Below are positions 1-64,000 of a DNA stretch of 64,000 nucleotides, one piece after another. How positions within the stretch are numbered: the stretch's first letter is position 1; each line of letters opens with the position of its first letter. The translations under genes and the position numbers were made by a program. Source of the stretch: Eledone cirrhosa. Taxonomy: Eukaryota. The notes beneath the pieces were generated by a model, which saw nothing but the letters and a program-made list of their open reading frames with translations, searched no databases and had not been told where the DNA came from. The stretch lies in contig OZ024748.1 of the NCBI GenBank assembly GCA_964016885.1, forward strand, positions 8,060,001-8,124,000, in the 5' to 3' direction.

Positions 1-189
1 GTAAACGGTAGATATATTGAAAGACTTGGGTCACGGTAGGTAGAGTGATTCCCATCATTCACGTTTTAATTAAATTTATTTTCTTCGATCACAAAAAATA
101 TTCTTTCAACTGTATTTTATTTATGTTTGCATACCATGCATTCCAAAATCTTCTTCTTCTTCTTCTTCTTCTTCTTCTTCTCTCCCCCC

Positions 190-350
190 CCCCCATTCTT
201 GAGAGTATCATGGTGACAGAGTCCTGAAACACTCTTCTAATGGGTTCCTGTCAGAAGCAACCATTTCCACATGAGCTAGCTGGATCCCCAAGCGAGACCA
301 GTCGGACTCATGGGTGTTATCCAACGTCCTGCTTGGGATCTACCCATGGG
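190..350 (-). pseudogene. Possible RTE-like LINE 3' end with (AAG)n tail
   Basis: Minus-strand GRSQAGRW resembles the GRP..RW C-terminal motif; adjacent to (CTT)n at 150-180. Confidence 0.3.
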
Positions 351-524
351 TTTCTTACATAGGTGACTGCTGATCTTCCACAAACAAACCTTGCCCAGGA
401 TTGTGCCTCGGAGGGAAACTTTCTAGTTGAAAACCATGATCATTAGTGACCGATTAATTAACCCGAGGTCAGACCCGACTAAACAGACTTTTGATCAATG
501 ATGTGCAATTTCGTCTTTGTTCAT

Positions 525-905
525 GTAGACGCCATGCTTTCTAGCATAGTTACGTCCCTTTACGGTCTGAGTTCAAATCCCGTCGAGGTTAACTTTGCCT
601 TTCATCCTTACGGGGTCGATTAAATAAAGTACCAGTAATGTACTGGGAAATTACTGGCCTTGTGCCAAAAGTAGAAACAATTATATAATATGGATTGGCA
701 GAATCGATAGAATGTCAGATGTAATGCTTTGTAGCATAGAGTTGCGGCCCTTTAAGTTCTGAATTCAAATCCCGACGAGATTAGCTTTGTCTTTCATCCG
801 TACGGGGTTGATCAAATAAATTACCAGTAACACACTGGGGTCGATTTAATCGACTTTCCTCATCCTCTTCAAATTGCTGGCCTTGTGCTTACATAAGAAA
901 CCATT
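525..905 (+). mobile_element. Two tandem SINE family A copies
   Basis: The core and the tail GGCCTTGTGC..AGAAAC occur twice (ending about 682 and about 905). Confidence 0.8.
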
Positions 906-1331
906 ATATATTATGTCGTTTTTTTTAAAGAAGGTAGTGTGTAATCTGAGAGGAATATGTTTGTTGTTTTAAACATTATATTTTATTATATACGTCATAT
1001 CAACTTTTTCAAATCTCAGCAGAATTTTAAATTCCATTAGTTTCTACCCAGGCTACATTATGACTATACATCAGTCCATTTATGCGCATCAAATATTCAT
1101 AATGAATAATTTCATATTGTAATATTTTTATAGACGGTGACTTGACAGAAATGTTGGAACGTCGGAGACAATACATTACGGTATTTATTCCGGCTCTTTT
1201 GTACTCTGAGTTTAAATCCCACCGAGTCAACTTTGACTTTAAGCTGTGGTTCAATAATGGGTTAAAGTCTTACGCTATATCTCTTTCCAACTTCTTCTCT
1301 TGTTAATGGTGAAAGACATACAGGTAACAAG

Positions 1332-1570
<239 letters not shown>

Positions 1571-1663
1571 TTGTATGTGAAAGGTAAACAGAAATAACAA
1601 CACAATCGGTACAGTATATGGAAGGGATATATTAGGTTAACGCTTGATATAGCAGGAAGAGGG

Positions 1664-1699
1664 TCTTAACGTTTCGGACGCTAGTCCTTCATCAGAAGA
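1664..1699 (-). ncRNA. Minimal type I hammerhead ribozyme in a Penelope-like terminus
   Basis: UCUU-CUGAUGA-A-GGAC-uagc-GUCC-GAAAC-GUU/AAGA. Conserved core; stem I UCUU:AAGA; stem II GGAC:GUCC; palindromic ACGU stem III. Confidence 0.75.
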
Positions 1700-1839
1700 A
1701 AGAATTAGAAATAAGATAGATTGAGGGGACGGGAGGGATGGAATTGAAAAATAAATGTCTTTAGATAAGATAAAAATTACAGATCCATTCATGTTGACAT
1801 CTCTTGCAAAACTCTACTATATATATATATATATATATA

Positions 1840-1920
<81 letters not shown>

Positions 1921-2689
1921 CAGTAGTACGTAATCTGTGGTTATTATTGACAGTTGTTTTGACAATAGACGTAAGAATAACATGTAACTATTGTTGGGAA
2001 ATTGTAAGAAATCTATGATTAATAAGGAATCATGGCGTATCATACAAGTTTGGAGATTTTCTGTGCTTAGAAGGAAAATTAGAATTAAAATGGCTACTCC
2101 TTAAAGGAACAGTCAATTGAATGATCAGATTTCTTGGAATTACGTCAATTGTCTGAGAAATATCAACCAGTAAGCCAGACATATCAACATAGTCTGTCTA
2201 CTAAGATATCGTACTGTATATAATTCTCTCATATGAAACCTAATTTGAAGCTTAAGAAATCAATTTACACAAAGTCAACCAATGCATTGAAGACTATAAA
2301 TGTATTTAGCTGTAACGATGATCAATCTCATAATTTAATTTATCACATCATAAGTGGTATTGTCAAGAATATTAGAAAAGAATTGAAAATAGAAATTTAA
2401 CATATGAAAATAATTTTGAAATAGAGAAAAAAATTTTAATCTCTCAGACATGCGATACTAGTAGTTACTAGTAGTAGTATATAATATAGTATTAACCGTT
2501 TTGATACTAAACCATCATGAATTTATGTGAGAATCGTTTTTAAGTTATGTCCTTAAAACTAACTTAATAACGAGAAAGTTAGTCATATTATTAAATCTCC
2601 ACTCACCAAATTCTTCGTTATTTTAAAAATTGTTTGAAAATAGTGAGAAATGTCTTACATTAGAAATATAGTGAAGAAAGGGTTATTCC

Positions 2690-2900
2690 AAAGACCCTTC
2701 GGAGGAATCCGAATTTTGGACACGATCTCCTGCAATTATTGCACTTAATCCAGCCTCCTGCTTTCCATCAGTAATATCACTCATAAACACGACCCCGAAA
2801 TACTTTAACTTTTCCACCTACTTCTGTGAAACTCCACTCACATGTAGGGTGCACTACGCAAGCTTCCTTGAGTGGACGAGTGTCTCAGTCTTCTTAATTC
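2690..2900 (-). pseudogene. Probable RTE-like LINE remnant
   Basis: The minus strand gives VEKLKYFGVVFMSD, resembling the post-YADD 'VE.FKYLG' motif. Confidence 0.45.
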
Positions 2901-2917
2901 TAAATGACATTATTTAT

Positions 2918-3020
2918 TGTCGAGGTTAACTTTGCCTTTCATCCTTGCGGGGTTGATAAAATAAAGTACCAGTAATACATTGGGTAATTGCTGGCATTGT
3001 TCCAAAAGTAGAAACAATTA
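2918..3020 (+). mobile_element. 5'-truncated SINE family A
   Basis: Core plus tail; preceded by ATTATTTATT. Confidence 0.75.
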
Positions 3021-3912
3021 TATTAATTTATTGTGGCTTTTACTAAGTTGCAGAAAACCAATGTATAATTAGAGTTAAAACTAAAGAGAACCATTATAGT
3101 GTAATTCTTATTACCTTAGATCATTTTAGGTTTCACTAAATAATCTCTTTTAAGACTCTCAGCTTAATTCAATTAAATATGATTCTTCTTATCAAACAAT
3201 TGTCGTCCAAGAAAAACAATATACAACGGTTCACCTGTAATATTAACCATGAAGGCTTTCTCAGGCTCACCTTAAACCAACTCTTGTACACTTTACCTTT
3301 TCGATTACATCCTTCGGTTTTTGTTTTTCTCTTCTGTACATCGAATTACACACACTCTTGTGCAGATAATGGCTACCTGTATATTCTGACTTCCTACACA
3401 TGCAACACAACATCACGCCAAACATTCATCACTTCCATTAAGACATCTATCAATGTATATTTGACAATTTAATTACACTCAACCAAAACCGATTCATTCT
3501 CCCCATATAAAGGAACGTACCTTCAGGAATTCAGGAAACACTTTTCTTACCCAATAACAACACACAAACCTGTCACGACATCCCAACCTTTGTGGACGTT
3601 GAATGAGCAAATTATTACGTAGTCTCATAGGCTGGTGTGTTGCGTTGTATTTTCGCATTGATTCTTCCCCCACACATCTACTGTCTCTCAGCCAACAACT
3701 TGCACCCCTTTGCTCCTAACATTCCACTTCATCTCATTCTTAAGCAAATAAATTCTTCATTGATAGAACTGCAGATATCTAAAACTCTAATCTAGGTTTT
3801 CCAACAAGCCATCTACATAAATATATTTTTAAAAATCATTTTAGGCTTCAATTCACCGAACCAACCTCAAAGGCTCGGCTCTACGTACGACGGTCTTTTG
3901 GGGTCGTTGGCT

Positions 3913-3943
<31 letters not shown>

Positions 3944-4478
3944 AAGAAGAAGAAGAAGAAGAAGAAGAAGAAGAAGAAGAAGAAGAAGAAGAAGAAGAAG
4001 AGAAGAAGAAGAAGAAGAAGAAGAAGAAGAAGAAGAAGAAGAACCTCAAAGCCCGATCACGTGCCATAGGATTAAAAAGTTTATAAAGACTATCACATCT
4101 CTTCCAACTAAATGATGTTTTTAAAGTCAAGTCATAGCAACTGTTTCTTTCCATGCTTTTTAAACTAATTTCTCTTGTCTTGAATATCGGAAAACGTTAA
4201 TAATCTTTCTAATAAAGTTTATTAATTAATTCAATGATGTAATCATATATTTTTCCAGCTGACATAACTCTAGTTTGGTCAACACGTTTTAACTCAGGCG
4301 AAATAACAAGACTCGCCATCGGTTTGTGAGTCAACGAGAAAGACCCTGTGTAGGATCTCAACCTGCTAGAAATAGTAGCCAAATCTACCTCATATTAGGC
4401 TGTCTTACAGTTGGACACATTAGATAATATATTCTATGACAACCCTAAAGAGACAAGCTGATCACGCCCGTATGCATG

Positions 4479-4519
<41 letters not shown>

Positions 4520-4521
<2 letters not shown>

Positions 4522-4712
4522 CGAAGGAAATGTGGTAAGGAACCAGGTGGACCATAACGCACCAAAGTACTCAATACTTAGGGTAGTAGAGTGGGTAATA
4601 GGAACGAGTAAGACCCCGACGGCTGAGCTCAAGCCGTTTCGACGGCTAATTCTGGACTAATTAGCCGTCGAAACGGCTTGAGCTCAGCCGTCAGGGTCCT
4701 ACTCGTTCCTAT
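4520..4712. mobile_element. Penelope-like fold-back element, family P1, copy a
   Basis: Asymmetric inverted repeat centred near CTGGACT, in (TA)n; near-identical to the copies at 10818, 41318 and 63620. Confidence 0.7.
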
Positions 4713-5168
4713 ATATATATATATGTATATATATATGTGTGTGTGTATGTATAAACTATCTAACTTTAGAACTTCTACCCATCATAGCAACCTGAAACAT
4801 GCATCAAAGAGGTTGTTTCTGTCTTTTGTGACACAGGAGTTTTCTATTGACAGCATTTCTGTCAATAGAAAATTAAAAAAAGTGTTCTGCAACCAACATA
4901 ATAATGAACGCTATCCCAATTTCTAAAATTCTGGGAGGTATTTTTTTTAAGGAATTAGTTGTTAATATAATAGAATATGGAAATGGGTGAATCTGCCAGT
5001 GAATGTATTGTTTAAAGACCAGAGTATGACGTCACTAGAGTTTCATTGTAACACGTTTACCTTTAACTCATTATTCACTGTATATATGTCATTGTTAGGC
5101 AGAGGATGTAATCAATCACATATTTGAGACGTAGTTACTAATACACATGCACTCACACACATATACAT

Positions 5169-5200
<32 letters not shown>

Positions 5201-5574
5201 TTATATATTTATTTATATATATATACATATATGTATATATATATGTGTGTGTGTGTGTGTGCATGTATGTATGTATACATATTTATATATATATGTGTGT
5301 GTGTATGTGTGTGTGTGTACATTTACATACATTCTAGATAATATACAAAAGAAGACCATCCAACTTTCCATCATCCACTTTTCCTTCATCAAAGACATCA
5401 ATAAAGATAACCCTCTGTAGCGCTGTGTGATCCATTTCTAGCGTTATACAACCAAAAACTCTTTTCTTCTAAACCAGCAAGGTGTTTACTATGTTCACTG
5501 AAGAAGAGTGAAAGCAAGAAATACTCTCAAAAGCTGCTCAAACATCAGCAACATTAGCAGGGTTAAGACCAATA

Positions 5575-7502
5575 TAGCGAGACAAGAACATCAGTTTCGT
5601 GGTTCAACTGAAACTCATACATGATTTAGTGAGACAATAACATCAGTCTGGTGGTTCAGCTGAAACTCATACATGATCTAGTGAGACAAGAACATCAGTC
5701 TGGTGGTCCAACTGAAACTCATACATGATCTAGTGAGACAAGAATATCAGTCTGGTGGTTCAACTGAAACTCATACATGATCTAGTGAGAAAAGAACATC
5801 AGTCACGTGGCTCAACTGAAACTCATACATGATCTAGTGAGACAAGAACATCAGTCTGGTGGTTCAACTGAAACTCATACATGATCTAGTGAGACAAGAA
5901 TATCAGTCTGGTGGTTCAACTGAAACTCATACATGATCTAGTGAGAAAAGAACATCAGTCACGTGGCTCAACTGAAACTCATACATGATCTAGTGAGACA
6001 AGAACATCAGTCTGGTGGTTCAGCTGAAACTCATACATGATCTAGTGAGACAAGAACATCAGTCTGGTGGTCCAACTGAAACTCATACATGATCTAGTGA
6101 GACAAGAATATCAGTCTGGTGGTTCAACTGAAACTCATACATGATCTAGTGAGAAAAGAACATCAGTCACGTGGCTCAACTGAAACTCATACATGATCTA
6201 GTGAGACAAGAACATCAGTCTGGTGGTTCAGCTGAAACTCATACATGATCTAGTGAGACAAGAACATCAGTCTGGTGGTCCAACTGAAACTCATACATGA
6301 TCTAGTGAGACAAGAATATCAGTCTGGTGGTTCAACTGAAACTCATACATGATCTAGTGAGAAAAGAACATCAGTCACGTGGCTCAACTGAAACTCATAC
6401 ATGATCTAGTGAGACAAGAACATCAGTCTGGTGGTTCAGCTGAAACTCATACATGATCTAGTGAGACAAGAACATCAGTCTGGTGGTCCAACTGAAACTC
6501 ATACATGATCTAGTGAGACAAGAATATCAGGCTGGTGGTTCAACTGAAACTCATACATGATCTAGTGAGACAAGAACATCAGTCACGTGGCTCAACTGGA
6601 ACTCATACATGATCTAGTGAGACAAGAACATCAGTCTGGTGGTTCAACTGAAACTCATACATGATTTAGTGAGACAATAACATCAGTCTGGTGGTTCAGC
6701 TGAAACTCATACATGATCTAGTGAGACAAGAACATCAGTCTGGTGGTCCAACTGAAACTCATACATGATCTAGTGAGACAAGAATATCAGTCTGGTGGTT
6801 CAACTGAAACTCATACATGATCTAGTGAGACAAGAACATCAGTCTGGTGGTTCAACTGAAACTCATACATGATCTAGTGAGACAAGAATATCAGTCTGGT
6901 GGTTCAACTGAAACTCATACGTGATCTAGTGAGACAAGAAAATCAGTCTGGTGGTTCAACTGAAACTCATACATGATCTAGTGAGACAAGAATATCAGTC
7001 TGGTGGTTCAACTGAAACTCATACATGATCTAGTGAGACAAGAACATCAGTCACGTGGCTCAACTGAAACTCATACATGATCTAGTGAGACAAGAAAATC
7101 AGTAACGTGGCTCAACTGAAACTCATACATGATCTAGTGAGACAAGAACATCAGTCACGTGGCTCAACTGAAACTCATACATGATCTAGTGAGACAAGAA
7201 CATCAGTCTGGTGGTTCAACTGAAACTCATACATGATCTAGTGAGACAAGAACATCAGTCACGTGGCTCAACTGAAACTCATACATGATCTAGTGAGACA
7301 AGAACATCAGACACGTGGTTCAACTGAAACTCATACATGATCTAGTGAGACAAGAACATCAGACACGTGGTTCTACTGAAACTCATACATGATCTAGTGA
7401 GACAAGAAAATCAGTCACGTGGCTCAACTGAAACTCATACATGATCTAGTGAGACAAGAACATCAGTCACGTGGCTCAACTGAAACTCATACATGATCTA
7501 GT
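5575..7502. repeat. Minisatellite, 52-bp unit, about 37 copies
   Basis: Unit TAGTGAGACAAGAACATCAGTCTGGTGGTTCAACTGAAACTCATACATGATC. Phase recurs every 260 bp (5731, 5991). Confidence 0.97.
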
Positions 7503-9268
7503 ACTCTCCATCTTTTGATATGCCATCGAGAATTAGTAACAGTCGCAGCTTAATTACAGAGGAAAGTAGTGATAATTCGACATCAGATACTACAGAAGAA
7601 ATATATATAGAGAGAGTAAAGGGGAGATTAAAACAGATTAAAATAATTGAAGATCATAAGAATGGAGCAATAATGGGCATGAGGCACTAGAAGAATTTAT
7701 AGAATTAGATCTAAAGATAGTAGAGAAGCTGTGGGTGGAATTCATTTACTTCAGACAAATGTTAATGGTGTGAAACACTTTATTAAGATCAATTAACTGA
7801 ATAGATTACCAAAACATTCCGTTTTCCTAAAGTTTTGCTAACTTTCATTGAAAATATCTTGATGAGAAATCTGTTCATTTCAAAGGCCTTTAAAGGTTTC
7901 TTTGCTCACCTTAATTGAAATGTTGCTTTGACTTAATTAGCAATCTACACAGACCAGTCATCTACAGCTGATTGTTAGATAGTATAGGGTTGAAATATAT
8001 TCAATCAATACATTTCATTACTAGTTTAGAATTCACCTAAATCATTAATTATGTCACAACTTAATTAATCATGGCGGCCAATATAATGTAGAGCAGAGAC
8101 ATATGATTGGTTGTCATATATTTAAAGATTCCTCTTTTAATAAGTATATTCTACTATATATTTTCTGCTGACGTTGTATGTCACTAACCTTCGATTACGA
8201 AGTCTCTTTTGTTTCACATTGGGGTGTATTTATACATTTTTTGCTGCCTCGGTTACACCCTGGAATGTTTCTCTATAAATACACCCAAATGAAGAAAAAA
8301 AGAGACTACGTAATTTGCATATTTCACTATGTTGAAAGAACTAGTAGCAGTAATATACACAAGACTATTAGTAATGGTCATAACAAAACCTGGGTGTATA
8401 CCAGCGCTTATGAAATGTAGACTGAAAAACCCACCAACACACGCTGCAATGGTGCATATTCTGACAGTAAATCAACTGCTAAAGAGAGGAAAGATGCAAC
8501 TATCATAGCGGAGTATCTGAGCAATGGACATAAGAGAGATTTAGTTGAAGCTTCTGTTATGTTAAGCGAAACAACGCTGCTTTCAATGAAGTTCTCTATA
8601 GAAGAAGGCACTTATATATAACACAGAAGTGTGTCTGATATGAAAACCGTTCTGAAATTCGCTATAAAAGGTGAGAGGTTCTATGTAATTAATGAGGGGC
8701 TGGAGGTGTGACTAAGATTTAATATACCGATTAAAGGATGCTTTCAAAGAGGCCAGAAATTATAAAAGAGAAGTCATACAAGAGACATTTCGATGTCGTG
8801 TGTGTAAGGCATGCATGAGAATCAATATTGAGAAGAGAATGATATTATTATTATCGTAGTAGGTGAGTAAGGTGGTTATATAATATGCAGAAATAAATCT
8901 GAGGTCTGACATATCTGAAGTAGTAGAAAAGTATGAAAAGTATCAAATAGAAGCTTTAGCAACATAGATAGGTATATAAACATCTAACAAGCGTTTGAAG
9001 TATTCATCATAGGGAGAGATATATGTGTGTATGTGACAATGTATTCGTTTGTGTAAGACCACAACAATCGTTATATTTATTGACTAGTAGTAAAATACTT
9101 CATAAACACGATGTCATGTTTAATATTTCTCGTATTCAATTTCAACCTCCATTTCGTATTTGACTTCGGGTTGGTTATAAATTCGATCAATGACGAATAT
9201 TATTGCCGCTCAATACAACCATTGAAATAAGAGCAGCCAATAAACATATTTCATGGGATATTGTCAAG

Positions 9269-9374
<106 letters not shown>

Positions 9375-9447
9375 ATGTATATAGGATTATACGTATATAT
9401 ATATAAATATTTGCATGCCTATGAGTGTTAGTATGTGAGTGAAAGAA

Positions 9448-9621
<174 letters not shown>

Positions 9622-10078
9622 GCGCTTGGATGATTTAAAATTGGAAAACGTAGGTATTCAGACGCAGAAAACTGTAAAAACATTAAATCACTATAAATTA
9701 TAGCTTCTTTACATAGCTTTTTGAAAGATTGCTAATGTGAAATCATGTTGAAACAGATGTTATATTTTGGGTGGGTCATATCGATGATAAAGACACACGC
9801 ATCTGTTAGATTTTCGATCGGTTTTATTATTAGTCAGTTAACCAATCTATTCCCTCTTCACTTTAGTAACGGAAACAGAAGATGGAGCAAATAAAACAAG
9901 CTGAAAACGAAGAGAAAACACCAAGGAGTAAGAATTTCCTTGGAAAGGCAACAGAATGTGCGACGAAAGAGTTTTGACATTTATATATCTGTCTGGTCAC
10001 AAAACTAACCGATGGTGCGCGTGTTTGAGTATGTATATATCTGTGTATATGTATATATTTGTGTATATAAATTCATAC

Positions 10079-10141
<63 letters not shown>

Positions 10142-10414
10142 GGAACGTGCTTTAATAGTTAGAGGTGACCATAAGATTATGGATTATGATGTCGATTTTC
10201 GGAACAGACGACGTATTGTGTCCACGAGGAAGACACTTTATTTCACACTATAATAATAGTAATATGATGATGAGTGTGAGGATGATGTCAACGAAGAAGA
10301 AGAAGAAGAAGAAGAAGAAGAAGAAGAAGAAGAAGAAGAAGAAGAAGAAGAAGAAGAAGAAGAAGAAGATATGAGTGTATATATGTGTATATATATATAT
10401 ATATATACACACAC

Positions 10415-10512
<98 letters not shown>

Positions 10513-10784
10513 CATATATATTGATTAGCGACGAACATCAAATGAGAAACTGGTCGATATTTCGCCTTTTTGATTTGCTCATAATGGCTGAGTTTAAAAT
10601 AATGAAATAGATTGACGTCGTCTCTCAGATGATGTTCGATAAACTAACAGTGTAATATAGCAGAGTCAATAGACTATTAGCCGAGAATAATTAGATCGCT
10701 CTCCTACAAAACATAACATATACATATTAGCACCAACACTCATATACCATATACACACTTGCGCACGAACACATACAGACACAC

Positions 10785-10817
<33 letters not shown>

Positions 10818-10821
<4 letters not shown>

Positions 10822-11020
10822 AACGAGTAGGACCCCGACGGCTGAGATCAAGCCGTTTCGACGGCTAATTCTGGACTAAATTTAGTCCAGAATTAGCCGT
10901 CGAAACGGCTTGAGCTCAGCCGTCGGGGTCCTACTCGTTCCTATTACCCACTCTACTACCCTAAGTATTGAGTACTTTGGTGCGTTATGGTCCACCTGGT
11001 TCCTTACCACATTTCCTTCG

Positions 11021-11022
<2 letters not shown>
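10818..11022. mobile_element. P1 fold-back, copy b
   Basis: Palindrome centred on CTAAATTTAG (about 10880); the long arm extends to TTCCTTCGTT followed by (AT)n. Confidence 0.7.
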
Positions 11023-11119
<97 letters not shown>

Positions 11120-11196
11120 TAGCTGACACAAAATTCTCCAGCAGGCGTAGATCCATGGTATTTCGAGACCAACGGATGCCAATAACAAGTTATATA

Positions 11197-11590
11197 ATAA
11201 TTGTTTCTATGTTAGGAACAAGGCCACCAATTGCCCAGTGCATTACTGGTACTTTATTTTATCGACCCCGTAAGGATGAAAGGCAAAGTTAACCTTGGCG
11301 GGATTTGAACTCAGATGGCAATATATAATAATAATTGTTTCTACTTTAGGCACAAGGCCAGTAATTACCCAGTGCATTACTGGTACTTTATTTTATAATA
11401 ATAATAATAATAATAATTGTTTCTACTTTTGGCACAAGGCCAGCAATTTCCCAGTGTATTACTGGTACTTTATTTTATCGACCCCCGTAAGGATGAAAGG
11501 CAAAGTTAACCTCGGCGGGATTTGAACTCAGAATGGCAAGGGCCGTAACTCTATGCGTCAAAGCATGGCGTCCGACCCTCTACCGATACA
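11197..11590 (-). mobile_element. Stack of three truncated SINE family A copies separated by (AAT)n
   Basis: The reverse tail TTGTTTCTA..GGCACAAGGCC occurs at about 11201, 11335 and 11417, with AAT tracts between and after the copies. Confidence 0.8.
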
Positions 11591-11598
11591 ATAATAAT

Positions 11599-11663
<65 letters not shown>

Positions 11664-11715
11664 TGGTGGGGTGTAAGTAAATATGTTTATATGTAAGTAC
11701 GTGTCTGTGTATTTT

Positions 11716-11778
<63 letters not shown>

Positions 11779-12891
11779 GGCGAATTAATTTATATATATA
11801 TATATAAACGGATGAATTAATTAATTTTGCAAGGTTCTTGATATGAAATCGTGTAATAAAATACACTCACTGTTAAACAGTGAGTGTATTTTATTATTAT
11901 TTCTGGCAATATTATAACAATATGACCCTCCCCAAATATAACAATGTTTATATATATACATATATAAATACATACATATATATATATATTTATATATCAT
12001 AGATTGAGTTAGAAACTCAAAATAATCTTTTACAATTAAATAGCTCAAGGAAGGGAATCTTTCCGAGCCGTGTAATACAATTGAATATATGAGAGGGGTG
12101 AACACCAATGCAAGTATACATGTGTTCCAATAGCAAATGACCAAGTTAGCTAGGTTGAAAAAATACTAATTTAAAACAATATGGTTTGCCTGTCTCGATT
12201 TAACGTAATAAATCAATAAAAATAACAAACCTATATCCGGCAACTGCCGTTTGATACCCGGACAGATCTAAATCTGTTTCCGCAAGAATTATTAAGTGAA
12301 AGCCACCATTCCTGTGCTCTTTCATTTCTTTTATTTCTTTGTATTTTCCATTTCCTCATTTTCTTCTTTTTATTATTGTTATTTTTTAATGTACCTTACA
12401 TTGTTTCTTACTTGTTACTTTTTACATCTGTAACTTTTGACATCTGTAACTTTTTACATCTGTAACTTTTTACATCTGTAACTTCTCTATCTATTTACCA
12501 TACAAGTTTTATTATTGATGTTGTTATTTTAATTATTCGCTGCTCTATTATTGATGTTATTGTTTTGTTTTACGCTACTCCTCTATATAAGTCTTGCCTC
12601 GAGTGAATTATTTTCATATCTATGTGTTCTGATGTGTTGACAAGTGGTAAACAATGTATTGGAGATCGATTGACGCAACCTCAAGCGATTAGCGAACTCT
12701 AGAGACACCTGACCAACGAAACAATTGTAAGTACTTTAAATAAAGCCCTTATTGTACAGCCAACCATTCCTTTAACTTTTATTACTCCAAGTATAACCTG
12801 CATAGAGATTACCGCGAACTCGCTGCATAACTATGGAAACATATTGTATATATATATGTGTGTGTGTGCGTGTGTGTGTGTGTGTGTGTGT

Positions 12892-13170
12892 AGGCACGTA
12901 GGCTAGTGGTAACAGTGTTGGACTTACGATCATATTGTTGTGGGTTCGATTCTTGTGCTGCATGTTGTGTTCTTGAGCAAAACACTTCATTTCACGTTGC
13001 TCCAGTATACTCAGCTGAAAATGAGTACCAGCAATAGCTGGAGGTTTAACCCTGCGATGGACTGGCGTCCTGTCCAAGGGAGAGTCTTGTACTCTCAGTC
13101 GCTTCACGCCATGAAACCAGGATAAGCACCGGCCAAATGAGCCTTCTGGCTTAAGACAGACTTTAGACTT
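12892..13170 (+). mobile_element. tRNA-derived SINE family B (CORE-like plus V-like domains)
   Basis: Head TAGGCTAGTGGTAA..GGTTCGATTC; CORE-like TGTGTTCTTGAGCAAAACACTT; V-domain-like CCTGCGATGGACTGGCGTCCTGTCCA. Confidence 0.7.
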
Positions 13171-13215
<45 letters not shown>

Positions 13216-13258
13216 TACGATATTAAATAAATGGAAACTATATTTATAAAACCATATT

Positions 13259-13324
13259 TATTTCATTATATATATTTCAGGGATATCATATTAACAATAT
13301 GCTATGCCTTCCTCAGACAAAATA
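13259..13324 (-). ncRNA. Hammerhead ribozyme motif (Penelope-like family P3)
   Basis: UAUUUUGU-CUGAGGA-AGG...CCU-GAAA-UAUAUAUA/AUGAAAUA. Confidence 0.6.
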
Positions 13325-14645
13325 CAATATAAACAGTTTTATAGATAAATAGATTTGACATACCGTACAACATCGACTTGTATTTGAAAAGTTGAATTGT
13401 AAATATACTCCAAATACTTGTCGAGTTCTTTTATATCAGTTATAAATATTTACTAGTTGTAACCCAACAATTTAAATATAACTTTCCATATATACATATA
13501 TATATATACATAGGTAGATAAGAGGTTTCGCGGTGCAGTTATGGCCACCATTGTGTAGTGGAAGAGCTTTTTGAAAATTGACCTCTCAGCGGTACTACAT
13601 GAAACCCTTTTAGATGGAAGGTAAAGTAGAGCCGGAATAAACCCCGACGCGCTACCGATTCTATTAATCCGCCGCCTTCAATTTATTCTTACTAATAGCT
13701 ATAATAGAGACCAGTCTTGCCAGGAACATAATTCTCTTTTAATAAATTCAGTCCCAATTAATCGTGAAATAATTATTACATCAAATCCATGCAGATTTAA
13801 CAAGCTGTAAATCCTCCTACTATTTTTATCAAGCAATATTCCAATAGGAAATGGTGAGTGAGCAATATAATTTAGCAGATTCGTCTCCCTCTCTCTATAT
13901 ATATATATTAATCTGGAGGACTGAATTACGGCGGAAAAAATTTACATAAAATTCCTTATTTAATGTAAATCATGTTTTTAGGTAAATCGGAAACAAGCCT
14001 CTTCACAGCATCTTCTCGACTCTACTTCTAATAACTCATTATTCTATTTGCCGAGCTTTCAACATTTTTCCTTGACAGCAACATGATCCCGTGTTAATTT
14101 TAAAATTAACACTGGGTCATGACCTACCCAGTGTTAATTTTAAAATCAACACTGGGTCATGACATATCCAATATGCTGCGTCATCGATATTAGAATAATT
14201 CCAAATTCACATCCAATCAGAAGAAAACTCACTGATATTCTCTCTTCAAAGATAATCTTGTATTCTTTTTATTTGACTTCTTATCGGAATATCTTATAAA
14301 AATATACTAATCTTTCTAGCAACACTTTTCTCCATTAGACTAATGATGTTTGTATTTCACACGGGAAACAGTTTAACATTTAAAAAAAATAGGATCTATA
14401 AAATGTGAAAAGTAAATATAAACAGGTAAGATGAAACTCGATGTTTATTGCATCGATAGCTGTAATCAAATGTAAGACCTGGTAAATTTTAAATGATAAT
14501 ACTGTTTAGCTTCCATGAGTTCATGCAACACAAATATTGATTCTAAGAAAACTTAGGCTTTTAAGGTTGAAAGAACTTTCTAGTTATGGAAATTCTAAGT
14601 ATCCTGTTATTCTTAAATCATCGGGATGGTCCCTAAAATATACAT

Positions 14646-14682
<37 letters not shown>

Positions 14683-14791
14683 ATTGTAACGTCCAGTTAC
14701 TGTAGGTTAACCAGTGAAGGCATAAAAAATCGTCTTTTTTATTATATATATATAGGTCAACTTGTTGGTGGTAACAAATATATATATATAT

Positions 14792-14883
14792 ACGGCAGAG
14801 CTCAAGCCGTTTCGACGGCTATTTCTGGACTCAGAAATAGCCGTCGAAACGGCTTGAACTCTGCCGTCGGGGTCATACTTTTT
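14792..14883. mobile_element. P1 fold-back, copy c (short)
   Basis: CGGCAGAGCTCAAGCCGTTTCGACGGCTATTTCTG and its inverse, in (TA)n. Confidence 0.65.
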
Positions 14884-14908
14884 CATATATATATATACAT
14901 ATATATAT

Positions 14909-14989
<81 letters not shown>

Positions 14990-15231
14990 TGTATTTAACC
15001 TTAACATTATATCGATCTGAATTCCCATCATAATTTACTCCCGATAATTTGATTTGATCGGTTGAGTTGCTTTGGTTGGTTGATGGAGGTATTTCTATTT
15101 TTAGCATCTTCCCGTCAAACTCCCTAATAAACTTATTTCGTCACGACACTATATATATAAGTAGTAACACAACTCGTCCCATGGACTGAGTGCTTTACCA
15201 CTACGGATATTACCTCCCAGTGTTCTACCTT

Positions 15232-15303
<72 letters not shown>

Positions 15304-15360
15304 TTTCAGAAGATCCCGTTAAGGGTGAAAGCAGCGATTCCTTGCTTAAACTTTAATCTG

Positions 15361-15402
<42 letters not shown>

Positions 15403-15410
15403 AGAGAGAA

Positions 15411-15491
<81 letters not shown>

Positions 15492-15756
15492 GAGACATTT
15501 AAATAATACATAGTATATTGGCAAGAGAAAATAGGTGTACACTCTGTTGCCATGCAGTATTTGCCCTACATGTGTAATCAGCTGTAAAGCTTCGATTAAT
15601 TGAGAATTTCTAAAACATTAGACAGGTGCTAGCTTCGGGAAAGTTTTAACTGTAAAAACAAGAAGAAAAGATAATTTCAGTTCGATCAGTTAATCGAAGA
15701 TTTTGGACAATACAACCAAAAACAATGCTGACTGGACTACGGGCATTGATAGATAA

Positions 15757-15837
<81 letters not shown>

Positions 15838-15841
<4 letters not shown>

Positions 15842-15948
15842 TGTTTCTACTTTTGGCACAAGGCCATCAATTATCCCAGTGCATTACTGGTACTTTATTT
15901 TATCGACCTCGTAAGGATGAAAGGCAAAGTCAACCTCGGCGGGATTTG
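15838..15948 (-). mobile_element. 5'-truncated SINE family A within (GATA)n
   Basis: Reverse core and tail. Confidence 0.8.
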
Positions 15949-18145
15949 TAGATAGATAATATCGGTAGGTAAGTCCTCCGGCGACCTGTTCAGCGGAACT
16001 AGCCTGGAAGTTCTGGTCCAAATGACATCAGAACGAATAGCTAGGATCCCGGAACGTTTGCTGCTGGATGGGCTTATATACATAAACATTTCGGTCGAGG
16101 GTAGGCGGCCTTCATGTTACCACTGCTTAAGTAGGGTCACCTGAGAGCTTAGATAGATAGATAAACAGGCAGGTAGATAAGTAGGGAGGTAGATAGATAA
16201 ATAGATAGATAGATAGATAGTTGCATACAAACCATCCATCAAGTGATCCAACCATACATACATACATACATACATACATACATACATACATACATACATA
16301 CATACATACATACATACATACATACATACATACATAGTTTTGCATTTACATGAATTCAATGCTAGATGAATATATAATGAATAGAAAGAAATTATTTCTG
16401 CTGAAAGGTTAACTCTTCTTAATTGTATTGTGTGAACTATTCAAAGTAGAAAGGTGTTATTGTTATTCTTAACCACTCTAACTATGAAGGAGACATTTTT
16501 ATAACAATCAGTTGGAATTCTAAAACTAAATCTGGATTGAAAATATCCGATAACGGTCGGTGTTCATTGTTATTCAGAAATCGCGTTTAACAAATTGAAT
16601 GATTTAAGTTGGGGTTTATCAAACAAGTATTATATTTTTTTAGTTATGTTTTTATTTTATTCAAGATATTTCATAACGGAAATATTAACTGCCATACTTC
16701 AGCCATGTCAATGGCACGGCCTATCTCTGTTTAAAATTAACTAATTTAGCCTCTTGAGATTGGCAATTTAGCCACGCTGCTCTATTATTCACTCTTAGAA
16801 ATAAGTGGTACCATGCTAAGCAAAAAAAGTCAGTCAACAAATTTTACGATTTATCGAGGCATTTCGATTATTTGAAATTTGAAATGTTGAAATCCAAACA
16901 CAAATTCACTACAATTCATAGTATCAGAGAACCGGCTAAAATTTCCTTAGAGACAGAAAATAAACTATCTTATAGTTTCCTAATAGGGACATAAACTGTA
17001 GTCAGCTACCATTTAGTGTAAAGACATTTCCGAGACACATTATTTTGTATTATATGACAACAATCCACACGGTGTGGGCTTTTTACTCGCCCAGTCTGTC
17101 TTTTTCTCATGTATACCACCTCGTTTCTCTCAGTATTTCATAATGCTGGTATAACTTCCAGTATTTATAATCCCCATCTTTGTCAGGCCTGTGTATGTAG
17201 TCTTTTCATCAAACAATTTCCTATAATTAAGTGTAGTATGTCTCGGTTTCAGCGGCACTTTGGGAATCTGATCTCGAAACTCTCCATGTCTTGTTTTATT
17301 GTCAGCTGTATAAACAGTTCTCAAGATCTTCCTTTGCAGAAGGATTTTAGGGACTTTCAAGTGTCAAAGAATCTTGCTCTTCTCCTAATTACCTTCCGGA
17401 GCTTGTCTCATTACACATTTTATGGATATCAGATAATAAGAATGATTACAGAATCTAGTAAGAGACAAACCTTAAACCTCGTATATATCTATGACGTCAT
17501 GTAATCACATTTACGAATAAAGTAAATTCTAGAAATATAAAAGCAATATTCTTCACCACATGGAACCATCGTTATTCAAGATTTCCGTACAGAAATACAC
17601 AAAAGAGTTCCAGGTTTACCAATCATTTCCATTCCTGGCATTGAAATACCAAAGTAAAACAACATTTATTTCAGTATTTTTCCGACTACTTTCACCTGGA
17701 GATACAATGTAGTTTTGTTTTCACGATGATTGGTCAAATGTAAAAATGAGGCTCTTATTGGAGTGGAGAATAACACAGTCTTTCAAGTGCAGTCGCAGAA
17801 TCATTAATCCTTTGTTTCAGAGAATCTTTTTATAATACCATACTATACATTCCAGAACGAACTACAAACTCAACACGTGTTTCCATTCGTTCTTCTTTTA
17901 ATGTCCCCCCACCTTTAAAATAGTGTCACTATAGCCATTCATTTTAAATTGACATACACCTTCCTTGAGGGTGCCCCGATTGTGATAGTGTCATGACACC
18001 AGGAAGACGGCGCCCCAACTCCCATAGCGTCGTAGTAGCAAAAGAGGAAGATCACTGATTCATATAACAACACTTTTTGAATATCTAATCTGGTTCCTAT
18101 ATTGGAGTTCTGTCTGCCAGTGTCCTTTATTATTATTATTATTGA

Positions 18146-18334
18146 AAGGGCGGTGGATTGGCAGTATCGGTAGAGAGTCGGACACCATGCTTTGAAGCAT
18201 AGAGTTACGTCCCTTTATGATCTGAGTTCAAATCCCGCCGAAATTAACTTTGCCTTTCCTCCTTACGGGGTTGATAAAATAAAGTACCAGTAATGTACTG
18301 GGTAATTTCTGCCCTTGTGCCTAAAATAGAAACA
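18146..18334 (+). mobile_element. SINE family A, full length, inserted in (ATT)n
   Basis: Matches the 33570 copy. TSD ATTATTATTATTGA on both sides. Confidence 0.88.
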
Positions 18335-18581
18335 ATTATTATTATTGACTAGCTATTCAAGTGCTTTTACTGTTTCTGTTCACCTCAATCGTTTATTTCA
18401 TGAGATTCTTCCACTGATTCTTCTAACCGTTCGCCTCTATTATTCGTCTTTGTAATGGAATACAATTAAATATTGCATGCAAACATCGCTAAAGAAAACA
18501 CCGCCTGGACGAAGTGAAAACAACAGAAGACAAAATGAAAGACAGACAAGATTCTATCAGACGTAGAAGGAGAGAGAGAAA

Positions 18582-18659
<78 letters not shown>

Positions 18660-18989
18660 AGGAAAGCCTAAATAAATATATTCTCATTTGAGTGTTAAAA
18701 AATCGCCAAATCAAAAAGAATAGATGATGAATAGTAAGTAGTCGAACATTTAATCAACATAAATCTAAAGATCGGACCAGCTATGTTCATCTTGGAAGTT
18801 GGCAAGAATATGTTACAAGTAGAAAAGACAAGAGAATCAATGAAAGGTGAGAAAACAAACTGTAAGAGAATAAATATTAACAGAAGTAATAAATATGTGT
18901 AGAAATATTGACAGGAATATTAAATAGAAACATCCTACGTCTAATAACAAGCGTAGCAACTGTAGTGTGTGAGAGTAGACAAATACTAA

Positions 18990-19154
18990 CAACTACCACC
19001 ACCATACCATCACTACTATTGCTACTATTACCACCATCACTACTACTACTACTACTACTACTACTACCACTGCTACTACTATTACTACTACTACTACTAC
19101 TACTACTACAACTACTACTACTACTACTACTACTACTACCACTGCTACTACTAT

Positions 19155-19214
<60 letters not shown>

Positions 19215-19262
19215 CTCTACTAATACCACCACTACCACCACTACCACTACCACTACTATTAC
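18990..19262. repeat. (TAC)n/(CAC)n microsatellite
   Basis: Directly visible. Similar tracts occur at 31246-31500 and 37577-37860. Confidence 0.95.
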
Positions 19263-19929
19263 CGCCATGTTTTATTGGCTGCCACATAAACTAAGAGGTA
19301 GGCGGAGAATTGACAGAGACGTTGGAACGTTAGATAGAATACTTTGTGATATTGGTTCCGATGTTGTGCTCTGAGTTCAAATGTCACGGAAGTCAGCGTT
19401 ACCTTTCAATCTGTTAAGGTCCAAGTCAAGTACTGGGTTACATTCTTCCTTTATATTTCGTCCTCTCTTTCTATCACTCACCCTCTCTTACTTCTCTGGA
19501 AGAAATCTTCTCTGTTCAGATCTGGAAAACTGATGGGTTCCGCGGGCTTTAAAAAAATTGCTTAAGAAACACCGTATCTCACTGCAGCGCCCCTAAGACT
19601 CTACTAAGAGGTCCGGGTGCATGCATACATAACTAAAAGAACACAGTATGGTATAATGCTGAAGGAATTCGCTCTGCAACCATTGAGGACCGAGTTTGAT
19701 CCCACAGTGTGACATATTGAGCAAGTTTCATTGAACATTCCACTGGGTCAACCAAAGGGAATTTGGGTAAACAGAAATTGGTTGAAAGCTCGTTGGGTGG
19801 ACTGTAATTCAATGGACCAGACTTGTCACACACACTCTCATGCTGAAACTCACCGAGAATTACGTTAAGGGTTTACGTGTCTGTGGTATGTGGGTTTACG
19901 TGCCGATGCTGTGTCGACAATTAAGAGAA

Positions 19930-20460
19930 AGTCATTTCAACAAACAGCAAAGATAACATATCTGGAATCTATCCAATCAGATGAACGATAAATGGGAATC
20001 ATATATCAAAAGATGAATTGAGAAAGTCATTTGAAAAAAAAATGTTAAACATACTACACACAGAAACATTAAAACCAGAAGAAAAAAACTCTTATGTGTG
20101 ATCTTCTCTACTGTATAAAGTTGAAACATGGACATTAATAAAAGTATTATGAAATAGATTACAAGCCTTTGAAATGTTGGGCTTATATAGGAGATCTTTG
20201 AAATTATCATGGACAGAAGACAAAACCTACGACGAAAAACTAAAAATGACAAAAACGAAGAACATTTTATTAGACATCATCAAAGAGAGAAAACTAAAAT
20301 ATCTTGGACATTTAATTAGAAGAATGGTTTACAAAGGCTGCTGCTGATAGAGAGGAAAATGACTGGGAAGAGAGGAGGAGCAAGCCAAAAAATTAGATGG
20401 ATGATTAATCTCAAGAATTAGACAGGCGGAAAGTACCAAATAAGAACAGTAAAGACTGAA
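19930..20460 (+). pseudogene. Decayed RTE-clade LINE, C-terminal part of the ORF
   Basis: Fragments translate as ..SLLY.VETWTL.., LQAFEM..YRR.LKLSWTE and KLKYLGHLIRR, with frameshifts and stops. Confidence 0.7.
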
Positions 20461-20559
20461 ATGGTGATAAATGTCATTGAACTTCTTGAAAAGAAACCAG
20501 TCTTGAAGGTGATGACAACTGCCCCCCTACGTCTTGGGCCCTTCAGGCCAATTATTATT

Positions 20560-20779
20560 AAAATCCCGCCGAGGTTAGCTTTGCCTTTCATCCTTACGAG
20601 GTCGATAAAATAAAGTACCGGTAATGCACTGGGATAATTGCTGGCCAAAACACGGCCCTTTACGTTTTGACTTCATATCCCGCAGGGGTTAGTTTTGCCT
20701 TTCATCCTTACAGTGGGGGCGATCTAATCGATTTTACCCTGCCCCAAAATTACTGGCCTTGTGCCTATAGTAGAAATCA
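20560..20779 (+). mobile_element. Two SINE family A fragments
   Basis: The core occurs twice. The second ends CCTTGTGCCTATAGTAGAAATC(ATT)5. Confidence 0.7.
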
Positions 20780-20796
20780 TTATTATTATTATTATT

Positions 20797-21375
20797 TTGT
20801 AACCATATTTTGTTATGTAGAGTGCTAAAGACAGCGATGTGAGAGCAATGCAAAATATCAGAGGAGAAAACGAATTACCCTGAAAAATACCACAGTTAAT
20901 GTTGCTGGAATTTATAGCTCCATCACTGAGAATGATAGATTTGTATTCCATAGAGACATGTTGTATTTCAGGAAGTTTGGTAGTTTAATATTACTTGGGA
21001 AATTTTGGGAACATCCAACATTTTCACAATCCTTGAGTGGGGAACTCTATCAAATGCTTTTTTAATAGTCAATACAAGAAGTACTCAAACTTCTGTGCTT
21101 ATAATGACAGTTTTCCAGAATTATATGGTTAATGAGAAGTTGGTCTTTGCAACCGGAAGACCCACGAAAACAACCTTTCTGCTCAATAGGGAAAAGTTGA
21201 TTTTATTAGGGCCATGTTGGAGACTTGTTACTCGGAGTTTCTTCAGTGTACCCATGAGCTTATCAGACATGAAACCATGTATAATACAACTACCTGGTAT
21301 TTGGCCTTTAGAGGGACCCCACTCTCTACCAAACATTCTGACCAGGGTAGATTCTTTCCTTTCGACCTGCCAATA
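20797..21375 (-). pseudogene. Decayed R4/Dong-type LINE reverse-transcriptase fragment
   Basis: Minus-strand translations EQKGCFRGSSGCKDQLLINHI, KAFDRVPHS and INCGIFQGNSFSPLIFCIAL...GYK, with frameshifts. The left end joins an (ATT)n tract. Confidence 0.8.
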
Positions 21376-21863
21376 ACCAGACCTCTTCCACCTTCAATAA
21401 ATCATAGATATATATTTGTGTATGTGCTAGTGTATGTTGGGGGGAGGGGTCTGTCAATGTGTGTGGGTGTGTTAGTCGATGGTTGTGTCAGTGGGTTTTG
21501 TCAATGAGTTTGTCGGTGTCAGTGTGTGTGTTAGTGTGTGTATGTTAGTATGCGTCAGTAGGTATGTGCGTGTATCAGTGTGTACGTGTGTCAGTAGGTG
21601 TATATATATATATATATGTATATATATGTGTATGTATGTAAGTGTATGCATGTGTGTGTATGTATGTATATGTTTATATATATATATGTGCGTGTATGTG
21701 TATATTTCCCTATTATAACAGAACTACTTTAAGTTATCTGTTACGTTCAAAGGTTTTCCCTAAATACTCATTATTTTCTTTAAAAACCTAATTAAGTTTA
21801 CAAGGGGTTGGATATACTTTTAGTTCTACACACACGCACACGTACACACACACACACACACAG

Positions 21864-21962
<99 letters not shown>

Positions 21963-22211
21963 TATGTATTTATATCTATATATCTATATTTATATATTTA
22001 TATTTATATATCTATGTGTGTGAGAGAGAAAGGGAGATATTATATATATATATATATATATATAATTAAAGTATGTATCAGTTTATCACCAACACTATTG
22101 TATGTATGCAGAGTAGAGCACTCAACGAAGTACACAAGTAGGTCTGTTTACTCCAGAGTGTAATTATAATACAAGTCAACAGGTTATAATTCACCTCATT
22201 TATTCACAATC

Positions 22212-22270
22212 GCTGTCATATGTATTTCGATGATAGCCGTTATGCAACAGTTAAGACTTCATCAGAGAGC
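22212..22270 (-). ncRNA. Degenerate hammerhead-like motif
   Basis: GCUCU-CUGAUGA...CGAAAUACAUA-UGACAGC; stem II is poorly paired. Confidence 0.35.
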
Positions 22271-22569
22271 TAGATAATAAACAGAAAAATACCCCCCCCC
22301 CCCAAAAAAAAAAGCAACACCAAATATCAGCCCGAGGCATATCAATAAATCGAAACAACACAAGTAATTCTTATTTCTTCTCCATGTTTTTGTGTAAGCA
22401 GCTATGTATGTATTTATCTAAATACGAACTTCATCAGGCCACAATAACGCCCCAAAAATGTGTACATACTTATACATGTGTGTGACAGCTCGCACCTATG
22501 CAGGTTTAGCTGGCCTCCTCCAAGGTATATCTCGTTGGAGGTGTCTTGGGTAGTTTAACGATAGGGCCC

Positions 22570-22725
22570 CCAGTCCTATCATTTCATTTCTGGGGCTGAG
22601 TAAACTGGAGCAACGTGAAATAAAGTGTCTTCCTCAAAGAAACAACACATCACCCGGTCCGAGAATTGAACTCACAACCTTTCGATTGCAAGCACAATGG
22701 TTTAACCACTAAGCCATGTGCCTTC
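22570..22725 (-). mobile_element. SINE family B, 5' part
   Basis: Reverse complement of the tRNA head plus TTTATTTCACGTTGCTCCAGTTTACTCAGC, shared with the 12892 and 24540 copies. Confidence 0.7.
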
Positions 22726-22995
22726 ACTCATATATATATTATATATATATATATATATATGCATATATATATTATATATATACATACACACACGCGCGCA
22801 CACACACACACACATATATATATATAATTGTACATACAGGCACACAGTCGTACATGCATACGTACAGATACATACACATACACGCACACACATATATATA
22901 TATATGCATGTAAAAGAGTCTGCAATATTCGCCTGATACTATGAGTTGTCTGTTTGCACACACGCATATATGTGCGTGTGTGCGTGTGCGTGTGC

Positions 22996-23045
<50 letters not shown>

Positions 23046-23069
23046 CGGGTTCAATTGGGTGTAACTACA

Positions 23070-23240
23070 GTTAGTAAGGTACTCAATACATTAGTAGAGT
23101 CTAAACAACATGTTTTATATAGAAACGGCTTCTACAGGACTAGAACTGTTTCATTCAAAAGAAATCAGGCTTTCCTGGTGATTTCTTTTGTTGCATGGAA
23201 CAGTTCTAGTCCTGTAGAAGCCATTTCTATATTAAACATT
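23070..23240. mobile_element. Penelope-like fold-back, family P2
   Basis: CTTCTACAGGACTAGAACTGTT and its inverse AACAGTTCTAGTCCTGTAGAAG; homologous to 23990-24140. Confidence 0.6.
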
Positions 23241-23550
23241 ATATATACTCTTTTACTCTTTTACCTGTTTCAGCCATCCGGCTGAGGCCATGCTGGGGCA
23301 CCGCCCTTGGTATATATATATATATATATATTTAAAAGAATAGAGGTGTAACACACAAGTTATGATATATTGGTAAACGGAAAAGAAAATGCTGACAAAT
23401 TGTTCACAGTGAAAAATAGTTTAATTAGGAATAAGTGAGAATTAGTAATAGTATTGGTTAGTATTCAGTTTTTGGTTTTAAGTTTTACCGGTTGCGCATT
23501 TCTAATGCTTTTCAAAAATAATTTTGAGATAGAGCGTCCGTGATGTTTGC

Positions 23551-23587
<37 letters not shown>

Positions 23588-23782
23588 GTTTAATATAGAA
23601 ATTGTGTTGTTATTTCTGGTTACCTTTTACATACATATATATATATGTGTGTAGAAGTTATATTTAATTTGTTGGGATACAACAAGCAAATATTTTTATA
23701 ACTGATATAAAGCACTCAACAAATTATTGGAGTAAAAATACAATATATTAACAAATGGAAACTATATTTATAAAATCATATT

Positions 23783-23847
23783 TATTTCATTATACATATT
23801 TCAAGGACACCAAGGCAAATTATGGGGCGCTTTCATCAGATAAAATA
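23783..23847 (-). ncRNA. Hammerhead ribozyme motif (family P3)
   Basis: UAUUUUAU-CUGAUGA-AAG...CUU-GAAA-UAUGUAUA/AUGAAAUA. Confidence 0.6.
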
Positions 23848-23889
23848 TAATATAGATCAGTTTTATAAATAAATATTGACATACCCTTA

Positions 23890-24140
23890 AAGAATGCGAC
23901 CATTTCTGTTGGAAGCTCCCGGATAGTGGAGCTTCCAACAGAAATGGTCGCATTCTAAGTAAGGTACTCAATACATGGTCGCATTCTAAGTAAGGTACTC
24001 AATACATAGCAGAGTATAAAAGTTTTAATATAGATGAGATTCTACAGGACTAGAACTGTTTCATTCTTTAGAAATCATCAGGAATCCTGATGATTTCTAA
24101 AGAATGAAACAGTTCTAGTCCTGTAGAATCTCATCTATAT
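23890..24140. mobile_element. Penelope-like family P2 insertion with two hairpins and a 32-bp duplication
   Basis: Hairpin at about 23890-23957; direct repeat ATGGTCGCATTCTAAGTAAGGTACTCAATAC; hairpin at about 24029-24140. Confidence 0.6.
24083..24130 (+). ncRNA. Hammerhead ribozyme motif inside a fold-back (family P2)
   Basis: CUGAUGA-uUUC-uaaa-GAAu-GAAACAG-uucuaguc-CUGUA/GAAUC. Mirrored on the minus strand at about 24035-24081. Confidence 0.55.
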
Positions 24141-24429
24141 ATATATATATATATATTTTAAAGTTAAACAAGGTTCAATGAATACATCAAAGAATGAGTT
24201 TTACAATAGATTGGAAGCACTCAAAAGAAAAATGTTTTTCAGAGTTATTGCTATTAATTCAAATGTATTTGTTTAAGCTGTATTACACGCACCCTCTCTA
24301 TTGTTTGTATTATATGTTTTTCTCATGTTCTCAATGTTAGGGTATAAATATTGAGTTTTGTCATATGTTAATCACTACCATGACTGAATCTTAACCATCT
24401 ACTATGTCAGGATATGTCATGCATCATCT

Positions 24430-24496
24430 TATTTTATCTGATGAGGACGTACTGTTGAACTTAACTCAGTACCTCTGAAATATGTATAATAAAATA
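24430..24496 (+). ncRNA. Hammerhead ribozyme motif (P3-related)
   Basis: UAUUUUAU-CUGAUGA-ggacGUACUG..CAGUACcucu-GAAA-UAUGUAUA/AUAAAAUA; perfect 8-bp stem I. Confidence 0.65.
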
Positions 24497-24537
24497 TAAT
24501 TGATCACATTTTGTTAATATTTTGAATTAATATTATA

Positions 24538-24852
24538 TATGGTTATAGCATTGGCCTTGCAATCGAAAGGTTGTGAGTTCAATTCTCAGACTGGGTGATG
24601 TGTTGTTTCCTTGAGCAAGACACTTTATTTCACATTGCTCCAGTTTACTCAGCTGTAGAAATGAGATGATAGGCACTGGGGTCCATATCATTCCACTGCA
24701 AAGTGGTCGTGGAGGTGCCATGGCAAAAAAAGCACCCAGCACTCACTGTAAATGAGGTTGGTGTTAGGAAGGGCATCCAGCTGTAGTAGAAATCAAGCCC
24801 ACCCTTGCAAGCAGGGAAAAGTGGACGTAAAATGAAATGATGATGATGATGA
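24538..24852 (+). mobile_element. SINE with family B head and a different 3' half, ending in (GAT)n
   Basis: Head and core as in 12892; then GGAGGTGCCATGG..AGCACCCAGCAC..GGAAGGGCATCCAGCTGTAG..GGACGTAAAATG and a (GAT)n tail. Confidence 0.65.
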
Positions 24853-25089
24853 TATATATATATATATATGTGTATGTATGTATGTGTGTACATGTGTGTA
24901 AGTGTGTATGTATATGTATGTGTGTGTATATGTATGTGTGTCAATGCTAAGTGGAGAAACTCTCATGTTTAGAATCATTCTGTCTTCTTATCTTTCTTCT
25001 CTCTATCTCCTTTTAATTCTTCTTTACCATTTCTTTCTCTATTTCTCTTTCTTCCATAACTCAAATTACACCTCGGCCAAATATTTCCT

Positions 25090-26700
25090 TGCTGTGTCTG
25101 TGTGTGTGCTTGTATGTGTGTAAGCTTGTGTGTGTGTGCTGGTCTGTGTGTTTGTGTGTGTGTATTGTCTGTGCTTGTGTCTGGGTGTGCTTGTATGTGT
25201 GCAAGCTTGTGTGTGTGTGTGTGTTTGTGTGTGTGTGCTGGTCTGTGTGTTTGCGTGTGGGTATTGTGTGTGCTTGTGTCTGTGTGCGCTTGTATGTGTG
25301 TAAGCTTGTGTGTGTGTGTGTGTATGTGTGTGTATGTGTGTGTATGTGTGTGTATGTGTGCTGGTCTGTATGTTTGCGTGTGTGTATTGTGTGTATGTGT
25401 GCTGGTGTGTGTGTTTGCTTGTGTGTATTGTGTGGGCTTGTGTCTGTATGTGCTTGCGTGTGTGTGTTTGAGCTGGTGAGTGTGTGTGTGTTTGTGTGTA
25501 TTGTGTGTAAGCTTGTGTGTGTGTGTGTGTGTTTGCTGGTGTGTGTGTGTGTATTGTGTGTACTTGTGTGTCTGTGTGTGTGTTGGTGTGTGTGTGTGTG
25601 TAAGCTTGTGTGTCTGCTGGTGTGTGTGTGTGTATTGTGTGTGCTTGTGTGTCTGCGTGTGTGTGTGTGTGTGTGTGTTTGTGTGTATTGTGTGTGTGTG
25701 TGTAAGCTTGTGTGTGTGCTGGTGTGTGTGTGTTTGTGTGTGCTTGTGCGCGGGTTTGTGTGTGTCTTTCTGTATTGTATGCAGGTGATAGTGTGCATGT
25801 GTGTATCTGAGTTCGTGTGCAGGTGTTTGCATGCATGTGAGTGTGTGTGCAGGTGTTTGCATGCATGTGCAGGTGTGAGTGTGCATGATGTGCATGTGAG
25901 TGTGTGTGCAGGTGTGTGTATGCATGTGCGTGTGTGTTTGTGCGTGTGTATTAATGTCAGCGTGTGTGAATGTATGTGCATGTGTGTGCATCTGTGTATG
26001 CATGATTATATGAACGTATGTGTGTGTGTGTGTGTTTATATAAATGCCTGTGTGTGTGTGTGTGTATGTGTATGTATTTGAGAATGCGTCCATCTAGTCA
26101 TGTATGTGTGTATCCCTGTGTCTGTGTGTATGTACTGCATACATGCGTGTGTATAAATGTGTGTATATGTATGTATAAGTGTGTACAATGTACATATATG
26201 TGTACGCGTGCTGCAGTGTTTGTATGTGTGCATGTGTGTACGTGTGTACGTGTGCATACATTGTGTGTGTGCATGTGTTTGCGTGTGTGCGCATTGCTTA
26301 TATGTATGTATATGTGTGTACAGTAAATGTGTGTATACATATGTGTACATATGTGTGCAATGCATGTATGTGTATACGTGTGCATATATATATATGTGCA
26401 TAGATGTGTGTACGGGTGCATACAGTGTATGTACATGTGTGTACGTGTGTGTACTGTGTATGCATGTGTCTGTACGTGTGTGTACTGTGTATGCATGTGT
26501 CTACGTGTGTCTACAGTGTTTGTATGTGTGTATATACATGCGTGTACATGTCCGTATACAATGTCTACTGTGTATATGTGTGCCTGCAGTGTATGCATGT
26601 ATGTATTCATGCACTGTATATATATTTGTGTGTGTGTGTGTGTATGTGTGTGTGTGTGTGCCTACGGTGTATGTGTGTGCATACATGCATGTATGTGTCG
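25090..26700. repeat. Cryptic (GT)n-derived low-complexity satellite
   Basis: TG repeats punctuated by recurring TAAGCTTG, GCTGGT and GTATTG words, then TGCA/TGTA variants. Confidence 0.9.
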
Positions 26701-26729
26701 GTGGTCCTGAATCTTTTCATATATATATC

Positions 26730-26819
<90 letters not shown>

Positions 26820-27934
26820 GGAATGTAGGGCTATAGATGATATATATATATATATATATATATAACTCTGTATAAAAATGCTGCAATGTTTATTGTTTTG
26901 AAGTGAAATAAAATGAATAGCTGGTGGAAATATTGGTGCAGCAAAAATATCGATATACAGAGAATAATATAACATAGAAGATAATTTTACTGTCTGGAGA
27001 TTAATCGAACGCAATTCTTAAAATCTAAACAATACATTTATGCAAAATGTAAACAAAGTCAGTTATTTACAAGAATTACTGTTTCTTCTGTTGATATAAT
27101 CTATCTATGTTGATAACATGCTCGTAGAAGGCTCCCTGGGAATCGATGAGGATTAAAATAAGATAAAATAAACGGTTGGTTAAATGTAGGAAAGAGAGGG
27201 AAAATAAAATATGTCACAATAATAATTTACATACCTCTCAGAAAAGTGACTAACAGTCCACAGTGATAGATGAGCAGCTATCCGTAAGTGCATTGCTTTG
27301 TTAAGAATGAAAGATAATATGAAAGCTGTCGGATAGATAGGAGTCTTTCGCAATTAGTTGAGAGAGGGAATCATTTCATGTCAGTAATCAGTGTGAGAAG
27401 AAGGCTAATTAGTAGGACTTTCTCACTAGAGCGTACGGACTTCGAAGACATGAGAAGCACATGGAGAACACTACTAGCTTTAACTGGTACAAGTAGATGT
27501 ATAAACGCGAAGGAATACCAATCAAGTATGTGCTTGGTATGTAAAAGAAGAAAAAAAAAAACTCATTGATTTCATTAGCCACATGCGTTAGCATCCATTG
27601 GCAACACTAGTCAGCAGCTAGGAGCCTGGCAGAGTAGTCCGAACGAGTAAGACTTAGTGGAGTAGAGAGAGATTTTTCAATGAATTACCAAAGAAGCCGT
27701 CGATTGGTTTTGTTGTGGTTTTCGTCGTCACTGTCATGTTTAACAGAATCAGTATTAACACCGTTTATATCGCCGTCGCCGTTACAATGAAGAACAAAAG
27801 GTTTACGGGATACGGAGTAGATAGTGAGTTCTACGTTCGATATCTGTTAGAACAGACTTATACTGCACAAACTTACCTTAAAACAAGCTTTGTTTTTATT
27901 CACCTCTATAAAGCTAGGCTTGGAGTTTCTTATT

Positions 27935-28297
27935 ATTGGCAGTATCGGTAGAGAGTCGCGCACCATGCTTCTCAGCATAATTACGGCTCTTTATGATCTA
28001 AGTTCAAATCCCACCGATGTTAACTTTGCCTTTCATTCTTACGGGGTCGATAAAATAAAGTACCAGTAATGCACTGGGTAATTTGCTGGTCTTGTGCCAA
28101 AAGTAGAAACAATTATTTATTTTTTTTATACTAGAAATATTTTATTTACAGTCATAATAATAATAATTGTTTCTACTTTTGGCACAAGGCTAGCAAATAC
28201 CCAGTGTATTACTGGTACTTTATTTTATCGACCCCGTAAGGATGAAAGGCAAAGTTAACCTCGGCGGGATTTGAACTCAGACCGTAAAGGGACGTAA
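27935..28297. mobile_element. Tail-to-tail pair of SINE family A copies (27935-28115 +, 28165-28297 -)
   Basis: Core and tail in opposite orientations; ATT/AAT flanks. Confidence 0.8.
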
Positions 28298-28515
28298 CAA
28301 CAATAATAACAATAATAATAAAATTAGAAATGGAAACAAAAGAAAAAAGAATAGAGAAAAAGGAAAAAAGAAAGAAAAAAGAAGGGGAAGGGAAGGGGGG
28401 TATGGCAAGAACTCTAGTGTCGCAGAAGAATGAGGAGGGGTGACTGGGATTTGGGCCTAGGGCATGGGGGTAGAATGACTGCGTCCCGTGGACAAGACCA
28501 CAAAAGCAAACCACA

Positions 28516-31109
28516 AGATCTGTCTTTATTAACCCCTATCTGTAAAGCTATGTTACAAGTTTAACCATAAGATCTCTCTCTATTCACCCCTATCTGTAAA
28601 GCTATGTTACAAGTTTAACCATAAGATCTCTCTCTATTCACCCCTATCTGTAAAGCTATGTTACAAGTTTAACCATAAGATCTGTCTCTATTCACCCCTA
28701 TCTGTAAAGCTATGTTACAAGTTTAACCATAAGATCTGTCTCTATTCACCCCTATCTGTAAAGCTATGTTACAAGTTTAACCATAAGATCTCTCTCTATT
28801 CACCCCTATCTGTAAAGCTATGTTACAAGTTTAACCATAAGATCTCTCTCTATTCACCCCTATCTGTAAAGCTATGTTACAAGTTTAACCATAAGATCTC
28901 TCTCTATTCACCCCTATCTGTAAAGCTATGTTACAAGTTTAACCATAAGATCTGTCTCTATTCACCCCTATCTGTAAAGCTATGTTACAAGTTTAACCAT
29001 AAGATCTGTCTCTATTCACCCCTATCTGTAAAGCTATGTTACAAGTTTAACCATAAGATCTCTCTCTATTCACCCCTATCTGTAAAGCTATGTTACAAGT
29101 TTAACCATAAGATCTCTCTCTATTCACCCCTATCTGTAAAGCTATGTTACAAGTTTAACCATAAGATCTCTCTCTATTCACCCCTATCTGTAAAGCTATG
29201 TTACAAGTTTAACCATAAGATCTCTCTCTATTCACCCCTATCTGTAAAGCTATGTTACAAGTTTAACCATAAGATCTCTCTCTATTCACCCCTATCTGTA
29301 AAGCTATGTTACAAGTTTAACCATAAGATCTCTCTCTATTCACCCCTATCTGTAAAGCTATGTTACAAGTTTAACCATAAGATCTCTCTCTATTCACCCC
29401 TATCTGTAAAGCTATGTTACAAGTTTAACCATAAGATCTCTCTCTATTCACCCCTATCTGTAAAGCTATGTTACAAGTTTAACCATAAGATCTCTCTCTA
29501 TTCACCCCTATCTGTAAAGCTATGTTACAAGTTTAACCATAAGATCTCTCTCTATTCACCCCTATCTGTAAAGCTATGTTACAAGTTTAACCATAAGATC
29601 TGTCTCTATTCACCCCTATCTGTAAAGCTATGTTACAAGTTTAACCATAAGATCTCTCTCTATTCACCCCTATCTGTAAAGCTATGTTACAAGTTTAACC
29701 ATAAGATCTCTCTCTATTCACCCCTATCTGTAAAGCTATGTTACAAGTTTAACCATAAGATCTCTCTCTATTCACCCCTATCTGTAAAGCTATGTTACAA
29801 GTTTAACCATAAGATCTCTCTCTATTCACCCCTATCTGTAAAGCTATGTTACAAGTTTAACCATAAGATCTGTCTCTATTCACCCCTATCTGTAAAGCTA
29901 TGTTACAAGTTTAACCATAAGATCTGTCTCTATTCACCCCTATCTGTAAAGCTATGTTACAAGTTTAACCATAAGATCTCTCTCTATTCACCCCTATCTG
30001 TAAAGCTATGTTACAAGTTTAACCATAAGATCTCTCTCTATTCACCCCTATCTGTAAAGCTATGTTACAAGTTTAACCATAAGATCTCTCTCTATTCACC
30101 CCTATCTGTAAAGCTATGTTACAAGTTTAACCATAAGATCTCTCTCTATTCACCCCTATCTGTAAAGCTATGTTACAAGTTTAACCATAAGATCTCTCTC
30201 TATTCACCCCTATCTGTAAAGCTATGTTACAAGTTTAACCATAAGATCTCTCTCTATTCACCCCTATCTGTAAAGCTATGTTACAAGTTTAACCATAAGA
30301 TCTCTCTCTATTCACCCCTATCTGTAAAGCTATGTTACAAGTTTAACCATAAGATCTCTCTCTATTCACCCCTATCTGTAAAGCTATGTTACAAGTTTAA
30401 CCATAAGATCTCTCTCTATTCACCCCTATCTGTAAAGCTATGTTACAAGTTTAACCATAAGATCTCTCTCTATTCACCCCTATCTGTAAAGCTATGTTAC
30501 AAGTTTAACCATAAGATCTGTCTCTATTCACCCCTATCTGTAAAGCTATGTTACAAGTTTAACCATAAGATCTCTCTCTATTCACCCCTATCTGTAAAGC
30601 TATGTTACAAGTTTAACCATAAGATCTCTCTCTATTCACCCCTATCTGTAAAGCTATGTTACAAGTTTAACCATAAGATCTCTCTCTATTCACCCCTATC
30701 TGTAAAGCTATGTTACAAGTTTAACCATAAGATCTCTCTCTCTATTCACCCCTATCTGTAAAGCTATGTTACAAGTTTAACCATAAGATCTCTCTCTATT
30801 CACCCCTATCTGTAAAGCTATGTTACAAGTTTAACCATAAGATCTCTCTCTATTCACCCCTATCTGTAAAGCTATGTTACAAGTTTAACCATAAGATCTC
30901 TCTCTATTCACCCCTATCTGTAAAGCTATGTTACAAGTTTAACCATAAGATCTCTCTCTATTCACCCCTATCTGTAAAGCTATGTTACAAGTTTAACCAT
31001 AAGATCTCTCTCTATTCACCCCTATCTGTAAAGCTATGTTACAAGTTTAACCATAAGATCTCTCTCTATTCACCCCTATCTGTAAAGCTATGTTACAAGT
31101 TTAACCATT
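28516..31109. repeat. Minisatellite, 54-bp unit, about 48 copies, highly homogeneous
   Basis: Unit AGATCT(C/G)TCTCTATTCACCCCTATCTGTAAAGCTATGTTACAAGTTTAACCATA. Phase recurs every 270 bp. Confidence 0.98.
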
Positions 31110-31273
31110 AGCGGGTCAAGTCTGACCATTAAACTGACAACTTTCCTTCTGTCTTCAATGATAAATGTGGAGCTCTGCTGTAGCTGCTAATGTAACACTT
31201 ATTATTACTGCCTTTTACTGCCCTGACTGGCACTGCTTCCAAAAACATCACCACCACCACCACCACCACCACC

Positions 31274-31380
<107 letters not shown>

Positions 31381-31426
31381 TACTACTACTACCACTACCA
31401 CCACCACCACCACCTACACCACCACC

Positions 31427-31491
<65 letters not shown>

Positions 31492-31569
31492 CACCACCAT
31501 CGTACCTCCTTATAATATATATTTAAGTACCACTCCAACACATATAAACATCCATACGTATATATAGTT

Positions 31570-31683
<114 letters not shown>

Positions 31684-31739
31684 TATGCATGTTATATGAG
31701 ATAGATCTGGGTATTCAGATACATGCATAGCTAAATGTA

Positions 31740-31858
<119 letters not shown>

Positions 31859-33569
31859 GGTGTGGGAGGGGTTAGAGGAAAGTAAGCGAAAGATGCGCGT
31901 GCCAGTTTGTGTGTGTATGTGTATGTGTGTATGTGTGTATCTGTATGTGTGTGTGCATATGTGTATGTGTGTGTACATGTGAATATGTGTGTATATGATT
32001 GCATACCTGTATCAGTGTGTATGTGTGTGTGCATGTGTACTTGTGTATGTATGTGTATGCGTGTGTTTACGTGTTTGTATGTGTAGCTGTGTGCATGTGT
32101 ATGTGTTTGTATGTGAATTTATGTGCGTGTGACTGTATGTGTGTGTAACTGTATGTGTATGTGTGTGTATGTGAGTGTGTAAGTGTGTGACTGTATGTAA
32201 ACATATTTTATTAAAGCACATTATCCTCCTAGAGTAGCCATCACTGTTTTCCTCAGGTGTCATTTCCAAACACGAGGCCTTTTTTGTCCCAATAAATAAA
32301 CGTAGATATTTTTCAAATTTGAAATGTAGTCGTCCTAACGCTGATGACTATAATAAGAGTCAATTACTCTAAATAATAGTTGAAAAAAAATCTAGTAAAT
32401 TATACCTGGAAATGGAATAAATGAACAAAGGAGTCGCTGTTCCTATTATTATAATCGTCTACGTTGGGAGCACTACATTTCAAATTTTAAATATTCCCCC
32501 TACTCTTTACTTTCATGTCTTTTGTTTTATTTTTTTGTCTCAAAAGAGGATGAAGCTACACCTGGAAAATTTTACTTCAGTATGTTTCGATAATATACGA
32601 TGAGCGTTAGTTCGATACACCGACCCCAGGGTCGCAAAATTGGAAAAGATCATACGAAGGACTATTAGATTTCTATCTAAAACGTCTTCTCCGTTCCAGA
32701 TCTGCTAAGGCCAACACAGTTTGCTAGCAGTGCTGTTACTTAAGTTTTCAGAACTCAGTAGAAGACTTAATGATTCAATTCCTAATTTACGTCATATTAT
32801 GGACCCACCCTTAACTCTTCGTGGAGTCTCAGGGACGCCATGTGATATTTATGACATTTAAACTCGGGTGGAGCCCAATCCTTTTTCCAGGTCGATAAAC
32901 ATCCGAACTATTCCAGAGAAAGTGAGAGAAAAAATATACATATAAAGGAAGAATCGATCCCAGTATAAAACTGGTACTTTATTTATCGACCTCCAGAGAA
33001 TGAAAGACAAAGTTGACCTCGGAGGGAGTTAAACCCAGACCCTAGAAAGCTGGAATGTATACTGCAAAATATTTTATCCGATGTTCTAACGCCACCAAAT
33101 CGTCGCTTTACCTCTAGTTTATATAACCAAATAAATCAACTCTAATTCTACAGAGAGAGAAAGAGGGTGAGAGAGAGAAGAAGGCTGGGTGAGAGAGAGA
33201 ATGAATGCAACAGAGAGAGAGGGGGGGGGAAGGAAGGCAAGAGAGAGCGGGGGTAGAGGGGAGAGAGAGAAAGAATCTGAAATGCATACTAGAGTACATC
33301 TAATGACATACAATACAAATTTTAGCCATCAGTGTACTGTAGAAAATCTCTCTCTCTCGACGGGACTAGATAACAGAAAAGACGTGGTCACTGATAAAGA
33401 CACTAATGGTAATTGATACCAGCCAGGTGAATCTTCATTGCTTCTCTAAAGGGAGATAAAACAAGGAATTATCTGCATTGGGACGACCGTATTTTTAATT
33501 TTTTATTTCAAATTTCCCAAAGATGTGTAGGCGAACCAATCATGTTCACATTAATTACATGCTAAATGA

Positions 33570-33758
33570 GGGCGGTGGATTGGCAGTATCGGTAGAGGGT
33601 CGGACGCCATTCTTTCCAGCATAGTTACGTCCCTTTACGATCTGAGTTCAAATCCCGCCGAGGTTGACTTTGCCTTTCATCCTTACGGGGTCGATAAAAT
33701 AAAGTACCAGTTATGCAGTGGGTAATTGCTGGCCTTGTGCCTAAAGTAGAAACAATTA
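33570..33758 (+). mobile_element. tRNA-derived SINE (family A), full length, with target-site duplication
   Basis: GGGCGGTGGATTGGCAG head; B-box-like GAGTTCAAATCCC; MetaSINE-like core GCCTTTCATCCTTACGGGGTCGATAAAATAAAGTACCAG; tail CCTTGTGCCTAAAGTAGAAACA. TSD ATTAATTACATGCT at 33550-33563 and 33755-33768. Confidence 0.88.
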
Positions 33759-34139
33759 ATTACATGCTTAAACCATCTAAAAACAAAACAAAAGACGATA
33801 ATTATTGAACACCATCACCATCCCACCATTATCGTAATACTTTAACACACTCGGGTGGCATACGAAAGGTACATGGTTCGATTCCCTGCAGTTGTTTCTG
33901 TTCACGTTTTGTCGTCTTCGGGGTACTTTACTTTACAATTTATTCAACTATTATTTATAGTTATTAACTGTGATTATAGTTCTTCATTGTGCTGACTATC
34001 TTTCGAAGTACTTGGTAACTCCTCCAGTCTTGTTTATTTGTCTACGTATATTCCATCACAGTGATGGCTAAAGTTTCGATTGGTAAATATCAGATTAACT
34101 TTACTCACTATATCTTTCAAATTGCGTAGCATACACACA

Positions 34140-34194
<55 letters not shown>

Positions 34195-34216
34195 ACATAT
34201 ACACACACACACACTA

Positions 34217-34252
<36 letters not shown>

Positions 34253-34373
34253 GTATATATACCCATAAACAACACACATATCCACGCACTCATACATATA
34301 CGGTGATACATGTGTATATGTGCTTCTGTATGAATGCATACATACGTAGGTACATACATATATACATATACAT

Positions 34374-34424
<51 letters not shown>

Positions 34425-36262
34425 TATATATATGATATATATATTCATGCTCAGCCCCAAAATGGTAATTTATTCACATTTAAGATAAAACATTAAAACA
34501 TTGGAAACATTGACAAGAAAAAAACATGCGAAAAAACATTGATGGATTTACTGTCGTTGTGAATAGTAAATGTGAAATTCAATAAGCTATGAGATTTGTG
34601 ATCGTGGAACGATGTATGAATGGAATAACAAACATGTATGTCGATATATGTACACATGTGTGTAGATATATGTAGAGACATGGCCAATTGCTGGCAGTGT
34701 GGAAAAACTGTTGGGCCATAATATCTCTATGATTTGTATTTTAGATGAATGCAGTTGTGTTTCCTTTTTTGACTGGCAGTTGAGGATTTGAATGTTAGTA
34801 AAAACGATATAATAGCCCTTCAATGTCAAAGATTACAAGGACCATTGCTTACTTGTGTGTTTTAACTATAGGAAGTACATTACACTTTAGGTGAAGGGTT
34901 ATCGAAGTCAAAAGGTTTGTTTCTGCCGTGGTTACTAAATGGATACTTGTGAGAATAAAATCTAATATTAAAAAAGTTTGATGTCACACAAACGTAAGCT
35001 TAAGGGGTATCAATGGTAACTATATAAGGGTATACAATACCTTTGGCCAAATATCCTTTTTATTCCAGAAGTCAGTTGTTGATATCAATGCTGTTACCGC
35101 GGCTGGTGTGTTACCCTGATTAGTAAGCTAAGAGGTGATAAAATATACTAAATTGCAGTCAAGTTTTGGGTATTGGTGTAGAACTCTGTCGTTGCATTGT
35201 TGTTATAGATCCGGTGATATCTATGATTTTGGAGTAAATACTTTTTAAAGATTTTAAAGAAGTTGACAGTAAATGATGGATCGATAATGATATTGAACGG
35301 AGGTGAGTTTCAGGTAATGTTTCTTTTTCTGTCTTCGAAAATTATGACAAGTCGTTGGAAGCATTAGAGTAAATTGTTTTATCCTCAATGTTTCAATGTA
35401 ATAGTTGGATGCATTAGGGAAATTGTGTTCGCTACCAGAAAGTAGGAAGAGGTTAAATAAGATGTTCGGAATCAGTTTTTGAGGGTTAAAACATCTGTGA
35501 ATGTTATTAGTTGTTAGGGTTGTGGTGAGAGTAATAGAAGAGAAAGGAGAAGTGGAGAGAAACATTGTCTTTGTCAAAGGTTATTTGAAAACCTAAGTTT
35601 CTTCTTTGTCAAAGGTTATTTGAAAACCTAAGTTTCTTGAAATGAAAGCTGAGATATGAAGAGAAGAAAATAATATTTATTTGGGTATATATTCAATTGT
35701 ATATACACGAGGGTGATGGATTGTTTTGCCGTATTACTTTCTACTTTCGGAGTTCAAATCCTGCCGAGGCCAACGATGCCTATCATTTTTCCAGGGTCGG
35801 TAAAATAAAGTACCAGTTACATACTGAGGTCAATATAGTAATCGACTTTCTACTTCCCCCAAACAAATTGCTGGCCTTGTGCCAATATTAGAAATAGTTA
35901 ATATCTCAATACACTGTAATAACCTTACGTACGACATTCCTTATATAGTAATTTTCAATCAGTGAATTACAAATCTCCGGATAAGCTGTTTCCATTAAGT
36001 ATCAATCTCTCCCTGTCTTTCTCTCTTTCTTCCCTACCTCCTTCTATTTCTATCCAGTTTTTTCTACCATCTATTTATCACTCTCTCTCTCTATGTATCA
36101 CACCATCTTATGTCTTCTTTAGATAATACTCTCTTAGTGGTTTAAATATGTTTAGCCTCAGTATAAATTGTTATTTAAACTTATATTTCAGAAAATAATA
36201 TTCCTCGTGAGGATACGACGAGAGTTGAAGGACGATAAATAAAATAACTATTCTGTTTTTAA

Positions 36263-36410
36263 TAATTGTTTCTACTTTAGGCACAAGGCCAGCAATTACC
36301 CAGTGCATTACTGGTACTTTATTTTATCGACCTCGTAAGGATGAAAGGCAAAGTCAACCTCGGCGGGATTTGAACTCAGATCGTAAAGGGGCGTAACTAT
36401 GCTGGAAAGC
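36263..36410 (-). mobile_element. SINE family A, 5'-truncated
   Basis: Reverse core and tail. More diverged copies lie at about 1150-1243, 19297-19440, 32950-33110, 35745-35897 and 39490-39600. Confidence 0.8.
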
Positions 36411-36515
36411 AAATGATGTTTTCAAGATTGTGGTTTCTTTTTCAATAAGGATTTCTTTGATTGTCTAACATGACTTATATCTCTACACCTAGACGCACAC
36501 ACATATATATATATG

Positions 36516-36612
<97 letters not shown>

Positions 36613-36803
36613 CAGGAATTTATATCGATTCGGATATACGGTAATTCCAACTCCGGTGTACAATCACCGCTCAATGAAAGAAGTTACGAAAAAAAACTTA
36701 ATCCTAGCGAACTCTTCAACAACAATGTTATGGAGACAACAATACCTTAATATCTTGTAACATATAACATAAAAACAAGCGTAAAAATAGAGATAGGGGT
36801 AAA

Positions 36804-36889
<86 letters not shown>

Positions 36890-37001
36890 ATAATGTGGAA
36901 AGTGATATATGTACTATACTTGTATATATATAAATATATATATATATAAATATATATATATATATTTATATATATCGCGAGTTTTTGTATGCATGTATAT
37001 G

Positions 37002-37058
<57 letters not shown>

Positions 37059-37108
37059 ATATATTAGAAATATAAGCTATCGCCGTATTTTGACTAAAGA
37101 AACTATTT

Positions 37109-37257
<149 letters not shown>

Positions 37258-38071
37258 ATATGTATTCACATATACATGCATACAAAAACTCGCGACACAA
37301 AACTGAAAATTTATTTTACTTGCACTAAAACTAAAATCAACACACTTTTAACAATGAACAAAGAAGAGTTGTGTAACAACAATAACAACAACAGCAACAG
37401 TAATAACGGTGTGATAATGGTGTAATTGGGGCAGGATTACAGGGAGGAAATGAAAATCTTGATGGGGAAGGACGGGGTTTACATTGTAGAAATCAACCAT
37501 GAAAAGTGACAGCATGAAAGGAAATGAAGTGAATTGTATCAATAATGAAATAGCCTGCTGGGGGCAATTTTGTTTTGTTGTTGATGATGGTGGTGATGGT
37601 GGTGGTGGTGGTGGTGATGGTGGTGATGGTGATGGATGGATGGATGGTGGTGGTGGTGGTGGTGGTGGTGATGGTGATGGATGGATGGTGGTGGTGGTGG
37701 TGGTGGTGGTGGTGGTGATGGTGGCAATGTTGTTGTTGTTGTTGTGGTGGTGGTGGTTGTGCTAAAAAGTGATCATGATGGTGGTGTTTGTGGTGATGGT
37801 GGTGGTGAGGATGGTGGTGGTCGTCGTCATCGTGATGCTGCTGCTGCTGTTGCTGTTGGCGGTACAAGTGTAGGTATCAACAAAACAAAGTTATATAAAA
37901 ATAATTGGGCGGAAGTCAGAGATGTTATACAAAGAAGATATTTAGAAAATGTGAGTAAAAATATTAAGAAATAAATATCTTTGGAGGATGTTCGGAGATA
38001 CGAAATAAATATAACTAGATGTTGTTTTGTGAACATTACATACAAATACATTGAAAAATTCCCACCACAAC

Positions 38072-38620
38072 CACCACCATATTGTGTTTTACAAACCCTT
38101 AAGACAATCTCTCACCCAGCACCATATTGTTCAACAAACCCTTAAGAAAATATCTCACCCACCACCATATTGTTCCACAAACCCTTAAGAAAATCTCTCA
38201 CCCACCACCATATTGTTCCACAAACCCTTAAGAAAATCTCTCACCCACCACCATATTGTTTCACAAACCCTTAAGACAATCTCTCACCCACCACCATATT
38301 GTTCCACAAACCCTTAAGAAAATCTCTCACCCACCACCATATTGTTTCACAAACCCTTAAGACAATCTCTCACCCACCACCATATTGTTCCACAAACCCT
38401 TAAGACAATCTCTCACCCACCACCATATTGTTCAACAAACCCTTAAGAAAATCTCTCACCCACCACCATATTGTTTCACAAACCCTTAAGACAATCTCTC
38501 ACCCACCACCATATTGCTCCACAAACCCTTAAGAAAATCTCTCACCCACCACCATATTGTTCCACAAACCCTTAAGAAAATCTCTCACCCACCACCATAT
38601 TGTTCCACAAACCCTTAAGG
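38072..38620. repeat. Minisatellite, 43-bp unit, about 13 copies
   Basis: Unit CCCACCACCATATTGTTCCACAAACCCTTAAGAAAATCTCTCA. Confidence 0.95.
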
Positions 38621-40491
38621 TAATCTCTATCTCTGACAATACCTAGGCAGCCCACTTTTCATCTGTTGGATACCTATGATAGCTCCGAGGAAAGATTCAT
38701 TAGTTTTTTCTCGCAAAATATCATACTGCCGTGTGGTCGTTGTTTTGTTCGATGTTGTCTGTGAAAAGAAATGTTTCTAAAAACGTTCTTTCACTCTTAT
38801 TTTCATCATTACTAGTGTGTGTGTATGTTTATACGTGTGTGTATGTGTGTATGTGTGTGTGTATGTGAGTGTGTGTGAGTATGTGTGTGTATGTATGTGT
38901 CTATATTGTTGTTGATACTGTTTGTCTTTCCACTTCGAATATTTAAGTCAATATTGTTTGTAACAAAGTTATTTTTTCAGCCTCTGTGTATATATGTGTG
39001 CGAATGTGTGTGTGTATGTGTGTGTGTGTATGTGTGTGTATGTGTGTGTATATGTGGGTGTATATGTATGTGTGTATGTGTGTATATGTGTTTATTGTAT
39101 GCGAGTGTTTGTGTGTGTGAGTGTATGTTTGTGACAACGTTATTTTGTCTTCGTGTGTGGATGTGTATTATATGTGTATGTGTGTATATATATATATAAG
39201 TGTGTGTATGTGTGACAAGGTTATTTTTTTCTGCTTGTGCGTTTATTCGGTGTTGTTAGCCATCTTTTAATGTTCATTTTTTAAAATCTTTGCTAATGTT
39301 TGTTTTTTTTTGCAGATGTTCGGTTTAGGAGTGGGCGGGGGGGGGGGTTATCGTCTGCATTGTTCCTACCACTAATATGACAAACACAGTTTCCCCTCTA
39401 TAAACAGGTGTGTTGAAATAATATAGCTTGACGAACACACTGTTGCTCAGCAGAAGAGAACAGTCGATGTAGTCGACGTCAGTAGCTAAGTGGTACTTTA
39501 TTTTATCGACCTCGGAAGGATGAAAGGCAAAGTTAGCCTCGGAGGGATTTAAAACTTAAAATGAAAAGTGTCAAAATAAATGGCACCAAGCATTTTGACC
39601 TGACTATGACTGCAGTTTATGAGATATACCGCAGAACAAGAAAAACGATGAGCTTCCATATGTTGAAGCAGAGTGGTAAATGTTTAAGATGAACATTCAT
39701 TAATTCAAGAGGATTGGTATCTGATGCAAACAAATTTCCTCCGTCGATGTCAGATTCAACATCTTTATGGACTTCACGTGTTGAGTTACGTATGGCGAAC
39801 TATAATGTTTAATAATTCGCGACTAGTATAACAGCTCTTTATGGCTCTCATTGCATTGGGATAAAAAAAGTCTGTAAATGAGTATGTTTGCCCCAATTAA
39901 TAGTATAATATTAACATACCACATACTATGTCATATACATACATATATATATATGTATATCTGTGTGGGTAGCAACACGTGTTGGTTTATCCAAACTCAA
40001 GTATATATCAGCTGTACAGGAAACATAGTTGAAGGGAAATGATTGATAAGTGCTACAGAATGTATCGATAATGAGAGGCGAGCCATTAACTACTAACTGT
40101 TAAATATTAACGAAAGACTTCTACAATATGATTCAGTTTTAATGGGCCTAGAAAAGGTAAGAAAATGTAGAGTAAAGAAAAATTTAAGAAATGAGTTTCT
40201 GTGGAGAAAAGAGAAGCAATATTTGAAAAGATTGTGACTGTATGGCCAACTTGAACAATAAATATATGCGTTTGTAGACTGAAATACCCTGAAGTTGGCT
40301 TTCTTGTAGAAAAACTGAAACACTTTTGATATCAGCCCCAGGTCAAGCTTTGAGTATTAACTTGGTGACTAAAGAGATATGTAATATTGGTGAAGGTGTG
40401 AAGAGCCGTTTATGTTGAATTAATACGGAAAGTGTCACCTTCACAGCGAGCGCTTGCAAAATGCTAGATCAATATATATATATATATATAT

Positions 40492-40706
40492 AGGAGGCTG
40501 GACTGGTGTAAATCCTTGAAAAGTTTATTATACTATGATCATTTCAATGACCGCGTTCCGTATGAATCCGGTGATATCATCAGGTATTCGATGATAGACC
40601 ATACAGACACCCATATATATGCCTTTGTTAAAATATGGGTTCTTTGGAATAACATTTTTCGCGGCGTCTTCTAGCATGACTGTAGTGTGACCCTTACGCT
40701 GACTTT

Positions 40707-40763
<57 letters not shown>

Positions 40764-41050
40764 TTTTTTATTCTCTGACGGAGAGGTGGTAGTACATTAT
40801 AAGCCTTCGCCCCTTCACCAGATGGTCATTAGTAGACTGAGTTGCCATCACTTGAGGGCGACTGACCGAGGTGAAAACAGCTAGTTGGTCAGTCGTCCTC
40901 TCTGTCTCTGATTTCGGACCCATGGATTTTATATATTCCTTTGTTATATTTCGAATACCTGATGATATCGCCGGATTCAGACGGAACCCGGTCATTGAAA
41001 TGATTATAGTATAATAAACTTTTCAAGGATTTACACCAGTCCAGCCTCCT
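40492..41050. mobile_element. Penelope-like element with ~100-bp inverted termini
   Basis: 40492-40591 is the reverse complement of 40950-41050. The arms carry CCTGATGA...GGAACCCGGTC (degenerate hammerhead) and AATAAA. Confidence 0.6.
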
Positions 41051-41267
41051 GTCATTTTATTTATAATAATTAACTCCGTATTAGCACCACCAACTACAAA
41101 AACAAAGACGGGTGAACTGCACTACGTTGAGTACTCTCCATAATATTACATCAAGATTGACCATACGGAATGACCAATTCTATCCAGTGGTGAACCAACA
41201 AACCTAAATAAATAAATAAATAAATAAATATATATATATATAAATATATATATATATAAATATAAAT

Positions 41268-41317
<50 letters not shown>

Positions 41318-41319
<2 letters not shown>

Positions 41320-41523
41320 CGAAGGAAATGTGGTAAGGAACCAGGTGGACCATAACGCACCAAAGTACTCAATACTTGAGGTAGTAGAGTGGGTAATAGG
41401 AACCAGTAAGACCCCGACAGCTGAGCTCAAGCCGTTTCGACGGCTAATTCTGGACTAAAAAGATTTTAGTCCAGAATTAGCCGTCGAAACGGCTTGAGCT
41501 CAGCTGTCGGGGTCTTACTGGTT

Positions 41524-41527
<4 letters not shown>
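41318..41527. mobile_element. P1 fold-back, copy d
   Basis: Arms of about 65 bp around CTAAAAAGATTTTAG; in (TA)n. Confidence 0.7.
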
Positions 41528-41607
<80 letters not shown>

Positions 41608-42035
41608 ATGACATGACAAAGTCTGTTTGTACCTTCACTGATCAATATACAAAAGATCTAGATATCATAGATACCAGGTGTTTGATAAGAAATACCAGCA
41701 TGTTACAAGAGGATGACATTGACTCTAGGAACAAACCCAAGATAGTTTGGAATCTCCCTATGTAAACGGACAATAAGTGCAAACAACACAGGCCTGATAA
41801 TGTAGTTATGTACGGCAGAGACTAGCATGAATGCCAATTTATTGTTGCTACAAGGAGACCAAAACCACCATGAAGGAAATTGTATAAATAACGAAATATA
41901 TCCCGATTTAAATATTGAAAATGCTCGAACGGGATCAATGACAGCTAATGAGGAGGACATAATTGTTATAGGAAGTTTGGGTTGGATAACACCACAGCTG
42001 GGTTAGGGTTTGGACCACAGCTGAGAGAACATGTT

Positions 42036-42463
<428 letters not shown>

Positions 42464-42625
42464 TAAAATCTGCAGCAACAATCAGCAGTATTAAAGAGAG
42501 TTTGTAGCAGCAATAATGGAAGCCAAGATGGTTGTTAGTGGCAACGGCAACAATGGAAGGAGCCAGGACATAAAGTAAAGAACCGGTGGAGTGGTGCAGT
42601 CGTCAATATATATTGTAACAGTGGC

Positions 42626-42672
<47 letters not shown>

Positions 42673-42933
42673 TTTCTTTATTAACCACAAGGGTTTACAT
42701 AAAGTAGACATTAAGGACAGTGCAGAACAATGCAGGACGGTACAAATGGGCATTTCTGCGTGTAAAAAAAACAAAAACAGAGGATGTAACAAAAATAACA
42801 ATGAAAATAACAATGAAAAATTCCCCAATAGGGGGGAGACTTCGGAGGGACATTTGTGGAGAAAGCCCAGTGAAAAGCCACAATGACCCTGACCACCAAG
42901 GCAAGTGCCCTCTCCCAGTTTTCCACCTTTAGT

Positions 42934-45900
42934 TTACAGATATATACTCAGAGTCGGCCCATTCACTCGGGCCATTCTTGCTTCTCTCACCCATCTTTCA
43001 ACAAAATGCTGGGAAGAGAGCACTTCCCTCTCTACTCTGATTTTCCTTTTCAAATGAAATTTGAAAAAGTCAATCAGAGCATCACCGAAGAGGTAAGTGC
43101 TCGTCTTCAGCCCTTTCAAACGTGTCCACCATACTATCTCTTTCGCCATGGCCACCAGACAGATAAAAACTGCCTGCCCTTCCCGGCTAAAGGAGGAGGG
43201 CGGGGCAATCCTCACGATGGCCTCAGATGATAGCTGGATCCGTCCTAAACGCGACAGCAGGTGTTCGACATAAACCCACAAGTCAGCAATTTTCGGACAC
43301 TGGACGAGTGCGTGCAGGACGGTTTCGTCGCCCTGCGCGCATCTCGGACATGCCCGGCTGACGGCACCTCCATGCCTGTAGAGTTTATCCCGAACTGGCA
43401 AGGCTCCTCGGTAGCACTGCCAGGCCAGAGATTTCTGGAAGTTGTCCATAGGCCCCGGCCCGAAAGTTCTTCCGAAGAGATTGGCTAGTTGATTTTCGTC
43501 GACGCCTAGAGTTTCCCCAAGTACGTCGTCGCTCTTCCCCTCCACTAATCCTCTATAGAACGCCGAGGTGGAGTTTCCACCGATCACATTGCCCGATTGG
43601 TCGAGGGCTGTGAGCGCCTGAAGACATTCCAGTCTCCAGGCGCTCCCTCTCGGTCTTCGCTTGACCCAGGACTGCAGCTCCGTCAAGGAAACGAGCTGGG
43701 GAAAAACCCGTCTAGCAAACGGCGACCACACCTGATCACCGTCGAGGAAGAGGTGGAGATGTCGTAGCCTGAGCGCGTGCCTGCGCATCATCAGCCACGG
43801 CATGCCCAGCCCTCCACGTAGCGGGTGTTGACAACAGATGGACCGCCTGACCATCGGAGCACGTCCCTTCCACAAAAAGCGAAAGAGCAAACGCTCCAGC
43901 GCAGTCAGGCGAGGCTTAGGACAAGGTACGACGGTTAGGCGGTAGCAGATGACAGACGCGATGTACGCGTTAGCCACCTCCGCTCGACCTTTCAGGGATA
44001 GCTTCCTCTCCGCCCATTTCTGGGTGAGAGAAGCCACCCTGCTCGTCACCTCGTCCCAGTTTTTGTCCGTCTGGAGGTCCGGACCGAACCAGACCCCTAG
44101 CAATTTAACCGGTCCGTCCGTCCAGCGCCCGACGACGCTGTTGGACGGCATGGACCTGCCTCTCCAGGTGCCGAGCTGCAGGCCCACTGACTTTTCCTGG
44201 TTGATTATTGCTCCTGTCACCGCTTCGTATTCTCTTAGTGTAGTGCCGATCGCCTCGATGTGTTTGGCGTTCGACACCACTACGGTGACATCGTCCGCAT
44301 ATGCTGACACGGATCTTCCGCATCCTAGTTCGCGCGGGACTCCCCTCAACGTCTCCAGTTTGTGCAGTAATGGCTCGAGAGTCAATACGTACAAGAGGGA
44401 CGAGAGGGGACATCCTTGGCGGACCGAGCGCATGATGTTGAACGGTTCCGACAGGTGACCGTTCACTCTCACCACAGAGCAGATGTCGCTGTGCATGGCA
44501 GCGATCCAGCCTCTGAAGACGGGCCCAAAGCCAGCCGCCCTCAGGACTGCCGCTAGGTAACGATGGTCGACCCTATCGAAAGCTTTCGACTGATCTAAAT
44601 TGATCAAGGACCCACCCGTGCCAGGTTCCCTAGCTACCCTCTCTACGATGTATCGCATGAGGTGGAGGTTGTCGTGGATGGATCTGTCGGGAATGGCGCA
44701 TGTCTGCGCCTCTCCCACCAGACCACCAACGACAAGCGCCAACCTCTTTGCTAGCACCTTGGCCAAAATCTTAAACTCTGTGTTTAGCAGAGTTATGGGC
44801 CGGAAATTGTCTATGTTATCCCCCTTGTTCGGATCCTTTCTCAGCAGTGCCACCGCTCCTCGGCTCACAGAACTGGGAATTCTCCCGTTCTGTTGCCAGT
44901 TGCAGTAGACGTCCGCCAAGAGGCCTCCGAACAAGTCTGGCATCTGTACGTAAAGTTCATAGGGCAGACCATCCAAACCAGGCGATTTACCCCTTGTGCA
45001 GCCAGTCATTGCCTCCCTTACTTCAGCGGCTGTTATCGGCTTTTCGCAACACCTCGCCTCAGTGGCCGAGAGCCGCGGCAGTCCGTCGAGGTAGACACTA
45101 AAGTCCATCCCTCTACCCGGCCCCCCGCTGCCCCCGAACAGCTGAGCGAAGTGTCGCTGAAAAGCTTCACACATTTGCCCGGGATCGAGTAGCATGCGCC
45201 CGTCGTGGTCCACCAAAGACCGGATCGTGGCTTTGTTGCCACGACGCGCCTCCGCCACTCGGGCCCATTGAACGGCTTTCGTCCCCTCGTGTCTGAGAGC
45301 ACGCACCCTAGCTCTGACAACGCAGCCTTCGTGCTTTGCATTGAAGAATTGGTCAAGGGCCAATTTCGCCGCAAGCACGTCGGTCGCAATGCCTTTGCTA
45401 AGCGCCTCGTCTAATTTTCTAACTAGTTCTCCCTCTGCTCTATTTTTCTCTATTGCTAAAGCCTTACTAAACCTAATCGATTCTATTCTAATCGCTCTTT
45501 TCAGAGCAAACCACCACTTGTTGTTGACGATGGCCCCCGTCAACGCCCGCTTAACTAGTTCGCTAATCCGGTCTCTGTAGGCCTTGCGCGCTGGTAAGGA
45601 CGCGTTTAGCTTCCAGTAGCCGGGTCCTCGTCTATGAAGCCTATCTAAGTCAAGCACACAGATCACGAATTTGTGGTCCGTGTAGCTGACTATCTTGAAT
45701 TGTGGACAGCCTATGCTAGACCTATCTATTTCCCTACAAAATACTCTATCTAGATATGATCTGGATGACCCTATGCGGTTTGTCCAAGTCCACATTGGCA
45801 CATTCGGGAAATCCAATCGGTACCTGTCAGACAGTTCAAAACGCCTGAGCAGGTTGGTGAGGCTCTTGCACCCTCCACCCCTATCCGCTAATCCCACACA

Positions 45901-46353
45901 GTCCCAGCGTGCATCTAAGATCCCGTTCCAGTCGCCCACTAACACTAAAGAGCGCGACGTTCCAAGAAAGGTCTCCAGACGCCGGAAGAAATCAGGCCGC
46001 CCTGCTCCTGTCGGGGCATAGACGGCCACTAGCTTGAAAGCTTGCCCGTCTCCGCTGGTCACGTCCAGCACCACCAGCTTACCCTCTGGGTCCAGGAAGA
46101 TGGCCCGTATGGCGAGATCCAAACCTCTCCGAAAAAGCACAGCAACTCCTCCACCCGATCCAGGACGGCTGGGAGATGCGTACACATCGTAGCCGCCGAA
46201 GATCGGTGCGAAGGCCCGTGCTTCGGAGATTCTGGTCTCGCTGATGGCCACTACATCTATGTTTAGTGACCTGAGGTCGTTGAGCAGGTGACCCTGCTTC
46301 CATGACGACCCCAAGCCACGCGCATTTATGCTGCCTATTCTGAGTGAGGTCAT
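42934..46353 (-). CDS. ORF2, 1139 aa: APE-type endonuclease, reverse transcriptase and C-terminal zinc finger (Tx1-like)
   Basis: EN motifs SINARGL, AISET, VYAP, GDWN, YLDR, TDH. RT motifs KSPGLDG, NFRPITLLN, LDQSKAFDRVDH, VRQGCPLS, YADD. C-terminal CPRC-x8-H-x4-C. GPGYWKLNASL and GGLG..P are typical of L1/Tx1. Confidence 0.97.
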   Translation of the reverse strand: MTSLRIGSINARGLGSSWKQGHLLNDLRSLNIDVVAISETRISEARAFAPIFGGYDVYASPSRPGSGGGVAVLFRRGLDLAIRAIFLDPEGKLVVLDVTSGDGQAFKLVAVYAPTGAGRPDFFRRLETFLGTSRSLVLVGDWNGILDARWDCVGLADRGGGCKSLTNLLRRFELSDRYRLDFPNVPMWTWTNRIGSSRSYLDRVFCREIDRSSIGCPQFKIVSYTDHKFVICVLDLDRLHRRGPGYWKLNASLPARKAYRDRISELVKRALTGAIVNNKWWFALKRAIRIESIRFSKALAIEKNRAEGELVRKLDEALSKGIATDVLAAKLALDQFFNAKHEGCVVRARVRALRHEGTKAVQWARVAEARRGNKATIRSLVDHDGRMLLDPGQMCEAFQRHFAQLFGGSGGPGRGMDFSVYLDGLPRLSATEARCCEKPITAAEVREAMTGCTRGKSPGLDGLPYELYVQMPDLFGGLLADVYCNWQQNGRIPSSVSRGAVALLRKDPNKGDNIDNFRPITLLNTEFKILAKVLAKRLALVVGGLVGEAQTCAIPDRSIHDNLHLMRYIVERVAREPGTGGSLINLDQSKAFDRVDHRYLAAVLRAAGFGPVFRGWIAAMHSDICSVVRVNGHLSEPFNIMRSVRQGCPLSSLLYVLTLEPLLHKLETLRGVPRELGCGRSVSAYADDVTVVVSNAKHIEAIGTTLREYEAVTGAIINQEKSVGLQLGTWRGRSMPSNSVVGRWTDGPVKLLGVWFGPDLQTDKNWDEVTSRVASLTQKWAERKLSLKGRAEVANAYIASVICYRLTVVPCPKPRLTALERLLFRFLWKGRAPMVRRSICCQHPLRGGLGMPWLMMRRHALRLRHLHLFLDGDQVWSPFARRVFPQLVSLTELQSWVKRRPRGSAWRLECLQALTALDQSGNVIGGNSTSAFYRGLVEGKSDDVLGETLGVDENQLANLFGRTFGPGPMDNFQKSLAWQCYRGALPVRDKLYRHGGAVSRACPRCAQGDETVLHALVQCPKIADLWVYVEHLLSRLGRIQLSSEAIVRIAPPSSFSREGQAVFICLVAMAKEIVWWTRLKGLKTSTYLFGDALIDFFKFHLKRKIRVEREVLSSQHFVERWVREARMARVNGPTLSIYL

Positions 46354-46388
46354 GTTTAAAATAGAGTGGAAAAGATGGGAAAGACCAC

Positions 46389-48488
46389 TTACCGTATTTT
46401 TGGTAGAGGAGGGATGGTTTTTACATCCCTTTTCACTTGATCGTCTGGTGAAGGGACCGTTGAATCGTTCCTTCGGCTGGTCGTCGGCTCTTCTAAGAGA
46501 ATGTCTGAATATACTCTTCGATTAATGGTTCCTCCTAGGTCCCTGAAATCACCAACTGCGTTGGGGAATTTCGTTTTAATGTTTGTGTATTGTTTCTGTG
46601 CTATTTTTAGCAGTCTTATGTTAGTTGGCGTTTTGATTGGTGCTGGTATTATGTAGTCCTGTTGTGAAATGTCTGTGTGTTCAATTATGTAAGTCATTAG
46701 TTTCTTGTTGTGTGTGTTTATTGCCGTGCATTTGTTTTTCTGGGGGTGGGGTGTGGTTCTGCTATTTTCTTGTCGTTGTTGCTGGGTGTGTGTGTTTTGT
46801 TGTTGTGTTTGCGATGTTGGTGCTTGTGGTGGTGGTGTTGAAGGTGTTGTTGGCGGTGGGGTTGTCGCCGGTGGTGATGGTGGTGCTGGTGTGGGTGGTG
46901 ATGGTGTTGGTGGTGTTGCTGCTGTGGGTCTCTTTGCAGTAGACTTTACCCTTTTCTCATTTCTTTCCTCCCTTTTCAAAGGCGACGATGCGCTGCTTCT
47001 GCGTTTGTGCCTTCTTGAGACCTTTTGCCATCCCTCTCCCACCTCACACTCCATGTCTGATTCTGTAAGGTCGGGGAGGGGTACCAGCTCCACTCTTTCA
47101 CTTGTTGTTGTTGGTGATGTTTGCACTGGAGTCTCTGTTGCAGCTGCATTTGGTATTGCTGTTGTTGTTGTTAATATTTCCACTGCTGCTGCTGTCTTTG
47201 ATTTCCGTGGAGTGGGTATGGGTGCCACGGACCTATCGTTCCTGGTTGCCGCTTGTCCTGTTGCTGGTAGCCGTGGAACCGGATTCGGGAGGAGGGGGGT
47301 TTTCTCCTTTCTCAGGGTCTTCTCGTTGCAGAAGGCCCTGAGGTGAGTCTTCGATCCACAGCGAAAGCATTTCGGGCGTTTGCCCTCAACACTTATGGGC
47401 AGTTGAGTGCCGTTATCGAAGTCTATCACATCCGGGATAGCTTCGATGCACTCCTGGTTGGTTTGGATTAGCATCTCAATGGAGGAGCCGACCCAATCTT
47501 CTCTTACTTTTTTCTGTACTTGCAGTACAGTTGTTTTGTCCTCGATTCCGACGAGGACAGACGCGGCCAGCCAAGAAGGGGTCATTCCGGGGGGGACGTG
47601 GGTCAGTTTGACCCTCACAATTTTTTGCCCGCAGTAGGAGGGCACCAACACCATTTCCTCGCTCCTTAGGGTCACTACTGATTGGGCCTTTGCCTCCTGG
47701 GGTGTGGCAAAAAGTACGTCTACGGTGGCGTATTTTTTGCCTCGGGTGATGTGCGTTTTCCTCTGCCACACAGACCCCAAGGCTTTTTGTATTTGGGCCT
47801 CTGTGGCTCTTTCCACCCTACGGGATTTTGTACTTACTGTACGGTACGTGACCGTACAGTGCTCTTGGGTTTCGAAAAAATTTTTCGCTGCCTTGCAGAT
47901 TGCTCGGTGTCCGTTCTTTGTCACCATCTTCTTCGCTTCCTCTAATTCCTCATTTGTTATGAGGATTGTTTCCAGGTTTTTCGCAATACCTGCAAATGAG
48001 ATTGGTTTTTCTCTGCTGTTGTTGTTGTCGTCAGAGCTGCTGGTACTTTTGTTGTTGCTGCAGGTACTACGACTACTGCCTCCGCCGCTGTTGCTGTGGT
48101 TGTTGTTGGTGTTGCTGCTGCTAATGCTGTTGTTGTTTATGCTGCTGGTGATGCTGTTGCGGCTGCTACTGTTGTTTTCATTGTCACTGTTGCTGTTGTT
48201 ATTACGGCTGCTACTGCTATTATTCCTGACGTCAGACGAATGAACTGGGTTTTCGTATTTCCCGCACACCTGTTTCGTCGCTGTCGTCGTCGTCGTGGAG
48301 AAACCTTGCACGCTTTGCACGAGACTTTTCTTTTCTTTCGTCGCTTGCGAAAGAGAAGGTAGGGAGAGAGACACATTTAAAGAAGGGAGGGAGAGAGACA
48401 ATCTTCTCTCTCCTGTAGTGATGATTGAGGAAGAAGAAGACGGAATGAGTGGGAGTGACGTATGAAATTTTTTTTTTTTGGTAGCCAT
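46389..48488 (-). CDS. ORF1, gag-like nucleic-acid-binding protein (699 aa from the ATG of MATKKKK)
   Basis: CCHC knuckle CFRCGSKTHLRAFC (C-x2-C-x4-H-x4-C). N/S-rich and P/T/Q-rich low-complexity tracts. Ends 35 nt upstream of ORF2. The track start at 48521 is TTG; the first ATG is at 48488. Confidence 0.92.
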   Translation of the reverse strand: MATKKKKFHTSLPLIPSSSSSIITTGERRLSLSLPSLNVSLSLPSLSQATKEKKSLVQSVQGFSTTTTTATKQVCGKYENPVHSSDVRNNSSSSRNNNSNSDNENNSSSRNSITSSINNNSISSSNTNNNHSNSGGGSSRSTCSNNKSTSSSDDNNNSREKPISFAGIAKNLETILITNEELEEAKKMVTKNGHRAICKAAKNFFETQEHCTVTYRTVSTKSRRVERATEAQIQKALGSVWQRKTHITRGKKYATVDVLFATPQEAKAQSVVTLRSEEMVLVPSYCGQKIVRVKLTHVPPGMTPSWLAASVLVGIEDKTTVLQVQKKVREDWVGSSIEMLIQTNQECIEAIPDVIDFDNGTQLPISVEGKRPKCFRCGSKTHLRAFCNEKTLRKEKTPLLPNPVPRLPATGQAATRNDRSVAPIPTPRKSKTAAAVEILTTTTAIPNAAATETPVQTSPTTTSERVELVPLPDLTESDMECEVGEGWQKVSRRHKRRSSASSPLKREERNEKRVKSTAKRPTAATPPTPSPPTPAPPSPPATTPPPTTPSTPPPQAPTSQTQQQNTHTQQQRQENSRTTPHPQKNKCTAINTHNKKLMTYIIEHTDISQQDYIIPAPIKTPTNIRLLKIAQKQYTNIKTKFPNAVGDFRDLGGTINRRVYSDILLEEPTTSRRNDSTVPSPDDQVKRDVKTIPPLPKIR

Positions 48489-48722
48489 GTTGTTTTGTTT
48501 AAAATGAAATTTTGGGTACAAAACCCCAATAACTGGCTATTTAACCCCGAAGGGCCAAATAACGGACAGAAAGACCCCTCTCACGAGGAGGAGGGTGTCT
48601 TTATCAACAATTTGGTTCAAGTTTTAAACAATTTACAATTGTTTTAACGGTTAAAAATTACTATACCTTACAGAGCCGAGCCTCCGTCAACCATGGCATT
48701 CAATAATAATAATAATAATAAT

Positions 48723-49111
48723 AGACAAGAATGTATCTATAAAAACATTTGAAAAATTGAGCAAGTATAAGGACCTGGAGATAGAAATTGGAAAAATGTG
48801 GAAATTGAGAACTAAAACAATACCAGTGGTTGTAGGCGCTCTGGGAATGATACCTAAGGGGTCTAATGATTACTTATCGCAAATCCCAGGAAACCCGCGT
48901 ATAGGAGAAATACAAAAGATAGTACTAATGGGAACTGCCCATATACTAAGGAAGATTCTGTCAATATAAGTACATCACAAGTCTAAACACTAAGGATGCA
49001 TGTGTGAATATGTGTGTTCTTTCTTGAACATGGCGGACCTTGTTGTCTCTTGAGGTCACTGGTTGTGACTTGGTGATAACTCGTATGAACATAAAGCAAG
49101 ATAAATGCAAC

Positions 49112-49112
<1 letters not shown>
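48723..49112 (+). mobile_element. 5'-truncated 3' fragment of an R4/Dong-type (restriction-like endonuclease) LINE, spacer 1
   Basis: Encodes DKNVSIKTFEKLSKYKDLEIEIGKMWKLRTKTIPVVVGALG...GTAHILRKILSI* (stop at 48969), the K..KY.DL / P.VVGALG RLE C-terminus. A 3' UTR and a (TAA)n tail follow. Confidence 0.85.
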
Positions 49113-49167
<55 letters not shown>

Positions 49168-49427
49168 TTTCTTTATTAACCACAAGGGTTTACATAAAGT
49201 AGACATTAAGGACAGTGCAGGACAATGCAGGACGGTACAAATGGGCATTTCTGCGTGTAAAAAAACAAAAACAGAGGATGTAACAAAAATAACAATGAAA
49301 ATAACAATGAAAAATTCCCCAATAGGGGGGAGACTTCGGAGGGACATTTGTGGAGAAAGCCCAGTAAAAAGCCACAATGACCCTGACCACCAAGGCAAGT
49401 GCCCTCTCCCAGTTTTCCACCTTTAGT

Positions 49428-52400
49428 TTACAGATATATACTCAGAGTCGGCCCATTCACACGGGCCATTCTTGCTTCTCTCACCCATCTTTCAACAAAA
49501 TGCTGGGAAGAGAGCACTTCCTTCTCTACTCTGATTTTCCTTTTCAAATGAAATTTGAAAAAGTCAATCAGAGCATCACCGAAGAGGTAAGTGCTCGTCT
49601 TCAGCCCTTTCAAACGTGTCCACCATACTATCTCTTTCGCCATGGCCACCAGACAGATAAAAACTGCCTGCCCTTCCCGGCTAAAGGAGGAGGGCGGGGC
49701 AATCCTCACGATAGACTCAGATGATAGCTGGATCCGTCCTAAACGCGACAGCAGGTGTTCGACATAAACCCACAAGTCAGCAATTTTCGGACACTGGACG
49801 AGTGCGTGCAGGACGGTTTCGTCGCCCTGCGCGCATCTCGGACATGCCCGGCTGACGGCACCTCCATGCCTGTAGAGTTTATCCCGAACTGGCAAGGCTC
49901 CTCGGTAGCACTGCCAGGCCAGAGATTTCTGGAAGTTGTCCATAGGCCCCGGCCCGAAAGTTCTTCCGAAGAGATTGGCTAGTTGATTTTCGTCGACGCC
50001 TAGAGTTTCCCCAAGTACGTCGTCGCTCTTCCCCTCCACTAATCCTCTATAGAACGCCGAGGTGGAGTTTCCACCGATCACATTGCCCGATTGGTCGAGG
50101 GCTGTGAGCGCCTGAAGACATTCCAGTCTCCAGGCGCTCCCTCTCGGTCTTCGCTTGACCCAGGACTGCAGCTCCGTCAAGGAAACGAGCTGGGGAAAAA
50201 CGCGTCTAGCAAACGGCGACCACACCTGATCACCGTCGAGGAAGAGGTGGAGATGTCGTAGCCTGAGCGCGTGCCTGCGCATCATCAGCCACGGCATGCC
50301 CAGCCCTCCACGTAGCGGGTGTTGACAACAGATGGACCGCCTGACCATCGGAGCGCGTCCCTTCCACAAAAAGCGAAAGAGCAAACGCTCCAGCGCAGTC
50401 AGGCGAGGCTTAGGACAAGGTACGACGGTTAGGCGGTAGCAGATGACAGACGCGATGTACGCGTTAGCCACCTCCGCTCGACCTTTCAGGGATAGCTTCC
50501 TCTCCGCCCATTTCTGGGTGAGAGAAGCCACCCTGCTCGTCACCTCGTCCCAGTTTTTGTCCGTCTGGAGGTCCGGACCGAACCAGACCCCTAGCAATTT
50601 AACCGGTCCGTCCGTCCAGCGCCCGACGACGCTGTTGGACGGCATGGACCTGCCTCTCCAGGTGCCGAGCTGCAGGCCCACTGACTTTTCCTGGTTGATC
50701 ATTGCTCCTGTCACCGCTTCGTATTCTCTTAGTGTAGTGCCGATCGCCTCGATGTGTTTGGCGTTCGACACCACTACGGTGACATCGTCCGCATATGCTG
50801 ACACGGATCTTCCGCATCCTAGTTCGCGCGGGACTCCCCTCAACGTCTCCAGTTTGTGCAGTAATGGCTCGAGAGTCAATACGTACAAGAGGGACGAGAG
50901 GGGACATCCTTGGCGGACCGAGCGCATGATGTTGAACGGTTCCGACAGGTGACCGTTCACTCTCACCACAGAGCAGATGTCGCTGTGCATGGCAGCGATC
51001 CAGCCTCTGAAGACGGGCCCAAAGCCAGCCGCCCTCAGGACTGCCGCTAGGTAACGATGGTCGACCCTATCGAAAGCTTTCGACTGATCTAAATTGATCA
51101 AGGACCCACCCGTGCCAGGTTCCCTAGCTACCCTCTCTACGATGTATCGCATGAGGTGGAGGTTGTCGTGGATGGATCTGTCGGGAATGGCGCATGTCTG
51201 CGCCTCTCCCACCAGACCACCAACGACAAGCGCCAACCTCTTTGCTAGCACCTTGGCCAAAATCTTAAACTCTGTGTTTAGCAGAGTTATGGGCCGGAAA
51301 TTTTCTATGTTATCCCCCTTGTTCGGATCCTTTCTCAGCAGTGCCACCGCTCCTCGGCTCACAGAACTGGGAATTCTCCCGTTCTGTTGCCAGTTGCAGT
51401 AGACGTCCGCCAAGAGGCCTCCGAACAAGTCTGGCATCTGTACGTAAAGTTCATAGGGCAGACCATCCAAACCAGGCGATTTACCCCTTGTGCAGCCAGT
51501 CATTGCCTCCCGTACTTCAGCGGCTGTTATCGGCTTTTCGCAACACCTCGCCTCAGTGGCCGAGAGCCGCGGCAGTCCGTCGAGGTAGACACTAAAGTCC
51601 ATCCCTCTACCCGGCCCCCCGCTGCCCCCGAACAGCTGAGCGAAGTGTCGCTGAAAAGCTTCACACATTTGCCCGGGATCGAGTAGCATGCGCCCGTCGT
51701 GGTCCACCAAAGACCGGATCGTGGCTTTGTTGCCACGACGCGCCTCCGCCACTCGGGCCCATTGAACGGCTTTCGTCCCCTCGTGTCTGAGAGCACGCAC
51801 CCTAGCTCTGACAACGCAGCCTTCGTGCTTTGCATTGAAGAATTGGTCAAGGGCCAATTTCGCCGCAAGCACGTCGGTCGCAATGCCTTTGCTAAGCGCC
51901 TCGTCTAATTTTCTAACTAGTTCTCCCTCTGCTCTATTTTTCTCTATTGCTAAAGCCTTACTAAACCTAATCGATTCTATTCTAATCGCTCTTTTCAGAG
52001 CAAACCACCACTTGTTGTTGACGATGGCCCCCGTCAACGCCCGCTTAACTAGTTCGATAATCCGGTCTCTGTAGGCCTTGCGCGCTGGTAAGGACGCGTT
52101 TAGCTTCCAGTAGCCGGGTCCTCGTCTATGAAGCTTATCTAAGTCAAGCACACAGGTCACGAATTTGTGGTCCGTGTAGCTGACTATCTTGAATTGTGGA
52201 CAGCCTATGCTAGACCTATCTATTTCCCTACAAAATACTCTATCTAGATATGATCTGGATGACCCTATGCGGTTTGTCCAAGTCCACATTGGCACATTCG
52301 GGAAATCCAATCGGTACCTGTCAGACAGTTCAAAACGCCTGAGCAGGTTGGTGAGGCTCTTGCACCCTCCACCCCTATCCGCTAATCCCACACAGTCCCA

Positions 52401-52847
52401 GCGTGCATCTAAGATCCCGTTCCAGTCGCCCACTAACACTAAAGAGCGGGACGTTCCAAGAAAGGTCTCCAGACGCCGGAAGAAATCAGGCCGCCCTGCT
52501 CCTGTCGGGGCATAGACGGCCACTAGCCTGAAAGCTTGCCCGTCTCCGCTGGTCACGTCCAGCACCACCAGCTTACCCTCTGGGTCCAGGAAGATGGCCC
52601 GTATGGCGAGATCCAAACCTCTCCGAAAAAGCACAGCAACTCCTCCACCCGATCCAGGACGGCTGGGAGATGCGTACACATCGTAGCCGCCGAAGATCGG
52701 TGCGAAGGCCCGTGCTTCGGAGATTCTGGTCTCGCTGATGGCCACTACATCTATGTTTAGTGACCTGAGGTCGTTGAGCAGGTGACCCTGCTTCCATGAC
52801 GACCCCAAGCCACGCGCATTTATGCTGCCTATTCTGAGTGAGGTCAT
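49428..52847 (-). CDS. ORF2 (APE-EN/RT/zinc finger), 1139 aa, copy 2
   Basis: Same motifs as copy 1; intact. Confidence 0.97.
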   Translation of the reverse strand: MTSLRIGSINARGLGSSWKQGHLLNDLRSLNIDVVAISETRISEARAFAPIFGGYDVYASPSRPGSGGGVAVLFRRGLDLAIRAIFLDPEGKLVVLDVTSGDGQAFRLVAVYAPTGAGRPDFFRRLETFLGTSRSLVLVGDWNGILDARWDCVGLADRGGGCKSLTNLLRRFELSDRYRLDFPNVPMWTWTNRIGSSRSYLDRVFCREIDRSSIGCPQFKIVSYTDHKFVTCVLDLDKLHRRGPGYWKLNASLPARKAYRDRIIELVKRALTGAIVNNKWWFALKRAIRIESIRFSKALAIEKNRAEGELVRKLDEALSKGIATDVLAAKLALDQFFNAKHEGCVVRARVRALRHEGTKAVQWARVAEARRGNKATIRSLVDHDGRMLLDPGQMCEAFQRHFAQLFGGSGGPGRGMDFSVYLDGLPRLSATEARCCEKPITAAEVREAMTGCTRGKSPGLDGLPYELYVQMPDLFGGLLADVYCNWQQNGRIPSSVSRGAVALLRKDPNKGDNIENFRPITLLNTEFKILAKVLAKRLALVVGGLVGEAQTCAIPDRSIHDNLHLMRYIVERVAREPGTGGSLINLDQSKAFDRVDHRYLAAVLRAAGFGPVFRGWIAAMHSDICSVVRVNGHLSEPFNIMRSVRQGCPLSSLLYVLTLEPLLHKLETLRGVPRELGCGRSVSAYADDVTVVVSNAKHIEAIGTTLREYEAVTGAMINQEKSVGLQLGTWRGRSMPSNSVVGRWTDGPVKLLGVWFGPDLQTDKNWDEVTSRVASLTQKWAERKLSLKGRAEVANAYIASVICYRLTVVPCPKPRLTALERLLFRFLWKGRAPMVRRSICCQHPLRGGLGMPWLMMRRHALRLRHLHLFLDGDQVWSPFARRVFPQLVSLTELQSWVKRRPRGSAWRLECLQALTALDQSGNVIGGNSTSAFYRGLVEGKSDDVLGETLGVDENQLANLFGRTFGPGPMDNFQKSLAWQCYRGALPVRDKLYRHGGAVSRACPRCAQGDETVLHALVQCPKIADLWVYVEHLLSRLGRIQLSSESIVRIAPPSSFSREGQAVFICLVAMAKEIVWWTRLKGLKTSTYLFGDALIDFFKFHLKRKIRVEKEVLSSQHFVERWVREARMARVNGPTLSIYL

Positions 52848-52881
52848 GTTTAAATAGAGTGGAAAAGATGGGAAAGACCAC

Positions 52882-54981
52882 TTACCGTACTTTTGGTAGA
52901 GGAGGGATGGTTTTTACATCCCTTTTCACTTGATCGTCTGGTGAAGGGACCGTTGAATCGTCCCTTCGGCTGGTCGTCGGCTCTTCTAAGAGAATGTCTG
53001 AATATACTCTTCGATTGATGGTTCCTCCTAGGTCCCTGAAATCACCAACTGCGTTGGGGAATTTCGTTTTAATGTTTGTGTATTGTTTCTGTGCTATTTT
53101 TAGCAGTCTTATGTTAGTTGGCGTTTTGATTGGTGCTGGTATTATGTAGTCCTGTTGTGAAATGTCTGTGTGTTCAATTATGTAAGTCATTAGTTTCTTG
53201 TTGTGTGTGTTTATTGCCGTGCATTTGTTTTTCTGGGGGTGGGGTGTGGTTCTGCTATTTTCTTGTCGTTGTTGCTGGGTGTGTGTGTTTTGTTGTTGTG
53301 TTTGCGATGTTGGTGCTTGTGGTGGTGGTGTTGAAGGTGTTGTTGGCGGTGGGGTTGTCGCCGGTGGTGATGGTGGTGCTGGTGTGGGTGGTGATGGTGT
53401 TGGTGGTGTTGCTGCTGTGGGTCTCTTTGCAGTAGACTTTACCCTTTTCTCATTTCTTTCCTCCCTTTTCAAAGGCGACGATGCGCTGCTTCTGCGTTTG
53501 TGCCTTCTTGCGACCTTTTGCCATCCCTCTCCCACCTCACACTCCATGTCTGATTCTGTAAGGTCGGGGAGGGGTACCAGCTCCACTCTTTCACTTGTTG
53601 TTGTTGGTGATGTTTGCACTGGAGTCTCTGTTGCAGCTGCATTTGGTATTGCTGTTGTTGTTGTTAATATTTCCACTGCTGCTGCTGTTTTTGATTTCCG
53701 TGGCGTGGGTATGGGTGCCACGGACCTATCGTTCCTGGTTGCCGCTTGTCCTGTTGCTGGTAGCCGTGGAGCCGGATTCGGAAGGAGGGGGGTTTTCTCC
53801 TTTCTCAGGGTCTTCTCGTTGCAGAAGGCCCTGAGGTGAGTCTTCGATCCACAGCGAAAGCATTTCGGGCGTTTGCCCTCAACACTTATGGGCAGTTGAG
53901 TGCCGTTATCGAAGTCTATCACATCCGGGATAGCTTCGATGCACTCCTGGTTGGTTTGGATTAGCATCTCAATGGAGGAGCCGACCCAATCTTCTCTTAC
54001 TTTTTTCTGTACTTGCAGTACAGTTGTTTTGTCCTCGATTCCGACGAGGACAGACGCGGCCAGCCAAGAAGGGGTCATTCCGGGGGGGACGTGGGTCAGT
54101 TTGACCCTCACAATTTTTTGCCCGCAGTAGGAGGGCACCAACACCATTTCCTCGCTCCTTAGGGTCACTACTGATTGGGCCTTTGCCTCCTGGGGTGTGG
54201 CAAAAAGTACGTCTACGGTGGCGTATTTTTTGCCTCGGGTGATGTGCGTTTTCCTCTGCCACACAGACCCCAAGGCTTTTTGTATTTGGGCCTCTGTGGC
54301 TCTTTCCACCCTACGGGATTTTGTACTTACTGTACGGTACGTGACCGTACAGTGCTCTTGGGTTTCGAAAAAATTTTTCGCTGCCTTGCAGATTGCTCGG
54401 TGTCCGTTCTTTGTCACCATCTTCTTCGCTTCCTCTAATTCCTCATTTGTTATGAGGATTGTTTCCAGGTTTTTCGCAATACCTGCAAATGAGATTGGTT
54501 TTTCTCTGCTGTTGTTGTTGTCGTCAGAGCTGCTGGTACTTTTGTTGTTGCTGCAGGTACTACGACTACTGCCTCCGCCGCTGTTGCTGTGGTTGTTGTT
54601 GGTGTTGCTGCTGCTAATGCTGTTGTTGTTTATGCTGCTGGTGATGCTGTTGCGGCTGCTACTGTTGTTTTCATTGTCACTGTTGCTGTTGTTATTACGG
54701 CTGCTACTGCTATTATTCCTGACGTCAGACGAATGAACTGGGTTTTCGTATTTCCCGCACACCTGTTTCGTCGCTGTCGTCGTCGTCGTGGAGAAACCTT
54801 GCACGCTTTGCACGAGACTTTTCTTTTCTTTCGTCGCTTGCGAAAGAGAAGGTAGGGAGAGAGACACATTTAAAGAAGGGAGGGAGAGAGACAATCTTCT
54901 CTCTCCTGTAGTGATGATTGAGGAAGAAGAAGACGGAATGAGTGGGAGTGACGTATGAAATTTTTTTTTTTTGGTAGCCAT
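52882..54981 (-). CDS. ORF1 (CCHC), copy 2
   Basis: Same as copy 1; ATG at 54981. Confidence 0.92.
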   Translation of the reverse strand: MATKKKKFHTSLPLIPSSSSSIITTGERRLSLSLPSLNVSLSLPSLSQATKEKKSLVQSVQGFSTTTTTATKQVCGKYENPVHSSDVRNNSSSSRNNNSNSDNENNSSSRNSITSSINNNSISSSNTNNNHSNSGGGSSRSTCSNNKSTSSSDDNNNSREKPISFAGIAKNLETILITNEELEEAKKMVTKNGHRAICKAAKNFFETQEHCTVTYRTVSTKSRRVERATEAQIQKALGSVWQRKTHITRGKKYATVDVLFATPQEAKAQSVVTLRSEEMVLVPSYCGQKIVRVKLTHVPPGMTPSWLAASVLVGIEDKTTVLQVQKKVREDWVGSSIEMLIQTNQECIEAIPDVIDFDNGTQLPISVEGKRPKCFRCGSKTHLRAFCNEKTLRKEKTPLLPNPAPRLPATGQAATRNDRSVAPIPTPRKSKTAAAVEILTTTTAIPNAAATETPVQTSPTTTSERVELVPLPDLTESDMECEVGEGWQKVARRHKRRSSASSPLKREERNEKRVKSTAKRPTAATPPTPSPPTPAPPSPPATTPPPTTPSTPPPQAPTSQTQQQNTHTQQQRQENSRTTPHPQKNKCTAINTHNKKLMTYIIEHTDISQQDYIIPAPIKTPTNIRLLKIAQKQYTNIKTKFPNAVGDFRDLGGTINRRVYSDILLEEPTTSRRDDSTVPSPDDQVKRDVKTIPPLPKVR

Positions 54982-55215
54982 GTTGTTTTGTTTAAAATGA
55001 AATTTTGGGTACAAAACCCCAATAACTGGCTATTTAACCCCGAAGGGCCAAATAACGGACAGAAAGACCCCTCTCACGAGGAGGAGGGTGTCTTTATCAA
55101 CAATTTGGTTCAAGTTTTAAACAATTTACAATTGTTTTAACGGTTAAAAATTACTATACCTTACAGAGCCGAGCCTCCGTCAACCATGGCATTCAATAAT
55201 AATAATAATAATAAT

Positions 55216-55604
55216 AGACAAGAATGTATCTATAAAAACATTTGAAAAATTGAGCAAGTATAAGGACCTGGAGATAGAAATTGGAAAAATGTGGAAATTG
55301 AGAACTAAAACAATACCAGTGGTTGTAGGCGCTCTGGGAATGATACCTAAGGGGTCTAATGATTACTTATCGCAAATCCCAGGAAACCCGCGTATAGGAG
55401 AAATACAAAAGATAGTACTAATGGGAACTGCCCATATACTAAGGAAGATTCTGTCAATATAAGTACATCACAAGTCTAAACACTAAGGATGCATGTGTGA
55501 ATATGTGTGTTCTTTCTTGAACATGGCGGACCTTGTTGTCTCTTGAGGTCACTGGTTGTGACTTGGTGATAACTCGTATGAACATAAAGCAAGATAAATG
55601 CAAC

Positions 55605-55605
<1 letters not shown>
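55216..55605 (+). mobile_element. R4/Dong-type LINE 3' fragment, spacer 2
   Basis: Identical by eye to 48723-49112, including the 5' truncation point (offset 6493 bp). Confidence 0.85.
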
Positions 55606-55651
<46 letters not shown>

Positions 55652-55911
55652 TTTCTTTATTAACCACAAGGGTTTACATAAAGTAGACATTAAGGACAGT
55701 GCAGGACAATGCAGGACGGTACAAATGGGCATTTCTGCGTGTAAAAAAACAAAAACAGAGGATGTAACAAAAATAACAATGAAAATAACAATGAAAAATT
55801 CCCCAATAGGGGGGAGACTTCGGAGGGACATTTGTGGAGAAAGCCCAGTAAAAAGCCACAATGACCCTGACCACCAAGGCAAGTGCCCTCTCCCAGTTTT
55901 CCACCTTTAGT

Positions 55912-58900
55912 TTACAGATATATACTCAGAGTCGGCCCATTCACTCGGGCCATTCTTGCTTCTCTCACCCATCTTTCAACAAAATGCTGGGAAGAGAGCA
56001 CTTCCTTCTCTACTCTGATTTTCCTTTTCAAATGAAATTTGAAAAAGTCAATCAGAGCATCACCGAAGAGGTAAGTGCTCGTCTTCAGCCCTTTCAAACG
56101 TGTCCACCATACTATCTCTTTCGCCATGGCCACCAGACAGATAAAAACTGCCTGCCCTTCCCGGCTAAAGGAGGAGGGCGGGGCAATCCTCACGATAGAC
56201 TCAGATGATAGCTGGATCCGTCCTAAACGCGACAGCAGGTGTTCGACATAAACCCACAAGTCAGCAATTTTCGGACACTGGACGAGTGCGTGCAGGACGG
56301 TTTCGTCGCCCTGCGCGCATCTCGGACATGCCCGGCTGACGGCACCTCCATGCCTGTAGAGTTTATCCCGAACTGGCAAGGCTCCTCGGTAGCACTGCCA
56401 GGCCAGAGATTTCTGGAAGTTGTCCATAGGCCCTGGCCCGAAAGTTCTTCCGAAGAGATTGGCTAGTTGATTTTCGTCGACGCCTAGAGTTTCCCCAAGT
56501 ACGTCGTCGCTCTTCCCCTCCACTAATCCTCTATAGAACGCCGAGGTGGAGTTTCCACCGATCACATTGCTCGATTGGTCGAGGGCTGTGAGCGCCTGAA
56601 GACATTCCAGTCTCCAGGCGCTCCCTCTCGGTCTTCGCTTGACCCAGGACTGCAGCTCCGTCAAGGAAACGAGCTGGGGAAAAACGCGTCTAGCAAACGG
56701 CGACCACACCTGATCACCGTCGAGGAAGAGGTGGAGATGTCGTAGCCTGAGCGCGTGCCTGCGCATCATCAGCCACGGCATGCCCAGCCCTCCACGTAGC
56801 GGGTGTTGACAACAGATGGACCGCCTGACCATCGGAGCACGTCCCTTCCACAAAAAGCGAAAGAGCAAACGCTCCAGCGCAGTCAGGCGAGGCTTAGGAC
56901 AAGGTACGACGGTTAGGCGGTAGCAGATGACAGACGCGATGTACGCGTTAGCCACCTCCGCTCGACCTTTCAGGGATAGCTTCCTCTCCGCCCATTTCTG
57001 GGTGAGAGAAGCCACCCTGCTCGTCACCTCGTCCCAGTTTTTGTCCGTCTGGAGGTTCGGACCGAACCAGACCCCTAGCAATTTAACCGGTCCGTCCGTC
57101 CAGCGCCCGACGACGCTGTTGGACGGCATGGACCTGCCTCTCCAGGTGCCGAGCTGCAGGCCCACTGACTTTTCCTGGTTGATCATTGCTCCTGTCACCG
57201 CTTCGTATTCTCTTAGTGTAGTGCCGATCGCCTCGATGTGTTTGGCGTTCGACACCACTACGGTGACATCGTCCGCATATGCTGACACGGATCTTCCGCA
57301 TCCTAGTTCGCGCGGGACTCCCCTCAACGTCTCCAGTTTGTGCAGTAATGGCTCGAGAGTCAATACGTACAAGAGGGACGAGAGGGGACATCCTTGGCGG
57401 ACCGAGCGCATGATGTTGAACGGTTCCGACAGGTGACCGTTCACTCTCACCACAGAGCAGATGTCGCTGTGCATGGCAGCGATCCAGCCTCTGAAGACGG
57501 GCCCAAAGCCAGCCGCCCTCAGGACTGCCGCTAGGTAACGATGGTCGACCCTATCGAAAGCTTTCGACTGATCTAAATTGATCAAGGACCCACCCGTGCC
57601 AGGTTCCCTAGCTACCCTCTCTACGATGTATCGCATGAGGTGGAGGTTGTCGTGGATGGATCTGTCGGGAATGGCGCATGTCTGCGCCTCTCCCACCAGA
57701 CCACCAACGACAAGCGCCAACCTCTTTGCTAGCACCTTGGCCAAAATCTTAAACTCTGTGTTTAGCAGAGTTATGGGCCGGAAATTGTCTATGTTATCCC
57801 CCTTGTTCGGATCCTTTCTCAGCAGTGCCACCGCTCCTCGGCTCACAGAACTGGGAATTCTCCCGTTCTGTTGCCAGTTGCAGTAGACGTCCGCCAAGAG
57901 GCCTCCGAACAAGTCTGGCATCTGTACGTAAAGTTCATAGGGCAGACCATCCAAACCAGGCGATTTACCCCTTGTGCAGCCAGTCATTGCCTCCCGTACT
58001 TCAGCGGCTGTTATCGGCTTTTCGCAACACCTCGCCTCAGTGGCCGAGAGCCGCGGCAGCCCGTCGAGGTAGACACTAAAGTCCATCCCTCTACCCGGCC
58101 CCCCGCTGCCCCCGAACAGCTGAGCGAAGTGTCGCTGAAAAGCTTCACACATTTGCCCGGGATCGAGTAGCATGCGCCCGTCGTGGTCCACCAAAGACCG
58201 GATCGTGGCTTTGTTGCCACGACGCGCCTCCGCCACTCGGGCCCATTGAACGGCTTTCGTCCCCTCGTGTCTGAGAGCACGCACCCTAGCTCTGACAACG
58301 CAGCCTTCGTGCTTTGCATTGAAGAATTGGTCAAGGGCCAATTTCGCCGCAAGCACGTCGGTCGCAATGCCTTTGCTAAGCGCCTCGTCTAATTTTCTAA
58401 CTAGTTCTCCCTCTGCTCTATTTTTCTCTATTGCTAAAGCCTTACTAAACCTAATCGATTCTATTCTAATCGCTCTTTTCAGAGCAAACCACCACTTGTT
58501 GTTGACGATGGCCCCCGTCAACGCCCGCTTAACTAGTTCGCTAATCCGGTCTCTGTAGGCCTTGCGTGCTGGTAAGGACGCGTTTAGCTTCCAGTAGCCG
58601 GGTCCTCGTCTATGAAGCCTATCTAAGTCAAGCACACAGATCACGAATTTGTGGTCCGTGTAGCTGACTATCTTGAATTGTGGACAGCCTATGCTAGACC
58701 TATCTATTTCCCTACAAAATACTCTATCTAGATATGATCTGGATGACCCTATGCGGTTTGTCCAAGTCCACATTGGCACATTCGGGAAATCCAATCGGTA
58801 CCTGTCAGACAGTTCAAAACGCCTGAGCAGGTTGGTGAGGCTCTTGCACCCTCCACCCCTATCCGCTAATCCCACACAGTCCCAGCGTGCATCTAAGATC

Positions 58901-59331
58901 CCGTTCCAGTCGCCCACTAACACTAAAGAGCGGGACGTTCCAAGAAAGGTCTCCAGACGCCGGAAGAAATCAGGCCGCCCTGCTCCTGTCGGGGCATAGA
59001 CGGCCACTAGCCTGAAAGCTTGCCCGTCTCCGCTGGTCACGTCCAGCACCACCAGCTTACCCTCTGGGTCCAGGAAGATGGCCCGTATGGCGAGATCCAA
59101 ACCTCTCCGAAAAAGCACAGCAACTCCTCCACCGGATCCAGGACGGCTGGGAGATGCGTACACATCGAAGCCGCCGAAGATCGGTGCGAAGGCCCGTGCT
59201 TCGGAGATTCTGGTCTCGCTGATGGCCACTACATCTATGTTTAGTGACCTGAGGTCGTTGAGCAGGTGACCCTGCTTCCATGACGACCCCAAGCCACGCG
59301 CATTTATGCTGCCTATTCTGAGTGAGGTCAT
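55912..59331 (-). CDS. ORF2 (APE-EN/RT/zinc finger), 1139 aa, copy 3
   Basis: Same motifs as copy 1; intact. Confidence 0.97.
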   Translation of the reverse strand: MTSLRIGSINARGLGSSWKQGHLLNDLRSLNIDVVAISETRISEARAFAPIFGGFDVYASPSRPGSGGGVAVLFRRGLDLAIRAIFLDPEGKLVVLDVTSGDGQAFRLVAVYAPTGAGRPDFFRRLETFLGTSRSLVLVGDWNGILDARWDCVGLADRGGGCKSLTNLLRRFELSDRYRLDFPNVPMWTWTNRIGSSRSYLDRVFCREIDRSSIGCPQFKIVSYTDHKFVICVLDLDRLHRRGPGYWKLNASLPARKAYRDRISELVKRALTGAIVNNKWWFALKRAIRIESIRFSKALAIEKNRAEGELVRKLDEALSKGIATDVLAAKLALDQFFNAKHEGCVVRARVRALRHEGTKAVQWARVAEARRGNKATIRSLVDHDGRMLLDPGQMCEAFQRHFAQLFGGSGGPGRGMDFSVYLDGLPRLSATEARCCEKPITAAEVREAMTGCTRGKSPGLDGLPYELYVQMPDLFGGLLADVYCNWQQNGRIPSSVSRGAVALLRKDPNKGDNIDNFRPITLLNTEFKILAKVLAKRLALVVGGLVGEAQTCAIPDRSIHDNLHLMRYIVERVAREPGTGGSLINLDQSKAFDRVDHRYLAAVLRAAGFGPVFRGWIAAMHSDICSVVRVNGHLSEPFNIMRSVRQGCPLSSLLYVLTLEPLLHKLETLRGVPRELGCGRSVSAYADDVTVVVSNAKHIEAIGTTLREYEAVTGAMINQEKSVGLQLGTWRGRSMPSNSVVGRWTDGPVKLLGVWFGPNLQTDKNWDEVTSRVASLTQKWAERKLSLKGRAEVANAYIASVICYRLTVVPCPKPRLTALERLLFRFLWKGRAPMVRRSICCQHPLRGGLGMPWLMMRRHALRLRHLHLFLDGDQVWSPFARRVFPQLVSLTELQSWVKRRPRGSAWRLECLQALTALDQSSNVIGGNSTSAFYRGLVEGKSDDVLGETLGVDENQLANLFGRTFGPGPMDNFQKSLAWQCYRGALPVRDKLYRHGGAVSRACPRCAQGDETVLHALVQCPKIADLWVYVEHLLSRLGRIQLSSESIVRIAPPSSFSREGQAVFICLVAMAKEIVWWTRLKGLKTSTYLFGDALIDFFKFHLKRKIRVEKEVLSSQHFVERWVREARMARVNGPTLSIYL

Positions 59332-59366
59332 GTTTAAAATAGAGTGGAAAAGATGGGAAAGACCAC

Positions 59367-61466
59367 TTACCGTACTTTTGGTAGAGGAGGGATGGTTTTT
59401 ACATCCCTTTTCACTTGATCGTCTGGTGAAGGGACCGTTGAATCGTCCCTTCGGCTGGTCGTCGGCTCTTCTAAGAGAATGTCTGAGTATACTCTTCGAT
59501 TGATGGTTCCTCCTAGGTCCCTGAAATCACCAACTGCGTTGGGGAATTTCGTTTTAATATTTGTGTATTGTTTCTGTGCTATTTTTAGCAGTCTTATGTT
59601 AGTTGGCGTTTTGATTGGTGCTGGTATTATGTAGTCCTGTTGTGAAATGTCTGTGTGTTCAATTATGTAAGTCATTAGTTTCTTGTTGTGTGTATTTATT
59701 GCCGTGCATTTGTTTTTCTGGGGGTGGGGTGTGGTTCTGCTATTTTCTTGTCGTTGTTGCTGGGTGTGTGTGTTTTGTTGTTGTGTTTGCGATGTTGGTG
59801 CTTGTGGTGGTGGTGTTGAAGGTGTTGTTGGCGGTGGGGTTGTCGCCGGTGGTGATGGTGGCGCTAGTGTGGGTGGTGATGGTGTTGGTGTTGTTGCTGC
59901 TGTGGGTCTCTTTGCAGTAGACTTTACCCTTTTCTCATTTCTTTCCTCACTTTTCAAAGGCGACGATGCGCTGCTTCTGCGTTTGTGCCTTCTTACGACC
60001 TTTTGCCATCTCTCTCCCACCTCACACTCCATGTCTGATTCTGTGAGGTCGGGGAGGGGTACCAACTCCACTCTTTCACTTGTTGTTGTTGGTGATGTTT
60101 GCACTGGAGTCTCTGTTGCAGCTGCATTTGGTATTGCTGTTGTTGTTGTTAGTATTTCCACTGCTGCTGCTGTTTTTGATTTCCGTGGAGTGGGTATGGG
60201 TGCCACGGGCCTATCGTTCCTGGTTGCCGCTTGTCCTGTTGCTGGTAGCCGTGGCGCCGGATTCGGAAGGAGGGGGGTTTTCTCCTTTCTCAGGGTCTTC
60301 TCGTTGCAGAAGGCCCTGAGGTGAGTCTTCGATCCACAGCGAAAGCATTTCGGGCGTTTGCCCTCAACACTTATGGGCAGTTGAGTGCCGTTATCGAAGT
60401 CTATCACATCCGGGATAGCTTCGATGCACTCCTGGTTGGTTTGGATTAGCATCTCAATGGAGGAGCCGACCCAATCTTCTCTTACTTTTTTCTGTACTTG
60501 CAGTACAGTTGTTTTGTCCTCGATTCCGACGAGGACAGACGCGGCCAGCCAAGAAGGGGTCATTCCGGGGGGGACGTGGGTCAGTTTGACCCTCACAATT
60601 TTTTGCCCACAGTAGGAGGGCACCAACACCATTTCCTCGCTCCTTAGGGTCACTACTGATTGGGCCTTTGCCTCCTGGGGTGTGGCAAAAAGTACGTCTA
60701 CGGTGGCATATTTTTTGCCTCGGGTGATGTGCGTTTTCCGCTGCCACACAGACCCCAAGGCTTTTTGTATTTGGGCCTCTGTGGCTCTTTCCACCCTACG
60801 GGATTTTGTACTTACTGTACGGTACGTGACCGTACAGTGCTCTTGGGTTTCGAAAAAATTTTTCGCTGCCTTGCAGATTGCTCGGTGTCCGTTCTTTGTC
60901 ACCATCTTCTTCGCTTCCTCTAATTCCTCATTTGTTATGAGGATTGTTTCCAGGTTTTTCGCAATACCTGCAAATGAGATTGGTTTTTCTCTGCTGTTGT
61001 TGTTGTCGTCAGAGCTGCTGGTACTTTTGTTGTTGCTGCAGGTACTACGACTACTGCCTCCGCCGCTGTTGCTGTGGTTGTTGTTGGTGTTGCTGCTGCT
61101 AATGCTGTTGTTGTTTATGCTGCTGGTGATGCTGTTGCGGCTGCTACTGTTGTTTTCATTGTCACTGTTGCTGTTGTTATTACGGCTGCTACTGCTATTA
61201 TTCCTGACGTCAGACGAATGAACTGGGTTTTCGTATTTCCCGCACACCTGTTTCGTCGCTGTCGTCGTCGTCGTGGAGAAACCTTGCACGCTTTGCACGA
61301 GACTTTTCTTTTCTTTCGTCGCTTGCGAAAGAGAAGGTAGGGAGAGAGACACATTTAAAGAAGGGAGGGAGAGAGACAATCTTCTCTCTGCTGTAGTGAT
61401 GATTGAGGAAGAAGAAGACGGAATGAGTGGGAGTGACGTATGAAATTTTTTTTTTTTGGTAGCCAT
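59367..61466 (-). CDS. ORF1 (CCHC), copy 3
   Basis: Same as copy 1 with several private substitutions; ATG at 61466. Confidence 0.92.
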   Translation of the reverse strand: MATKKKKFHTSLPLIPSSSSSIITTAERRLSLSLPSLNVSLSLPSLSQATKEKKSLVQSVQGFSTTTTTATKQVCGKYENPVHSSDVRNNSSSSRNNNSNSDNENNSSSRNSITSSINNNSISSSNTNNNHSNSGGGSSRSTCSNNKSTSSSDDNNNSREKPISFAGIAKNLETILITNEELEEAKKMVTKNGHRAICKAAKNFFETQEHCTVTYRTVSTKSRRVERATEAQIQKALGSVWQRKTHITRGKKYATVDVLFATPQEAKAQSVVTLRSEEMVLVPSYCGQKIVRVKLTHVPPGMTPSWLAASVLVGIEDKTTVLQVQKKVREDWVGSSIEMLIQTNQECIEAIPDVIDFDNGTQLPISVEGKRPKCFRCGSKTHLRAFCNEKTLRKEKTPLLPNPAPRLPATGQAATRNDRPVAPIPTPRKSKTAAAVEILTTTTAIPNAAATETPVQTSPTTTSERVELVPLPDLTESDMECEVGERWQKVVRRHKRRSSASSPLKSEERNEKRVKSTAKRPTAATTPTPSPPTLAPPSPPATTPPPTTPSTPPPQAPTSQTQQQNTHTQQQRQENSRTTPHPQKNKCTAINTHNKKLMTYIIEHTDISQQDYIIPAPIKTPTNIRLLKIAQKQYTNIKTKFPNAVGDFRDLGGTINRRVYSDILLEEPTTSRRDDSTVPSPDDQVKRDVKTIPPLPKVR

Positions 61467-61706
61467 GTTTTTTTGTTTAAAATGAAATTTTGGGTACAAA
61501 ACCCCAATAACTGGTTATTTAACCCCGAAGGGCCAAATAACGGACAGAAAGACCCCTCTCACGAGGAGGAGGGTGTCTTTATCAACAATTTGGTTCAAGT
61601 TTTAAACAATTTACAATTGTTTTAACGGTTAAAAATTACTATACCTTACAGAGCCGAGCCTCCGTCAACCATGGCATTCAATAATAATAATAATAATAAT
61701 AACGAT

Positions 61707-61930
61707 GATTTCATTTATTGGCCACAAGGACCGACATGTAGGGGACAATACTAAAACAGGGACAGTGGGGAGTTTACAATAAGCTCGAGTAAAAGTGCAC
61801 AATGGCAAGTCTAATTTAACCATGAAGATATAAAAAAATATATAAAATAAATTATGCATAAATATAACAAAATAAATTCCCCAATATGGGGGGGGGGACC
61901 CAGGGGTGACTCAGGTACCCACCAATCCTT
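61707..61930 (-). mobile_element. 5'-truncated 3' UTR of a diverged sister Tx1 family
   Basis: GATTTCATTTATTGGCCACAAGG matches GATTTCTTTATTAACCACAAGG, and AAATTCCCCAATATGGGGGG matches AAATTCCCCAATAGGGGGGA of the array element. Same orientation; flanked by (AAT)n on both sides. Confidence 0.7.
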
Positions 61931-61954
61931 AATAATAATAATGATGATGATGAT

Positions 61955-62120
61955 TTTTTATATAGGCACAAGGTCTGCAATTAGAAAGTGCGGGAAAATT
62001 CGATTAAACTGACCCCAGTGAATTACTGGTATTTTATTTTATAGACCCCGTAAGGATGAAAGGCAAAGTTAACCTCGGCGGGATTTGAACTCAGAACGCA
62101 AAGGACCGTAACACTATGCC
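61955..62120 (-). mobile_element. SINE family A next to the Tx1 sister fragment
   Basis: Reverse core and tail; the tail merges into AAT/GAT repeats at 61931-61953. Confidence 0.75.
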
Positions 62121-62417
62121 GCAATTGGAAATAATCCAGGTATACAGTTGTGTGAGTGTAAGTTCTGCTGTGAGTGGAACTTCAGTTGTGAGTGTTACTT
62201 CTATCCTGAGTGTCACCTCTGGTGCTAGAATCAATGTAATTGGACGTTTCTATTAGTATAGTCACAATAACTTCTAGTTGCGTACCTATTTTCACACACG
62301 CACACACATACACACACATACACACACATACACACACATACACACAGACACACATACACACACACATATATACACATACACACACATACACCCACACACA
62401 TACATACAAACACACAC

Positions 62418-62491
<74 letters not shown>

Positions 62492-62532
62492 GTGTGTATA
62501 TATATATGTGTGTACATCTCTCTCTCTCCCCC

Positions 62533-62587
<55 letters not shown>

Positions 62588-62654
62588 TTTACACATGTAT
62601 ATATATATATATGTACATATATATACATATATATTTACATATATATATATATAT

Positions 62655-62721
<67 letters not shown>

Positions 62722-62739
62722 TATATTATATATATTTAC

Positions 62740-62775
<36 letters not shown>

Positions 62776-62781
62776 TTACAT

Positions 62782-62813
<32 letters not shown>

Positions 62814-62897
62814 TTACATATATATTTACATATATATGTATATATATACATACAGACAGAGAGCAAGAAAGAAAGAGAAAGAAAGAAAGAGAGAGAG

Positions 62898-62963
<66 letters not shown>

Positions 62964-63233
62964 ACACTATTACACGATACAATCGGAAACAAAAAAAAAA
63001 ACAATTTCCGATCTTCAGCCATCCGTCCCAAAGGTGATAATTCAAGGGTATCAGAGACATCAAAGTAAATTTGAGTTTTCAGTATTTTAAGGGTGGGGAT
63101 TTCCTTTGATATCTGTGATATCCTTGGATTTTCCCATTAGAACGGATGGATGGTTATCGGAAAGTGTTGCTTCCATTTGTATCGTCTAATATTTGATTTA
63201 CTAAATTTTCAAACGCTACACATTTAAACTTGC

Positions 63234-63328
<95 letters not shown>

Positions 63329-63343
63329 TGTGTGTGTGTGTAC

Positions 63344-63389
<46 letters not shown>

Positions 63390-63393
63390 GTAC

Positions 63394-63429
<36 letters not shown>

Positions 63430-63619
63430 ACATATATATATAGTTGATAGATAAAACAAAATAAAAACAGGGATGTAAAAATACATAGATCATATACCGA
63501 TCTAAACCATTACTCTGTATACACATGCATATATATATATATATATACACATATTTTTTTTTTATACATATATATATGTGTGTGTGTATGTGGGTGTGTG
63601 TGAGTTAGTGAGTGTGTGA

Positions 63620-63782
63620 GGAAAATGTTTTAACCCCGACGGCAGAACTCAAGCCGTTTCGAGGGCTATTTCTGGACTGCCGTCGGGGTTAAACATTTTC
63701 TTATTACCCACTCTACAACCCTAAGTATTGAGTACTCTGGTGCGTTATGGTCCATCTGGTTCCTTACCACACTTCCTTCGTT
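63620..63782. mobile_element. P1 fold-back, copy e (variant)
   Basis: Same long arm; inversion after CTGGACT with an internal deletion. Confidence 0.65.
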
Positions 63783-63878
63783 ATATATATATATATATAT
63801 ATATATCTTTCAATTTGGTATATATATATATATACAATGATATTAAATAAATGGAAACTATATTTATAAAACCATATT

Positions 63879-63941
63879 TATTTTATTATATATATTTCAA
63901 GGGTACCAAAACACATTGGTACGCTTTCCTCAGATAAAATA
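63879..63941 (-). ncRNA. Hammerhead ribozyme motif (family P3)
   Basis: UAUUUUAU-CUGAGGA-AAGcGUACCAA-ugugu-uUUGGUACcCUU-GAAA-UAUAUAUA/AUAAAAUA; perfect stem I and long stem II. Confidence 0.7.
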
Positions 63942-64000
63942 CAAAGTTTATTTTATAAATAGAGACATACCCATGAAAATCATATAGTTTCCATTTATTT

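Follow-up and report, generated by a model that had tools for sequence, protein, structure and literature searches.

Microsatellite-targeting elements of the Tx1 clade include Kibi in (TC)n, Koshi in (TTC)n and the crocodilian Tx1 elements in (TTCC)n/(TTTC)n (PMC4494074, PMC3812793), and the main text of PMC4494074 treats a Tx1 family as microsatellite-specific when more than 20% of its copies are flanked by the target repeat. (ATT)n is not among the Tx1 targets in the passages of these papers drawn on here; the supplements of PMC4494074 or Repbase could hold one. Dong, an RLE-type LINE of the R4 clade, targets (TAA)n, with DongBg described from a snail in the main text of PMC3812793, and Dong-R4 elements are abundant in Octopus (PMC13282606, PMC8967140). 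Two LINE families that use one simple repeat are known from Bombyx, in which SART1 and TRAS1 both target the telomeric repeats (PMC1919474).

The window, which is the whole 64-kb stretch of octopod DNA analyzed here, contains one AAT microsatellite that holds three intact Tx1-like LINEs (T1, T2 and T3) and two identical antisense fragments of an RLE-type LINE (D1 and D2), with (AAT)n at every junction. The three elements are 99.3-99.6% identical in pairs, and ORF1 (699 aa) and ORF2 (1139 aa) are open in each of them. Table 1 shows that with these full-length elements the nest extends past the interval 48702..55649 given in the earlier note. An unfiltered self-BLAST returned a shifted match of 12.6 kb at 99.4% identity amid swamping microsatellite matches. 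An older relative, T0, lies next to T3; 133 of its 197 bases aligned with the Tx1-like element are identical, and the alignment score of 133 exceeds the maximum of 98 from 500 shuffles.

Table 1. Members of the nest and their junctions, in window coordinates
Feature	Position	Strand	Remarks
(AAT)15	42626..42670	.	(ATT)n tail of T1 and leftover target
T1, full-length Tx1-like LINE	42671..48701	-	ORF1 48488-46389 (699 aa), ORF2 46353-42934 (1139 aa, APE-RT-zinc finger)
Predicted 4-bp stem, CTTGT loop	42683..42695	-	Immediately before AATAAA-GAAATC-(ATT)n at the T1 3' end; motif also in T0 and the SINE
Near-identical tract, copy 1	47290..49949	.	T1 5' end, (AAT)7, D1, (AAT)n, T2 3' end
(AAT)7	48702..48722	.	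Head to head; common to T1 5' end and D1 5' breakpoint
D1, 390-bp 5'-truncated RLE-LINE (Dong/R4-like) fragment	48723..49112	+	Last 81 codons of endonuclease domain (48724-48969 including stop) and 3' UTR
AT+(AAT)17	49113..49165	.	Tail to tail; common to D1 and T2
T2, full-length Tx1-like LINE, mosaic	49166..55194	-	ORF1 54981-52882, ORF2 52847-49428
Near-identical tract, copy 2	53783..56433	.	T2 5' end, (AAT)7, D2, (AAT)n, T3 3' end
(AAT)7	55195..55215	.	Between T2 5' end and D2
D2, identical to D1	55216..55605	+	
AT+(AAT)14	55606..55649	.	Tail to tail; common to D2 and T3
T3, full-length Tx1-like LINE, most divergent copy	55650..61679	-	ORF1 61466-59367, ORF2 59331-55912
(AAT)7, then AA	61680..61700	.	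T3 5' junction; doubles as T0 tail
T0, 5'-truncated 3' UTR of older relative of the Tx1-like element	61701..61930	-	133 of 197 aligned bases identical
SINE copy, (ATC)n(ATT)n tail received T0	61931..62119	-	Outermost nest member; 5' limit approximate

The ORF2 product matches the Pfam domains PF03372, PF00078 and PF13966, giving an N-terminal APE endonuclease, an RT and a C-terminal zinc finger, which is the layout of the Tx1 clade. It scored 327 bits against Xenopus Tx1L versus 179 bits against L1 ORF2p. A 23-bp target duplication attributed to Tx1L found no confirmation in the literature consulted and is not used here. In an RT tree of 29 rows with no L1 row (28 of the 29 chosen database proteins were kept, P0197 having dropped out), whose deep forks do not separate Tx1 from L1, the element fell into a group of invertebrate sequences outside the one that contains Tx1L (88/92, not starred). 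Pfam did not directly find an RNA-binding or CCHC domain in ORF1; a CCHC motif is present at residue 374, and Atlas matches of 0.90-0.93 to zf-CCHC and ZCCHC3 RNA-binding clusters provide a lead. Like Kibi, Koshi and the crocodilian Tx1 elements, this element has two ORFs, an APE-RT-zinc-finger ORF2, Tx1L as a named relative and full-length copies with repeat units on either side. It differs from them in its repeat, (ATT)n, its octopod host and its invertebrate RT group, and what is known of its specificity comes from one locus.

The two spacer fragments are identical over their 390 bp, and both break off after (AAT)7-A. The earlier note had described this common truncation point and the tail-to-tail arrangement of each fragment with the next Tx1 copy through a common (AAT)n, and had concluded that the fragment was copied within a unit. 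All of this holds: because the breakpoint and the junctions are identical, independent insertion of D1 and D2 was taken to be excluded. The identity of D1 and D2 alone would be unsurprising (P 0.10-0.19 at element-to-element rates).

The fragment codes for the final 81 residues of an RLE-LINE ORF, corresponding to residues 1140-1220 of the relative P0024 (72% identical). Its coding part begins right after the endonuclease LLID motif and is followed by the 3' UTR. The 81-aa fragment had no Pfam match; it aligned to the C-terminal end of 1200-aa single-ORF RT proteins with the motifs RPDIV...LLID...K..KY. In one ORF, these full-length relatives carry a C-terminal PD-(D/E)xK-type endonuclease after the RT and a CCHC finger, as RLE-type LINEs do, and their best solved relatives are R2 proteins. 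D belongs to the RLE-LINE class. The narrower Dong/R4 label is one that we presume from the motifs and from the abundance of Dong-R4 in octopus: no named Dong/R4 protein was among the best 120 of 1725 matches to a full-length relative of D, and no named R4, Dong or Rex6 reference was among the 120 listed matches to the D fragment, which itself has no RT. D resembles Dong in being a C-terminal RLE piece from a family whose single ORF combines RT, zinc finger and RLE, and in being bounded on both sides by (TAA)n as read on the sense strand, and differs in that only 390 bp are present and the clade label comes without a named protein match. The spacer is a passenger with no evident function.

The alignment of T1, T2 and T3 contains 6031 columns, of which 53 are variable: 18 sites are unique to T1, 8 to T2 and 27 to T3 (8 versus 27, p 0.002). 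T2 differs from T1 at 26 sites and from T3 at 35. The sites unique to T1/T2/T3 number 6/1/0 in columns 1-785, 12/7/21 in columns 786-4619 and 0/0/6 in columns 4620-6031, so that T2 is a mosaic, with 3' 785 bp that are T3-like (one difference) and 5' 1412 bp that are identical to T1. The T1-unique sites lie 3' of the T3-unique sites (Mann-Whitney p 0.0017; max-chi permutation p 0.009; label permutation with fixed positions p 0.016), and the reverse polarity gave no gain in fit. Unequal crossing-over should turn the middle repeat into a polar mixture of the outer two, and T2 shows this polarity (p 0.002-0.016): its ends fit, while its middle leaves 20 of the 53 sites unaccounted for. When the sequence was compared with itself at a shift, no tract with one difference or fewer exceeded 2655 bp, and the tract of that length includes D (uniform null, p 0.0006; this null takes no account of variation in rate and scores each T2-unique site twice). 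The two copies of this tract, each about 2.65 kb, centred on the spacer and reaching into both neighbours, differ by one substitution and three AAT units.

The differences between the elements are under purifying selection. The pN/pS ratio is 0.22 for ORF1 and 0.35 for ORF2, and 25 of the 47 coding differences are synonymous versus 29% expected with transition bias (p 0.0004). Because pN/pS is low and synonymous changes are in excess, most of the differences should pre-date insertion, and the outer elements T1 and T3 are therefore likely separate insertions. The coding differences between T1 and T2 (10 synonymous and 12 non-synonymous; p 0.02 without and 0.07 with transition bias) also lean synonymous, hinting at a third source behind them; among T2-unique sites the lean is not significant (3 of 7 synonymous, p 0.2-0.3).

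On balance, we think it probable that the second fragment and the middle element T2 are products of an unequal homologous crossover between two Tx1-like copies that had inserted separately and flanked one fragment. This recombination model, one of two offered earlier, agrees with the polarity of the differences across T1, T2 and T3. We infer both the crossover and the order of insertion. The (ATT)n tail of a SINE would first have received T0, and the regenerated run would then have taken T3 and T1, young Tx1-like elements from different active lineages, on the minus strand. One 5'-truncated Dong-like copy would have entered the same run in the opposite orientation, and these three may have arrived in any order. 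The outcome, T1-D-T3, would have been two direct repeats of 6 kb, some 99.3-99.5% identical, separated by the 390-bp spacer. A misaligned exchange of T3 with T1 would then have produced T1-D-T2-D-T3, in which T2 has a T3-like 3' end and a T1-like 5' end, the crossover having fallen at some point from column 551 to column 3854 of the alignment (about 49715-53017 in the window). The exchange would lie inside the element and not in the AAT run, because T2 equals T3 at the six T1-unique sites in columns 56-551; across columns 551-3854 the breakpoint profile is flat.

One crossover accounts for 33 of the 53 sites. The remaining 20 may come from later mutation, from allelic difference of the recombining chromosomes or from conversion by a third family member. 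All nine T1/T2 differences right of column 3485 fall in columns 3688-4619, where T3 also diverges most, and this clustering looks more like family polymorphism than random later mutation, although the contrast falls short of significance (Fisher p 0.14). The AIC was 711.8 for a single crossover, 719.4 for three independent lineages and 728.3 for T2 and T3 as sisters, values that are rough in that the breakpoint was counted as one parameter. Non-allelic homologous recombination occurs between direct-repeat transposon copies, and recombination alone puts two copied units side by side with no added assumption. The locus resembles its products in the duplicated spacer, the hybrid middle repeat of the predicted polarity and the preservation of all ORFs, and differs in that the middle of the hybrid is not cleanly two-part and an additional cause is needed for 20 of the 53 sites.

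That additional cause would be supplied if three Tx1-like elements had inserted independently, with the spacer at first at one junction only, and gene conversion or gap repair over some 2.6 kb had then copied a 5' end, the spacer and a 3' end to the other junction. Conversion belongs to the same class of mechanism as the crossover, homologous exchange at the DNA level, with a different history. It would agree with the presence of all three classes of unique sites in columns 786-4619, with the confinement of identity to the ends beside D and with the synonymous lean of the T1/T2 differences. However, it requires three insertions and a conversion adding about 410 bp of non-homologous sequence; sites unique to T2 are few and without a significant synonymous lean, and the best left break in an over-parameterised two-breakpoint fit is column 3485, not 785. 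We therefore regard conversion as unlikely, if the strongest of the alternatives. A false duplication in the assembly, in which two T1-D-T3 haplotypes were joined out of register within the Tx1 repeat, would be expected to give exactly the same polarity, and allelic differences would supply the 20 residual sites; the only two indels among the elements, both in homopolymers, also point this way. The six open ORFs and the resolved long minisatellite arrays nearby suggest accurate long reads, however, and T1 and T3 are nowhere identical over more than a few hundred bases, which is little for a false overlap and makes an assembly error more doubtful still.

The other model in the earlier note was 3' transduction, in which a Tx1 transcript continues through its tail and the antisense piece, is primed at the (AUU)7 beyond, and is inserted beside its source or comes from a composite master. 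T2-D1 and T3-D2 are indeed arranged as element plus 3' flank, the (AUU)7 end for primer pairing is present, and T2 and T3 are near-identical over their last 785 bp. Transduction nevertheless fits poorly, and we consider it improbable: T2 should be the sister of T3 throughout, yet it is closer to T1 and the sister model has the worst AIC, and the identity runs 1412 bp into the 5' end of the next element, beyond a transduced unit. Neither AATAAA nor ATTAAA occurs on the antisense strand of D, insertion beside the source would be unexpected for a target as common as this microsatellite (13 AAT/ATT runs of at least four units in the 64-kb window), and a conserved 3' stem-loop would, as may be inferred from the relevant part of PMC4176376, mean a stringent-type element priming at its own tail. 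It is very improbable that D is a fixed-length non-autonomous Dong derivative inserted twice independently. The common 5' end would be accounted for, and Octopus vulgaris has numerous young Dong-R4 families, with 1129 recent insertions (PMC13282606 Table 1); but D begins mid-ORF with no visible promoter head, the 64-kb window has no third copy of it, and the identity tract in the flanking elements and the identical (AAT)7-A junction are left unexplained.

All three independent 5' junctions (T0, T3 and T1/T2), which belong to one nested locus, fall on (ATT)4-7, versus about 0.35% of background positions, and we infer from them that the Tx1-like element may prefer an (ATT)n target. The (TAA)n on the sense strand of D, with (AAT)7 ahead of the fragment's 5' breakpoint and (AAT)14-17 behind its 3' end, represents one independent insertion in runs common with the Tx1-like neighbours. 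It had been proposed that APE and RLE LINEs share one target in opposite orientations. Their joint use of (AAT/ATT)n is seen at the locus, while specificity of the Tx1-like endonuclease is a suggestion drawn from three junctions at one locus. SART1 and TRAS1 insert in opposite orientations, and they resemble the present case as two LINE families on one simple repeat that is regenerated at both ends. They are both R1-clade APE elements, whereas the present pair combines an APE with an RLE family and occupies an interspersed microsatellite.

The last 22 nt of the Tx1-like element match the 3' end of a SINE that is abundant in the window and has the same (ATT)n tail. When SINE copies were identified by body sequence and the comparison was anchored at the tail, the mean match was 14.7 of 22, versus a null mean of 5.8 and a null maximum of 11.5 (1954 ATT-preceding 22-mers); the Dong-like 3' end scored 6.1 in the same test. 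The complete 3' end was found in 15 of 19 body-defined copies. A first test by unanchored local alignment had been weak and partly circular, the ends having been picked by the common motif, and in it three other 40-mers of the element scored at least as high as its 3'-most 40-mer. Searches of the window found no tRNA gene and no Rfam family. In the predicted CTTGT-loop stem, 82% of cells are paired, three of the four pairs have double changes, and the covariation was reached by 0 of 500 shuffles, with only three independent lineages contributing. Folding z-scores of -0.8 to +0.4 (T1, T0) give it no support over shuffles, and it is absent from the minimum-energy folds of T0 and the tested SINE.

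Stringent SINE/LINE pairs with a common 3' stem-loop are described for UnaL2/UnaSINE and ZfL2 in parts of PMC4176376 and PMC3747384. The present pair, with its shared 3'-terminal sequence and tail repeat, resembles them in a short common 3' end, a putative stem-loop with variable stem and conserved loop, and a common simple-repeat tail, and differs in that the match is only about 22 nt. Table 1 of PMC3747384 lists no Tx1 partner and no mollusc, and in that survey L1-group LINEs rarely have tails in common with SINEs (3 cases). In PMC4494074 the tie of SINEU to Tx1-Mar comes from common targets and from snRNA heads, and SINEU terminates in poly(A), whereas the link here is a common 3' end and an (ATT)n tail. 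About 11.6% of the Octopus vulgaris genome consists of SINEs (PMC13282606), for which the portions of the literature cited here name no partner LINE. The Tx1-like element is a candidate partner and may mobilise the SINE.

Tentatively, we suggest a wider reading, which we hold as possible rather than probable. The octopod Tx1 lineage would be a LINE of the stringent type with a preference for (ATT)n; it would recognise a 3' hairpin with a CUUGU loop and drive the SINE family of the window, and with it perhaps part of the octopus SINE expansion. This lineage and Dong would use one AAT microsatellite on opposite strands, and each insertion would regenerate the target for both classes, giving self-feeding nests of intact LINEs amplified by recombination. 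The spacer duplication itself, apart from this reading, is probably an ordinary product of recombination, of note mainly as a clean example of target-regenerating LINEs building tandem intact arrays without retrotransposition. The possible ATT preference and SINE partnership weigh more than the duplication, and an intact young Tx1-like element with a SINE 3' end is a directly testable partner candidate for octopus SINEs.

Self-comparison of the window revealed a 12.6-kb shifted match (42626-55216 versus 49121-61701, 99.4%), in agreement with the earlier note, which had correctly described two identical 390-bp fragments (D1 and D2) with the same 5' truncation point and AAT junctions. An AAT run is found at all junctions of the nest (in order along the window, 15, 7, 17, 7, 14, and 7 units), and no third copy of D is present in the 64-kb window. 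The nest extends further than that note gave: to the right of T3 lie T0 (133 of 197 aligned bases with the Tx1-like element; score 133 versus a shuffle maximum of 98, n=500) and a SINE, the (ATC)n(ATT)n tail of which abuts T0. The SINE, T0, T1, T2, and T3 share the minus-strand orientation. For T0 and for T3, the start lies inside the (ATT)n tail of the preceding element, and T1 and T2 start in the repeat run at the spacer 5' end. A compound trinucleotide tract (GGA, GAA, GAT, GTA/GCA, GTG) occupies 42036-42466, 160 bp left of the nest.

Coordinates of the AAT nest and of other repeats in the window
Feature	Position	Strand	Description
T1	42671-48701	-	full-length Tx1-like element
5' run of T1	48702-48723		(ATT)7, 22 nt
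D1	48723-49112	+	390-bp spacer
T2	49166-55194	-	full-length Tx1-like element
5' run of T2	55195-55216		(ATT)7, 22 nt
D2	55216-55605	+	390-bp spacer
T3	55650-61679	-	full-length Tx1-like element
5' run of T3	61680-61702		(ATT)7, 23 nt
T0	61701-61930	-	5'-truncated 3' UTR of older Tx1 relative, between T3 and SINE tail
SINE copy	11418-11589	-	example of the abundant SINE
SINE copy	18144-18334	+	example of the abundant SINE
SINE copy	33569-33754	+	example of the abundant SINE
Minisatellite array	5575-7502		52 bp, 37 copies
Minisatellite array	28509-31108		54 bp, 48 copies, 99% matches
Minisatellite array	38071-38628		43 bp, 13 copies

Each of T1, T2, and T3 contains an open ORF1 (699 aa) with a CCHC knuckle and an open ORF2 (1139 aa) with APE, RT, and zinc finger domains. 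The closest named relative of ORF2 is from Argonauta hians (69%), and ORF2 scored 327 bits with Xenopus Tx1L versus 179 bits with L1 ORF2p. In an RT tree of 29 rows, none of them L1, the element fell in an invertebrate group separate from the Tx1L group; the Tx1-like assignment is well supported but provisional. The similarity of ORF1 to ZCCHC3-type RNA-binding clusters is a lead only. Two ORF1 codons differ in T1, T2, and T3 through adjacent changes (47017-47018, 47277-47278, and the matching T2/T3 sites).

The D fragment codes for the C-terminal 81 residues of a family with one ORF and the order RT-zinc finger-RLE (72% to P0024, a database relative), with its top-scoring match in Octopus bimaculoides; the solved relatives of the family are R2 proteins. 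An octopod is the likely host. None of the matches listed in the searches with D and with the full-length relative was a named Dong or R4 protein, so the Dong/R4 label is putative and draws on characteristic motifs and on Dong-R4 abundance in O. vulgaris. In that species, Dong-R4 greatly outnumbers the other recently active RLE classes, with 1129 recent insertions versus 13 for Hero and 1 for R2 (PMC13282606 Table 1). The window also contains an RT fragment (20796-21202, minus strand; 45-58% to P0024 and P0064) that belongs to the RLE family type of D but is older and frameshifted; its end coincides with a SINE's (ATT)6 tail.

In the 6031-column alignment of T1, T2, and T3 (column 1 at the element 3' end), 53 columns are variable: T1 alone differs at 18, T2 at 8, and T3 at 27. 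The pN/pS between elements is 0.22 for ORF1 and 0.35 for ORF2, and 25 of the 47 coding differences are synonymous (P=0.0004 with transition bias). This synonymous enrichment indicates that most differences arose in active source lineages, and T1 and T3 therefore probably inserted separately. Unequal crossing-over between T1 and T3 around a single D would produce a polar hybrid T2 and a second spacer, and thus predicts both polarity and a duplicated tract. The T1/T2/T3-unique counts were 6/1/0 in columns 1-785 at the element 3' end and 0/0/6 in columns 4620-6031 at the 5' end (rank P=0.0017; max-chi P=0.009; labels shuffled over fixed positions, P=0.016). The duplicated tract, about 2.65 kb, is centred on D and reaches both neighbours, with 1 substitution and 3 AAT units differing (P=0.0006 under a uniform null that is too generous); the D1/D2 identity by itself is weakly informative (P=0.10-0.19). 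Unequal recombination, as the earlier note proposed, fits these two features, but a single crossover, placed anywhere between columns 551 and 3854, covers only 33 of the 53 sites. Of the 53 variable columns, 23 lie in columns 3688-4619, a stretch that corresponds largely to the low-complexity C-terminal region of ORF1. The central puzzle of the duplicated spacer has an ordinary answer: it was quite probably copied by DNA-level homologous exchange, crossover and conversion together.

It was also proposed that the spacer was carried by 3' transduction, for which T2 and T3 are expected to be sisters. However, T2 and T3 differ at 35 sites versus 26 for T1 and T2, the T2-unique sites are fewer than the T3-unique sites (P=0.002), and the T2/T3-sister model had the worst AIC (728, versus 719 for three independent lineages and 712 for a single crossover). 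With a poly(A) signal also absent from the antisense strand of D, transduction is very improbable. An out-of-register join of two haplotypes during assembly would yield the same pattern as a crossover, but the open ORFs and resolved minisatellites make such an artefact unlikely. The T1/T2 differences lean synonymous (10 synonymous to 12 non-synonymous, P=0.02-0.07) and cluster where T3 differs too. A serious alternative is therefore a third donor, or three elements that inserted independently with a conversion tract spanning their junction.

At this one locus, (ATT)4-7 is found at 3 of 3 independent Tx1-like 5' junctions versus about 0.35% of background positions. Dong elements are reported to target TAA repeats, also in a snail (PMC3812793, in which the listing of Dong as APE-type is wrong), and the microsatellite targets reported for Tx1 in PMC4494074 are TC, TTC, TTCC, and TTTC. 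The Tx1-like and Dong-like classes here use the repeat on opposite strands; the idea that APE and RLE classes share a target in opposite orientations holds at this locus, and family-wide specificity is inferred. The 5' runs of T1, T2, and T3 may reflect either a constant stagger of the cut or a leader that the element encodes. A 7-unit run likewise separates two SINE pieces (11397-11417).

The SINE copies, defined by their body, gave 19 matches, of which 15 are complete at the 3' end. In the 22 nt that precede the ATT tail, these copies agree with the 3'-terminal 22 nt of the element (42671-42692, minus strand) at a mean of 14.7 positions (range 12-17), in register and ungapped, versus a mean of 5.8 and a maximum of 11.5 for 1954 other ATT-preceding 22-mers and 6.1 for the D end. 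A CTTGT loop is kept while four flanking pairs co-change among T, T0, and SINE (82% paired); 3 of the 4 pairs have double changes, a covariation reached in 0 of 500 shuffles but drawn from only three independent lineages. The folding energies of this stem were no better than shuffles, and the predicted stem was absent from the best fold in 2 of 3 tested ends having the motif. By inspection, the SINE head carries A- and B-box-like motifs. Of 18 SINE matches, 3 have their 5' junction on a run of at least three ATT units (P=3e-5), which is a bias, not strict targeting. One copy (33552-33771) has an apparent 17-bp target duplication beginning with ATT, and copies at 11202-11589 (minus) and 528-907 (plus) are stacked head to tail, each begun in the prior ATT tail, just as the elements of the Tx1 cluster are nested.

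Neither an (ATT)n-targeting Tx1 nor a partner of octopus SINEs from the Tx1 clade turned up in the literature searched; subscription papers, Repbase, and supplements lay outside the search, so this lack is weak evidence of novelty. From sequence, the Tx1-like element is a candidate partner LINE of the window's abundant SINE, with which it also has the (ATT)n tail in common, although the genome may contain a further LINE clade that carries this tail. The interest of the locus lies mostly in the ATT preference and this candidate SINE partnership.
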